Source: Pirellula staleyi DSM 6068 (lineage in GTDB: Bacteria > Planctomycetota > Planctomycetia > Pirellulales > Pirellulaceae). From it: 32,000 nucleotides of DNA. Under the pieces are notes generated by a model, which ran no database searches, was not told where the DNA came from, and worked only from the letters and a program-made list of their open reading frames with translations. Both the position numbers and the translations under genes were made by a program. Of this stretch, positions 1 to 32,000 are shown piece after piece. Location: the NCBI GenBank assembly GCA_000025185.1, contig CP001848.1, positions 3,510,001 to 3,542,000 of the forward strand. Reading direction: 5' to 3'. Positions within the stretch are counted from its first letter, which is position 1. Each line of letters opens with the position of its first letter.

Positions 1-1131
1 GCGAATCTGCGCCATACCACGACGCACACGTGCGAGGCTGCTGTTAGGGTCGCTCGGATACTTTTTCAGAAACTCATCGAACACCGCGATCGCCGTGGAG
101 TACGATCCGCTCCGATAATCCTCTTCCCCTTTTTGAAACAGCTCTGATGCCGAGCCACGCGTAAGCGAGTAGACCAGTAGGCCTGCAGCCAGCAGCAGCA
201 CGCCGAGAGCGCCGCCACCAATGAGCAGCAGCGGAGAATCCCACTGGTTCTTCTTTTTCGGTGGAACAACAACACCGGCTGCTGCAGCGGGTTGACCAAG
301 CGGACCAGCGAGAGGACCTGCCAAAGGGCCACCCATGAGTGGATCGCTCCCCAGTGGAGCAGGTCCTGCAATGGGATCGACCGCAAACAGATCGTCGATC
401 GGGGCCGGACCGCTGGGGACGGACAGCGGCGTCAATTCCGTCAGAACTTCCAGATTATCTTCAACCGGAGGCGCGATGGAGGGGGGAGAAATCGGGGCAG
501 GCTTGCTCTCGCGCTTAGGTGGTGTCGAGCCAGGTTTCTCGAGCGTCTTGAAGCCACGCGGCGCAGGTTGAGGCTTAGGTTTGGGTTCGCTTTTCGGAGG
601 CGAAGGAGCAGCTTCTGCTTTGGGCTTCTCGGGCTTCGGCTCCACTGGCTTTGAGGACGATTTTGGATTCTCGTCGAAGTCGAGAGGGGCCATGTCGATC
701 GAGTCGTGAGCCGATGGCGCAGGGGCCACAGGAACCGGCGCTGCTGCAGGAGCCTGGGGAGCCGCTGGAACTGCGGGCTCGAGGTCCACTAGCTCATCGA
801 GCGGATCGACTTTCGCCGCAGCAGGTGCCGCAGGCTCGAGGTCGACAATGTCCTCTTCTTCCTCAATCGGGAGCATCTCTTTCGCAGGAGCTTTGGTCGG
901 TGCAACTGCTTGACGCGTTGTGGTGGGAGCATCGGTCGCTTCACTCGCCGACGCGACTAATTTACGCGCTTGAAAATTCGTCAGGTGCTCGTGATCGACC
1001 AGAACTTTGGCCAGCGCTTCGGGAGTGACAATAAACTTCGATTCGCGCAGCTGACGACGCAGTTCGGAGATCACCTTCTCTTCCAGCAGACCTTGTTGCT
1101 CCGCCAGGTCGAGCATCTTCGAAGCCGACAT
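1..1131 (-). CDS. Membrane-anchored TPR-like protein, C-terminus cut by the window edge. It has an N-terminal cytoplasmic helical domain, a Pro/Lys/Glu-rich linker, one TM helix, then a TPR-like region.
   Basis: Absent from the supplied ORF track because it has no stop codon inside the window. I translated it by hand from the ATG (complement of cat at 1129-1131). There is no in-frame tta/cta/tca on the plus strand down to position 1, giving 377 codons. It begins MSASKMLDLAEQQGLLEEKVISELRRQL. The linker reads KPVEPKPEKPKAEAAPSPPKSEPKPKPQPAP. The TM segment is PPKKKNQWDSPLLLIGGGALGVLLLAAGLLVYSL. The TPR-like part reads FQKGEEDYRSGSYSTAIAVFDEFLKKYPSDPNS. It is on the same strand as the ExbD genes and 93 nt downstream of them. 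Confidence 0.75.
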   Translation of the reverse strand, partial: MSASKMLDLAEQQGLLEEKVISELRRQLRESKFIVTPEALAKVLVDHEHLTNFQARKLVASASEATDAPTTTRQAVAPTKAPAKEMLPIEEEEDIVDLEPAAPAAAKVDPLDELVDLEPAVPAAPQAPAAAPVPVAPAPSAHDSIDMAPLDFDENPKSSSKPVEPKPEKPKAEAAPSPPKSEPKPKPQPAPRGFKTLEKPGSTPPKRESKPAPISPPSIAPPVEDNLEVLTELTPLSVPSGPAPIDDLFAVDPIAGPAPLGSDPLMGGPLAGPLAGPLGQPAAAAGVVVPPKKKNQWDSPLLLIGGGALGVLLLAAGLLVYSLTRGSASELFQKGEEDYRSGSYSTAIAVFDEFLKKYPSDPNSSLARVRRGMAQIR

Positions 1132-1224
1132 GAATCACCACCACTACGAGAGATCAAGGTTCAGTTTCAAGGATTTGTCCCACACTTGCAGCCCACACCC
1201 AAGCGCGTTGCAAGCTTCACACAC

Positions 1225-2232
1225 CTACGGCGCTTCGTCATCCTCCACGCTCAGCAGTTGCACTTCTTCCATCCCGACATCGTTCCCCGCATCGATTGCC
1301 ATCACCACGCGTTCGTGCAGCGCTTCACCACTGGCGATGACCAGCATTTTCGTGGGGACCGAGCTTCCACCATCTTCACGAGCCTGACGCAATTTTACCA
1401 GCAATTCCTGCTCGCTAGGGGCTTCTCGTTCGTCGTCCCAGTGGGCGGCAGAAACATAAAACGTGTTCAGCGAATCGACTCGTACCACCACATAGTCGGG
1501 GTTCTCTTCATAGTCCTCGACCGATTTCGCTTGCGTACTCGGTTGATCGCTTTCAGGCTTCGGAATGCTGAGCGATTTCTGCATCGTGAACGAAGCGGTC
1601 ACCATGAAAAAAATCAGCAGCAGGAAGGTGACGTCGACCATCGGCGTCATGTCCATGTCAGCCTCTTGCGGCTGACGCGTCTTACGTTTCATCGAGGGTC
1701 GCGGGGGCTCGTCTTCTTCGTCCACAGCAGCAGGTGGTCGCGGGGGGGAACCTTTCCAGCGAGATTCGCCACTTATCGCAAACGGAGGGGGAGCTGTTTC
1801 CTCATCAACCACCGCCAGTGTCGCGAGTCGTTCGTCGCTAAATGGTTCCACCGATGCATCGGAGGCGTAATTCGGCTCCATCACCACGGTCATTTGCAAG
1901 TCGGAATCGGGAACTTGCACGATGTCGAGTGCAGCCTCATCGCCGGCAACAGCCGCTGCTGATTCGTCTGCAGCGACATCGATAAACAGGTCGCTTGGGT
2001 TCTCAGTGGCAGCATTGGCGGGGGCGAAATCTGGCGGCGCTACCTCGGTCGAAGGCTCGGTTTCGAGGACGGGGAGTTCCTCTTCCGCTTCCGGAGCTTG
2101 CGGTAGCGGGGGCATGACGGTCGATAACTCTTGGCAACGAGGGCACCGCACCCGTTTCCCCACAAGATGTGGGGAGGTGAGTTGTTCATGACCGCAGGTC
2201 ACGCATCGAAATGGGATGGGAGTCGCTGTCAT
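1225..2232 (-). CDS. ExbD/TolR-family biopolymer transport protein with an N-terminal zinc-ribbon and an acidic linker (335 aa)
   Basis: ATG start. The N-terminus FRCVTCGHEQLTSPHLVGKRVRCPRCQE is a CxxC-x16-CxxC motif. A long Glu/Asp/Pro/Ala-rich linker follows. The ExbD signature then reads EADMDMTPMVDVTFLLLIFFMVTASF, followed by a periplasmic domain. The start overlaps the upstream ExbD stop by 4 nt (ATGA at 2229-2232). Confidence 0.85.
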   Translation of the reverse strand: MTATPIPFRCVTCGHEQLTSPHLVGKRVRCPRCQELSTVMPPLPQAPEAEEELPVLETEPSTEVAPPDFAPANAATENPSDLFIDVAADESAAAVAGDEAALDIVQVPDSDLQMTVVMEPNYASDASVEPFSDERLATLAVVDEETAPPPFAISGESRWKGSPPRPPAAVDEEDEPPRPSMKRKTRQPQEADMDMTPMVDVTFLLLIFFMVTASFTMQKSLSIPKPESDQPSTQAKSVEDYEENPDYVVVRVDSLNTFYVSAAHWDDEREAPSEQELLVKLRQAREDGGSSVPTKMLVIASGEALHERVVMAIDAGNDVGMEEVQLLSVEDDEAP

Positions 2233-2705
2233 TGCGATTCGAGTACTGCCACATAGAGCTGAGGAACTTCGGCCTGGCCAGCAGCCCGCGCGACACGCGT
2301 TACATCGCGGTGCTTGAGCCCTTTCTCGGCCTTAATCAGCACATTCACTTTCAGGGGATCGAGCGCCACTTGTTCTTCGACATACGCCTGAATCGCGGCC
2401 TCTTGCCCCGCGATCGTGCTGCCGTCGATCAAGTTCGCTGGAGTCGTTCCGTCTCCTTTGTAGACGTTGGCGATTTCACCTGGCCCCTTGGTAACTGTCA
2501 GGATCACCGACTCTTTGACAATCGCGACACTTCCGTGCCGGGCGGGGGGAAGATCGATTGCTTCACCCGCCTGCATTTTCGACGACACCAGAAAAAAGAT
2601 CAAAAGCAAGAAGGTGCAGTCGATCATGGGGGTGATGTCCATTTCGGCTTCTTCCACTTTTCGACGCGGACGATTCAGCCGCGTTGATTCACGAAGATTG
2701 GCCAT
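2229..2705 (-). CDS. exbD: Biopolymer transport protein ExbD/TolR (158 aa from the ATG at 2705)
   Basis: Signature EMDITPMIDCTFLLLIFFLVSS, followed by a typical ExbD periplasmic domain (VLIKAEKGLKHRDVTRV). The ORF-track start at 2735 is a TTG. The ATG at 2705 (MANLRESTRLNRPRRK) has a GGGAG about 9 nt upstream and gives a typical ExbD N-terminus. Confidence 0.9.
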   Translation of the reverse strand: MANLRESTRLNRPRRKVEEAEMDITPMIDCTFLLLIFFLVSSKMQAGEAIDLPPARHGSVAIVKESVILTVTKGPGEIANVYKGDGTTPANLIDGSTIAGQEAAIQAYVEEQVALDPLKVNVLIKAEKGLKHRDVTRVARAAGQAEVPQLYVAVLESQ

Positions 2706-2798
2706 CGACAAACACTCCCTAGGGCGGGCAAACAAGTGCGAGAAACCAGCATGCTTCAGGGACTGACCATGAAGCTATCGAGCTTGAAAACGGTGAGA

Positions 2799-3446
2799 TT
2801 ATTTGCGAACGGGGGTGACGGCTGAGGCAAATCGATCGAGAAAATCATTCAGCCCGGCGAAGACCATATCTTCCATCTTGCGAATCCGAACGTTGATGCT
2901 GGCGACACAAATAGTCGCCGGAATGGCGATTGCCAGTCCGATAGCAGTGGTGATGAGCGCGAAGCTGATGTCGGACGCAAGTTGGTCGGGCTTCACGTTC
3001 GCCTCCGACGCCAGTTTGCCGAACGCTGCCATCATGCCGAGCACCGTTCCGAGGAGTCCCAGCATCGGCGCGGTTTTGATCACGTTGTTAATCCAGCTGA
3101 TGCGATGGTCGAGGTCACCGAGCACGTCGCGCTGGAATCGATCGACCACCAGTTCCTGAACTTTCGCCAGCCCTAGGTTGCGGCGCGAAATAGCAAGCAA
3201 GGCGAGCTGTGGCAGGGCTCGTCGATCGCCGTCACAAAGCGCAGCTGCTGATTCAAAGTCTTTCTTCTCGAGGGGGGCCTCGAGTGAAGCCAAGAACTCT
3301 TCCTGCTTCTTTTCCGATTTGAAACGGTTCTGACCGATCCGCATATACACCACCACAATGCAGTACGCACCCCAAAGTGCATCGATGGCCAAGGCCCCGT
3401 AAACGGTGTTACTAATGAAATCCCAGAAGAATGGATCGATATTCAT
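2799..3446 (-). CDS. exbB: MotA/TolQ/ExbB proton-channel family protein (215 aa)
   Basis: ATG start. Family motif APMLGLLGTVLGMMAAFGKLA ... SFALITTAIGLAIAIPATI. The topology looks like three TM helices. It lies directly upstream of two ExbD genes. Confidence 0.9.
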   Translation of the reverse strand: MNIDPFFWDFISNTVYGALAIDALWGAYCIVVVYMRIGQNRFKSEKKQEEFLASLEAPLEKKDFESAAALCDGDRRALPQLALLAISRRNLGLAKVQELVVDRFQRDVLGDLDHRISWINNVIKTAPMLGLLGTVLGMMAAFGKLASEANVKPDQLASDISFALITTAIGLAIAIPATICVASINVRIRKMEDMVFAGLNDFLDRFASAVTPVRK

Positions 3447-3622
3447 GCCAGGTGGTTTGCTTTGTAAAAGGTCCGACGAGTATTTCGGCGGAGCAGGTTA
3501 CGATGTGAGTTCGTCAAGGAGTTGGATCAGTTGTCGAGCGAGCAGAGGGAGCTAACAACAGGCTCGAGTGAGCCCCTTCGTCAGCTAAAAGAGCCAGGCA
3601 TGCGTGGACGAAAACGGTTCGA

Positions 3623-4546
3623 CTAGCCCCCACGCAGTTGCTGTTCGATTACAAAAAATTCGTACTTACCTGCAGAGCCTCGCACGCCAAACACCGTCTT
3701 TAGTACATCCTTGATCCGGCGGCCGTTGAGCTGCTGATTCTCGAGGACGAGCAGTTTTTGATAAGTCGCTTGGCTATAAAACTGAAATACAATTTTGCCA
3801 CTAGGGTCGGCACCGGCCCGGCGGGCCAGCTCGCGATCAGCGTCGCGAAGCTGGCTGCTGCGATGCAAAAACCGAAGTCGTTTTTCATCTTTTGGATCAC
3901 CGACCCGCCGCAGTGGCTTCGCGGTCGAGAGCTTCGAAACGTACTCAACATTCGGACTCCCACCACCGGCGACTCCTAGCTCGACTTCAAAGTAATCGAG
4001 TTGCTGGGCGTAAGTGGCTAGACTCGACGCATTGAGACGCACTTCCCAGCGTTCCCAGGCGGGGATGCCGTCGGAAGTTCCGGGACCACCGGGACCGATT
4101 CCACGGCCATCTCCTGTGCCGCTCCCTTCGCCGCGACCTTGCGACGTGGTGCTGTCGAGCGAATCGAGCTGCATCTCTTCCGACGCAACGATGGTCGAAA
4201 TCGACTCGAGCGACTCCGTGAGAGGAGGCTCGACGTTCTGCTGAAATTCTTCGGGTGCTGGCTCGTCGAGGGGCTGTTCGCCTCCCGTGAAGTTGTCGCC
4301 ACTACCACCACCACCAACATCTTCCACCAGTGTCACTTCGAGCGCTGGTGGGTTGAACATCAGGCGACTCGAAAGCCACACGATAAACAGCAGCAGCGTG
4401 GCGGTTCCGAGCAGCACAAGTACGGCAACGAGCATCCCAGCCACCTGGTCGAAGCTCGAGACCTGCAGCTGCGGTTGCGGCGCGCTGGCGCGGTCCGGTC
4501 GATGACCGGAAGGTGCAGAAGAAGTTGACGCCTCGGGACTACTCAT
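3623..4546 (-). CDS. Hypothetical single-pass membrane protein: N-terminal TM anchor, acidic/Gly-rich linker, and a C-terminal globular domain of about 150 aa
   Basis: The ORF is open to 4621, but that start is a TTG. The ATG at 4546 gives MSSPEASTSS... with the TM helix VAGMLVAVLVLLGTATLLLFIVWL. The linker includes GGGGSGDNFTGGEQPLDEPAPEE and GRGEGSGTGDGRGIGPGGPG. I recognise no family motif. The gene sits in the position usually held by TonB, just upstream of exbB. Confidence 0.65.
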   Translation of the reverse strand: MSSPEASTSSAPSGHRPDRASAPQPQLQVSSFDQVAGMLVAVLVLLGTATLLLFIVWLSSRLMFNPPALEVTLVEDVGGGGSGDNFTGGEQPLDEPAPEEFQQNVEPPLTESLESISTIVASEEMQLDSLDSTTSQGRGEGSGTGDGRGIGPGGPGTSDGIPAWERWEVRLNASSLATYAQQLDYFEVELGVAGGGSPNVEYVSKLSTAKPLRRVGDPKDEKRLRFLHRSSQLRDADRELARRAGADPSGKIVFQFYSQATYQKLLVLENQQLNGRRIKDVLKTVFGVRGSAGKYEFFVIEQQLRGG

Positions 4547-4676
4547 TACAACGTGTTTGAAAGAGTGGGGTTCGAAAAGAGTGCCTGTAACTTTAGTCAA
4601 GGAGCTAGTTGCCGGAGCCAAGCTCGATGGCCAGACGCTGTCATCCGTCTATGCTTGTTGCGAACTACGCTGCTTG

Positions 4677-6455
4677 CTAATCGAGAAGTTCAGCATCGGG
4701 GCGTACCGACAAATACCAGGCTTTCCAAGCCGCGATAGCCGCGTCGATTTCACCTCGCGACGGCGTTTCGCTGAGTCCCACTCCTTGAAACTTTCGGCTG
4801 AGTATCCGCAGTGCTTGATCAGCCTCTTTCACAATACGAATGTCGGGATCGGTGAGTGCGTAGAGCAAAACAGGCACGCTGCTGTAGTCGCGTGCTTGCC
4901 CCAGTGCTTTCACCGCGATGATGCGCGACTGATACGAGCCAGCTCGCACCAGTTCTTTGAGCTTCGTGATCTGACTCGATCGCTTGGTGATATCGCTTTC
5001 GAGTGTAAGCGAAGTCGGCAGATCGCTGATGCTACTTAATATAGGATTCTCGGGATCTTCGATGATTCGCAACAACTCGTCGACGCTGCCCGTGAGTGGG
5101 GTGGTCTCGAGTTTGCCATCTTTCTCGCGCAGATCGCTCGTCGCAGGGGGGAGACCCATACCACCGAGCAGCGTCCCTTCGCCTAGGTCGCCAACCACTT
5201 TCGAAATCGATTTGCTGGCCGAACGAGTGAGAAACAGCACCGACAAACAGGTGGCGACGATCGCATTGTCTTCACCATGCCAGCTGCCATCTTTTTGCTG
5301 GGTCTTACGCAGATGTTCAAAGCCATCGTCGTACCAGCGTGCCGTTTTCGAGCGAGTTCCCTCGGTCAACTCGCGGAAACTTTGATAACGCTCGAGGCCG
5401 TAGAGATAGTAGTGATTCCACCGCGGTGAATTCACCGTGTAGTTCTGCTGAAACCAGCGATTCCCGTCGGCCATGCCGCGACGAACCCACTCGGCTTGAA
5501 TCACTTTCGAAATACCATCGCCACGCTTGCGAGTATTGGGTGGCTCGATCACCTTCAGCTTCGAGGAAACACCGGTCTCTTCTTTGTTGTTTTGTGGGTC
5601 GGTGATCTTCAGCATGTCGGCTGTGATGTAGAGCGAGCCAAGTCCGGCTGCGGTGAGCGAGGGACTTGTTTCCGCTCCATGCTGACGACGCTGCATCGTC
5701 CCATCGTCGGAGACGTGGTAGACAAAACTTCCGCGCACATCTTGTGTGCGAATGAGCCAGCCACAAGCACGTTCGATCACCTCGACTGGAATTTCGAACC
5801 CGCTGTTTTTGGCCATCCACAAACTCAAAATGGCGTACTGCGTTTGTGAGGTATCACCAGCCGGGTTGTGGAGGTAGGTCCAGGCCCCTTCTTTCATCTG
5901 ACGAGAATAGAGTGCCTTGAGAAGTGTTTCGATTTTGTCGCGATACTGCTCGGGATCGAGCTCACACATCAGGATGATCGCCAGCCCAATTGTGTAGATT
6001 TCCGAACTACTGGTGATCTGTGCGTTGCTTAATAAGAGGTCGATGGCAACCAGTCCATCTTTGACTTTGGGATGCGTTTTTTCGCGCCCCGCTTTAAGGA
6101 GCGTTAGCCCCATCAGAATACGACCGCCGTAGCGAGCTTCGGTCTGCTGTTCGAGATAGCCGACCGCGCGGTCGATGACCTCGACAACTTCTTTGCTCTC
6201 GGGAGTGACGGCATGCGCTGCTGGAGGTGTCGCAAAACAGCACGCGAGGATCGCCACGATCGAACACGCCGAGAGCCATCGCCCCCGATAGGACAAACGA
6301 CTTGAGGGGCGGCAGGGGTGAACCGACCAGGAATCTGGTTGGTGGAGGTTGCTGATCACGGCAAATCGTTTCCTTGAAGCACGGGGCAGGAGTCGATACC
6401 GCAGGCCTGCAGCGCTCGGTGTACCAGAAGGGGTAACCGCCACGCTCGAGCCCAA
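4677..6455 (-). CDS. Secreted prenyltransferase/squalene-oxidase-repeat (terpenoid-cyclase-like alpha/alpha toroid) protein with C-terminal HEAT repeats
   Basis: QW-type motifs are present: SRQMKEGAWTY, RTQDVRGSFVY and KTQQKDGSWHG. The C-terminal HEAT/PBS-lyase-like repeat reads IIAVKALGQARDYSSVPVLLYALTDPDIRIVKEADQALRIL. The signal peptide is RWLSACSIVAILACCFATPPAAHA. The start is uncertain: 6455 is a TTG, and an in-frame TTG at 6296 would give MSYRGRWLSAC... right at the signal peptide. Confidence 0.75.
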   Translation of the reverse strand: MGSSVAVTPSGTPSAAGLRYRLLPRASRKRFAVISNLHQPDSWSVHPCRPSSRLSYRGRWLSACSIVAILACCFATPPAAHAVTPESKEVVEVIDRAVGYLEQQTEARYGGRILMGLTLLKAGREKTHPKVKDGLVAIDLLLSNAQITSSSEIYTIGLAIILMCELDPEQYRDKIETLLKALYSRQMKEGAWTYLHNPAGDTSQTQYAILSLWMAKNSGFEIPVEVIERACGWLIRTQDVRGSFVYHVSDDGTMQRRQHGAETSPSLTAAGLGSLYITADMLKITDPQNNKEETGVSSKLKVIEPPNTRKRGDGISKVIQAEWVRRGMADGNRWFQQNYTVNSPRWNHYYLYGLERYQSFRELTEGTRSKTARWYDDGFEHLRKTQQKDGSWHGEDNAIVATCLSVLFLTRSASKSISKVVGDLGEGTLLGGMGLPPATSDLREKDGKLETTPLTGSVDELLRIIEDPENPILSSISDLPTSLTLESDITKRSSQITKLKELVRAGSYQSRIIAVKALGQARDYSSVPVLLYALTDPDIRIVKEADQALRILSRKFQGVGLSETPSRGEIDAAIAAWKAWYLSVRPDAELLD

Positions 6456-6879
6456 AGGCTAGCACGGGTTCCGATCGATAGGAGAAGAGACTCGGTAGGC
6501 TACTGCCCGTGACACGCGATGTCAAGCATTTGCTCTGGCGCAAGTGATTATGCCGAAAGTAGTTGCCCTACATGAGCGAGGCTTTGGGCAGGGCTGCTAG
6601 TGGACCCGTTCACCCGTTCGCAGGTCGTCAGCCGACGCGCGATTCACCGAAGGGAGGGGTGGCGATGGTCGTCGTGGGAGAATTTCGCCACATTTAAGAA
6701 AAGTTGCTTGTCGGTCGAGCGCGAGCGTCGTCATATTAAGTAGTCACACTTGCGGGTGAACCATTGGGGCCCCTCGAGGTACTTAATGACGCGGAGGGGC
6801 GTGAGGCGAGATTCGACTCGGCCCTCTGCATGGAACCTGTTGGTGGTAGCCGAGTTACTGGCGACTGCTGGAGACGATC

Positions 6880-9186
6880 ATGAGCAAGCGAAACTGGCGT
6901 GCATGGGCAAAACTAACCGGAACCTGGGCCCTAGCTGGGGCCGTGGTGACGGGGCAACTGGTCGGTTCGGCTCTGCCGCACGTGATGGCTCAGGAAGGTG
7001 CTGCGGCGGGCGAAGGTGCTCCAGCCGCTGGACCATCGAGCGGCCCTTCGGCCCTCGGCATTCGTCAACAGCGAGTGGAGCAACTGGTCGAGGAGCTCTC
7101 GCGGAAGTTCACCAGTCTGGCGATTTCGCTCCAAGAGAAAGAGCCCGAACGAGCCGAACGCCTGAAACAAACACTCGAAGCATCGAAGAAAATGCTCCTG
7201 CAAGAGCGGACCGGCGACATCACCAAACTGCTCGACGCTGCCCAACTCGGCAATGCTACGGAAAATCAGCAGCAACTGCTGAGCGACATTCGCAAACTGA
7301 TTTCGCTGCTGCTCGACGATCCCTCCGACAAAGAAAAAGATCGCGAGGAATTCGAGCGACTGAGCGAATGGAAAAAGCAGATCGAATCGATCATCGAGTC
7401 CGAGCGTGGCGAAAAGCGCGAGTCCGATCGCGTTTCGAACAAAGAACAAACGCTTGCTGCCATGGCGGCCCGCATTGCCGCTGTCGAAGCACTTTTAGAA
7501 AAACAAAAAGCGATCCTCGAGGCGACCGAATCGGTCCGCGCGGAAGGAATTCAAAAGCTCGGCCCCATCGCGGGGCAGCAAGCCGATACCCGAGAGCAAG
7601 CCGAAGCCATTTTGAAGGATATTGCCAAAGAAGCTGGCGATCAGGTTCCGGGCGAAGGTTCCGGAGAAGCTCCCAGTGGCTCCAAACCTGGAGAAGGCAA
7701 ACCTGGGGAAGGTAAACCTGGAGAAGGTAAACCTGGAGAAGGTAAACCTGGAGAAGGTAAACCTGGAGAAGGTAAACCTGGAGAAGGTAAACCTGGAGAA
7801 GGTAAACCTGGAGAAGGTAAGCCCGGAGAAGGTAAGCCCGGAGAAGGTAAGCCCGGAGAAGGTAAGCCCGGAGAAGGTAAGCCCGGAGAAGGTAAGCCCG
7901 GAGAAGGTTCGTCCGAAGGGGCGAGTGGCGGAGAGTCGGGAGGTCAGCAGGGGGGCCAGTCGGGCGAATCGGGAAGTCCCAAGCGTCCTAAGGAAGCGGG
8001 TGAACGTCCTCTGGAAGAGGCGGTAAAGAATCAACAAGCAGCTGAGAAAAACCTCGGTGAAGGAAAAGGCAAAGCAGCCACCCAAGACGAACAGTCGGCT
8101 GTCGACAACCTGCAGCGAGCGCTTGCGGAACTCAAGAAGGAAGAGAATCGCATCGCGTCGCTTCCTCCCGAAGCTTTTGAAAAGATGGCGCAAAAACAAG
8201 ACGACATCGCTGGCCAAACGGCCAAGCTCGACGACCAAATGAAAAAGGCTGGCGAGCAAGGAGGAGGGGAGCAAGGTGGCGGTGAGTCGGGCGGGGGAGA
8301 ATCTGGCGGCGGCCAGTCGGGTGGAGGCCAATCGGGCGGTGGTGAGCAAGCTGGCGGCAAGCAGCAACCGGGACAGCAGAAGGTCCAGCAAGCTCAGCAG
8401 CAGATGAAGCAAGCTTCGGGCGATCTCCGCAAGCAACAGCCGAAGGATGCTTCGCGTCAGCAGGGGAAGGCGATTCAAACGCTCGAAGAAGCGCTCCAAG
8501 AAATTGAAGAGCGTTTGGCTCAGCTGCGCGAAGAGACCCAAATCGAAAAGCTGGCGAAGCTGGAAGCTCGTTTCCGCGAGATTTTGGCCCGTCAGGAGGT
8601 TTCATCAGCCGACACGATCGGTTTTGAGACCAAGCGACTTGAACAAGGTGGTGAACTGAAGCGAACTGATCGGTTGGCTTTGGGTAAGGTGGCAGTGGAA
8701 GAGCGTGCTTTGGCGGAATTATCGCAGCAAACGCTCGACATCATTCTCGACGATGGCAGCAGCGTGGTGTTCCCGGATGTGGTTGCCCAGCTGCGCGACG
8801 ATTTGCTCGGGGTAGCGCAGCTGACCGACAGCAAACGAACCGATGCTTACACCCAGTCGCTACAAAAAGAGATCGAGCTGACGCTCGCCGAACTCATCGA
8901 AGCACTCCAAAAAGCGCAAGAGCAAAAGGAGAGTGAAGAGGGAGGGGGCGGCGGAGGAGGAGGTGGCGGCGGTGGTGAAGAACCACTTTTGCCAGGCTCT
9001 GCTGAGCTGAAACTGTTGCGCTCGGCTCAAATGCGTGTGAATCGCCGTACACAGTCGCTCGACACCGCCCGCGATCCCAAGGGGGAACTCCCCGACGATC
9101 TCAAGAGCCAAGTGCAGCAGATTTCGAACCGACAATCCGAAATCGGCGACATGACGATTCGAATTCTCGAGCGAGCATCGCAGTAG
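6880..9186 (+). CDS. Secreted 768-aa coiled-coil protein rich in Glu/Lys/Gln, with (GEGKP)14, (GGGxS)6 and Gly12 tracts; function unknown
   Basis: ATG start. Signal-peptide-like N-terminus WAKLTGTWALAGAVVTGQLVGSALPHVMAQE. Long heptad-like helical stretches are present, for example LLSDIRKLISLLL and IEERLAQLREETQIEKLAKLEARFREIL. Three Gly-rich tracts interrupt them. The C-terminal motif is LLPGSAELKLLRSAQMRVNRRTQSLD. Confidence 0.85.
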   Translation: MSKRNWRAWAKLTGTWALAGAVVTGQLVGSALPHVMAQEGAAAGEGAPAAGPSSGPSALGIRQQRVEQLVEELSRKFTSLAISLQEKEPERAERLKQTLEASKKMLLQERTGDITKLLDAAQLGNATENQQQLLSDIRKLISLLLDDPSDKEKDREEFERLSEWKKQIESIIESERGEKRESDRVSNKEQTLAAMAARIAAVEALLEKQKAILEATESVRAEGIQKLGPIAGQQADTREQAEAILKDIAKEAGDQVPGEGSGEAPSGSKPGEGKPGEGKPGEGKPGEGKPGEGKPGEGKPGEGKPGEGKPGEGKPGEGKPGEGKPGEGKPGEGKPGEGKPGEGSSEGASGGESGGQQGGQSGESGSPKRPKEAGERPLEEAVKNQQAAEKNLGEGKGKAATQDEQSAVDNLQRALAELKKEENRIASLPPEAFEKMAQKQDDIAGQTAKLDDQMKKAGEQGGGEQGGGESGGGESGGGQSGGGQSGGGEQAGGKQQPGQQKVQQAQQQMKQASGDLRKQQPKDASRQQGKAIQTLEEALQEIEERLAQLREETQIEKLAKLEARFREILARQEVSSADTIGFETKRLEQGGELKRTDRLALGKVAVEERALAELSQQTLDIILDDGSSVVFPDVVAQLRDDLLGVAQLTDSKRTDAYTQSLQKEIELTLAELIEALQKAQEQKESEEGGGGGGGGGGGGEEPLLPGSAELKLLRSAQMRVNRRTQSLDTARDPKGELPDDLKSQVQQISNRQSEIGDMTIRILERASQ
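7690..7899 (+). repeat. Perfect in-frame 15-bp tandem repeat, 14 units, encoding (GEGKP)14. It splits into two synonymous sub-blocks.
   Basis: Units of ggagaaggtaaacct fill 7690-7809. That is 8 units; the first has ggc and the second has ggg. Units of ggagaaggtaagccc fill 7810-7899 (6 units). A degenerate unit ggagaaggttcgtcc follows at 7900. Confidence 0.97.
8260..8349 (+). repeat. Degenerate 15-bp (pentapeptide) repeat, 6 units, encoding GGG[E/Q][S/Q]
   Basis: Read in frame: ggaggaggggagcaa, ggtggcggtgagtcg, ggcgggggagaatct, ggcggcggccagtcg, ggtggaggccaatcg, ggcggtggtgagcaa. A separate Gly12 run is encoded at 8941-8976. Confidence 0.85.
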
Positions 9187-9267
9187 CGATCGTCGTCGCA
9201 AGTCGTCCAGGCATTGATTCGTGGGTGATGGTTCGGTCGTAGTAGGTCTGCAGAAGGAAATGGTGCG

Positions 9268-10425
9268 ATGAGTAAGCGAAGTTTCGCAAAACCGACGTTA
9301 GGCTCCTTCGATTCGCTATTCGCGGGGCGATTTGTCCCGAAGCTCATCGCAGCCAGTGCCCTGATGGTGATGGGGATTTTGACGCTCCGGGCTACGGCCG
9401 AAGATCCGGTTCCTGCGAAACCAACGGCCAGTGAAGCGGTGATCGACAGTTTGTCGGCCTCGCTTTCGGCGAGCAAAACGTTGCCAGCCGATAGCGTGAA
9501 GGTGGCAGTGGAATTGCTGACTGCTCTCCGGAGTGATCCGCAAGCCCAGCCCATCGCTGTGACGGAAGCGCTGCGCGAAGTTTATCCGTCGTACAAAGAA
9601 GCTTTGGTGCTGCTGGGTGATGAAAACATTCCGGCGGCCATCGACAGCCTCACGGCTCTCAAAGCTTCCGAAGATCCGTATCTCGCCGCCGACGCCAGTT
9701 ACTATTTGGCTCGCGCTTATCTGCTGAGCGAACGATTTGAAGAGTCGATGCCACTCTTGAGCGAACTGCAAACCAAATATCAATCGCAAAGCGTTCGCGC
9801 GGGGGAGGCCTTGTTCCTCCAAGGTGTCGCGGAAGCTCAGATGCTCAATCGGCCCGCTGCGCTAGAGGCGCTTACCAAGTTTCTCGAGCAACACAAAGAT
9901 GCTCCCGAGCGGATGCGTGTGGGGGCGATGCGTCAGCTGGAAGAACTGAAGTTGCTCGAAGATGGCACGCTCAGCGACGTGCAGATGCGCATGAACTACA
10001 GCCGCCGCAAACTGGCCCTTGAAGACACCGGCGAAGTGACCCGCGAACAGCAAGCGAAGATTGTCGACATCCTGGCCAAGCTCATCAAAGAAGCGGAAGA
10101 GCGAGAATCGCAGGGAAAGGGTAGCGGCAAAGGAAAAGGCAAAGGGAAGGGAAAAGGCCAAGGCAAGGGTGGCGAAGGGGAAAGTGAAGGCCAAGGCGAG
10201 GGGCAAGGAGAAGGCCAAGGTGGACAATCGGGTGGCGGCAGCAAGGGAATCGATTCCGACGCCGTGAAGCGTTTGACGCGCGGTGGTCCTCAAAGCCCGT
10301 GGAGCCAACTCCGCGACAAGGAACGCGATCCCGTCTTCAGCGCGATCAAAGAAAAGTTTCCTGCTCGCTATCAGCAGTTGATTGAACAATACTATAAGAG
10401 CTTCCAGGACGACTCCGAAGGTTAG
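9268..10425 (+). CDS. Secreted or membrane-anchored TPR-repeat protein with a (GK)n/(GEGQ)n low-complexity tract (385 aa)
   Basis: ATG start with AAGGA upstream. Hydrophobic N-terminus LIAASALMVMGILTLRATA. TPR-like helices include YYLARAYLLSERFEESMPLLSELQTKY and ALFLQGVAEAQMLNRPAALEALTKFLEQH. The Gly tract is at 10114-10248. The C-terminal motif is FPARYQQLIEQYYKSF. Confidence 0.8.
   Translation: MSKRSFAKPTLGSFDSLFAGRFVPKLIAASALMVMGILTLRATAEDPVPAKPTASEAVIDSLSASLSASKTLPADSVKVAVELLTALRSDPQAQPIAVTEALREVYPSYKEALVLLGDENIPAAIDSLTALKASEDPYLAADASYYLARAYLLSERFEESMPLLSELQTKYQSQSVRAGEALFLQGVAEAQMLNRPAALEALTKFLEQHKDAPERMRVGAMRQLEELKLLEDGTLSDVQMRMNYSRRKLALEDTGEVTREQQAKIVDILAKLIKEAEERESQGKGSGKGKGKGKGKGQGKGGEGESEGQGEGQGEGQGGQSGGGSKGIDSDAVKRLTRGGPQSPWSQLRDKERDPVFSAIKEKFPARYQQLIEQYYKSFQDDSEG
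10114..10248 (+). repeat. Low-complexity coding tract GKGSGKGKGKGKGKGQGKGGEGESEGQGEGQGEGQGGQSGGGSKG, with 6-nt and 12-nt periodicity
   Basis: Read in frame from 10114: gga aag ggt agc ggc aaa gga aaa ggc aaa ggg aag ..., then ggc caa ggc gag ggg caa gga gaa ggc caa. Confidence 0.85.
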
Positions 10426-10469
10426 TGGCTTGCACCGGCGAGCGACCTCTTTGAACATAGGCAGCGACG

Positions 10470-11798
10470 ATGAGTGGGCAACAAGCCGTGGCGACGCATT
10501 TGAGTCCCCGATTGTCGGGTGTTTTCCAGTCGAACATCGCTGCGAAACTTTCCGGATCGCCAGCTCGTCGTGTTATCGTCTCCGTGGTGGCGACCTTCAG
10601 TTTTGTGGCTACGTGTATCGGCGCTGCGAGCCATCTCCTTGCACAAGAGCCTGCATCCACCAAACCGCTGCTGAAGTTTGAAGTGCGGCTGATTTCCGGC
10701 GAGAAAATTGCCCCCGCGACACTCGAGATTGCAGCGGGACAAATCAAAAATGTTCCTCTCGCATCAGGGAGTAGGGATCTGCCGCTCGACGAGCTTTCGC
10801 GGATCACGATCAGTTCCTTGCGCGAGCCGACCAAAGCGTCGGGATCAGTTCAGGTTTATCTTCGGAATCAAGGCTTCCTCGCCGCGGAGTCGGTCACGAT
10901 TTCCGACGACGAGTTCCATCTCAAAACTGCTTTTGCCGAGTCGCTTGATCTGACGATCGATTTGGTGCGCGGAGTGGTTCTCAAGCCTGAAGCGGCCGAC
11001 GTCGTGCAGAAACTGATCAAAACCCCTTCGGCCGACAACGATCGGCTGATTGTGGCTGTCGATGACAAACTCGAAACGCTCGAAGGGCTGATCGTGAGTG
11101 TCTCGGCGACGGAAGTGAAATTCGAAATCGATGGGATGGAGAAGTCGCTCCCGTTCGACCGTCTCGCTGGAATCGTTGTGGCGCAGGCTCGTGCCGACGA
11201 TGAACCTGCTCGCCTCAAGCTCAAGCTCACAAGTGGCGAACTCGTGGCTGGCGAGTCGATGGAAGTATCGGAAGGCCTCGCCAGCTTGACGATCAGCGGC
11301 GATGCAAAACTCGAAATGCCGCTCGCTTCGATCAAAGAGATCGCCTACCGCTCATCGCAACTCGAATACCTTTCAGACCTGACGCCGAGCACAGTGTTCG
11401 AGCAGCCGGTGGTGACGCTCAAGCGTCCCTATCAAGTGGATCGAAGCGTCTCGGGAAAGCCGCTCAACATTGGGGGCACAATCTACGAGAAGGGAATCGG
11501 CGTGCATGCGATCAGCCGACTGACTTATCAAATCGAACCCGGTTTTGATCAGTTTGTGGTCGATGTGGGTCTCGATGCGGCGGCTGCCGGCAAGGGGAAT
11601 TGCATTTTTGTCGTGCTGGGGGATGGCCAGCAACTAGCGAGTGAAACGGTGCAAGGCAAAGATGCAGCACGCACGCTTCGTGTACCGATTCGCGGCGTTC
11701 GTGAGCTCACGATCGCCGTGGAGGCTGGGGAAGATCTCGATCTGGCCGATCACGCCAACTGGTGCGAAGCTCGGCTGCTGAAAGTGAAGTCCCCATAA
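10470..11798 (+). CDS. Secreted protein with four N-terminal beta-rich internal repeats and a C-terminal NPCBM (glycosyl-hydrolase-98-type carbohydrate-binding module-like) domain
   Basis: ATG start. Signal-like segment VIVSVVATFSFVATCIGAASHLLAQE. The C-terminus reads KGIGVHAISRLTYQIEPGFDQFVVDVGLDAAAAGKGNCIFVVLGDGQQL...VRELTIAVEAGEDLDLADHANWCEARLL. This matches the NPCBM pattern GIGVHA...F...VG.D....G...F.V..DG...L.L.V..........DHA.W..A.L. Confidence 0.8.
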   Translation: MSGQQAVATHLSPRLSGVFQSNIAAKLSGSPARRVIVSVVATFSFVATCIGAASHLLAQEPASTKPLLKFEVRLISGEKIAPATLEIAAGQIKNVPLASGSRDLPLDELSRITISSLREPTKASGSVQVYLRNQGFLAAESVTISDDEFHLKTAFAESLDLTIDLVRGVVLKPEAADVVQKLIKTPSADNDRLIVAVDDKLETLEGLIVSVSATEVKFEIDGMEKSLPFDRLAGIVVAQARADDEPARLKLKLTSGELVAGESMEVSEGLASLTISGDAKLEMPLASIKEIAYRSSQLEYLSDLTPSTVFEQPVVTLKRPYQVDRSVSGKPLNIGGTIYEKGIGVHAISRLTYQIEPGFDQFVVDVGLDAAAAGKGNCIFVVLGDGQQLASETVQGKDAARTLRVPIRGVRELTIAVEAGEDLDLADHANWCEARLLKVKSP

Positions 11799-11865
11799 GC
11801 CGTCGCGACTGTTCCCACTGAAGTTTTTCTACGGAATACCACAACCTCACTTACCCCAATCAGTC

Positions 11866-13935
11866 ATGCAATCTCTCTACGTTGATTGTTGGCGGAAGTC
11901 GATAGCGGTGATCGCTGTTGCGTTCACTCTCTATCCTTCAATCGTGCTGGCTCAGTTTGGCCTGGATGACCTGAAGCTCCCCACGAAGAAGCCGGAAGTC
12001 ATCAAAGCACCTGTTACTGCCGCTCCACTATCGCGCGACGAACTGCTGGCGGTCAAGCAAGCGGAAGCAGCCCGTATTGCAGCGATCCAAGGAATTTACG
12101 GCAGCGTGGTTGCGATTTACGGCAACGATCGTGGCGGTGGTGGTTCCGGTGTGCTTTACGATGCGCATGGTTTTGCGATCACGAATCATCACGTCGTCGC
12201 AGCCGCCGGTGTCGAAGGTTGGGCAGGACTCGCTGATGGCAAACTCTATCGTTGGCGTCTTTTGGGGAGCGATCCGGGTGGCGACGTCGCCATCATTCAG
12301 CTCCTCGGTCGCAACGATTTCCCTGTCGCGCCGCTGGGCAACAGCGATCAGGTGCGCGTGGGGCAGTGGGCGATGGCGATGGGAAATCCTTTCGTTTTAG
12401 CCGAAGATCAGCGTCCCACAGTTACTCTCGGCATCGTGAGTGGTGTGAAGCGTTTTCAGCCGGGCGAAGGAATGAATCAACTCGTCTATGGCAACTGCAT
12501 TCAAGTCGATAGTTCGATCAACCCCGGCAACTCCGGTGGTCCCCTCTTCAACCTCCTCGGGCAAGTGATCGGAATCAATGGACGCGGCAGTTTCGAAGAA
12601 CGTGGTCGTGTGAACGTGGGGCTCGGATATGCCATCTCGTCGAATCAAGTGAAGCTATTCTTGCCCGATCTGCTGGCCACCAAGATTGCTCAGCATGGAA
12701 CGCTCGATGCGATTTTTGGCAACCGCGAGCAGGGGGTGGTTTGCTTTACGATGAACCTCGATTCGCCGATCGCGCGGAAAGGGCTCGCGCTCGGAGATCG
12801 CATTATTTCGCTCGAAGGAGAGCGAATTAACGACGCCAATCAGCTGACCAATTTGCTGTCGACCTACCCCGCTGGTTGGCCTGTCACGGTGGTGTTCGAT
12901 CACGAAGGGACCGAGAAGAAAGCGACGGTTCGCCTCACTCCACTGCCGTATGAGCCAATCGTCAAAACTCCTTCACCGATGCCTCAGCCGAAGGATGAAG
13001 AAAAACCAGCCCCCGGCGAAGGTGAAAAGACATCGTCATCGCGTCTCACCAGAGCGCTGCTAGATGAACCATCGAGCGAGCCCAAGCCCGCTGAAGAGCC
13101 CGCCCCGAAGTCCGACGACAAGCCGTCCGAAGAAAAGAAACCGGAAGAGCCTCAAGCGCCGTCCGATCCCAAACCCAAGATTGTGGAAGTCCCGCGTCAG
13201 CCTCCGATACCTTTGAGCAATGCGGGTAAGCCTCGGGCACCGCAGATTGGTAGCGAAGTTGCCAAGCTGCTGCTGCAGCGACTGCGAGATGCCGCAACTT
13301 CGAGCCCGACTTCAGAGCCCTGGGAAGCGATTCGCCTGGAGTCGGAGATTCTCGAGAATGGAGAAGTGGTCGGACGCGAGACGATGCTCATCGCTCGCGA
13401 TGGTCGATCGATGGTCACTTACACACGTGGTCTGGTGAGTGTCACCATCGCCTTTGATGGCAAGGTCTACCGCATGCAAAGCGGCGCGGAAGCTCCCCGC
13501 GAAGTGAGCTTTTCTCGAGCCTTTCGTGATTCACACTTTGCTTCGTCGGTGGCGCTGGCCACGCTCGTCAACACCTCCAATGATCCCCGTTTCGAAAAGG
13601 TCGCCCACGAAGGTTCCGATAAGGCCGCAGCTACGCTCGCGCACCGCCTGAGCATCGCCGCCGACGATAGCGAGTCGCTCTACTTCTACCTCAAGGTGCT
13701 GGCAGACAACGGCACTCCCACCAGTGGACTGCTCAAGACCAGTGTCGGTACGAGCGATGAAGAGCCGATTCCTTCGATGCTTTACCGAGACGAAAAGGCC
13801 ATTGCATCGGTTCGGCTTCCGCACGAGCGGGTTCTCGTACGAGGACTCGATGAGCAAGTGCTGGCCACGATTCGTACCACTAGTGCCGAAACTGTTGCGA
13901 AGGTCGAGGAGGGTTCGTTCGATGTCACTCCTTAG
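11866..13935 (+). CDS. HtrA/DegP-like (S1C) trypsin-fold serine protease with a PDZ domain, a Pro/Glu/Lys linker and a C-terminal domain of about 230 aa with unknown function. The catalytic triad is intact.
   Basis: Signal peptide IAVIAVAFTLYPSIVLAQ. His motif GSGVLYDAHGFAITNHHVV, with His at 12190-12192. Asp motif GGDVAIIQL, with Asp at 12283-12285. Ser motif NPGNSGGPLFN, with Ser at 12532-12534. PDZ-like segment GLALGDRIISLEGERINDANQL. Confidence 0.9.
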   Translation: MQSLYVDCWRKSIAVIAVAFTLYPSIVLAQFGLDDLKLPTKKPEVIKAPVTAAPLSRDELLAVKQAEAARIAAIQGIYGSVVAIYGNDRGGGGSGVLYDAHGFAITNHHVVAAAGVEGWAGLADGKLYRWRLLGSDPGGDVAIIQLLGRNDFPVAPLGNSDQVRVGQWAMAMGNPFVLAEDQRPTVTLGIVSGVKRFQPGEGMNQLVYGNCIQVDSSINPGNSGGPLFNLLGQVIGINGRGSFEERGRVNVGLGYAISSNQVKLFLPDLLATKIAQHGTLDAIFGNREQGVVCFTMNLDSPIARKGLALGDRIISLEGERINDANQLTNLLSTYPAGWPVTVVFDHEGTEKKATVRLTPLPYEPIVKTPSPMPQPKDEEKPAPGEGEKTSSSRLTRALLDEPSSEPKPAEEPAPKSDDKPSEEKKPEEPQAPSDPKPKIVEVPRQPPIPLSNAGKPRAPQIGSEVAKLLLQRLRDAATSSPTSEPWEAIRLESEILENGEVVGRETMLIARDGRSMVTYTRGLVSVTIAFDGKVYRMQSGAEAPREVSFSRAFRDSHFASSVALATLVNTSNDPRFEKVAHEGSDKAAATLAHRLSIAADDSESLYFYLKVLADNGTPTSGLLKTSVGTSDEEPIPSMLYRDEKAIASVRLPHERVLVRGLDEQVLATIRTTSAETVAKVEEGSFDVTP

Positions 13936-14959
13936 TCGAAAACTGGCGACTTCACTCTTTGTGCTAGGTGCGATCGCAAGTTTCGCAGGGATATCCCCCA
14001 TGTCTCTCGTGGCTGCTGATGCGGCGGCTGAAGTGGGAGAGGAATTCGCCGCTGGGGTCGCTTTTGCTCAGCAGCGAACGGTCAAAATTTATGGTGGTGG
14101 CATTGGCAGAACTCCAGGCTATGCCAGCGGAATCATTGTTTCTTCGGAAGGGGAAATTGTGACCGCCAGTGGCGCGCTGCTCGCCGCGGATAGCTTGCGA
14201 GTGACGCTTCCCAATGGGCAAACTTTTCCCGCTCAAGTACTCCGCCGTAGTTTGCCACTCCAGCTCGTGATGCTCAAAATCGATGCCTCCACACCCGAGT
14301 ATTTCGATTTGAAAGCAGCCTCGACAATCGAAACCGGGGATTGGGTGCTCGCCGTCAGTAATGCCTTCAAAGTGGCTGAAGGCGCGGAACCCTTGAGTGT
14401 GAATATCGGCGTCCTTTCGCTACGCACGAAGCTGACAGCTCGTCGCGGCTATGTCGATTTTCCGTACGAAGATGAAGTGTTTTTGATCGATGCCATCACT
14501 AGTAATCCAGGAGCAGCCGGTGGAGCTGTCGTTGATGTCGAGGGGAAAGTCGTCGGCATGATTGGCAAGGTGATCGAGAGCAAGAACACCGGAACCCGTC
14601 TGAATTATGCTGTGCCTGCCGATCTGATTGCAGCCTTCGCAAGTGGACAAGAGACATCGCCTGCCGCCGATCCGGCACCTTCCTCGAACGAAAAAGGTGA
14701 GCTGGGAATCCGCCTCTTTGCACTCGGGGGTCGTAAGGGACCGGCTTACGTCGATCGAGTTCTTCCGGGATCTCCCGCTGCTGAAGCGGGTGTGAAAGTC
14801 GATGATCTTGTGGTGGCGATTAATGGCGATGTGGTGCGCGATAGCTCCGATTTTCAGAAGCTCATCAGTGGCATCGCGGCGGGTAGCGAAGTGACGATTG
14901 ACGTGAAGCGTCGCAATGAACTCTTGCAGCTGCGAGTTACTGCAGCCCCGATGAGGTAG
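13922..14959 (+). CDS. HtrA-like trypsin-fold + PDZ protein lacking all three catalytic residues (predicted pseudoprotease, 345 aa)
   Basis: The likely start is the ATG at 13922 (MSLLSRKLATSLFVLGAIASFAGISPMSLVAADA, signal-like). It overlaps the upstream stop by 14 nt. The track ORF start at 13724 lies inside the upstream gene. Fold motifs are kept: ASGIIVSSEGEIVT, GDWVLAVSN, VDVEGKVVGMIG. The triad positions are changed: TASGAL in place of TNxHVV (Gly at 14171-14173), QLVMLKI in place of DxAxxx (Gln at 14261-14263), and GAAGGA in place of GNSGGP (Ala at 14516-14518). PDZ-like segment GSPAAEAGVKVDDLVVAINGDVV. Confidence 0.85.
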   Translation: MSLLSRKLATSLFVLGAIASFAGISPMSLVAADAAAEVGEEFAAGVAFAQQRTVKIYGGGIGRTPGYASGIIVSSEGEIVTASGALLAADSLRVTLPNGQTFPAQVLRRSLPLQLVMLKIDASTPEYFDLKAASTIETGDWVLAVSNAFKVAEGAEPLSVNIGVLSLRTKLTARRGYVDFPYEDEVFLIDAITSNPGAAGGAVVDVEGKVVGMIGKVIESKNTGTRLNYAVPADLIAAFASGQETSPAADPAPSSNEKGELGIRLFALGGRKGPAYVDRVLPGSPAAEAGVKVDDLVVAINGDVVRDSSDFQKLISGIAAGSEVTIDVKRRNELLQLRVTAAPMR

Positions 14960-14966
14960 TCTTTCG

Positions 14967-16241
14967 ATGCTACGGTATACGATCTTCGTCGTTGGTCTGC
15001 TGGGAGCGTGCATCGCGAACGCCGATGAACCGGCTCCTGCTGCAAGTTCGACTCCTGCAACTGCCTCTACGGAAGCAGCACCTGCGCCGAGCCTGATCAC
15101 ACGCGGCGTGCTTTTGGCACCGAAGGCGTTTCGCCAGGTGGCGGCGAGCATTCGCCCGTCGCTGGTGATGATCGAGAGCTTTGGTGGTCTCAATGCTGGT
15201 GAAGGTGTTTCGAACCTCGCCGCCGATGGACCAACCACTGGACTCATCATTTCGTCGGATGGTTACATCATCACGAGCACGTTCAATTTTTTGCGCAAGC
15301 CGCCGATCATCACGATCACACTGGCGGATGGCAGACGTAAAGTGGCAACACTGCTTGGGCGCGACGAAACTCGTAAGCTCTGTTTGCTCAAAATCAACGA
15401 TGTTTCGGATCTTCCAGTTCCAACTTTTGCTCCGCGCGAGGAAGTTCGCGTGGGTCAGTGGGCTGTCGCCGTGGGATTTGGTTTCGGTGACAAAGAGCCA
15501 TCGCTTACTGCCGGTATTATTTCGGCTGAGAGTCGCATTTCAGGTCGCGCCTTACAGACCGACGCGAATCTGAGTCCCGCGAACTATGGTGGCCCACTGC
15601 TCGACATCGATGGCCGTTTGCTCGGCATTTGTGTCCCTCTTGCGCCGGGTGCTAAAGATGTGGCTGCTGGTGCTGAGTGGTACGATTCGGGAATTGGATT
15701 TGCCGTGCCGCTGGGTGAGATCGCTCCCATCATCGAAGCGATGAAAGCAGGCAAGACGCTGGTTCCCGGTTACCTTGGCATCCAGCCTGCTCCCTCGGGC
15801 AATCCACCGTCGGGTGCCGAAGTCGGTAGTGTGAAAGAGAAGTCTCCTGCAGAAGCGGCAGGACTGAAGGCAGGGGATAAACTCCTCAAGATTGGCGACA
15901 TTGAAGTGCTTGATGTTGCTCACTTGTCGACGGTGGTCGGACGCTACGTGGCGGGTGATAAGATTACGATTCTCGTCCGCCGAGGCGAACAAGAGCTCAC
16001 GATCGAAGCTGTGCTGGGTGAGGTTCCGCCACCACCTCCTCCGATGCCGATGCCTCAGCCGGGTGAAGCGGCAAAACCTGCTGAAGGGAAGCCAGCCGAG
16101 GGGAAACCTGCTGAGGAAAAGCCTGCCGGAGAGAAACCCGCGGAAGCTCCAGCGGGCGAAGAGGCACCAGCGGAGAAAAAGCCAGTGGAGGCTCCTCCGA
16201 CAGAAGAAGCCCCCACTGAGAATTCGGACTCGCCGAAATAG
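14967..16241 (+). CDS. HtrA-like trypsin-fold + PDZ protein lacking all three catalytic residues, with a C-terminal Pro/Ala/Glu/Lys-rich tail (predicted pseudoprotease, 424 aa)
   Basis: ATG start with signal peptide MLRYTIFVVGLLGACIANA. Fold motifs are kept: TTGLIISSDGYIIT, GQWAVAVG, LDIDGRLLGI. The triad positions are changed: TSTFNF (Phe at 15282-15284 in place of His), KLCLLKI (Lys at 15375-15377 in place of Asp), and ANYGGP (Tyr at 15585-15587 in place of Ser). PDZ-like segment KSPAEAAGLKAGDKLLKIGDIEV. Confidence 0.85.
   Translation: MLRYTIFVVGLLGACIANADEPAPAASSTPATASTEAAPAPSLITRGVLLAPKAFRQVAASIRPSLVMIESFGGLNAGEGVSNLAADGPTTGLIISSDGYIITSTFNFLRKPPIITITLADGRRKVATLLGRDETRKLCLLKINDVSDLPVPTFAPREEVRVGQWAVAVGFGFGDKEPSLTAGIISAESRISGRALQTDANLSPANYGGPLLDIDGRLLGICVPLAPGAKDVAAGAEWYDSGIGFAVPLGEIAPIIEAMKAGKTLVPGYLGIQPAPSGNPPSGAEVGSVKEKSPAEAAGLKAGDKLLKIGDIEVLDVAHLSTVVGRYVAGDKITILVRRGEQELTIEAVLGEVPPPPPPMPMPQPGEAAKPAEGKPAEGKPAEEKPAGEKPAEAPAGEEAPAEKKPVEAPPTEEAPTENSDSPK
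16074..16148 (+). repeat. Degenerate 15-bp (pentapeptide) repeat, 5 units, encoding KPAEG-like units
   Basis: Read in frame: aaacctgctgaaggg, aagccagccgagggg, aaacctgctgaggaa, aagcctgccggagag, aaacccgcggaagct. Confidence 0.7.
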
Positions 16242-16374
16242 CCGCTCTGCCGCTCGCTTGTGGGTGTGATTATCGCGCCAGCTGTTCCGATTAGTTCGAC
16301 TTTTTCTTTAGCGGGCGACCTGTTTCTTGGCCCGCCCGTCCGTCCCCTTGATTGCATGGGGACCCGTATCGATT

Positions 16375-16407
16375 AAACTCGCTCGTGCTTTGTCTTGTGC
16401 GAGTTTT
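16375..16407 (+). terminator. Possible weak intrinsic terminator downstream of the six-gene cluster
   Basis: Inverted repeat AAACTCGC (16375-16382) and GCGAGTTT (16399-16406) with a 16-nt loop. The 3' arm runs into TTTT. It lies 134 nt after the stop at 16241 and upstream of pyc. The long loop and short GC stem make it weak. Confidence 0.3.
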
Positions 16408-16529
16408 CGGCGGAAATGCCCAGCGAAATCGGATCGGCGACAGCGTCGCGACTCGCCTGTTTCATCATCACCTCTCCACGCCGCTGGTCGAGTCAGCTTG
16501 CTGCTCTCCCTGCGCGATCTAGCGATACC

Positions 16530-19500
16530 ATGAAAAAGATTACCAAGCTGCTCGTTGCCAACCGCAGCGAGATTGCGATTCGTGTATTTCGCAGTGCCCA
16601 TGAACTCGGTATTCGTACGGTGGCGATCTATGCCTACGAAGATCGATTCGCTCTGCATCGCTTCAAGGCAGACGAAGCGTATCAAGTGGGTGGCACAGGG
16701 GAACCGATTCGTGCGTATCTGAATATCGCCGCGATCATCGCGATTGCTCAGCAGCACGGTGTCGACGCGATTCATCCGGGCTATGGTTTTCTTTCGGAGA
16801 ATCCCGATCTTGCGCGGGCTTGCGAAAAGGCCGGGATCACCTTTGTCGGCCCGCATGTCGACGCACTCGTCAACCTGGGAGATAAGACCTTTGCTCGCAA
16901 CATTGCGATGAAGGCCGATGTTCCTGTGCTGGGGGGAAGCGATTCGATCACCTCTCCCGAGCAGGGATTGAAACTCGCTGCGAAACTGGGTTACCCCATC
17001 ATTCTGAAAGCGGCTAAAGGTGGTGGTGGTCGCGGCATGCGAGTGGTGGCGAGCGAACGCGATTTTGTGACGCAGCTTGAGCAAGCCCAGCGAGAATCGC
17101 TCTCGGCGTTTGGCAGCCCCGATGTGTTCATCGAAAAATTCATCACTCGCGCTAGTCACATTGAAGTGCAGTTGCTCGGCGACAAGCATGGCAATCTGGT
17201 GCATTTGTGGGAACGAGATTGCTCGGTTCAGCGGCGGCATCAGAAGGTGGTCGAAATCGCTCCTGCGCCGAATCTGCCAGGCGATGTGCGGCAGGCATTG
17301 TGCGATGCTGCGATTCGGATCGGCAAAGCCGTGAAGTATGAAAACGCAGGAACGGTCGAGTTTCTTGTCGATCGTTTATCGGGACAGTTCTATTTCATTG
17401 AAGTGAACCCACGCATTCAGGTCGAACATACGGTGACCGAAGAGGTGACCGGTATCGACATCGTCAAGAGTCAGATTCTGATCGCACAAGGAACACCGCT
17501 GGCTGATCCCGAGATTGGTCTCGCCTCGCAAGAGGGAGTGAAGACCAACGGTTTTGCGATGCAGTGCCGCGTGACGACCGAAGATCCTACGAACAATTTC
17601 ATGCCCGATTATGGGCGGATTTCGCACTACCGTTCAGCAGCTGGGCTCGGTATTCGTCTGGATGCCGGGACAGCATTTTCCGGTGCGACAGTGAATCCGT
17701 TCTACGATTCGTTGCTGGTGAAGGTGAGCGCTCGTGGTCGACGTTTCATCGATGCCGCACATCGTATGGAACGCTGCCTGCAAGAGTTTCGCATTCGAGG
17801 TGTGAAGACCAATATCCCCTTTTTGATTCAGCTCATCACTCACCCGGCGTTCTTGGCGGGTGAATGCACCACACGTTTCATCGACGAAACTCCCGATCTG
17901 TTTGAGCTTCCGCGCCGGCGAAATCGCGCGACACGTTTGCTGAGCTATCTCGGCGAGATTGCCGTGAATGGCAATCCACTCGTGAAGGGTCTCCCCAAAG
18001 CGATGCGGCGCAGTCCTGCGCCGGTTCCAAAATTCGACAACACCGCAGCCGTTCCCGAGGGGAGTCGTGATCGACTCAAAGAACTGGGACCGGAGAAGTT
18101 TGCGCAGTGGATTCTCAAGCAAAAAGCATTGCTGCTGACCGACACGACGTTCCGCGACGCACACCAGTCGCTGCTGGCAACGCGGTTTCGAACGAAGGAT
18201 CTGCTGAATGTTGCCGAGGCCTATGCGCATTTAGCGAGTGACCTGTTTTCGCTGGAAATGTGGGGGGGAGCGACGTTCGATACGTCGATGCGTTTCCTCA
18301 AAGAATGCCCCTGGCAGCGTCTCGCCGATATGCGCGAGAAAGTTCCCAACATCTGTTTTCAGATGCTGTTTCGCGCTTCGAATGCAGTGGGCTACTCGAG
18401 CTATCCGGACAATATCGTGCGCGAGTTCTGTAGTGAAGCGACGGCAGCGGGGATGGATATTTTCCGCATCTTCGACGCGCTCAATTTCCTCCCCAACATG
18501 CGTGTGGCGATGGAAGCAGTGCAGAAGGCAGGTGGTGTTTGCGAGCCTGCGATCTGCTACACCGGCGATATCCTGAATCCAGCGCGATCGAAGTACGACC
18601 TGAAGTACTACGTCGAACTTGCGAAAGAGCTTGAGAAGTCGGGCGCACATATTCTGGCCATCAAAGACATGGCCGGTTTGTGCAAGCCGTACGCCGCTGA
18701 GCTTCTCGTGAAAACGCTGAAGCAAGAGATCGGTATACCGATTCATTTCCACACGCATGACACGGCGGGAATGCAAGCCGCGTCGATTCTGAAGGCGGCA
18801 GAAGTGAAGCTAGACATCGCCGATGGCGCGATGGCATCGATGTCGGGAGGGACAAGTCAGCCGAATCTCAACGCGATCATCGAGGGGCTCCGCTTCGGCA
18901 AGCGTGATACGAATTTATCAGCCGAGCATTTCAGTCAGATTTCCGACTATTGGCAATCGGTGCGCGAGTTCTACACACCCTTCGACGGTGTGATGCTTCC
19001 AGCGACGGCGGAACTTTACAGCCACGAAATGCCGGGTGGTCAGTACACCAATCTCTATCAGCAGGCTCGTGCACTGGGACTCTCGGAGCGATGGCCAGAG
19101 ATCTGCAAAATGTACGCGGAAGTGAATCAACTCCTGGGTGATATTGTGAAAGTGACGCCGACCTCGAAAGCGGTGGGCGATCTCGCTTTGTTTATGGTCG
19201 CGAATTCACTTTCGAGCGAAGACGTGGTGTATGGCGATCGTGAACTCGCGTTTCCTGATTCGGTGATCGATCTGGTGAGTGGCATGATGGGGCATCCACC
19301 AGGTGGTTTTCCCAAAGCAGTGCAGAAGCGAATTCTGCGCGACAAGAAACCTGTGAAAGGACGCCCTGGAGCGAGCCTTCCACCAGCCGATTTCACGGCA
19401 GCTTCGGAGAAAGTGCAGAAGCTGATCGGACGCGAGCCGAGTATGCGTGATGTGCTGTCGTACCTCTTGTACCCGAAAGTTTATGAGGAATTTGCAGCAC

Positions 19501-19970
19501 ATCAGCGTAAGTACTCGAGCACGAGCAATCTCCCGACTCCCGTCTTCTTCTACGGGCAAGAGACTGGTGAAGAGATTGGCGTGGATATCGAAGAAGGTAA
19601 GACGCTGATCATCAAGTTCCTGACGATTAGCGAGCCCCATGCTGATGGGACCCGGACCGTTTTCTTCGAGCTCAATGGTCAGCCTCGTGATGTGACGGTG
19701 ACCGATCTTTCGCTCGAAGCAAGTTCGGCCAAGGCGCTGAAGGCAAATCCAGGCGTTCCAGGGCAAGTTGGGGCTAGCATGCCGGGGATGGTGGTGACGG
19801 TGGCAGTGAGCGTGGGCGATACCGTGGCCAAGGGACAGAAGCTACTTTCGCTCGAGGCGATGAAGATGGAAACGACCGTCAACAGTGAAATAGAAGGTCG
19901 TGTGTCGGAAGTGCTTGTGAAACCTGGCAGCCGCGTGGAAGCGGGCGATCTGATGCTCGTGATTTCGTAG
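16530..19970 (+). CDS. pyc: Pyruvate carboxylase, single-chain (biotin carboxylase + carboxyltransferase + biotinyl carrier domains), 1146 aa
   Basis: The start is taken at the ATG at 16530 (MKKITKLLVANRSEIAIRVFRSAHELGIRTVAIY), which is the canonical biotin-carboxylase N-terminus. ATP-grasp motif KAAKGGGGRGMRVV. Biotin-carboxylase core motif FIEVNPRIQVEHTVTE. The carboxyltransferase TIM-barrel region contains LLLTDTTFRDAHQSL and HFHTHDTAGM. The C-terminal biotinylation motif is SLEAMKMETTV. The track ORF start at 16395 adds 45 residues that resemble no pyruvate carboxylase. Confidence 0.97.
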   Translation: MKKITKLLVANRSEIAIRVFRSAHELGIRTVAIYAYEDRFALHRFKADEAYQVGGTGEPIRAYLNIAAIIAIAQQHGVDAIHPGYGFLSENPDLARACEKAGITFVGPHVDALVNLGDKTFARNIAMKADVPVLGGSDSITSPEQGLKLAAKLGYPIILKAAKGGGGRGMRVVASERDFVTQLEQAQRESLSAFGSPDVFIEKFITRASHIEVQLLGDKHGNLVHLWERDCSVQRRHQKVVEIAPAPNLPGDVRQALCDAAIRIGKAVKYENAGTVEFLVDRLSGQFYFIEVNPRIQVEHTVTEEVTGIDIVKSQILIAQGTPLADPEIGLASQEGVKTNGFAMQCRVTTEDPTNNFMPDYGRISHYRSAAGLGIRLDAGTAFSGATVNPFYDSLLVKVSARGRRFIDAAHRMERCLQEFRIRGVKTNIPFLIQLITHPAFLAGECTTRFIDETPDLFELPRRRNRATRLLSYLGEIAVNGNPLVKGLPKAMRRSPAPVPKFDNTAAVPEGSRDRLKELGPEKFAQWILKQKALLLTDTTFRDAHQSLLATRFRTKDLLNVAEAYAHLASDLFSLEMWGGATFDTSMRFLKECPWQRLADMREKVPNICFQMLFRASNAVGYSSYPDNIVREFCSEATAAGMDIFRIFDALNFLPNMRVAMEAVQKAGGVCEPAICYTGDILNPARSKYDLKYYVELAKELEKSGAHILAIKDMAGLCKPYAAELLVKTLKQEIGIPIHFHTHDTAGMQAASILKAAEVKLDIADGAMASMSGGTSQPNLNAIIEGLRFGKRDTNLSAEHFSQISDYWQSVREFYTPFDGVMLPATAELYSHEMPGGQYTNLYQQARALGLSERWPEICKMYAEVNQLLGDIVKVTPTSKAVGDLALFMVANSLSSEDVVYGDRELAFPDSVIDLVSGMMGHPPGGFPKAVQKRILRDKKPVKGRPGASLPPADFTAASEKVQKLIGREPSMRDVLSYLLYPKVYEEFAAHQRKYSSTSNLPTPVFFYGQETGEEIGVDIEEGKTLIIKFLTISEPHADGTRTVFFELNGQPRDVTVTDLSLEASSAKALKANPGVPGQVGASMPGMVVTVAVSVGDTVAKGQKLLSLEAMKMETTVNSEIEGRVSEVLVKPGSRVEAGDLMLVIS

Positions 19971-20018
19971 TCGTTGATTGGTTCGCTCTCGCGGGGAGCA
20001 ATCGGGTAGCTGAATTCG

Positions 20019-20819
20019 ATGGAACTTGCTGCACTCGAGTCGCTGATCAAACGTGGGCTCATCGCCGATCTGCACTACTTTGCTAAGATCGGCTCGACCA
20101 ATTCGTATGCTCTAAGTCAGGCGGTTGATGACACCCAAAAGTGTCCGCTCCTAGTCGCAGCTCGAGAGCAGACGGCTGGTCGAGGACGTGGCGCCAATCG
20201 TTGGTGGTCGAGTGATGGTTGCCTGATGTTCTCGCTGCTGCTCGACTGCACCGACTGGCTCCCAACCTCGAAATGGCCACTCCTTTCGCTAGTGACCGGC
20301 ATTTCGATCGCTCAGACTATCGAGCAGCTGATCCCGGGGGATGTCGTCGGCGTGAAGTGGCCCAACGATGTTTATCTGGCGGGTCGCAAAGTGGCCGGGA
20401 TCTTGATTGAGACGTCGGCAGCAGCTTCCGGTCGCTTGGTGGTCGGGATTGGACTGAACGTGAACAACTCGGTCGCAACTGCCCCAGCTGATATTCAAGC
20501 CCGTGCTGTTGCACTCGTAGACCGCTCGAGTGCAAGGTGGACACTAGAACTCGTGCTCGAGCGGCTCGTCGAGCGGCTCATCACTAACTGGCAACGGCTT
20601 GGCGAACAGGGTTTCGAGTCGTTCTACCGCGATTGGCCCCGCTACTGCATTCTCTCGGGAGCTATCGTGACGATCCGCCCCCAAGCTCAACATAGTGAGG
20701 CGACTGTTATAGGACGGGCCCTGGGAATCGATGAAGCCGGGTGTCTCGTTGTCGAAACCACTGGTGGTCCGATCCATTTAGCAGGGGGGAGTGTCGAGCA
20801 GTTCAGCTGGCCCAGTTAA
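20019..20819 (+). CDS. birA: Biotin--[acetyl-CoA-carboxylase] ligase, class I (no N-terminal HTH repressor domain), 266 aa
   Basis: ATG start. Motifs GRGRGANRWWSSDG (the GRGRxGRxW type) and VKWPNDVYLAGRKVAGILIE. The protein opens directly with the catalytic domain. It lies 48 nt downstream of the biotin-dependent pyruvate carboxylase. Confidence 0.9.
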   Translation: MELAALESLIKRGLIADLHYFAKIGSTNSYALSQAVDDTQKCPLLVAAREQTAGRGRGANRWWSSDGCLMFSLLLDCTDWLPTSKWPLLSLVTGISIAQTIEQLIPGDVVGVKWPNDVYLAGRKVAGILIETSAAASGRLVVGIGLNVNNSVATAPADIQARAVALVDRSSARWTLELVLERLVERLITNWQRLGEQGFESFYRDWPRYCILSGAIVTIRPQAQHSEATVIGRALGIDEAGCLVVETTGGPIHLAGGSVEQFSWPS

Positions 20820-21240
20820 AGCGGCGTTCGCGCGGGTTTTTGATTGTGTCACTCAGCAGCTGACTGTCGACAGGTAGGCTGACTCGCCGAACCACGGGTG
20901 TTCCAGTTGGATGTATCACGCGGAATAAACGGAATGCCAGTAGCCGCCGATGGTTGGGAAGGCCGGATGTTTTGAAGTTTCTCGTCGACTGCAGCCGATT
21001 CAGATCGTTACGCCCACCTAGGCGAGTTGAGCCGCTGCTCTCCAGCAGTTGCTCGGCCCGATAGGCTTGGGAGTCGTTATGAGAAGCATCCTTCTGCGAC
21101 TGGATTGTTGCAGCGGAGACGGATGTGCGATTGTGGTGGCTGTAGATACCTGCCCGGTCTATAGCTCGAGGAAAATGACGCTGGTGGCAAAGGGATAGCC
21201 GCTCGCGTTACACTAGCGACGTCGAAAAATCGATCCGTTC

Positions 21241-22263
21241 GTGTGCGTTCGAAATCTCCTGGCTAGTTCCACGAACTCGCAAGGCAAGGGGCAGGGTGTG
21301 ACCAAGGACCGTCTCTTTACCACCAAGCAAGTCGCCGATGCGATTGGCGTGAGCGAATCGTCGCTCAAGCGCTGGTGCGATCAAGGATTAGTGACTACGT
21401 GCCGAACCGGCGGTGGTCATCGACGGATTCCCCAAGATGCAGTGGTGGCTTTCCTGCGATCGAGCGGTCATGCGCTGGTGCGTCCCGATGTGCTGCAACT
21501 CCCCGCGCTACCCCAGCGAGGAACATTGCGCTGTGAGACTTTGCGGCCGGTATTTCTCGATGCGATCATTGCTGCTGATCGCGCCAAATGTCGCGAAGTG
21601 ATGCTCAGTTTGTATCTTTCGGGGATCAGCGTCGCTGCGATCTGCGACGACCTGATCACCCCCACCATGTATCGCATTGGCGAACTGTGGGAGTGCGGCG
21701 ACGTCGAAGTGTTCCAGGAGCGGCGTGGTTGCGAAATGTGCGAAGAGGTGATCGGCGATCTGGTGAAGATCATCCCTTCGCCAGCCAGTTCAGCTCCTCT
21801 GGCGATCGGCGCGACGCCGGAGGGAGACTACTACCGGATTGCGACAAAGATGGTCGAGGCGACCCTGAAGGCGGCCGGTTTTCGCGCGATGAACCTGGGG
21901 AGCTCGCTGCCATTTTCGACGCTCGTAGCATCGGTCGAAATGCTACGCCCGACACTGTTTTGGCTGAGTGCTTCGTTCATCGTCGATCACGAAAAGTTCG
22001 TAGCCGACTATCAAGAGTTTCAGCGACAAACGAGTGGTCTGGCCGCGATTGCCGTGGGTGGGCAAGCTCTTACGGCACCGATTCGAACCCGCATTGTCTA
22101 TGCCACGTTTGGCGAAACGATGCGGCATCTCGACAACTATGCACAAACGCTTTTCGCGGTGCAGCAGCGGCACGATCTGCCGGCGGCAAGTGGGGTCGAT
22201 ATCTCAGCGGCTATCGAAACGTCGCATGCCGAAGTTAGCAGCGCGGTCTCGAGTCGGTCGTAA
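21241..22263 (+). CDS. Transcriptional regulator: excisionase/MerR-type HTH fused to B12-binding_2 and B12-binding-like (Rossmann) domains, CarH/LitR-like architecture
   Basis: HTH segment LFTTKQVADAIGVSESSLKRWCDQGLVTTCRTGGGHRRIPQDAVVAFL. Helical-bundle part DDLITPTMYRIGELWECGDVEVFQERRG. Rossmann part PLAIGATPEGDYYRIATKMVEATLKAAGFRAMNLGSSLP ... AIAVGGQAL. The start is ambiguous: GTG at 21241, or GTG at 21298 preceded by AAGGGGCAGG. Confidence 0.75.
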   Translation: MCVRNLLASSTNSQGKGQGVTKDRLFTTKQVADAIGVSESSLKRWCDQGLVTTCRTGGGHRRIPQDAVVAFLRSSGHALVRPDVLQLPALPQRGTLRCETLRPVFLDAIIAADRAKCREVMLSLYLSGISVAAICDDLITPTMYRIGELWECGDVEVFQERRGCEMCEEVIGDLVKIIPSPASSAPLAIGATPEGDYYRIATKMVEATLKAAGFRAMNLGSSLPFSTLVASVEMLRPTLFWLSASFIVDHEKFVADYQEFQRQTSGLAAIAVGGQALTAPIRTRIVYATFGETMRHLDNYAQTLFAVQQRHDLPAASGVDISAAIETSHAEVSSAVSSRS

Positions 22264-22301
22264 GTCACTTGCTCGCGCGGTAGCTCACTTCACCGCTGCT
22301 G

Positions 22302-23741
22302 CTAACCGTTGATGATTTTTTCGCACGGTGCCCCTTCGTTGAGCGTGGGACGCTCGGGGCGATTCTTGTGCATGTAAACCAGCTCCATGTTGTCGATGCC
22401 GAGCAGACGCAGGATCGTCGCATGGAAGTCGTGCACGTGGAGTCGATCTTCAGCAGCATGCAGACCGATCTCGTCGGTGCTGCCGACGGTGCGACCCCCT
22501 TTGAGTTTCGCGCCAGCCATCCACATCGTAAAACCGGTCGGGTTATGATCGCGGCCGTTCCCTTTTTCGCTCATCGGTGTGCGGCCAAACTCGCCACCCC
22601 ACACCACCAGCGTGTCGTCGAGGAGTCCACGCCGTTTGAGATCGGCTAGTAGACCAGCGATCGGCTTATCGGTTGCTTTGCAAAGTCCGCTATGGTTTTT
22701 TTCGATGTTGGCGTGAGCATCCCATTTGCTTCCGGCGCCGCTGTAGAGCTGAATGAAACGAACACCGCGTTCGACCATTCGCCGCGCGAGCAAACACATC
22801 CGCCCAAACGATTCAGTCTCTTTTTCATCGATGCCGTAGAGTGCTTTGGTCTCCGCTGTTTCGGCATTCAGGTCCACCGCTTCAGGAGCTTCGGCTTGCA
22901 TGCGGAACGCCAGTTCATAGCTGGCGATGCGTGCCTCGAGTTCCGATTGCGATGCTCGCTCGCGAGCATGCAGCCGATTATTTTTTTCGAGTAGTTCGAG
23001 CTTCTCTTTTTGAAGCGAGCTCGACACGGTCGAGGGGGTCTTGAGGTACCGAATCGGTTCATCGCCACTGCGCAGCGGCGTTCCTTGATGCACCGCTGGC
23101 ATGAACCCGGCGCCCCAATTGCGCGGGCCGTTGATGACTTGATTCGCGTTGTCTTCGAGCACCACAAACGAAGGGAGATTTTTGTTCTCACTTCCCAGTC
23201 CGTAGGTGACCCAGCTCCCGAGTGATGGCCGACCAGCGATGGTGCTACCGGTGTTCATCTGACAGACACCACCCGAGTGATTAATTCCGTCGCTATAGAG
23301 CGACCTGACCACGCACAAATCGTCGGCCATAGTGGCAGTGTGTGGCAGCCAATCGGAGACCCACAAACCACCTTCGCCATGCTGTTTCCACTTGCGCGGA
23401 GAAGGCATGATCGGTGGATTGCTCTCTCCCATCGCAAGAATCACGGGCTTGAAACTAGCGGGGAGTGGCTGACCTGCGAGCTTCTCGAGTTCGGGCTTGG
23501 GATCGAACAGATCGATGTGACTCGGGCCACCTTCCATGAACAAAAAGATCACGCTCTTGGCGCGGGGTTCATAGTGGGGCGCTGGTTTGCCAGCGGCGCT
23601 GAGCGAACTGTCGGCACGCAGTGTGCCTTCCAGCAACGAGCTGAGCGCGAGTCCACCAAAGCCGGCTCCCGCTTGCGTCAGCATTTCGCGGCGCGAGAGC
23701 CAGTGGCTGTTGCGAGCGTGATTTCGCGAGTCGTTTTGCAT
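22302..23741 (-). CDS. DUF1501 family protein (sulfatase/alkaline-phosphatase-superfamily-like) with a twin-arginine signal, 479 aa
   Basis: ATG start. Tat-like N-terminus SRREMLTQAGAGFGGLALSSLL. Family motifs FLFMEGGPSHIDLFDPKP, CLLARRMVERGVRF, VVWGGEFGRTP and GRDHNP. Confidence 0.9.
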   Translation of the reverse strand: MQNDSRNHARNSHWLSRREMLTQAGAGFGGLALSSLLEGTLRADSSLSAAGKPAPHYEPRAKSVIFLFMEGGPSHIDLFDPKPELEKLAGQPLPASFKPVILAMGESNPPIMPSPRKWKQHGEGGLWVSDWLPHTATMADDLCVVRSLYSDGINHSGGVCQMNTGSTIAGRPSLGSWVTYGLGSENKNLPSFVVLEDNANQVINGPRNWGAGFMPAVHQGTPLRSGDEPIRYLKTPSTVSSSLQKEKLELLEKNNRLHARERASQSELEARIASYELAFRMQAEAPEAVDLNAETAETKALYGIDEKETESFGRMCLLARRMVERGVRFIQLYSGAGSKWDAHANIEKNHSGLCKATDKPIAGLLADLKRRGLLDDTLVVWGGEFGRTPMSEKGNGRDHNPTGFTMWMAGAKLKGGRTVGSTDEIGLHAAEDRLHVHDFHATILRLLGIDNMELVYMHKNRPERPTLNEGAPCEKIING

Positions 23742-23790
23742 CGGATCAGGCTTTGGATAAAGGCGTCGCGAAGTTGAACTGGTGGCAAGT

Positions 23791-26268
23791 TTAGTCGACG
23801 TAGAGGAACTCGCTCGAGTTCATCAGCACGTGACAAAAATTGGTGTAGGGAAGTTTGGCATCTTTCGGAATGTCGGCGAAAAACTCGGCGGCGAACTTCT
23901 GTTCTTCTTCGGTAGGTTCGCGCGAAAGGATGCGCAAGTAAGCCTCGCGCGTTTGAATCGTCCGGTCGTTACCCACATGCTCTGCGATCTTGTGCGCGAG
24001 GACTTTGGCCCGCTCGAGCATCCACGGACCGTTGATCAGCAGCAGAGCCTGATTGGCGGTGGTGGTGTTGTTGCGAACCGGAGCGCTGCCGATCCCTTCG
24101 GGAACATCGAACACTTCGAGGAGTGGATCGCGTTTGTTGCGGAACACTTTCACGTAGATACTGCGGCGAGGGTCGGCTGGTTCGGCTCCTTCGCCACCCA
24201 CCTGAGGATCGAGTTCGCCCGAGACTGCGAGCGCGGCATCGCGAATCTGCTCAGCTGCCAAACGGCGCACCGTCATGCGAGCGAGGAACTTGTTGGCGGG
24301 ATCGCGGGCCACACTCGCGGCGAGTTCAGGGCCGCGCGATGCTTGGCGATAAGCGGCCGAAGTGACCATCAGACGATGAATCGGCTTGAGCCGGAAATCG
24401 TGCGCGGCCAATTGATGCGCCAGATAATCGAGCAGCTGAGGATGCGTGGGTGGCTGACCGAGTCGGCCAAAATCGCTCGCCGATTCCACGAGTCCCACCC
24501 CGAAGTGATACTGCCACATCCGGTTGACCATTACGCGCGCGGTGAGCGGATTTTCGGGGGAAGCAATCCAGTTGGCCAGAGCCAATCGGCGTCCCGTTGT
24601 TGCCGAATCGGCAGGGGGCACAATCGCATGATTGCTGGGCGAACTAGACGAGGAAACGAGAACGGTCGGTGGACCAGGCAAGACTTCTGCAGCGGCCCGT
24701 TTTCCTGGGATCAGCGTCGGTGGAGCTACCGGGCCAATGTCGGTGGCGGTTGCCATGGTTGGAATCGCTTGCGGCTTCTGCTTCTCGAGTTCGGCGAGCT
24801 GCTGCTTGAGCGCGGTCCATTGCTCGAGTCGCTGTCCGGTCAACTTCTTGGTGAAGTCGACCTTCTTGATATCGTCGTACGCTTGCCGCAAGGCGAGCTG
24901 GTAGAGCTGTTCTTCGTACGGTGTGCGCTCGGCTGCCTGCTTGAAGAGCGCGGGCTTCACTTCTTCCGGAAATCGCGACAGCTGCGAGCGAGCTGCGGCA
25001 TCGAGATGCGGTCGCTCGATCGCTTCGATTGCGGCACGAATGGGGGCGGTTGCATTTTCCCAAGCGGCCAGCGCCTCTTGCTGGGAAGGCTCGACCAGCA
25101 ACGTTTCATCGCGCCAGCCGAGCGGCGTGAAATGGGCCTGCAGTCGGAAATAATCTTCCTGCAAAATCGGGTCGAACTTGTGATCGTGGCAGCGGGCGCA
25201 CTGCATTCCCATGCCGAGAAACACGTCGGCGGTGACATCGGTCAGGTCGTTGAGAATCACGCTCCACTGCGTCTTGACGTCGCGCTGGTTGTACTCGTAG
25301 ACCCCGAGTCGCAAGTAGCCTGTGGCGGCCAAGTTCTCGGCGGTGATCGGACGGAGCTCATCCCCGGCGAGTTGCTGGCGGATGAACTCGGTGTAAGGCT
25401 TGTCGTTATTGAAGGCATCGATCACGTAATCGCGATAACGCCAAGCAGTGGGACGATAGGCGTCTTGCTTATAGCCATCCGATTCCGCATAGCGCACCAG
25501 ATCGAGCCAGTGCCGTGCCCAGCGCTCGCCATACGCTCGGCTGGCGAGCAAACGATCGACGAGATGTTCGTACGCATCGTCGCGCTCATCGGCCAGGAAT
25601 TGCTGCAGTTCTTCCGCGGTGGGAGGAAGCCCGGTGAGGTCGAACTTCACGCGTCGCAGCAGTGTGGCTTTGTCGGCTTCAGCGGCAGGCTGCAGTTCTT
25701 GCTGCTGCATGGCTGCCAAGAGGAACTGATCGATGGCGCCGCGCGACCACGTATCTGCCGCGATTTTCGGCGGCGCGATCGGGGCAATCGGCTGAAATGC
25801 CCAGTAGCTGCGATCTTCGTCGGTGATCTCGTGACGCTTCACACGTAGCGCGGGCCCCGTCCCTGCCGGGTCGGCTGGAAAAGGTGCGCCGATCTTCACC
25901 CATTCGGTCAGAATGGCGATCTTGTCGTCGGGCAGTTTTCCACTCGGTGGCATCTCGAGCGACTCGTAACGAATCGCTTCGATCAGCAAACTTTCGTCCG
26001 GCTTACCGGCAACGATTGCAGCTCCCGATTCGCCACCTTGCTGCAGTGAAGCATGGGTATCTAAGCGTAACTCTCCCTTGTGTTTATCTCCCGCATGACA
26101 GCCGTGGCAATGCTCGACGAAGATCGGACGGACCTTGCTTTCGAAGAAGGCGATCGCTTCGCTCGAGGGCTCGGGCGAGGCGGCGTAGGTCGTCGATGTC
26201 AGCAGGCAGACGAGGATCGCCAGCGGGGCGATGCATCGTCGCTTCTGGAGTCGAGCGGCAGAGGGCAT
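23791..26268 (-). CDS. Planctomycete cytochrome-c (PSCyt1) + DUF1549 (PSCyt2) + DUF1553 (PSD1) protein
   Basis: Heme motif FVEHCHGCHAGDKHKGELRLD. DUF1549-type segment RRVKFDLTGLPPTAEELQQFL ... RLLASRAYGERWARHWLDLVRYAESDGY. DUF1553-type segment CARCHDHKFDPILQEDYFRLQAHF. The likely start is the ATG at 26268 (MPSAARLQKRRCIAPLAILVCLLTSTTYA, a signal peptide). The track start at 26373 adds 35 residues ahead of the signal peptide. Confidence 0.9.
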   Translation of the reverse strand: MPSAARLQKRRCIAPLAILVCLLTSTTYAASPEPSSEAIAFFESKVRPIFVEHCHGCHAGDKHKGELRLDTHASLQQGGESGAAIVAGKPDESLLIEAIRYESLEMPPSGKLPDDKIAILTEWVKIGAPFPADPAGTGPALRVKRHEITDEDRSYWAFQPIAPIAPPKIAADTWSRGAIDQFLLAAMQQQELQPAAEADKATLLRRVKFDLTGLPPTAEELQQFLADERDDAYEHLVDRLLASRAYGERWARHWLDLVRYAESDGYKQDAYRPTAWRYRDYVIDAFNNDKPYTEFIRQQLAGDELRPITAENLAATGYLRLGVYEYNQRDVKTQWSVILNDLTDVTADVFLGMGMQCARCHDHKFDPILQEDYFRLQAHFTPLGWRDETLLVEPSQQEALAAWENATAPIRAAIEAIERPHLDAAARSQLSRFPEEVKPALFKQAAERTPYEEQLYQLALRQAYDDIKKVDFTKKLTGQRLEQWTALKQQLAELEKQKPQAIPTMATATDIGPVAPPTLIPGKRAAAEVLPGPPTVLVSSSSSPSNHAIVPPADSATTGRRLALANWIASPENPLTARVMVNRMWQYHFGVGLVESASDFGRLGQPPTHPQLLDYLAHQLAAHDFRLKPIHRLMVTSAAYRQASRGPELAASVARDPANKFLARMTVRRLAAEQIRDAALAVSGELDPQVGGEGAEPADPRRSIYVKVFRNKRDPLLEVFDVPEGIGSAPVRNNTTTANQALLLINGPWMLERAKVLAHKIAEHVGNDRTIQTREAYLRILSREPTEEEQKFAAEFFADIPKDAKLPYTNFCHVLMNSSEFLYVD

Positions 26269-26456
26269 GCGTGGAGTTTCCTTCCCACGTGGGAGCAAAG
26301 TCGCCAAGGAGCGATCGATCAGCGCGAGCCTCGGAAGGGCCGCTCCATGATCCATCGGAACATACTTGTGCAAACTTTGATGGTATCCCGCCCGCTGCGC
26401 ACCGTCAACGAAAACTGACCCGAAATGGGCCAGTCGGAAGGTGTGTTATAGGGGCC

Positions 26457-26489
26457 AAAACTCGCGCAAAAGCGCAACATGCGCGAGTT
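26457..26489 (-). terminator. Rho-independent terminator candidate for the EboE-like gene
   Basis: A perfect 10-bp inverted repeat: AACTCGCGCA (26459-26468) and TGCGCGAGTT (26480-26489), with an 11-nt loop. On the minus-strand RNA the GC-rich stem CUCGCGCA/UGCGCGAG runs into UUUU (plus-strand aaaa at 26457-26460). It lies 39 nt downstream of the stop codon at 26528. Confidence 0.55.
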
Positions 26490-26527
26490 CACGCGCGCCC
26501 CTCGCTGGAAGTCCTTTAACCTCGCCC

Positions 26528-27709
26528 TTAGCCTCGGTTGGCGGCGAGCCAGCGGAGCTCGTCGGCGATCCCATCAGCGAGTGCCCCGCGCCGGAGCTCG
26601 TCGGGAAGCACACCCCAGGCATAGGTCTCGACCTCGAAGTGCTCGCAGGTCGACATTTCACGCGCTGCTGTTAACGCCTCGCGGATATCCGACTGCGACG
26701 TGCTGAGGTAGCCGAAGCAAGGCAGGAAAATCGGTACGTGGAAGTGCGTCCGCCAGCAGCCGGTCAGGTTGTGACGCTCGGCGGCAATCGCTTCCGCCAG
26801 ATCGGTGTAGAGGACGCGCTTCCCTTCGCGCATCACGGTGGTTTGATGCAGGTAGCGAGGTTCGTGAAAGGCAGCCAGTTGCTCGAGCGCCGCTTCGCGC
26901 TCGCCACCGGCCAGACGATCGAAGTCGAGAATCACTGCCGACGAGACTTGCATCTTGCCGACTTCAATGCCTGCGTCGCGATATAAACGAAAGGCTTCGC
27001 GCTGCGGCTCGAACATCACCGCCGAATGGCAGACGTCGTGACAGATCCGCAAGTGACGCCGCACCAAATCGTCGTCGGCGCTGCCGAGCAGATGCGTTTG
27101 AAAGAACTCGACCATGTCGGTCGCTTCGTCGAGCAAGCAACCTGGCTCGGGCTCGATGCAAACCGACATCAGCCGACCGGTGCGCTGTTCGATGCCAGCG
27201 AGATGCCGCGCGACGGTCCGCAGATGTTCGCCGGCGATCTGCAGCTGCTCGTCACCCACCTCAGGCGTAGGCCAGCCGAGCGGCAAGGTCGAGATGCTTC
27301 CATACTCACCCGGCTCGAGCAGTTCGTCGAGAATATCGGCGAGCAGGCAGGTGTAGTCGAGTCGTTCTCGATCCCACCAGGTCGGTTTGTAAACTTCGTG
27401 CTTGACGACAGGCTGATGAAAATCGCCGTAGGGAAAACCGTTCACGGTGTAGGGCTTCAAACCATTCTCGCGCAGCCAAGTGCGGAACTCGGCAACGCCA
27501 TCGGTCTCGCGCAGCTGCTGTGCCACTGGCGCGCTCATCCAGAGCCCCACCCCCATCATCTGTGTAGGAGCAAATTTTTCGCGCACCTGCACAGCATACT
27601 TCTCAAGACTTTCGCGCATCCCCGCGAGGCCATGACCTGCGTGTACGTTGGTGCAATATCCAATGCTCGATGCCGCCGCAACTTGTTTCCCCGCAACCCG
27701 CGTGATCAT
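26528..27709 (-). CDS. Xylose-isomerase-like TIM-barrel protein, EboE-like (393 aa)
   Basis: ATG start. Motif string IGYCTNVHAGHG ... YTVNGFPYGDFHQPVVKHEVYKPTWWDRERLDYTCLLADILDELL ... GSISTLPLGW. This matches my recollection of the EboE/sugar-phosphate-isomerase-like family pattern (CTN[IV]H, NGFPYG.FH, V...VY.P.W, R..YT). Not verified by search. Confidence 0.6.
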   Translation of the reverse strand: MITRVAGKQVAAASSIGYCTNVHAGHGLAGMRESLEKYAVQVREKFAPTQMMGVGLWMSAPVAQQLRETDGVAEFRTWLRENGLKPYTVNGFPYGDFHQPVVKHEVYKPTWWDRERLDYTCLLADILDELLEPGEYGSISTLPLGWPTPEVGDEQLQIAGEHLRTVARHLAGIEQRTGRLMSVCIEPEPGCLLDEATDMVEFFQTHLLGSADDDLVRRHLRICHDVCHSAVMFEPQREAFRLYRDAGIEVGKMQVSSAVILDFDRLAGGEREAALEQLAAFHEPRYLHQTTVMREGKRVLYTDLAEAIAAERHNLTGCWRTHFHVPIFLPCFGYLSTSQSDIREALTAAREMSTCEHFEVETYAWGVLPDELRRGALADGIADELRWLAANRG

Positions 27710-27980
27710 TTCCGGTCGTAGCTTTCTTCGAAGTGGAGGGCGACATCACTTGTCGCCAGTCTGAATTGTAATCCAACAGAGTCGCAAGCGTTAATGGCCT
27801 GACTGAAGGTTGCTCGGCGTTTATCTATCGAGCAATGTTATGTATTTCTGGGGGTGCTATTGGCAGCTCAACATGATTGTCGTCGTTACGTGCTCAACAT
27901 TGCTGGGCAAGCCAGCAGTGCCACCCCGTTTTCAATGATATTCATCGTTAGTCGAAGTACTACTTATAGCTTGGCTCGAT

Positions 27981-29477
27981 TTATCGGAGCAGCGGCTGAA
28001 CCACCTTGCCCCCTTGATCGGTAAGGCGCACGTCGAGCCCCTTGAAGGGGACGACCAGTTTTTTGTGATCGAAGCCAAACAGGTGCAGAATCGTCGCGTG
28101 AAAGTCGTTCATGTGGACCGGATTTTCGACGACGCTCCAGCCGATCTCGTCGGTCTTGCCGTAGACCGTTCCCCCTTTGATGCCACCCCCGGCCATCCAC
28201 AAACTGAAGGCGAACGGATGATGGTCGCGCCCTGCTTTTTCGGGCATTTTTCCGCCCCGATTCTCGGCCAATGGGGTGCGACCAAATTCGCTGGCAAACA
28301 CCACCAGCGTATCATCGAGCATCCCGCGCTGCTTCAGATCTTTGAGGAGTGCTGCCATCGGCTGATCGGCCATGCTGGTGCAGTAGGCAAGTTCGTCATC
28401 GAGATTGCTATGGTGATCCCACGATGAGTGGACGAGCGTCACAAACCGGACGCCGCGCTCGACCATTCGCCGCGCGAGCAAACAGTTGCGAGCAAAACGC
28501 TGATGCACATCGGGACCACCGCCGCGACTGCTCTTGATGCTCGGCTCGGGGCGATCGCAGCCATACATGTCGAGTGTGGCCTGCGTCTCTTGACTCAGGT
28601 CGACCAGTTCCGGCGCTGCCGACTGCATCCGAAACGCCAGTTCATAGGCCGCGATGCGGCTCGCGATTTCGCCATCTCCAGCTTCGGCCAGATGCTGCGC
28701 GTTGAGCTCCGAGAGCGCTTGGAGATCGCGCGATTGCATCTCCTGGGTGACACCTGCGGGACTGGCCAGATTGAGAACCGGAGTCCCTTTGTCGCGAAAC
28801 AGCACCCCTTGATAGGTCGACGGCAGAAAACCGCTCGACCAGTTCGAGACCCCCGCGCTCCCACCACGACCTGCGGTAAGAACCACATAGCCGGGCAAGT
28901 TCGCGCTTTCGCTCCCGAGGCCATAAGTGAGCCACGAGCCTACCGAAGGACGACCAAACCGAGGGACACCACTCATCAGCATCAGCTGCGCGGGATGATG
29001 ATTAAACGCATCGGTGTGCATCGAACGGACGAGGGCAATGTCGTCGGCACACTGGCCGATATGCGGCAGATAGTCGGAAAGCTCCATGCCACACTCGCCA
29101 TGCGCGGTGAACTTGCGTGGGCTCCCCCAGAGGACAGCGGTCTCTTTTTTGATGAACGCGAAACGGACTTTCTCGGTCATCGAGTCGGGGAGCTTTTCCC
29201 CGTGCATCGCTTGCAGTTTCGGCTTGGGATCGTAGAGGTCGATATGGCTCGGCGCACCTTCCGGTAGAAAGAAGATGCACCGTTTGGCTTTGGGAGCAAA
29301 GTGAGGTGGTTTCGGAGCCAAAGGATCATGCGCACGATCGACCGATTCGTCGGCCAGTGCGCCATGCTCGCGCAGCAGCGAAGCGAGCGCAAGCAGGCCG
29401 ATCCCCGACGCGCTGCTGGTGAAAAACTGGCGTCGCGCGAGATCGATTTGCTTTTCTAGCGGCAAGGGGCTGTGCAT
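27981..29477 (-). CDS. DUF1501 family protein (sulfatase-superfamily-like) with a twin-arginine signal, 498 aa
   Basis: ATG start. Tat-like N-terminus ARRQFFTSSASGIGLLALASLL. Motifs FFLPEGAPSHIDLYDPKP, CLLARRMVERGVRF, VVFASEFGRTP and GRDHHP. It is a paralog of 22302-23741. Confidence 0.9.
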   Translation of the reverse strand: MHSPLPLEKQIDLARRQFFTSSASGIGLLALASLLREHGALADESVDRAHDPLAPKPPHFAPKAKRCIFFLPEGAPSHIDLYDPKPKLQAMHGEKLPDSMTEKVRFAFIKKETAVLWGSPRKFTAHGECGMELSDYLPHIGQCADDIALVRSMHTDAFNHHPAQLMLMSGVPRFGRPSVGSWLTYGLGSESANLPGYVVLTAGRGGSAGVSNWSSGFLPSTYQGVLFRDKGTPVLNLASPAGVTQEMQSRDLQALSELNAQHLAEAGDGEIASRIAAYELAFRMQSAAPELVDLSQETQATLDMYGCDRPEPSIKSSRGGGPDVHQRFARNCLLARRMVERGVRFVTLVHSSWDHHSNLDDELAYCTSMADQPMAALLKDLKQRGMLDDTLVVFASEFGRTPLAENRGGKMPEKAGRDHHPFAFSLWMAGGGIKGGTVYGKTDEIGWSVVENPVHMNDFHATILHLFGFDHKKLVVPFKGLDVRLTDQGGKVVQPLLR

Positions 29478-29483
29478 CGACGG

Positions 29484-32000
29484 TTACTCCCGCGTCATGA
29501 ATTGATCGAGATTCAGCATCACCCGCGATGCATGGTGCCACGCCTCTTGCTCGGCCCGCTGCGGATCGTGACCTGCCGCCAAACTGGCGGTTCGCTGCGC
29601 GTCGACAAGCTTGGCGAGGGTCGCCGCTTCACTCGACGACGCTGGTCGCGCCAGGCAAATCAGCACGAGTCGATCGATCCGCTGCCGCTCGATCTGCTCG
29701 GCGAGTGGCGCATCACCAGCTTCTGTTTTGGACGACTCAGCGGCTGGTACATCGCGCTGCACGCGCCGCGCGAGCCCGGCAGCGGCTTCGTAGAAAACCG
29801 GGTCGTTAAACAGGGTGAGCGCTTGCAGCGGCGTGTTGCTGATTTGCCGACGTGGAGAGGTTTCGTTCGAGTCGGGACAGTCGAACGTCATCAACATCGG
29901 ATAGGGGCTCGTCCGCTGAAAAAACGTGTACATTCCCCGGCGATAACGATCGCTGCCGGTCGATTCGGTCCACTTGGCACTCCCGGCATACGTGAGGCTG
30001 GCATACTCGGCTGGCTGAGGCGGACGAACACTCGCGCCACCAATCTGTGTCGCCAAATCACCCGCCGCAGCGAGCGAAATATCGCGAATCAGTTCCGCTT
30101 CAATCCGCCTTCGCACTTGCCGCGCCAGGAGGCTGTTATCAGGATCGATCGCCATGAGTTCTGGCCGCGCAACACTACTTTGGCGATAGGTGTGCGACCG
30201 CATGATGGTCCGGAGCAAATGCTTGAGACTCCAGTCGTGCTCGATGAAATCAGCAGCAAGCGCGTCGAGTAGTTCGGGATGCGTCGGTGGCGATCCTTGT
30301 TTGCCGAAATCGTCGCTCGAAGTGACGAGCCCTTTGCCAAACAGATGCAGCCAGACACGATTCACCAGCACCCGCGCCACCAGCGGGCTGGCATCGCTGG
30401 TCATCCAGTGGGCCAAATCGATCCGGTCGGCTGTGCTGCCGCGCGGTGAGAGTTTTGGCAGCGCGGCTGGAGTCCCCGGCTGCACCACATCGCCGGGGGA
30501 AAGAAAATCGCCACGAATGTGCAGCCGCGTTTCGCGCGGCGCTTTGCGCTCGACGAGCGATTGCACTTTCGCTTCGATTCGAAGCGCGGGACGCTTCGCG
30601 CGGTGATCGGCGATTTCTTTCGCAAGTTTCGCACGCTCCGCATCATTGTCGCGCACATGCTGCGCCATCACCTCGCGGTCAGCATCGCTCCGAGCTGCGG
30701 CGTCACGAGCCAGAATCGCCCGCAGATTTTCCGGTAACTTTTCGAGCAGTTTTTCGTCCGTCTTGGTCGACGTTTCCCAGCGCTCGATGGCCAATGCAAG
30801 TTGCTCGGCATCCCATTGAGCTAGATCGCTTTCGAGCTTCTTCAGACGTTTTTCGTAAGCATGCATCGCCTTGGCGAGCTGCTCCTGATCGCTCGCGCGC
30901 GGAACATCGGGATTCACTTCATCGGCGCTGTTAAACATCGCGTAGAGCGAAAAATATTCGCGCTGCGTGATCGGATCGTACTTGTGCGTATGACACTGCG
31001 CGCACCCCACCGTGAGCCCTAGAAAAACCGAACCGACTGTATTAATCCGGTCGACTGTCTTCTTGGTCCGATCCTCTTCTGGATCGATTCCCCCTTCGGC
31101 GTTGTGCAGCGTGTTGCGATGAAATCCACTCGCGATGGTCCCTTGCGGATCGGCAGGTGTCGCGAGCATATCTCCGGCGATTTGCAGCTGCGCGAATTGA
31201 TCGAACGGCAGATCGCTGTTGAGCGACTCGATCACCCAGTCGCGATAGCGAAACGCAAACTCGCGCGGCTTATCTTTTTCGTAGCCATCGCTGTCGGCAT
31301 ACCGGGCCAGATCGAGCCAGTGTCGTCCCCACCGCTCCCCAAAATGAGGCGAGGCGAGCAAGCGATCGAGCAACTGCTCGTAGGCATCCGGCGCCGTGCT
31401 GCTGGTGAACTTCGCTGCTTCTTCCGGCGTCGGCAGCAGACCGAGCAGGTCGAAGTAGACGCGCCGCAGCTGCGTGTGCTTCGGGGCTGCTGGTGCAGGT
31501 GCGATCTTCTCCCGCGCCAGGCGCTGCTGAACCCAGTCGTCGATAAAGTTCTCGCGCGCTGCTCCCCTGCCTGCGAGCAACTGCTGATCAACCTCGTGCA
31601 CCACGAGCGGCTGCCAGGCCCAGTGATCGCTGCCAACCGGCTTGGTTGCGTCGCTTTGCGGCCATGTGGCCCCCTCGTCGATCCAGCGTCGAATGAGAGC
31701 CACCTCGCCAGCAGAAAGTGGTTTACCTTTCCCCTCCGGCGGCATCTGCTCTAGTTCGTCGTCGCTTCCATCAAGGACTCGTGCCAGGCGACTATCGGCC
31801 GACTTACCCGCCGCGATCACCGGGCCGAGATCGCCACCCATCATGGCCCGCGCTCGATCGTCGAGCCGCAGCCCCGATTCTTGTACCTCGCTGCCGTGGC
31901 ACGAATAGCACGACCGCCTCAGCAGCGGCTCGATCTCTCGGGCATAGTCGACCTTGGGGAGGGCGCTCTGCGATGGCTCCTCGGCTGAACTGGTCCCCGC
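29484..32000 (-). CDS. Planctomycete cytochrome-c (PSCyt1) + DUF1549 + DUF1553 protein, N-terminus cut by the window edge
   Basis: The track ORF starts at 31844, but the frame stays open to 32000. I checked 31845-32000 for in-frame tta/cta/tca and found none. The upstream part translates as ...KVDYAREIEPLLRRSCYSCHGSEVQESGLRLDDRARAMMGG, which carries the CxxCH heme motif expected at the family N-terminus. DUF1549 segment RRVYFDLLGLLPTPEEAAKF ... RLLASPHFGERWGRHWLDLARYADSDGY. DUF1553 segment CAQCHTHKYDPITQREYFSLYAMF. Its stop lies 6 nt upstream of the start of the DUF1501 gene. Confidence 0.9.
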   Translation of the reverse strand, partial: AGTSSAEEPSQSALPKVDYAREIEPLLRRSCYSCHGSEVQESGLRLDDRARAMMGGDLGPVIAAGKSADSRLARVLDGSDDELEQMPPEGKGKPLSAGEVALIRRWIDEGATWPQSDATKPVGSDHWAWQPLVVHEVDQQLLAGRGAARENFIDDWVQQRLAREKIAPAPAAPKHTQLRRVYFDLLGLLPTPEEAAKFTSSTAPDAYEQLLDRLLASPHFGERWGRHWLDLARYADSDGYEKDKPREFAFRYRDWVIESLNSDLPFDQFAQLQIAGDMLATPADPQGTIASGFHRNTLHNAEGGIDPEEDRTKKTVDRINTVGSVFLGLTVGCAQCHTHKYDPITQREYFSLYAMFNSADEVNPDVPRASDQEQLAKAMHAYEKRLKKLESDLAQWDAEQLALAIERWETSTKTDEKLLEKLPENLRAILARDAAARSDADREVMAQHVRDNDAERAKLAKEIADHRAKRPALRIEAKVQSLVERKAPRETRLHIRGDFLSPGDVVQPGTPAALPKLSPRGSTADRIDLAHWMTSDASPLVARVLVNRVWLHLFGKGLVTSSDDFGKQGSPPTHPELLDALAADFIEHDWSLKHLLRTIMRSHTYRQSSVARPELMAIDPDNSLLARQVRRRIEAELIRDISLAAAGDLATQIGGASVRPPQPAEYASLTYAGSAKWTESTGSDRYRRGMYTFFQRTSPYPMLMTFDCPDSNETSPRRQISNTPLQALTLFNDPVFYEAAAGLARRVQRDVPAAESSKTEAGDAPLAEQIERQRIDRLVLICLARPASSSEAATLAKLVDAQRTASLAAGHDPQRAEQEAWHHASRVMLNLDQFMTRE

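Follow-up and report, generated by a model that had tools for sequence, protein, structure and literature searches.

A deeply conserved planctomycete operon with ExbB/ExbD-type stator genes and no TonB or TolA domain

Gene content and layout of the operon

The window analysed here, i.e. the whole 32,000-nt stretch of the Pirellula staleyi DSM 6068 genome (CP001848.1:3510001-3542000), begins within an operon of eight co-oriented minus-strand genes (g1-g8, with a seven-gene core), of which it covers g1-g5 and a third of g6. Genes g6-g8 extend beyond or lie past the window start, hence the negative coordinates below, which are accompanied by those in the locus L002. An earlier note on this DNA had listed six genes; all six reading frames are present on the minus strand, and two further co-oriented genes, coding for products of 792 and 544 amino acids, bring the total to eight. 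The product of positions 1-1131 had been described there as a membrane-anchored TPR-like protein, of which the transmembrane (TM) helix and the TPR region stand, but the reading frame is cut by the window edge, and the complete protein of 1260 residues carries PQQ/BamB-type propellers as well. The short spacings are real: the two exbD genes share 4 nt (ATGA), by which g5 is translationally coupled to g4, g7 and g8 overlap by 1 nt, and the remaining intergenic gaps measure 60-176 nt. The features of the operon are as follows.

4677..6455, minus strand: g1, predicted exported protein; alpha/alpha-toroid-like region, and HEAT repeats at the C-terminus (HEAT_2, 27.9 bits against a cut-off of 27.7)
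3623..4546, minus strand: g2, 307-aa single-pass protein of TonB-like topology, a new family not modelled in Pfam
4367..4444, minus strand: g2 TM helix, residues 35-60 (pLDDT 91-98)
4298..4345, minus strand: g2 'motor-box-like' stretch ALEVTLVEDVGGGGSG, residues 68-83 (from alignment conservation)
3632..4069, minus strand: g2 C-terminal globular alpha/beta domain, residues 160-305 (pLDDT mostly 83-97)
2799..3446, minus strand: g3, ExbB/TolQ-type stator A subunit, 215 aa (PF01618, 84.4 bits)
2229..2735, minus strand: g4, ExbD/TolR-type stator B subunit (PF02472, 69 bits)
1225..2232, minus strand: g5 (ExbD'), second ExbD/TolR paralogue with zinc ribbon and acidic linker (PF02472, 71.4 bits, residues 189-327)
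2134..2205, minus strand: g5 zinc ribbon, C10, C13, C30 and C33 (CxxC-x16-CxxC motif)
1..1131, minus strand: g6, part inside the window, residues 1-377 of 1260; the full reading frame continues to window coordinate -2651 (L002 9349-13131, minus)
946..1131, minus strand: g6 N-terminal cytoplasmic helical domain, residues 1-62, conserved in f1 and f2 orthologues
163..231, minus strand: g6 TM helix with juxtamembrane motif N-x-W-D-S-P-L-L-L-I-G-G-G (aligned in 26 orthologues)
-5090 to -2712 (L002 6910-9288), minus strand: g7, 792 aa, predicted exported protein with TPR-like and SBP_bac_5-like regions (SBP_bac_5, 74.7 bits)
-6724 to -5090 (L002 5276-6910), minus strand: g8, 544 aa, predicted exported protein of FlgT/TolB-N-like fold (model pLDDT 89)

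The Pfam scores bear out the identification of one ExbB and two ExbD proteins made in the earlier note. The MotA_ExbB channel domain together with the TM2 threonine, which mark the A subunit of 5:2 motors, are found in g3, and the ExbD/TolR fold with a protonatable TM aspartate (TPM(I/V)D), which marks the B subunit, in both g4 and g5. By strict pattern, 19 of 23 orthologues have the TM2 motif PMLGLLGTV of g3, including the threonine, and 20 of 23 the aspartate in DITPMIDCTF of g4; the aspartate in DMTPMVDVTF of g5 is kept in 22 of 23. The g3 protein is a short 3-TM form without N-terminal extension. The best NCBIfam matches of the three proteins are tolQ for g3 (70.8 bits, cut-off 221) and tolR for g4 and g5 (39.9 and 45.5 bits, cut-off 127.3), all far under the cut-offs, and the TolQ/TolR equivalogs are thus not reached. 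As predicted from these features, one ExbB/TolQ-like gene and two ExbD/TolR-like genes that differ from each other specify a 5:2-type stator. The cytoplasmic zinc ribbon of g5 is followed by an acidic linker of ~150 aa. The Pfam zinc-ribbon matches are all sub-threshold and the closest PDB sequences are the S27e and RpoP ribbons (E = 0.05-0.1); the zinc-ribbon call of the earlier note is carried by the CxxC-x16-CxxC motif, kept at position 6-26 of g5 in 21 of 23 orthologues.

Envelope proteins encoded beside the stator

Directly upstream of exbB, in the slot of tonB, lies g2, which is single-copy in its own genome with no paralogue there, is tandemly duplicated in one clade, and belongs to a family of 281 close homologues (1405 representatives at 50% clustering). 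A conserved cytoplasmic motif, L-x-V-S-x-Y-D-Q-V-S, precedes its TM helix; in the TM region W57 is invariant and S30, Y32, Q34, V35, L39, L43, G47, T50, F54 and L58 are at least 90% conserved. The helix contains no conserved His, and hence no SHLS motif, in 40 and 39 aligned sequences. The stretch ALEVTLVEDVGGGGSG starts ~10 residues past the helix and is followed by an acidic/Pro linker; its D76-V77-G78-G79-G80-G81-G83 is invariant in alignment A1 of 40 close homologues, and the g2 proteins of family f3 also keep a hydrophobic-alternating stretch and then GG at this position. By analogy, we infer a resemblance to the motor box that has been described for TonB and TolA (PMC12204202). The globular head has no fold relative: the best Foldseek match in the PDB reached E = 0.08 (probability 0.12), TonB, TolA and vWA chains were absent among the 50 best Foldseek matches of the model, and a sequence profile search of the PDB returned only E >= 0.78. 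No Pfam or NCBIfam family matches g2, none of 46 g2-family members carries a TonB_C, TolA or VWA Pfam domain, and hhalign comparison with planctomycete TonB_C domains gave a probability of 0.09%.

The g6 protein is laid out as a cytoplasmic head, a Pro-rich linker, a TM helix, a TPR region and two PQQ/BamB-type beta-propeller regions, with PQQ_2 at 64.6 bits and sub-threshold matches to TPR, YfiO and YbgF; its TPR region also gives a weak NCBIfam match to tol_pal_ybgF (E = 3.5e-4). The helical head has no Pfam match and only two weak matches elsewhere in the genome, and in f3 it is replaced by an FHA domain (PF00498, 30.8 bits against a cut-off of 20.7). Most orthologues across the three families retain the 'SPL' ahead of the TM helix, and g6 itself is conserved in every locus reaching that far.

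The remaining products, g1, g7 and g8, carry SPase-I type signal peptides, also seen in g1 orthologues; because of these peptides they are predicted to be exported and probably periplasmic. The g1 product had been called a prenyltransferase-repeat/HEAT protein, of which the HEAT part passes its cut-off narrowly and the prenyltransferase part does not hold, since the SQHop_cyclase_N/C, TED and Prenyltrans matches are all sub-threshold in Pfam. Its true start is uncertain, with candidate starts among codons 1-67 of the reading frame. The nearest solved relative of g7 is AccA (E = 5e-7), and ABC transporter genes were not found near g7. The g8 protein is single-copy in its genome and belongs to no Pfam family. 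Foldseek matched its model to the FlgT/LPHT ring (best match, E = 1e-8) and to TolB (E = 1e-6), both at probability 1.0; the likeness is one of fold, as global TM-scores to TolB and FlgT are low (0.16-0.27), and many unrelated periplasmic lipoproteins, to which a TolB-N-like fold is common, stand in the same match list. FlgT is a periplasmic ring protein of the Vibrio flagellar H-ring that helps to hold a stator-associated structure. In both FlgT and g8 a beta-sandwich comes after a TolB-N-like alpha/beta domain; g8 differs in its additional helical bundle at the C-terminus and its Pro/Ala tail, shares only ~10% sequence identity with FlgT, and is encoded in an operon without flagellar genes.

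Conservation and genomic context

Of 32 informative loci, drawn from three planctomycete families (f1-f3), ~26 show the gene order g1-g2-exbB-exbD-ZnR-exbD-g6-g7-g8 at 20-45% identity, in agreement with the expectation that the flanking genes would be conserved beside exbB-exbD-exbD in relatives. Recurrence across three families at such identity puts the arrangement far beyond chance, and the operon is real and deeply conserved in planctomycetes (Pirellulales-type). Profiles of g2 and g8 hit an identical set of 23 of the 400 sampled genomes of the phylum, with both present in 2/2 genomes of f1, 1/1 of f2 and 19/20 of f3. In 23 loci g2 is preceded by g1, an accessory gene that is missing from several f3 loci (L032-34, L038-40). 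Linkage of the stator to g2 and g6 is frequent and not obligatory, because five loci (L012-14, L015, L035) have no stator between g2 and g6; in both genomes inspected among these, a ZnR-ExbD cassette does occur elsewhere, though its subtype differs somewhat.

Neither TonB, TolA, TolB nor Pal/OmpA domains were detected in the eight products by Pfam and NCBIfam, nor TonB or TolA by profile-profile comparison and fold search of g2, which upholds at the level of sequence the earlier statement that the cluster is without a TonB C-terminal domain or a Pal/TolB-like gene; at the level of fold, g8 does match TolB. Likewise as stated there, no TonB-dependent receptor gene occurs in the window or the operon: such receptors are almost absent from the genome, the sole good PF00593 match lying 870 kb away, and neither it nor the genome's one good TonB_C protein (C1:3243231) is encoded beside a stator. 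The genome holds no TolA, no second TonB/TolA-type domain and no TolB_N (PF04052); three OmpA-like genes are present, all away from the operon, and the flagellar MotAB genes are found outside it at C1:5.676 Mb. A canonical Tol-Pal system is absent from the genome. No outer-membrane component, beta-barrel candidate or adhesin was found in the operon.

A proposed envelope machine and its alternatives

The conserved association of a motor with five unnamed envelope proteins, in place of TonB or TolA, favours a dedicated envelope machine driven by the proton motive force (probability about 0.6), and one that is probably undescribed so far. Its closest analogues are the Tol-Pal system, the Agl-Glt core of Myxococcus and the recently proposed vWA transducers, to none of which the cluster belongs. 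In PVC bacteria, vWA 'transducers' adjoin TPR-tolQ-tolR-tolR genes (PMC12204202, 2025). The P. staleyi operon shares with them a TolQ gene and two heterologous TolR genes beside a TonB-shaped protein with a non-TonB head and a TPR partner; it departs from them in the g2 head, which is not of the vWA fold, in the absence from g2 of the SHLS/His motif reported there (PMC12204202), and in a different partner set (g6, g7, g8, g1).

The operon could also be read as an ordinary Ton motor, its ExbB-ExbD(-ExbD) energising the lone TonB and the receptor in trans, with the flanking genes as mere neighbours. Such a motor would suit a genome in which the only good TonB_C protein and the only good receptor both lie away from stators and in which g3 is the sole short, canonical-length ExbB among 11 MotA/ExbB-family loci. 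The likeness to Ton extends to the stator, of the ExbB/ExbD family with its conserved TM aspartate and threonine, and to g2, which occupies the place of tonB and passes from a TM helix through a short strand-like stretch and an acidic/Pro linker into a globular head; exbB is followed by two exbD genes in some Ton loci too, e.g., in Xanthomonas. Unlike Ton loci, however, the operon has neither TonB_C domain, SHLS/His motif nor receptor, one of its ExbD proteins bears a zinc ribbon, and four large extra envelope proteins are added. Cluster-bearing genomes are often without any TonB_C: in the class sample, none was found at E <= 1e-8 in 8 of 8 such f2/f3 genomes checked, and therefore the motor cannot depend on a distant TonB. 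With the gene order around the stator kept across three families at the identities given above, and with tolQ and tolR, not exbB and exbD, as best NCBIfam matches (all far under cut-offs), we regard this reading as very improbable. A true but extremely diverged Tol-Pal homologue, in which g2 would be TolA, g6 and g8 together TolB and the TPR parts CpoB, draws on those same tolQ and tolR matches, on the tol_pal_ybgF match and the beta-propellers of g6, on the fold match of g8 to TolB chains and on the lack of TolB_N and TolA elsewhere in the genome; as in Tol-Pal, one operon brings together a motor and a bitopic arm with TPR and beta-propeller modules and a fold of the TolB-N/FlgT type. Against it, the stator scores lie 3-5 times under the equivalog cut-offs, the operon has no Pal/OmpA-like gene and by sequence neither TolA domain III nor TolB_N, and the g2 head is unrelated to TolA or TonB. 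For TolB the findings point both ways: PF04052 is absent genome-wide, yet the g8 model agrees with TolB and FlgT at the level of a fold, one common to many unrelated periplasmic lipoproteins, and g6 has propellers, which are PQQ/BamB-type, not PD40, and fused to a membrane anchor. Two TolR paralogues, extra solute-binding-like and toroid/HEAT proteins and a different gene order further separate the operon from Tol-Pal, and common descent with that system appears unlikely.

In Myxococcus, GltG is built as FHA-TM-Pro-rich (PMC3169522) and GltJ as ZnR-linker-GYF-TM (PMC11135422), and the ancestral Agl-Glt core complex (AglR/Q/S, GltG, GltJ, GltD/E/C) is likewise of unknown function (PMC3169522, PMC11135422). 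An Agl-Glt/Nfs-type machine, in which a TolQR-like motor moves envelope cargo along or across the envelope to serve motility on surfaces, adhesion or the depositing of surface material, would explain one TolQ-like and two distinct TolR-like subunits, as in AglR/AglQ/AglS, a cytoplasmic FHA on a bitopic partner (g6 of f3), as in GltG, a zinc ribbon with flexible linker, as in GltJ, and several TPR proteins, all of them likenesses of domain layout. The operon differs in that the partner heads are not TonB_C-like as in GltG and GltJ, the zinc ribbon is carried by the TolR-like subunit and not by the transducer (except in L024, where it is on g2), Pfam detected no GYF domain in the window products, and outer-membrane Glt barrels or an adhesin are missing. 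We know of no gliding in these three planctomycete families, which adds to the case against this reading, and it seems quite unlikely. Planctomycetes of the genera Gemmata and Planctopirus take up dextran and GFP into the periplasm in a CCCP-sensitive manner (PMC5394234), and the motor might accordingly drive the entry of large substrates into the enlarged periplasm of planctomycetes, g7 being the ligand binder; the SBP_bac_5 domain of g7 without an ABC partner and the near absence of TonB-dependent receptors would fit. The Gemmata and Planctopirus families, however, fall outside f1-f3, where the g2 and g8 profiles matched strongly, the operon has no outer-membrane channel, and the signal peptides of g1, g7 and g8 point to the periplasm, so that we give such an uptake machine little chance.

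For the dedicated envelope machine, the likeliest role by analogy would be the holding, moving or remodelling of outer-membrane or wall components in a Tol-Pal-like or Agl-Glt-like manner; receptor-mediated nutrient import appears less likely. The stator would act on bitopic proteins encoded beside it rather than on TonB or TolA, and the products of g2 and g6 are the best candidate partners, as the earlier note had proposed together with its inference of a lineage-specific energy-transducing system for the planctomycetal envelope. Judging from their strictly paired genes, g4 and g5 may pair as a heterodimeric axle. For the force-transmitting arm, g2 would be the likeliest candidate, with a conserved short cytoplasmic tail, a TM helix with a conserved face, the strand-like stretch, an acidic/Pro/Gly linker and a 145-residue head. 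TonB and TolA dock on their motors via a His/SHLS motif, and its absence from g2 counts against g2 as the arm. The g6 protein could serve as an inner-membrane-anchored periplasmic platform of TPR and two propellers, to which g7 (TPR and solute-binding-like), g8 (FlgT/TolB-N-like) and g1 (toroid and HEAT) would be added as periplasmic partners, and its helical or FHA head might, along with the zinc ribbon of ExbD', feed regulation into the motor. Only tentatively, and with considerable doubt, g2 may be placed in a third class of periplasmic force transducers, after TonB/TolA and the proposed vWA class, with cytoplasmic control exerted via a zinc-ribbon switch on the stator and the FHA/helical head on the scaffold. 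In the locus L024, the zinc ribbon is found on the N-terminus of g2, and g5 is there without one; because g2 of this locus bears the ribbon that ExbD' otherwise bears, the arrangement suggests that the N-termini of g2 and ExbD' belong to one assembly.

An eight-gene operon and its conservation in three families

The earlier note had described an ExbB/ExbD operon without TonB, whose partner would probably be one of its uncharacterised anchored proteins. The six open reading frames on which it rested were recovered at the same positions in the window, all on the minus strand:

4677-6455, minus strand: g1, exported, toroid-like/HEAT protein
3623-4546, minus strand: g2, single-pass protein of 307 aa
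2799-3446, minus strand: g3, ExbB
2229-2735, minus strand: g4, ExbD
1225-2232, minus strand: g5, zinc-ribbon ExbD (ExbD')
1-1131, minus strand: g6, cut off by the window edge, full length 1260 aa

The reported 4-nt overlap is the ATGA shared by g4 and g5, and the other intergenic gaps of the operon measure 60-176 nt. All six genes of the proposed order are present, but the operon does not end with them: it continues past the window, where g6 proves to be longer and is followed by two further genes, g7 and g8. In the 12 kb that precede the window (L002; window coordinate equals L002 coordinate minus 12000), g7 starts 60 nt after g6, g8 and g7 overlap by 1 nt, and the block is terminated by a convergent Ser/Thr kinase gene. 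A search of the operon for promoters and terminators gave counts inside the shuffled expectation and is thus uninformative. The window covers G000:C1:3510001-3542000, and the genome is complete (6.2 Mb).

Comparison of the eight proteins with 35 loci by tblastn and blastp, 32 of them informative, revealed that the order g1-g2-exbB-exbD-ZnR-exbD-g6-g7-g8 is kept in about 26 of the 32, including loci of a second and a third planctomycete family (f2 and f3) in which identities drop to 20-45%; conservation of the genes flanking exbB-exbD-exbD, on which the earlier proposal depended, is thereby established. Among 400 sampled genomes of the phylum, g2 and g8 occur in the same 23 (2/2 in the window's own family, f1, 1/1 in f2 and 19/20 in f3), with marginal matches only elsewhere. 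Since g1 is absent in several f3 loci, the core consists of seven genes. The cluster is accordingly a conserved module of seven to eight genes that includes a stator of its own and lacks TonB and TolA. In five loci (L012-14, L015 and L035) the stator is missing between g2 and g6, and the two complete genomes among these carry an exbB-exbD-ZnR-exbD cassette elsewhere, of a slightly different sequence subtype.

Two neighbouring genes were rejected as members of the system: L037 and, loosely, L034 are the only loci where the Ser/Thr kinase gene adjoins g8, and conservation of the divergent gene upstream of g1 is limited to L007 and L021. The latter (window 6880-9186, plus strand) encodes an exported coiled-coil protein of 768 aa with a long perfect run of GEGKP repeats and several low-complexity tracts rich in Gly, Glu and Gln.

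The stator and its zinc ribbon

Pfam searches matched g3 to MotA_ExbB (84.4 bits) and g4 and g5 to ExbD (69 and 71.4 bits), and the stator belongs to the MotA/ExbB-ExbD family; its top NCBIfam matches are tolQ and tolR, at scores 3-5 times below the equivalog cut-offs. Near residue 7 the second ExbD carries a zinc ribbon, CxxC-x16-CxxC, which 21 of 23 orthologues retain. In one locus, L024, ExbD' has lost its ribbon and g2 carries one at its N-terminus instead: this g2 orthologue (L024:9533-10876) is extended N-terminally by 140 aa, which include a CxxC-x27-CxxC ribbon and a segment rich in Lys and Pro. Such a placement fits the N-termini of ExbD' and g2 belonging to one assembly, although the spacing of the two ribbons is not the same. 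For such motors, this conserved ribbon, placed on a TolR-like subunit, would represent a new mode of cytoplasmic regulation.

The stator cassette comes in two sequence subtypes (L010, L019, L041 and L042), one with PMLGLLGTV and DMTPMVDVTF and the other with PLLGLFGTV and DMTAMVDIVFF, the second being the one seen inverted, ribbonless or unlinked from the cluster. Short acidic-hydrophobic motifs occur in the cytoplasmic linkers of g5 (window 1650-2130; DLFIDV, LPVLETEP) and g6 (window 166-1131; DDLFAVDP, EVLTELTP and, twice, (I/L)VDLEP), and a (D/E)(D/E)L-x-(F/L) motif is repeated after the head domain in g6 orthologues. These motifs are candidate docking peptides that might bind the zinc ribbon or a common partner.

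The single-pass protein g2 and the question of TonB

The g2 protein is composed of a conserved cytoplasmic motif (L-x-V-S-x-Y-D-Q-V-S), a TM helix with an invariant Trp and with conserved residues spaced i, i+4, and, about 10 residues past the helix, a conserved, hydrophobic-alternating stretch with glycines after it, ALEVTLVEDVGGGG; then come an acidic/Pro segment, a Gly-rich segment and the head. The TM helix contains no His, so the SHLS motif is lacking. A "motor box" strand is reported for nearly all TonB and TolA proteins (PMC12204202), and the post-TM stretch of g2 appears to resemble it in position and character. The C-terminal domain (residues 160-305) was modelled with confidence by AlphaFold2 from 40 homologues (pLDDT mostly 83-97). 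None of the 281 close homologues, each of about 300 aa, is annotated; the family counts 1405 representatives at 50% clustering, and its relatives in named genomes are mostly from records labelled Pirellulaceae or Anatilimnocola.

The absence of TonB, TolA, TolB and Pal, noted earlier from the sequence alone, was borne out by profile searches, in which none of the eight products matched these families. That g2, which occupies the tonB position, might itself be a diverged TonB is rejected on four lines of comparison: relevant Pfam matches were found in 0 of 46 family members, the g2 family profile matched no PDB sequence, the best Foldseek match of the head in the PDB had E = 0.08 and probability 0.12, and profile-profile comparison with nine planctomycete TonB_C domains gave a probability of 0.09%. 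The GHKL-ATPase-like folds that occupy the top Foldseek rows (E >= 0.08, probability <= 0.2) are noise. Alternatively, the stator could work in trans with a canonical, distant TonB, and the own genome does encode one TonB_C protein, along with one good TonB-dependent receptor and three OmpA-like genes, all far from the window, and no TolB_N. However, in a 40-genome sample of the class, TonB_C at E <= 1e-8 is absent from 7/7 f3 genomes and from the f2 genome G330, all of which bear the cluster, and this rival is therefore largely removed.

The earlier reading, a lineage-specific energy-transducing system with an anchored partner, is supported; its coupling and role we infer. The motor's work would be taken up by g2, probably jointly with g6; regulation would come from the zinc ribbon and from the FHA or helical head of g6, and the task of the machine would be envelope maintenance or remodelling.

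Several variants of g2 were encountered. A tandem pair of copies occurs in one clade: in L016-L020 and L023 a second, diverged g2 (292-321 aa, 34-44% identity) lies between g2 and exbB, with the same architecture and without the invariant EDVGGGG motif. A distant homologue of 649 aa in the representative sequence library (P0223) has a PilM-like actin-fold domain (about 370 aa) fused to a g2-like TM-linker-head; this GspL-like layout hints that g2-type proteins can couple to cytoplasmic ATPase-fold partners. A g1/g2 pair also turned up in a MAG that bears the label Nitrospiraceae (L026, contig CAVSJC010000002.1), where faulty binning is a likelier cause than transfer.

Further envelope proteins, known systems and other stator loci

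From its N-terminus g6 comprises a cytoplasmic head, a Pro-rich linker, a single TM helix, a TPR-like stretch and PQQ/BamB-type propellers (PQQ_2, 64.6 bits). The TM helix and the juxtamembrane motif WDSPLLLIGGG are conserved; the head is a helical domain of about 60 residues in f1 and f2 and an FHA domain in f3 (PF00498, 30.8 bits). An HMM of the helical head gave only two weak matches in the own genome, and a domain common to this head and the N-terminus of the kinase was rejected, as the HMM misses the kinase. Behind its signal peptide the g7 protein (792 aa) has a TPR-like part and an SBP_bac_5 domain (74.7 bits), with no ABC transporter genes nearby. For g1, described earlier as a prenyltransferase-repeat/HEAT protein, HEAT_2 lies just over the cut-off, and the alpha/alpha-toroid matches all stay below threshold; a lipoprotein was rejected, as the orthologues have SPase-I sites and lack a conserved Cys.

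No Pfam family was matched by g8 (544 aa, with a signal peptide). Its model (pLDDT 89, 49 homologues) found as top PDB matches FlgT and the LPHT ring of the Vibrio flagellar basal body (E = 1e-8), followed by TolB (E = 1e-6) and by CT253, DUF330, HpaA, PelC, GNA1162, LpoB-C and CsgG, small periplasmic lipoproteins of TolB-N-like fold; global TM-scores are low because the domain arrangement differs. The model is read as a FlgT/TolB-N-like domain with beta-sandwiches and a helical bundle behind it, and not as a TolB orthologue. A distant g8-like match in genome G126 lies on a short contig on which its context is not visible.

To our knowledge, only a handful of outputs are known for ion-driven 5:2 motors, namely flagella, Ton, Tol, gliding/type 9 secretion, Agl-Glt and Zorya. 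The defining features of Ton (TonB_C, SHLS motif, receptor) are missing from the cluster, and it does not qualify as Tol-Pal either, with a stator under the equivalog thresholds and no TolA, Pal or TolB_N. It resembles the Agl-Glt core complex, which likewise combines one TolQ-like with two TolR-like subunits. In that complex the bitopic protein GltG has an FHA domain on its cytoplasmic side (PMC3169522), and GltJ bears an N-terminal zinc ribbon on a flexible linker that serves as a switch (PMC11135422). Unlike in Agl-Glt, the heads in the cluster are not TonB-like and the outer-membrane Glt components are missing. The closest published idea is that of the vWA-headed "force transducers" adjoining TPR-tolQ-tolR-tolR in PVC bacteria (PMC12204202); the g2 head is not vWA. 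Our literature search found no publication describing the cluster, and a recent review of the phylum leaves Ton, Tol and Exb proteins unmentioned. Macromolecule uptake in Gemmata and Planctopirus is CCCP-sensitive (PMC5394234).

The operon would represent a well-defined new output module for 5:2 motors and contains two annotation-free protein families, g2 (1405 clusters at 50% identity) and g8. It bears on how the envelope of a Tol-Pal-less genome holds together, and on the role of ExbB/ExbD paralogues in a genome whose 11 MotA/ExbB-family loci contrast with a single TonB and a single receptor. The sole TonB_C protein (L003, G000:C1:3242364-3243482; 372 aa) is an orphan with no adjoining exbB/exbD. 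Six more ExbB/ExbD(-ExbD) clusters on the same chromosome (G000:C1, near 1.198, 2.559, 3.206, 3.609, 3.736 and 5.476 Mb), none adjoining TonB, have long ExbB proteins (277-333 aa) with signal-like N-termini; the proteins encoded on their flanks are very large (587-1678 aa), and some of them are probably rich in TPRs. Two atypical MotA-like genes (G000:C1:5252147-5253475 and 1379748-1380638; 442 and 296 aa) are each followed by two single-pass proteins in place of ExbD or MotB and might belong to further types of 5:2 motor.

Follow-up and report, generated by a model that had tools for sequence, protein, structure and literature searches.

Sequence analysis of a six-gene cluster in Pirellula staleyi encoding predicted exported scaffold-like, NPCBM and HtrA-type proteins

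Layout and export signals of the cluster

The window analysed here is a 32,000-nucleotide stretch of the Pirellula staleyi DSM 6068 genome (CP001848.1, positions 3,510,001 to 3,542,000), in which the ORF list places six co-directional coding sequences:

6880-9186, + strand, CC768, 768 aa
9268-10425, + strand, TPR385, 385 aa
10470-11798, + strand, NPCBM442, 442 aa
11866-13935, + strand, HtrA1, 689 aa
13922-14959, + strand, HtrA2, 345 aa, from an ATG within a longer GTG ORF starting at 13724
14967-16241, + strand, HtrA3, 424 aa

These coordinates give gaps of 81, 44, 67, -14 and 7 nt, exactly as an earlier note on this DNA had listed them; the HtrA2 gene therefore overlaps that of HtrA1 by 14 nt, and the HtrA3 gene starts 7 nt past HtrA2. 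Independent gene calls for three related loci (L001, L002 and L003) show equally tight spacing, with 14-nt and 8-nt overlaps and gaps of 2-10 nt, and no terminator-like site is found on the + strand in any of the five junctions of the cluster.

The hydrophobic N-termini described earlier are borne out, in that each of the six proteins contains exactly one hydrophobic stretch, located at its N-terminus and followed by an AxA-like site that can be read from the sequence (VMA/QE, ATA/ED, LLA/QE, VLA/QF, LVA/AD and ANA/DE). In the public gene call for the contig, the start of the first gene is placed 31 codons further downstream, which yields a protein of 737 aa and would drop the signal peptide; the 768-aa reading is favoured because M1 and the AxAQE site are conserved in the alignment of CC768 orthologues. 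The domain content also agrees with the earlier description, with an NPCBM domain, Trypsin_2 plus PDZ in all three proteases (Pfam), and a TPR region in which TPR_16 scores 26.9 bits, below its cut-off of 32.7. Together with the synteny described below, these features mark the six genes as a tightly spaced, co-directional and co-conserved set encoding predicted exported proteins.

Scaffold-like proteins and the NPCBM protein

CC768 is an exported, helical, low-complexity protein, for which the label "coiled-coil" derives from its composition together with weak matches to designed helical proteins. A Pfam search with the window copy reaches nothing, and 12/29 of its orthologues match PF13779 (DUF4175; best E 1.3e-10). 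When the profile of the CC768 family is aligned to a 1284-aa DUF4175 protein, it covers residues 771-1126 (hhalign probability 98.6%, E 9.5e-16); the target itself passes the Pfam DUF4175 cut-off, and the aligned part is its C-terminal half. The profile search proposed earlier for this protein leads to a recognised yet uncharacterised system, and CC768 is the helical C-terminal half of a protein of the DUF4175 type, detached into a gene of its own.

The conserved blocks of CC768 (approximately residues 59-255, 369-452 and 515-768) are separated by Gly/Lys/Glu/Pro tracts, and the C-terminus carries a conserved motif, PLLPxSAELKLLRxxQxRVNRRT, after a poly-Gly run. The tracts, which had been noted before, are real at the DNA level, where a tandem repeat encodes a (GEGKP)n spacer within CC768:

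7684-7908, + strand, tandem repeat, 15 bp x 15.0 copies, 97% matches, score 352 (Tandem Repeats Finder)

In TPR385, the TPR region spans approximately residues 109-230 and is followed by a Gly/Lys/Gln/Glu tract at approximately 285-320; TPR families are matched in 13/31 orthologues. The C-terminal motif (...FPxRYRxLVEQYYxSL) is highly conserved, with W345, R353, P365, Y368 and Y375. Weak profile matches are obtained to BamD/YfiO (3qky, E 1e-4) and CpoB, in addition to a weak match to the YbgF model. TPR385 may accordingly be described as an exported TPR protein, for which an adaptor role appears plausible.

In the Pfam search, residues 299-436 of NPCBM442 match NPCBM with 121.6 bits (cut-off 23.9). 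This domain is preceded by a signal/anchor helix (residues 31-54) and by four small beta modules (68-116, 127-170, 191-236 and 249-293). In the AlphaFold2 model (mean pLDDT 85.7), the predicted fold of residues 299-436 is that of a CBM51/NPCBM lectin domain: the Foldseek comparison with the CBM51 structure 2vmg gives a target-normalised TM-score of 0.85, an rmsd of 1.9 A, an E-value of 4e-11 and 28% identity. The hallmark motifs KGIGVH and DLADHANW are invariant in the alignment of the full-length family. Although NPCBM442 has this fold and these motifs in common with the CBM51/NPCBM modules of glycoside hydrolases, its module is joined to no enzyme, follows four small beta modules and is encoded alongside scaffold and protease genes.

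The HtrA trio

The earlier note had described one live and two dead HtrA-type proteases, and the triad assignments agree with this description; they come from aligning 103 orthologues with MAFFT and from alignments to two solved structures, a DegQ and a DegP-like protease. HtrA1 (Trypsin_2 107 bits, plus PDZ_2), the catalytically competent member of the trio, retains H109, D140 and S223 in the motifs TNHHV, GGDVAII and GNSGGP, and the H-D-S triad is present in 39/41 of its orthologues. In HtrA2 (Trypsin_2 68 bits, plus PDZ), the His, Asp and Ser positions are occupied by G, Q and A in the alignment to the DegP-like protease 22kg, and neither His nor Asp is found at the triad positions of any HtrA2 orthologue in the MAFFT alignment. 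In HtrA3 (Trypsin_2 92 bits, plus PDZ), F106, K137 and Y207 lie at the triad positions in the alignment to DegQ 3pv2. The F-K-Y combination is found in 25/34 species-representative HtrA3 orthologues, and its metagenome relatives carry F or Y at the His position and Y or F at the Ser position in 80/80 cases. The dead state of HtrA2 and HtrA3 is ancient and conserved, and the two pseudoproteases are approximately as conserved as the active paralogue (36-82% versus 39-74% identity).

In addition to its protease domain, HtrA1 has a single PDZ domain (285-357) and a Pro/Glu/Lys linker, with a C-terminal domain at approximately 450-689; HtrA3 ends in a Pro/Ala/Glu/Lys tail. The C-terminal domain of HtrA1 is lineage-specific, with only 58 representatives among 1.84 billion proteins; the matches lie at the C-terminal end of proteins of approximately 560-670 aa, and many others are short fragments.

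Over the protease and first PDZ domains, each of the three proteins can be aligned to solved structures of DegQ, DegP and DegS (MEROPS S1C; E 1e-20 to 1e-29), and the full triad and the GNSGGP motif are kept in HtrA1. However, all scores of the trio fall under the curated cut-offs of the named equivalogs, two of the three proteins are catalytically dead, the genes form a fixed trio, and HtrA1 has an extra 240-aa C-terminal domain found only in its lineage. A precedent for HtrA2 and HtrA3 is provided by the pseudo-HtrA MamO, which activates MamE-dependent proteolysis non-catalytically (PMC4794232); there, as here, a catalytic HtrA is encoded with one that has a degenerate active site. The sequence kinship is not close, with NCBIfam MamE and MamO scores of 27-100 bits against cut-offs of 800. 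Additionally, the present locus differs in having two distinct pseudoproteases rather than one and no magnetosome context, and all three HtrAs here are soluble exported proteins with one PDZ domain each.

Conservation, neighbouring genes and interpretation

Synteny was examined in 62 full-length loci seeded with NPCBM (one genome per species; each denominator comprises the loci whose flanks are long enough). Upstream, TPR is present in 53/58 and CC plus TPR in 41/49; downstream, 30/45 have a complete HtrA trio and 14/45 lack HtrA genes altogether. The order of the genes does not vary. Among metagenome loci seeded with HtrA3, HtrA2 is upstream in 56/60, HtrA1 and HtrA2 in 40/44, and NPCBM with both in 31/36; five HtrA3-seeded loci have no NPCBM upstream. 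CC is also present upstream in 19/23 and U748, a membrane-anchored N-terminal DUF4175 half, in 16/23. The genes, whose synteny the earlier note had proposed to check, are clearly co-conserved in related genomes. Their clustering is far beyond chance, and the six-gene module is widely conserved in planctomycetes. The trio genes, which overlap or nearly abut, occur all-or-none and are specific to Planctomycetota.

The annotated flanking genes have housekeeping roles (pyruvate carboxylase and BirA, with xylulokinase and FolD in the case of Verrucomicrobiales), and pyruvate carboxylase is a frequent neighbour (7 loci) with no obvious functional link.

The reading that we moderately favour is an exported periplasmic module of two sub-modules joined at NPCBM, namely a DUF4175-system scaffold and the HtrA trio. 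The two can separate, which counts against a joint module: CC-TPR-NPCBM exists without HtrAs in Verrucomicrobiales and some Planctomycetota, and three loci (L037, L057 and L060) have NPCBM and the trio with no detectable CC homologue upstream, TPR being kept in L057. These loci, together with the NPCBM loci lacking any HtrA and the five HtrA3-seeded loci lacking NPCBM, would suit two independent sub-modules, in which CC-TPR-NPCBM belongs with MoxR/VWA/DUF4175 and the trio is a co-inherited neighbour devoted to general periplasmic quality control; the pyruvate carboxylase linkage, which has no functional tie, also means that synteny alone can persist. Independence is nevertheless rather unlikely, as NPCBM remains with the trio in the three loci where CC is missing and the NPCBM-HtrA adjacency is far deeper than the pyruvate carboxylase linkage, spanning Pirellulales, Planctomycetales and Phycisphaerae at 28-40% protein identity in an invariant order.

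Most genomes carry, ahead of CC-TPR-NPCBM, genes for a BatA-like VWA protein and for the N-terminal half of DUF4175, U748, the latter lying before the CC768 gene, and in several genomes MoxR and DUF58 adjoin this neighbourhood; none of the U748, VWA, MoxR and DUF58 genes is found within the window. Because these genes accompany the CC-TPR-NPCBM trio elsewhere, the natural unit is larger than six genes. The earlier note knew of no described pathway with this composition. The DUF4175 matches, the profile alignment and the upstream genes elsewhere assign the first genes to a recognised, though uncharacterised, MoxR/VWA/DUF4175 neighbourhood, and the statement is only half correct.

Among known systems, the first genes come close to the DUF4175 proteins of MoxR/DUF58/BatA-like VWA neighbourhoods (Bat, or Bacteroides aerotolerance-type, clusters). 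Related loci encode a VWA protein that has a GATase1-like region and whose DxSxS MIDAS motif is invariant, in addition to a second VWA protein, DUF58, MoxR AAA_3 and a TPR protein. Unlike in those clusters, DUF4175 is split here into two genes, of which the C-terminal half alone lies in the window, MoxR, DUF58 and VWA are not adjacent in this genome, and a dedicated NPCBM/CBM51 protein is added, joined in Planctomycetota by three HtrA paralogues. Neither the NPCBM/CBM51 nor the HtrA-paralogue addition is known from the Bat operon of Bacteroides or spirochaetes. In the uncharacterised Bat/MoxR-VWA class, deletion of every bat ORF from a Leptospira strain left growth rate, morphology and oxidative-stress tolerance unchanged (PMC3557215).

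Upstream of the cluster, the window contains a divergent operon:

6456-6879, no strand, divergent spacer, 424 bp between the cluster and the PT592/ExbB/ExbD operon
4677-6455, - strand, PT592, alpha/alpha-toroid and HEAT (Pfam)
3623-4621, - strand, TM332, neighbouring operon (Pfam)
2799-3446, - strand, ExbB, neighbouring operon (Pfam)
2229-2735, - strand, ExbD, neighbouring operon (Pfam)
1225-2232, - strand, long ExbD, neighbouring operon (Pfam)
about 1-1140, - strand, start of a 1260-aa TPR/PQQ beta-propeller membrane protein (Pfam)

The cluster had been proposed to share its control region with this Ton/Tol-like operon. The 424-bp spacer is indeed shared here and in L002, and the divergent arrangement is common only to L002 and the genome of the window itself. 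The spacer contains no promoter-like site; three were found in 6300-16600, all elsewhere, against 2.6 expected by chance. The arrangement is not conserved: in the L018 genome, the ExbBD operon (1.40 Mb) and the six-gene cluster (2.20 Mb) lie approximately 0.8 Mb apart, and other genes lie upstream of the cluster in most loci, for which reasons the shared control region is a local accident of arrangement and the ExbB/ExbD operon only a physical neighbour, outside the conserved six-gene unit.

A single Ton/Tol-like machine, driven by the proton-motive force and made up of the six genes together with the ExbB/ExbD/ExbD/TM332/PT592/PQQ operon under a common control region, is improbable. Such a machine would suit the spacer adjacency and the resemblance, though weak, of TPR385 to YbgF/CpoB and BamD; in Verrucomicrobiales and some Planctomycetaceae, moreover, the DUF4175 cluster itself includes proteins of the same types, namely an alpha/alpha toroid and a PQQ beta-propeller. 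However, the operon at 1-6455 is conserved independently (gene maps of L085, L086 and L087), ExbB or ExbD is found upstream in no locus besides L002 among those with enough upstream sequence, and the TM332 model matches no fold in the PDB, not even the C-terminal domain of TonB or TolA (best E 0.16).

It is quite improbable that the locus serves polysaccharide harvesting or surface adhesion, with NPCBM binding external algal or mucin-like glycans and the proteases processing secreted substrates. Solved CBM51/NPCBM modules do sit on glycoside hydrolases and on a mucinase-type M60 metallopeptidase targeting host glycans, and planctomycetes take up polysaccharides (PMC5394234), but the cluster holds no conserved glycoside hydrolase, sulfatase, transporter or regulator, its conserved partners are VWA, DUF4175 and MoxR proteins, and the NPCBM family is single-copy with annotated neighbours of the housekeeping kind. 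That the genes form a MoxR-vWA type of anti-phage or conflict system, in which NPCBM would sense the invader, is scarcely credible: MoxR-vWA ternary conflict systems (PMC7159879) and NPCBM-based sensors (PMC8195603) have been proposed, but those sensors are intracellular (PMC8195603) whereas all six proteins here have export signals, PADLOC gives only generic trypsin-domain matches, to two models from a single family, the gene order and content hold throughout a phylum instead of being patchy, and no effector domain is present.

A periplasmic complex of scaffold, glycan-binding and protease parts is the best remaining reading, for which we infer the physical association, stoichiometry, ligand and physiological role as follows. 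The first sub-module (CC768, TPR385 and NPCBM442) would make up the distal end of a MoxR/DUF58/VWA (BatA-like)/DUF4175 envelope system as it occurs in Planctomycetota and Verrucomicrobiota. Within it, CC768 may serve as a long flexible periplasmic tether, with GEGKP, GGxS and poly-Gly spacers between its helical blocks, and may dock on the inner-membrane DUF4175 half, U748, with TPR385 acting as an adaptor; NPCBM442 would fix the assembly to an envelope glycan via its four beta modules and CBM51 lectin domain. As HtrA proteases function as trimers, the second sub-module is taken to be a hetero-oligomer with a single active site, most simply HtrA1-HtrA2-HtrA3 at 1:1:1, although this heterotrimer is one of several possible assemblies and homotrimers that stack or act one after another would suit these data too. 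The dead subunits may be sensors, activators or substrate holders, like MamO for MamE. The net role would be localised, regulated proteolysis or envelope-protein quality control at a glycan-anchored scaffold.

Conservation and predicted export of the six genes

The ORF map of the cluster reproduces the six coding sequences described in the earlier note, with spacings of 81, 44, 67, -14 and 7 nt:

6880-9186, + strand, CC768, 768 aa
9268-10425, + strand, TPR385, 385 aa
10470-11798, + strand, NPCBM442 (the NPCBM protein), 442 aa
11866-13935, + strand, HtrA1, 689 aa
13922-14959, + strand, HtrA2, 345 aa
14967-16241, + strand, HtrA3, 424 aa

The hydrophobic N-terminus ascribed to each protein is present in 6/6, where it is the only hydrophobic stretch and is followed by an AxA-type site; membrane segments beyond it are found in none of the six proteins. 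From this single stretch and the AxA-type site, all six proteins look Sec-exported and are predicted to be so. The public call for the first gene (737 aa; 5343-7556 of gene map L085) starts 31 codons past the ATG at 6880, by which the signal peptide is lost. The 768-aa reading is kept here because M1 is invariant and the AxAQE site is conserved in the alignment of CC768 orthologues. A promoter/terminator scan of the cluster region reveals promoter-like sites at chance level only and no + strand terminators within the junctions.

Low-complexity tracts of Gly, Lys, Glu, Pro and Gln are present in four of the six proteins:

7684-8420, + strand, tract in CC768
10126-10220, + strand, tract in TPR385
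about 12960-13210, + strand, linker of HtrA1
16000-16241, + strand, tail of HtrA3

In the orthologues, the position of these tracts is conserved and their sequence is not. The marked purine skew (AT and GC) of the interval 7001-9000 is also due to these tracts. At 7684-7908, a 15-bp unit is repeated in 15 copies (97% matches) and codes for the GEGKP tract of CC768; slippage in this repeat could alter the copy number and hence the length of the tether. The periplasm-spanning proteins TonB and TolA contain similar low-complexity Pro/Glu/Lys/Gly tracts.

The synteny search suggested in the earlier note as a check on co-conservation was run in two directions. A protein search, an alignment of the NPCBM family (A1) and a scan of one genome per species yielded 62 loci with a full-length relative of the NPCBM protein, from MAGs labelled Pirellulaceae, Planctomycetaceae, Mariniblastus, Phycisphaerae and Verrucomicrobiales. 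In the reverse test, metagenome contigs were scanned with the HtrA3 alignment (A6). The denominators are the loci with enough flanking sequence (NPCBM seed) or upstream sequence (HtrA3 seed), and the counts were taken from tblastn because naive ORF calling gave spurious antisense ORFs in high-GC loci. With the NPCBM seed, TPR385 lies upstream in 53/58 loci and CC768 together with TPR385 in 41/49; the full HtrA trio lies downstream in 30 of 45 and no HtrA in 14 of 45, and the gene order is invariant. The HtrA3-seeded metagenome loci contain HtrA2 upstream in 56/60, HtrA1 and HtrA2 in 40/44, the NPCBM protein with both in 31/36, and CC768 in addition in 19/23. The two directions agree, and the cluster is conserved. 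In independent gene calls on three contigs, adjacent HtrA genes either overlap, by 14 or 8 nt, or lie 2 to 10 nt apart.

A split DUF4175 protein and its neighbourhood

E, K, Q, G, A and L are abundant in CC768, which comprises three conserved blocks with flexible tracts between them. Conservation is highest at the C-terminus, in PLLPxSAELKLLRxxQxRVNRRT, which directly follows a poly-Gly run. The window copy has no match to DUF4175 (PF13779) in Pfam at E <= 0.01; the family is matched in 12 of the 29 orthologues (best E 1.3e-10), and the one orthologue with a recorded score, that of related locus L034, reaches 26.5 bits versus a cut-off of 27.3. A 1284-aa protein in related locus L053 passes this cut-off with 34 bits. 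The CC768 profile (A2) aligns with residues 771-1126 of this protein (probability 98.6%, E 9.5e-16, 350 columns), and residues 6-682 are matched (probability 100%, E 2.7e-48) by the profile of U748, a protein of approximately 750 aa without a Pfam family. U748 and CC768 are the two halves of one DUF4175-type protein, carried as separate genes in Planctomycetota and Verrucomicrobiota, in which the C-terminal half has gained a signal peptide. A paralogous relationship between U748 and CC768 was rejected (hhalign probability 3%), the two being consecutive halves of one ancestral protein. The window lacks the membrane-anchored N-terminal half and hence the full-length DUF4175 architecture; because that half is a separate gene absent from the window, CC768 is classed as a fragment-type DUF4175 member. 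The gene fission predicts, in Rosetta-stone style, a physical partner for CC768. Sequence searches for solved relatives of CC768 and U748 returned only designed helical proteins and a chance match to KefC.

Two more conserved genes on the same strand, encoding a VWA protein and U748, precede the cluster in most loci. The VWA protein (VWA842, found in 26 related loci) is approximately 840 aa long, is anchored at its C-terminus and contains a GATase1-like region as well as a DxSxS MIDAS motif that is invariant; it is weakly matched by the model of Leptospira BatA. MoxR is present in six related loci (L034, L037, L041, L044, L046 and L053) and DUF58 in L037 and L053, where MoxR, DUF58 and a further VWA protein lie close by; in Verrucomicrobiales, MoxR (AAA_3) follows the NPCBM gene. 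Proteins of the PQQ-type beta-propeller and prenyltransferase-like toroid types recur in these neighbourhoods. U748, the VWA protein, MoxR and DUF58 were not found within the 32-kb window. MoxR/DUF58/VWA/DUF4175 ("Bat"-type) clusters are widespread, and the natural unit is larger than six genes. The earlier note knew of no described pathway with this composition. This holds in part. The literature searched contains no description of the cluster, of a DUF4175 function or of a planctomycete HtrA trio, but the first genes are not orphans and belong to the DUF4175/VWA/MoxR neighbourhood.

Two contigs carry an unsplit DUF4175 gene of approximately 1290 aa, with genes for a toroid protein and an NPCBM-family protein after it and no HtrAs (L053, 1620-8849; L055, 4137-10729). 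Their MAGs are labelled Actinomycetes and Armatimonadota. Either the lectin link is older than the division of DUF4175 into two genes and reaches outside the PVC group, or the two contigs were assigned to the wrong bins.

The lectin-fold protein and the HtrA trio

The domains named in the earlier note are recovered by Pfam: the NPCBM domain scores 121.6 bits versus a cut-off of 23.9, and the last three proteins, HtrA1, HtrA2 and HtrA3, match Trypsin_2 with 107, 68 and 92 bits, respectively, and PDZ_2 above the cut-off. In the AlphaFold2 model of the NPCBM protein (pLDDT 85.7), a helix at the N-terminus is followed by four small beta modules and then by a C-terminal CBM51-like domain, and this last domain superposes on the CBM51 of a Clostridium perfringens GH95 enzyme (2vmg, Foldseek) with a TM-score of 0.85 and an rmsd of 1.9 A, which establishes a lectin fold. 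For the putative carbohydrate binding, the feature seen is motif conservation, the NPCBM hallmark motifs being unchanged in all family members. In TPR385, the window copy scores 26.9 bits for TPR_16 versus a cut-off of 32.7, and TPR families are matched in 13 of 31 orthologues. The putative repeats are of the BamD/YbgF kind, with a weak profile match to BamD (E 1e-4), and a C-terminal motif is strongly conserved.

HtrA1, HtrA2 and HtrA3 align to the solved structures of DegQ, DegP and DegS. Their catalytic residues were compared in an alignment of 103 HtrA ORFs from related loci. The triad of HtrA1 is H109/D140/S223, and H-D-S is kept in 39/41 orthologues. HtrA2 has G-Q-A at the triad positions in the window, and its orthologues never have His or Asp there (G/S/T and Q/L instead). 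The corresponding residues of HtrA3 are F/K/Y, with F-K-Y in 25 of 34 orthologues. Alignments to DegQ (3pv2) and to a DegP-like protease (22kg) put the same residues at the catalytic positions. The triad is intact in HtrA1 alone and lost in the other two, in agreement with the one live and two dead proteases of the earlier note, and HtrA2 and HtrA3 are pseudoproteases that retain the HtrA fold. The two dead paralogues are about as conserved as live HtrA1; they are pseudoenzymes under maintenance and not genes in decay. Two different dead HtrA paralogues have been retained throughout an entire phylum, and the residues that replace the triad are themselves conserved (F...Y).

All 80 metagenome relatives of HtrA3 (L089-L168) have F or Y in place of the triad His, and Y or F in place of the Ser. 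The former Asp position varies between K, M, R and Q, the two main classes being K in 33/80 and M in 26/80. The occurrence of K or M between almost fixed F and Y residues may reflect two clades or two functional states.

An exhaustive HMMER search confines the C-terminal domain of HtrA1 (240 aa; window 13183-13932) to this lineage, with 58 representatives, of which 6 are at E <= 1e-30. The match lies at the C-terminal end of proteins of ~560-670 aa, many of the others being short fragments, and no new context for the domain was found among the 58 representatives. A word-index search for the same domain gave zero matches, so a negative from that index does not indicate absence.

The all-or-none occurrence of the trio and the overlap of its genes suggest that the three HtrA proteins may form a heterotrimer. 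A precedent is MamO, a pseudo-HtrA that activates MamE-dependent proteolysis (PMC4794232). If so, the trio would represent hard-wired pseudoenzyme subunits in an oligomeric protease.

A possible periplasmic machine and its alternatives

A tentative proposal, which as a whole we consider possible and somewhat doubtful, is that an obligate asymmetric HtrA heterotrimer (one catalytic subunit and two dead ones), docked by the CBM51 adaptor and the TPR protein on the split DUF4175 tether, is a Planctomycetota-specific periplasmic machine and a first functional handle on MoxR/VWA/DUF4175 systems. In the way of working that we consider most likely, CC768 would remain attached at the inner membrane to what was once its other half and reach into the periplasm as a flexible tether, and TPR385 and the NPCBM protein would join this tether to an envelope glycan. 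The HtrA trio would act as a protease with a single active site, most simply a 1:1:1 trimer, in which the dead subunits and their PDZ domains may sense, activate or present substrates. The physiological role might be to process envelope proteins locally or to control their quality. Confidence in this role is low. In the Bat/MoxR-VWA class, a Leptospira mutant without any bat ORFs is unchanged in growth rate, morphology and oxidative-stress tolerance (PMC3557215).

The strongest rival is that the cluster consists of two functionally independent sub-modules, CC-TPR-NPCBM and the HtrA trio, which do come apart in some lineages; the NPCBM gene, however, stays with the HtrAs where the CC gene is missing.

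A machine coupled to a Ton/Tol motor would include the operon that is transcribed divergently from the cluster:

1-6455, - strand, PT592 (toroid and HEAT), TM332, ExbB, ExbD, a long ExbD and a 1260-aa TPR/PQQ membrane protein

ExbB/TolQ and ExbD/TolR are present in this operon (Pfam MotA_ExbB 84 bits; ExbD 69 and 71 bits). TM332 has a TonB-like layout, with a TM helix (56-88) that a disordered Gly/Pro linker connects to an alpha/beta domain (188-329), and its AlphaFold2 model has a mean pLDDT of 68, with about 73-94 per 10-residue block in the C-terminal domain. Its assignment as a TonB/TolA homologue was rejected, as neither a PDB fold match (best E 0.16) nor a Pfam match was found. The coupling is weakened by the distribution of the operon, which is conserved in its own right (gene maps L085, L086 and L087, with an SBP_bac_5 gene after it) and adjoins the cluster only in the window's genome and at related locus L002. 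In the genome of L018, the operon (1.40 Mb) and the cluster (2.20 Mb) lie 0.8 Mb apart on one contig. The divergent pairing and the shared control region described in the earlier note are accordingly not a conserved feature, and the shared spacer (6456-6879) is a local arrangement. Within the operon, the long ExbD has a Cys-rich N-terminal extension, and the 1260-aa protein is a beta-propeller membrane protein. In the public annotation, TM332 (270 aa), PT592 (560 aa) and both ExbD genes are likewise called shorter than their longest ORFs. Taken by itself, the operon has the look of an energised envelope system that is as yet uncharacterised. Toroid and PQQ-propeller types occur both here and in the neighbourhoods of the six-gene cluster, so a distant functional kinship is conceivable.

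The region downstream of the cluster contains the following features:

16395-20819, pyruvate carboxylase, directly downstream
21241-22263, downstream of birA, MerR-type HTH fused to B12-binding domains
22302-23741, DUF1501 protein, paired with a PSCyt1/PSCyt2/PSD1 protein (23791-26373)
26528-27709, unannotated ORF of 393 aa, between the two DUF1501 pairs
27981-29477, second DUF1501 protein, paired with a PSCyt2/PSD1 protein (29484-31844)

Pyruvate carboxylase occupies the same position in L001, L002, L005, L010, L011 and L018, and is followed by the biotin ligase gene birA in L001, L011 and L018; this linkage is probably retained synteny, not shared function. The MerR-type HTH and B12-binding architecture is known from CarH-type regulators. 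Both DUF1501 pairs (22302-31844) are typical of planctomycetes.

Against a locus for polysaccharide harvesting, the cluster contains no conserved enzymes, transporters or regulators. A defence system is at odds with the export signals and the stable phylum-wide synteny, and the PADLOC matches were confined to generic trypsin-domain hits in two models from a single family.

All building blocks of the cluster come from known families. The novelty lies in the split of DUF4175, in its fixed association with a CBM51 adaptor, and in the hard-wired combination of one active and two different dead HtrAs. To our knowledge, the enlarged periplasm of planctomycetes still lacks an assigned protein scaffold. 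In Planctomycetota and Verrucomicrobiota, the system is extended by parts whose activities can be recognised, namely a lectin and, in Planctomycetota, a protease. These additions suggest what MoxR/DUF58/VWA/DUF4175 systems act on and may thereby provide a handle on them.

Follow-up and report, generated by a model that had tools for sequence, protein, structure and literature searches.

DegP, DegS and HTRA1/2 are textbook homo-oligomers, the allostery of which has been studied through artificial mixed trimers. In DegS, DegP and HtrA2, a ligand at the PDZ domain or loop L3 acts, by way of loop LD, on L1/L2 in the adjacent subunit. Dead and active paralogs are united in one ring in the self-compartmentalising ClpP-ClpR protease and the eukaryotic 20S proteasome. 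Deg5 and Deg8, which form a hetero-oligomer of different HtrA paralogs in the thylakoid lumen, both keep the catalytic triad, and their complex is composed of stacked homotrimers, not of mixed trimers. Structures of Deg5 and Deg8 are available (PMC3640471).

HtrA proteases have been described as trimer-built homo-oligomers; in plant DEG7, each chain contains an active protease domain and a degenerated one, the latter of which trimerises, and ClpR is mentioned in the same work (PMC3194040). MamO, a degenerate member of the HtrA family, stimulates MamE without catalysis of its own; it retains His and Asp, has Thr at the nucleophile position, binds metal with its protease domain and needs its C-terminal TauE transporter domain for MamE activation (PMC4794232). 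A repeated origin of pseudoproteases by duplication was noted by the same authors (PMC4794232). In engineered HtrA2 heterotrimers, trans-subunit crosstalk between PDZ and protease domains was demonstrated, and lower activity was found for heteromers with inactive subunits (bioRxiv 10.1101/2021.10.04.462974).

Here, a stretch of 32,000 nucleotides of Pirellula staleyi DSM 6068 (the window) was analysed, in which three consecutive ORFs on the + strand, A (11866-13935), B (13922-14959) and C (14967-16241), were confirmed by ORF calling and their catalytic-position motifs located, both as the sequence-only reading had stated. B starts with the ATG at 13922 and overlaps the stop of A by 14 nt, a gene call backed by the database protein P0001 (345 aa, 99% identity), and the start of C lies 7 nt past the B stop. 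A is an HtrA protease of 689 aa. Its signal peptide is followed by the protease domain (aa 93-237) and the PDZ domain (aa 285-357), from which a linker rich in Pro, Glu and Lys leads to a C-terminal domain. Its motifs TNHHVV (residue 106), GDVAIIQL (residue 139) and GNSGGP (residue 221) hold an intact triad of His109 (12190-12192), Asp140 (12283-12285) and Ser223 (12532-12534), which is invariant in 31-33 orthologs and 68 fusion proteins.

B (345 aa) is composed of a signal peptide, a dead protease domain and a PDZ domain, and C (424 aa) has the same composition, followed by a Pro/Ala/Glu/Lys-rich tail with a repeat at 16074-16146. Residue-by-residue HMMER alignment to solved DegP/DegQ chains revealed the triad columns of B to be occupied by Gly84 in place of His (14171-14173), Gln114 in place of Asp (14261-14263) and Ala199 in place of Ser (14516-14518), within the motifs TASGAL (residue 81), QLVMLKI (residue 114) and GAAGGA (residue 197). 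In C, the replacements are Phe106 (15282-15284), Lys137 (15375-15377) and Tyr207 (15585-15587), within TSTFNF (residue 103), KLCLLKI (residue 137) and ANYGGP (residue 205). No register shift restoring the triad in B or C was found in the alignments to the DegP and DegQ chains, and the same triad columns were obtained when orthologs of all three proteins from 38 genomes were aligned jointly.

All three proteins matched Pfam Trypsin_2, with E-values of 1e-30 (A), 1e-18 (B) and 1e-25 (C), and PDZ_2, with 34.5, 54.7 and 48.7 bits (cut-off 27), respectively; for B and C, no domain besides these two was found in Pfam. Matches to the DegP, DegQ and DegS chains by phmmer ranged from E 1e-20 to 1e-29. 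The best NCBIfam model for A, B and C was degP_htrA_DO (TIGR02037) with 193, 116 and 160 bits, all below its full-length cut-off of 416 bits, which places them outside the curated Do subfamily, with no equivalog being reached. Against the NCBIfam MamO model, B and C scored 41 and 27 bits at a cut-off of 800. Hydrophobic signal-like segments are present at the N-termini of A, B, C and their orthologs. As judged from these alignments, A is the only member of the set with a catalytic triad, and B and C are non-peptidase homologues of the HtrA/DegP family (MEROPS S1C) rather than proteases, because the His-Asp-Ser triad is absent (G/Q/A in B; F/K/Y in C).

Over 150 orthologs show conservation of the replacement residues, which are kept from Pirellulaceae to Phycisphaerae-labelled genomes. 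B orthologs have Gly in 119 of 121, Gln in 110 and Ala in 103 at the respective columns, with an identity of 55-65% across the best 120 matches to B. The stretches of highest conservation in B are GDWVLAVSNAFKVAxGAEPLSV in the region of the LD loop, ARRGxxDFPY in that of the L3 loop, and IDAITSNPGAAGGA; near-invariant in C orthologs are TSTFNF, LQTDANxSPANYGGPL and EWYDSGIGFAVP. An insertion in LD is common to A (VLAEDQRP) and B (KVAEGAEP). The ORFs of B and C are intact in all genomes examined (36-38), and dN/dS, determined from pairs with unsaturated dS (0.4-1.3), lay at 0.06-0.12 in B and 0.06-0.19 in C and did not exceed that of A. These substitution patterns show B and C to keep a non-catalytic function under purifying selection, with no decay.

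The PDZ domains of B and C retain the x-hydrophobic-Gly-hydrophobic loop (canonical ELGI in B; YLGI in C); in most A proteins, its Gly is replaced by Asp. The carboxylate-binding loop of A reads TLDA, and of the 33 A proteins that are not fused, 31 have this Asp where Gly is usual for PDZ domains; this exchange is not universal, Gly being kept in some fusion lineages.

Thus far, the sequence-only reading was borne out on the replaced triads, on the retained fold, signal peptides and PDZ domains, and on a maintained non-catalytic function. Its description of B and C as tandem paralogs holds for the arrangement but not for a recent duplication, as pairwise identities among A, B and C reach only 23-28%, which makes them ancient paralogs.

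Searching for the three modules in other species revealed them to be joined in single proteins, with 65 protein clusters of A-B, 17 of B-C and two of A-B-C fusions. The A-B-C fusions (P0171 and P0147) are independent and 37% identical to each other. The module order is A, then B, then C in every fusion; where A takes part, His-Asp-Ser is found in the first module and the later ones are dead. The fusion junctions are without the hydrophobic signal-peptide stretch of free B. In a tree of B modules, fused and unfused forms are interspersed, implying repeated fusion or fission. All four layouts occur in the same context, namely three separate genes in the window, A-B followed by C (L040), A followed by B-C (L042), and A-B-C after an NPCBM gene (L039). 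In one clade (L034, L043), a B-C fusion lies beside a sulfatase and A is absent within 8-10 kb; here, either B-C is encoded, and possibly acts, apart from A, or A is located elsewhere in the genome. Given the pairwise and triple fusions in other species, a three-part machine is the most likely arrangement.

For P0171 (residues 28-1227), an AlphaFold2 model was calculated as a single chain with 75 fusion sequences, yielding a mean pLDDT of 83.7 and a pTM of 0.85 over 1200 residues. Each module of the model matches DegP, DegS or Rv0983 with a target-normalised TM of 0.7-0.8. Since the largest rigid module makes up about one quarter of the chain, a pTM of this size implies a confident relative placement of the modules. 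The model suggests that the A-B-C chain forms a single confident assembly, be it the canonical HtrA trimer or another compact packing, and AlphaFold2 may here be reproducing trimer contacts learned from homotrimers. Together with the fixed A-B-C order and the recurrent fusions, it lends strong support to the earlier suggestion of a hetero-oligomer with A.

The C-terminal domain of A (13153..13932, aa 430-689) gave no match in sequence searches of Pfam and the PDB. Its AlphaFold2 model (25 sequences; pLDDT 88.7, pTM 0.83) was compared with the PDB using Foldseek, where the LolA-superfamily protein NE2245 was the top match (E 3e-8, TM 0.5-0.57), besides DUF1329, LolA3/LolB, RseB, MucB and LolA, with a probability of 1.00; LolA-superfamily matches other than RseB outscored RseB. 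According to the model, the domain has a LolA/LolB/RseB-MucB-like fold, which is an unclosed beta-barrel with a helical lid. The combination of a PDZ-gated HtrA protease and a LolA-like lipid/LPS sensor resembles DegS-RseB and AlgW-MucB; however, RseB of E. coli is a separate protein binding the substrate RseA, not the protease, whereas A has its LolA-like domain in the chain.

Three further + strand genes precede A. Gene 1 (6880..9186; ORF call) encodes an exported coiled-coil low-complexity protein of 768 aa with a (GEGKP)n repeat at 7684-7908 and a weak, sub-threshold DUF4175 match in its C-terminal part (E 8e-5, 21 bits; cut-off 27); its position is kept in 21 of 38 related loci, and the A-B fusion lineage L040 has a counterpart at 29% identity. 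Gene 2 (9268..10425) encodes an exported TPR protein of 385 aa, identified by a TPR_16 match, with a Gly/Lys/Glu-rich segment and a weak YbgF/CpoB-like match under the cut-off (E 9e-4), and is syntenic in the related loci and in L040. Gene 3 (10470..11798) encodes an exported protein of 442 aa with a C-terminal NPCBM/NEW2 domain (E 3e-35). The NPCBM gene lies immediately 5′ of A in nearly all of the 38 loci, and also immediately 5′ of the A-B fusion (L040) and the A-B-C fusion (L039).

The operon order of coiled-coil, TPR, NPCBM, A, B and C is thus conserved across Planctomycetota, with all six genes in order in 21 of the 38 loci, A directly 5′ of B in 35 and C directly 3′ in 36; loci that deviate from this are at contig ends or belong to one clade. 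In L040, genes are linked by 4-nt start/stop overlaps. The cluster contains neither an RseA-like anti-sigma factor gene nor a sigma factor gene, and family searches with the neighbouring genes gave no informative match. Because A, B and C share an operon with the NPCBM, TPR and coiled-coil proteins, the putative A-B-C machine probably serves a process of the cell envelope.

We consider it rather probable that A, B and C each contribute a distinct subunit to a common periplasmic HtrA, most likely a 1:1:1 pseudo-threefold heterotrimer of which A alone cleaves. They would fill the three positions taken by identical chains in ordinary HtrA. B and C, which keep the trypsin fold with the body that forms the trimer, the regulatory loops LD and L3 and a canonical peptide-binding PDZ domain, would serve as scaffold and as sensor or substrate-capturing subunits, switching the active site of A on or off. 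A ligand at the PDZ domain or L3 of B or C would act, by way of LD, on L1/L2 of the adjacent A, and the LolA/RseB-like domain of A may provide a second input for a hydrophobic ligand (acyl chain, lipoprotein or lipid). The 1:1:1 stoichiometry and geometry, the ligands, the substrates and the direction in which A is regulated are given here as we infer them; the units may further assemble into larger cages, and B and C may be regulators, substrate-delivery subunits or scaffold.

A different architecture would result if the dead domains of B and/or C homotrimerised (B3, C3) to form a platform holding several A, in a particle of the A3B3C3 type. Plant DEG7 trimerises via its degenerated domain (PMC3194040), and the A-B fusions share with DEG7/Nma111p of plants and fungi the order of a live HtrA module followed by a dead one for non-catalytic protein-protein interaction; the equal stoichiometry in fusions fits as well. 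However, the monomeric A-B-C chain is predicted as one assembly (pTM 0.85), which would be unexpected if contacts were solely between chains; while it is the dead domain by which DEG7 homotrimerises, the model points to packing of the modules within the chain. The planctomycete set furthermore comprises three modules (one live, two distinct dead) in a fixed order, their number equalling that of HtrA trimer subunits. It has one PDZ domain per module instead of four (two per half), and is encoded by separate genes in the window with relatives fused in every adjacent combination. It is also bacterial and periplasmic, with an extra LolA-like domain on the live module. No solved chain with two protease domains was found among the best 60 sequence matches to the A-B fusion, where bacterial DegP and HtrA are the closest solved relatives; any similarity to DEG7 is therefore convergent, with no specific sequence relationship. 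We regard such a platform as rather unlikely.

Alternatively, B and C may work on their own in the periplasm, as non-proteolytic chaperones, holdases or PDZ adaptors that are co-regulated with A but not bound to it. Protease-dead DegP S210A retains chaperone activity, the PDZ loops of B and C are canonical, and the clade with a B-C fusion away from any A would fit. This is made quite improbable by the A-B (65 clusters) and A-B-C (two clusters) fusions, which join A to B and C in many lineages, by the fixed gene order with overlapping genes, and by the modelling of the A-B-C chain as one assembly.

It is very unlikely that B and C are negative regulators, that is, dominant-negative subunits diluting or blocking the sites of A until displaced or degraded. 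While the bulky Phe106 and Tyr207 at the catalytic positions of C and the reduced activity of engineered HtrA2 heteromers with inactive subunits would be in line with this role, a lasting covalent A-B or A-B-C fusion in many lineages argues against a removable partner; it is only in the sign of regulation that this explanation differs from the favoured heterotrimer. The idea that B and C are neutrally evolving, decaying duplicates, to which the loss of the full triad in both might point, is refuted with near certainty by the intact ORFs, the dN/dS of 0.06-0.19 and the conserved replacement residues.

Among the known systems, MamO-MamE shares with the heterotrimer proposed here a dead HtrA relative beside an active HtrA partner. 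B and C, however, are without a TauE domain and have all three triad residues replaced, and no fusion or heterotrimer has been reported for MamO-MamE. A surface di-histidine metal-binding motif (H148/H263) is a further characteristic of MamO. ClpP-ClpR of cyanobacteria and plastids and the beta ring of the 20S proteasome are alike in having dead paralogs at fixed ring positions, but differ in their folds, heptameric rings and ATP-dependent partners. As analogies, DEG7/Nma111, MamO-MamE and ClpP-ClpR appear closer than Deg5-Deg8, for which the comparison seems loose since both of its subunits keep the triad.

A three-part HtrA with a single active site, which is not described for the HtrA family, is the most likely reading of the locus. 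If true, this phylum-wide system, with three co-evolving gene products at the trimer positions, would be the first asymmetric HtrA to occur natively. Sensing, scaffolding and catalysis would reside in separate chains, making the trans-activation relay testable without engineered heteromers, and a bacterial case would be added to the list of ClpP/ClpR, proteasome beta and DEG7 with dead paralogs at fixed positions. For structural studies, the natural single-chain A-B-C proteins can be used as constructs as they are. Both the LolA-like domain and the conservation of the operon hint at a role in the envelope of Planctomycetota that is as yet uncharacterised. Tentatively, it is conceivable that these bacteria possess an obligate heterotrimeric HtrA, whose one catalytic subunit is gated in trans by two pseudoprotease sensors with their own PDZ specificities and carries a built-in LolA/RseB-like lipid/lipoprotein sensor. 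Such a particle would take on the roles of both DegS and RseB, with the NPCBM, TPR and coiled-coil proteins being its substrates or anchoring platform. If this obligate form is true, it would act as a checkpoint of envelope stress or envelope assembly in a phylum with an unusual cell envelope.

The window, planctomycete DNA of about 57% G+C with PSCyt1/PSCyt2/PSD1 and DUF1501 gene pairs, carries three HtrA-like ORFs on the + strand: A (11866-13935; 689 aa), B (13922-14959; 345 aa), whose ATG overlaps the stop codon of A by 14 nt, and C (14967-16241; 424 aa), which starts 7 nt past the stop codon of B. The gene call for B was backed by a 345-aa database protein of 99% identity. Trypsin_2 and PDZ_2 were found in each protein by Pfam, and the top NCBIfam model for all three was the Do/DegP subfamily, with scores well under the full-length cut-off. 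The triad columns were set by residue-level HMMER alignment to solved DegP and DegQ chains. This revealed His109/Asp140/Ser223 to be kept in A, and the His/Asp/Ser columns to be occupied by Gly84/Gln114/Ala199 in B and by Phe106/Lys137/Tyr207 in C, where the oxyanion-hole Gly is also altered (PANYGGP versus PGNSGGP). The observation of the sequence-only reading, that two HtrA paralogs devoid of the triad follow an intact one, was thus confirmed. A register shift restoring the triad in B or C was ruled out, as the DegP/DegQ HMMER alignments and a joint ortholog alignment gave identical columns; the nucleophile column is Ser in a minority of B orthologs, yet these lack His and Asp too. The same reading had spoken of tandem paralogs, which holds for three adjacent HtrA paralogs and fails for recent tandem copies; since pairwise identity among A, B and C is only 23-28%, they are ancient paralogs. 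C as a lipoprotein, conceivable from LLGAC in the window, was rejected because the Cys is not conserved among orthologs.

Natural fusions of these proteins were read directly from the DNA at three loci of related genomes. A and B form one ORF of 917 aa at L031 and of 914 aa at L032, the B part being without a signal peptide, and B and C form one ORF of 725 aa at L034, with the C part without one; no stop codon or N was present in any of the three fusion ORFs. With an A-B fusion as query, the best 120 matches, classified by module, included 65 A-B fusions (670-1120 aa, 36-100% identity to the query), one A-B protein with its B match in two pieces, and two A-B-C triple fusions, P0171 (1227 aa) and P0147 (1203 aa, cut by the contig end), which are only 37% identical. 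In every fusion of this set, H/D/S stands in module 1, and all later modules are dead. A B-C fusion as query yielded 17 B-C fusion clusters with the triad columns GQA in B and FNY or FKY in C. Gene-calling or frameshift artefacts were ruled out by the independent origin of the 65 + 17 + 2 clusters, which span 36-99% identity, by the uninterrupted ORFs at L031, L032 and L034, and by the loss of the signal peptide at the junctions.

That the fusions are real and recurrent follows from their junctions, from a tree and from their genomic setting. The junctions are without a signal-peptide-like hydrophobic stretch: their maximum 12-residue hydropathy is 0.7-1.8, and the N-termini of free B reach 2.2-2.7. 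In the tree of B modules, fused forms are mixed with unfused ones, which indicates repeated fusion or fission. Four layouts share one genomic context: three separate genes in the window; an A-B fusion followed by C at L040/L041, in a longer operon whose genes overlap by 4 nt; A followed by a B-C fusion at L042; and an A-B-C fusion at L039, directly after an NPCBM gene. Only fusions of neighbours in unchanged order were seen, and this constitutes classical Rosetta-stone evidence for joint action of the A, B and C products in a single complex of equal stoichiometry.

A scan with one genome per species gave 38 ortholog loci, labelled Pirellulaceae, Anatilimnocola sp. NA78 (a cultured strain with a complete genome; locus L005, NZ_CP187419.1, region 5009416-5030324), Mariniblastus, and Phycisphaeraceae or Phycisphaera; two further loci among them belong to 'Alcaligenaceae' metagenome-assembled genomes that are probably mis-binned. 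The shared gene order is a coiled-coil protein (6880-9186 in the window), a TPR protein (9268-10425) and an NPCBM-domain protein (10470-11798), then A, B and C, and it was complete in 21 of the 38 loci. A lies directly upstream of B in 35/38 and C directly downstream in 36/38, the exceptions being contig ends and one clade. In this clade (L034:9770-12118 of contig JAGYIQ010000003.1, L043:8001-10127), the B-C fusion adjoins a sulfatase and PSCyt/PSD1 or a giant TPR gene, and no A, NPCBM, TPR or coiled-coil gene was present within 8-10 kb of it.

For the three upstream proteins, Pfam, NCBIfam and PDB searches returned NPCBM, TPR and sub-threshold DUF4175 and YbgF only. The DUF4175 match (E 8e-5, 21 bits versus a cut-off of 27) covers the conserved C-terminal part (8317-9183) of the 768-aa coiled-coil protein. 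Inside the same protein, (GEGKP)n is encoded by a tandem repeat of 15 nt x 15 that is near-perfect (7684-7908, 97% matches); both the TPR protein (10126-10220) and the tail of C (16074-16146) contain Gly/Lys/Glu-rich repeats resembling it. In an A-B-fusion lineage (L040:1-8004), the operon is longer by two genes of about 770 aa and 700 aa without a Pfam match, placed before the coiled-coil, TPR and NPCBM genes, and every gene is joined to the next by a 4-nt start/stop overlap. The most distant lineage, of 'Alcaligenaceae' label (L037:1352-3460, L038:11257-13359), has a C ortholog of about 700 aa with a second PDZ and, at its C-terminus, a domain resembling alpha/beta-hydrolases (weak Peptidase_S9 match); where a GxSxG nucleophile elbow would be expected, the sequence apparently reads GMGNGG, so that the chain could contain a second dead hydrolase.

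A divergent minus-strand set upstream (1225-6455) comprises a long ExbD/TolR (1225-2232), ExbB/TolQ (2799-3446), an ORF of 332 aa with no family named (3623-4621) and a HEAT-repeat protein with squalene-cyclase-like repeats (4677-6455). No gene of this set is conserved beside the HtrA cluster of other genomes, and the ExbB/ExbD and HEAT/prenyl-cyclase-like genes were therefore ruled out as cluster members. Downstream, a pyruvate carboxylase (the longest ORF gives 1191 aa; its true start probably lies further downstream) is followed immediately by its biotinylating ligase, a BirA-like biotin-protein ligase (16395-20819 for both), a pair found behind the HtrA cluster only in some relatives. A MerR-type HTH regulator with B12-binding domains (21241-22263) and, on the minus strand, two PSCyt/PSD1 (DUF1549/DUF1553) + DUF1501 gene pairs typical of planctomycetes (22302-26373, 27981-31844) follow.

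Sequence searches of Pfam, NCBIfam and PDB found nothing for residues 430-689 of A (window 13153-13932); these residues gave a confident fold (pLDDT 88.7), identified by Foldseek as a LolA-superfamily domain (E down to 3e-8; matches NE2245, DUF1329, LolA3/LolB, RseB/MucB and LolA). This domain sits between the PDZ of A and B in many A-B fusions and is lost from short-linker fusions. The joining of an HtrA protease to a LolA-superfamily fold suggests lipid or lipoprotein sensing. The most conserved stretches of B are GDWVLAVSNAFKVAxGAEPLSV, ARRGxxDFPY and IDAITSNPGAAGGA. From the alignment to DegP/DegQ we take the first two to be the LD and L3 regions, the elements through which one subunit of an HtrA trimer passes activation to its neighbour; an LD insertion is common to A and B. 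The canonical PDZ carboxylate-binding loop is kept in B and C (xLGI; x-hydrophobic-G-hydrophobic). In A it reads T-L-D-A (window 12700-12720, residues about 279-282), with Asp at the usual Gly position, as in 31 of 33 unfused A orthologs. A general rule of a degenerate PDZ in A and good ones in B and C is true only in part, several A-B fusion lineages retaining the Gly.

After removal of the signal peptide, the 1200 aa of the triple fusion P0171 were modelled by AlphaFold2 from 75 aligned natural fusions, whose modules had been checked to be in register. Mean pLDDT was 83.7 and pTM 0.85, and low-confidence residues were restricted to linkers. As the largest rigid module makes up only about a quarter of the chain, this pTM means that the modules are confidently placed relative to each other in the prediction. 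Foldseek with this model returned single-module HtrA matches only; the A-B-C assembly itself may have the geometry of the canonical trimer or another one.

We consider a periplasmic A-B-C heterotrimer to be the somewhat probable arrangement. It would be a 1:1:1 complex with a single active site, in which B and C would provide two thirds of the trimer body and two ligand-binding PDZ domains, the L3/LD relay supplied by B and C would set the state of the active site of A, and hydrophobic ligands would provide a further input through the LolA-like domain of A. In this mechanism, which way the regulation runs and which ligands and substrates take part are presumptive. Trans PDZ-protease crosstalk was shown in engineered HtrA2 heterotrimers (bioRxiv 10.1101/2021.10.04.462974), and in MamO-MamE an HtrA is activated non-catalytically by a dead paralog (PMC4794232).

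A scaffold as in DEG7, where dead domains homotrimerise (PMC3194040), is unlikely here, given the confident single-chain A-B-C model and the presence of exactly three distinct modules. Even less probable are B and C as independent chaperones or adaptors: the clade with the B-C fusion beside a sulfatase and no A nearby speaks for this role, the fusions containing A against it. That B and C are dominant-negative regulators we hold to be very improbable.

Neutral decay of B and C is refuted by their substitute residues and by dN/dS, and the earlier claim that both are maintained was upheld. Among the best 120 of more than 750 homologs retrieved with B (55-99% identity), the substitutes are Gly in 119/121, Gln in 110/121 and Ala in 103/121. 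In the locus orthologs, A always has H/D/S, B has G/Q/A or Pro at the third position, and C has F (or Tyr), K or R, and Y, with TSTFNF and PANYGGP almost invariant. For pairs restricted to a dS of 0.4-1.3, dN/dS (Nei-Gojobori) was 0.08-0.18 for A, 0.06-0.12 for B and 0.06-0.19 for C; by this estimate, the constraint on the dead proteins is at least equal to that on live A.

Full-text literature searches found no description of the planctomycete A-B-C HtrA system. The principle is not new, because dead paralogs within protease complexes are already known from the analogous cases of DEG7/Nma111, MamO, ClpR and proteasome beta subunits. What is new here is a native HtrA set of three paralogs with a single active site among them, conserved phylum-wide and occurring as one, two or three chains, for which the heterotrimer itself is moderately likely.
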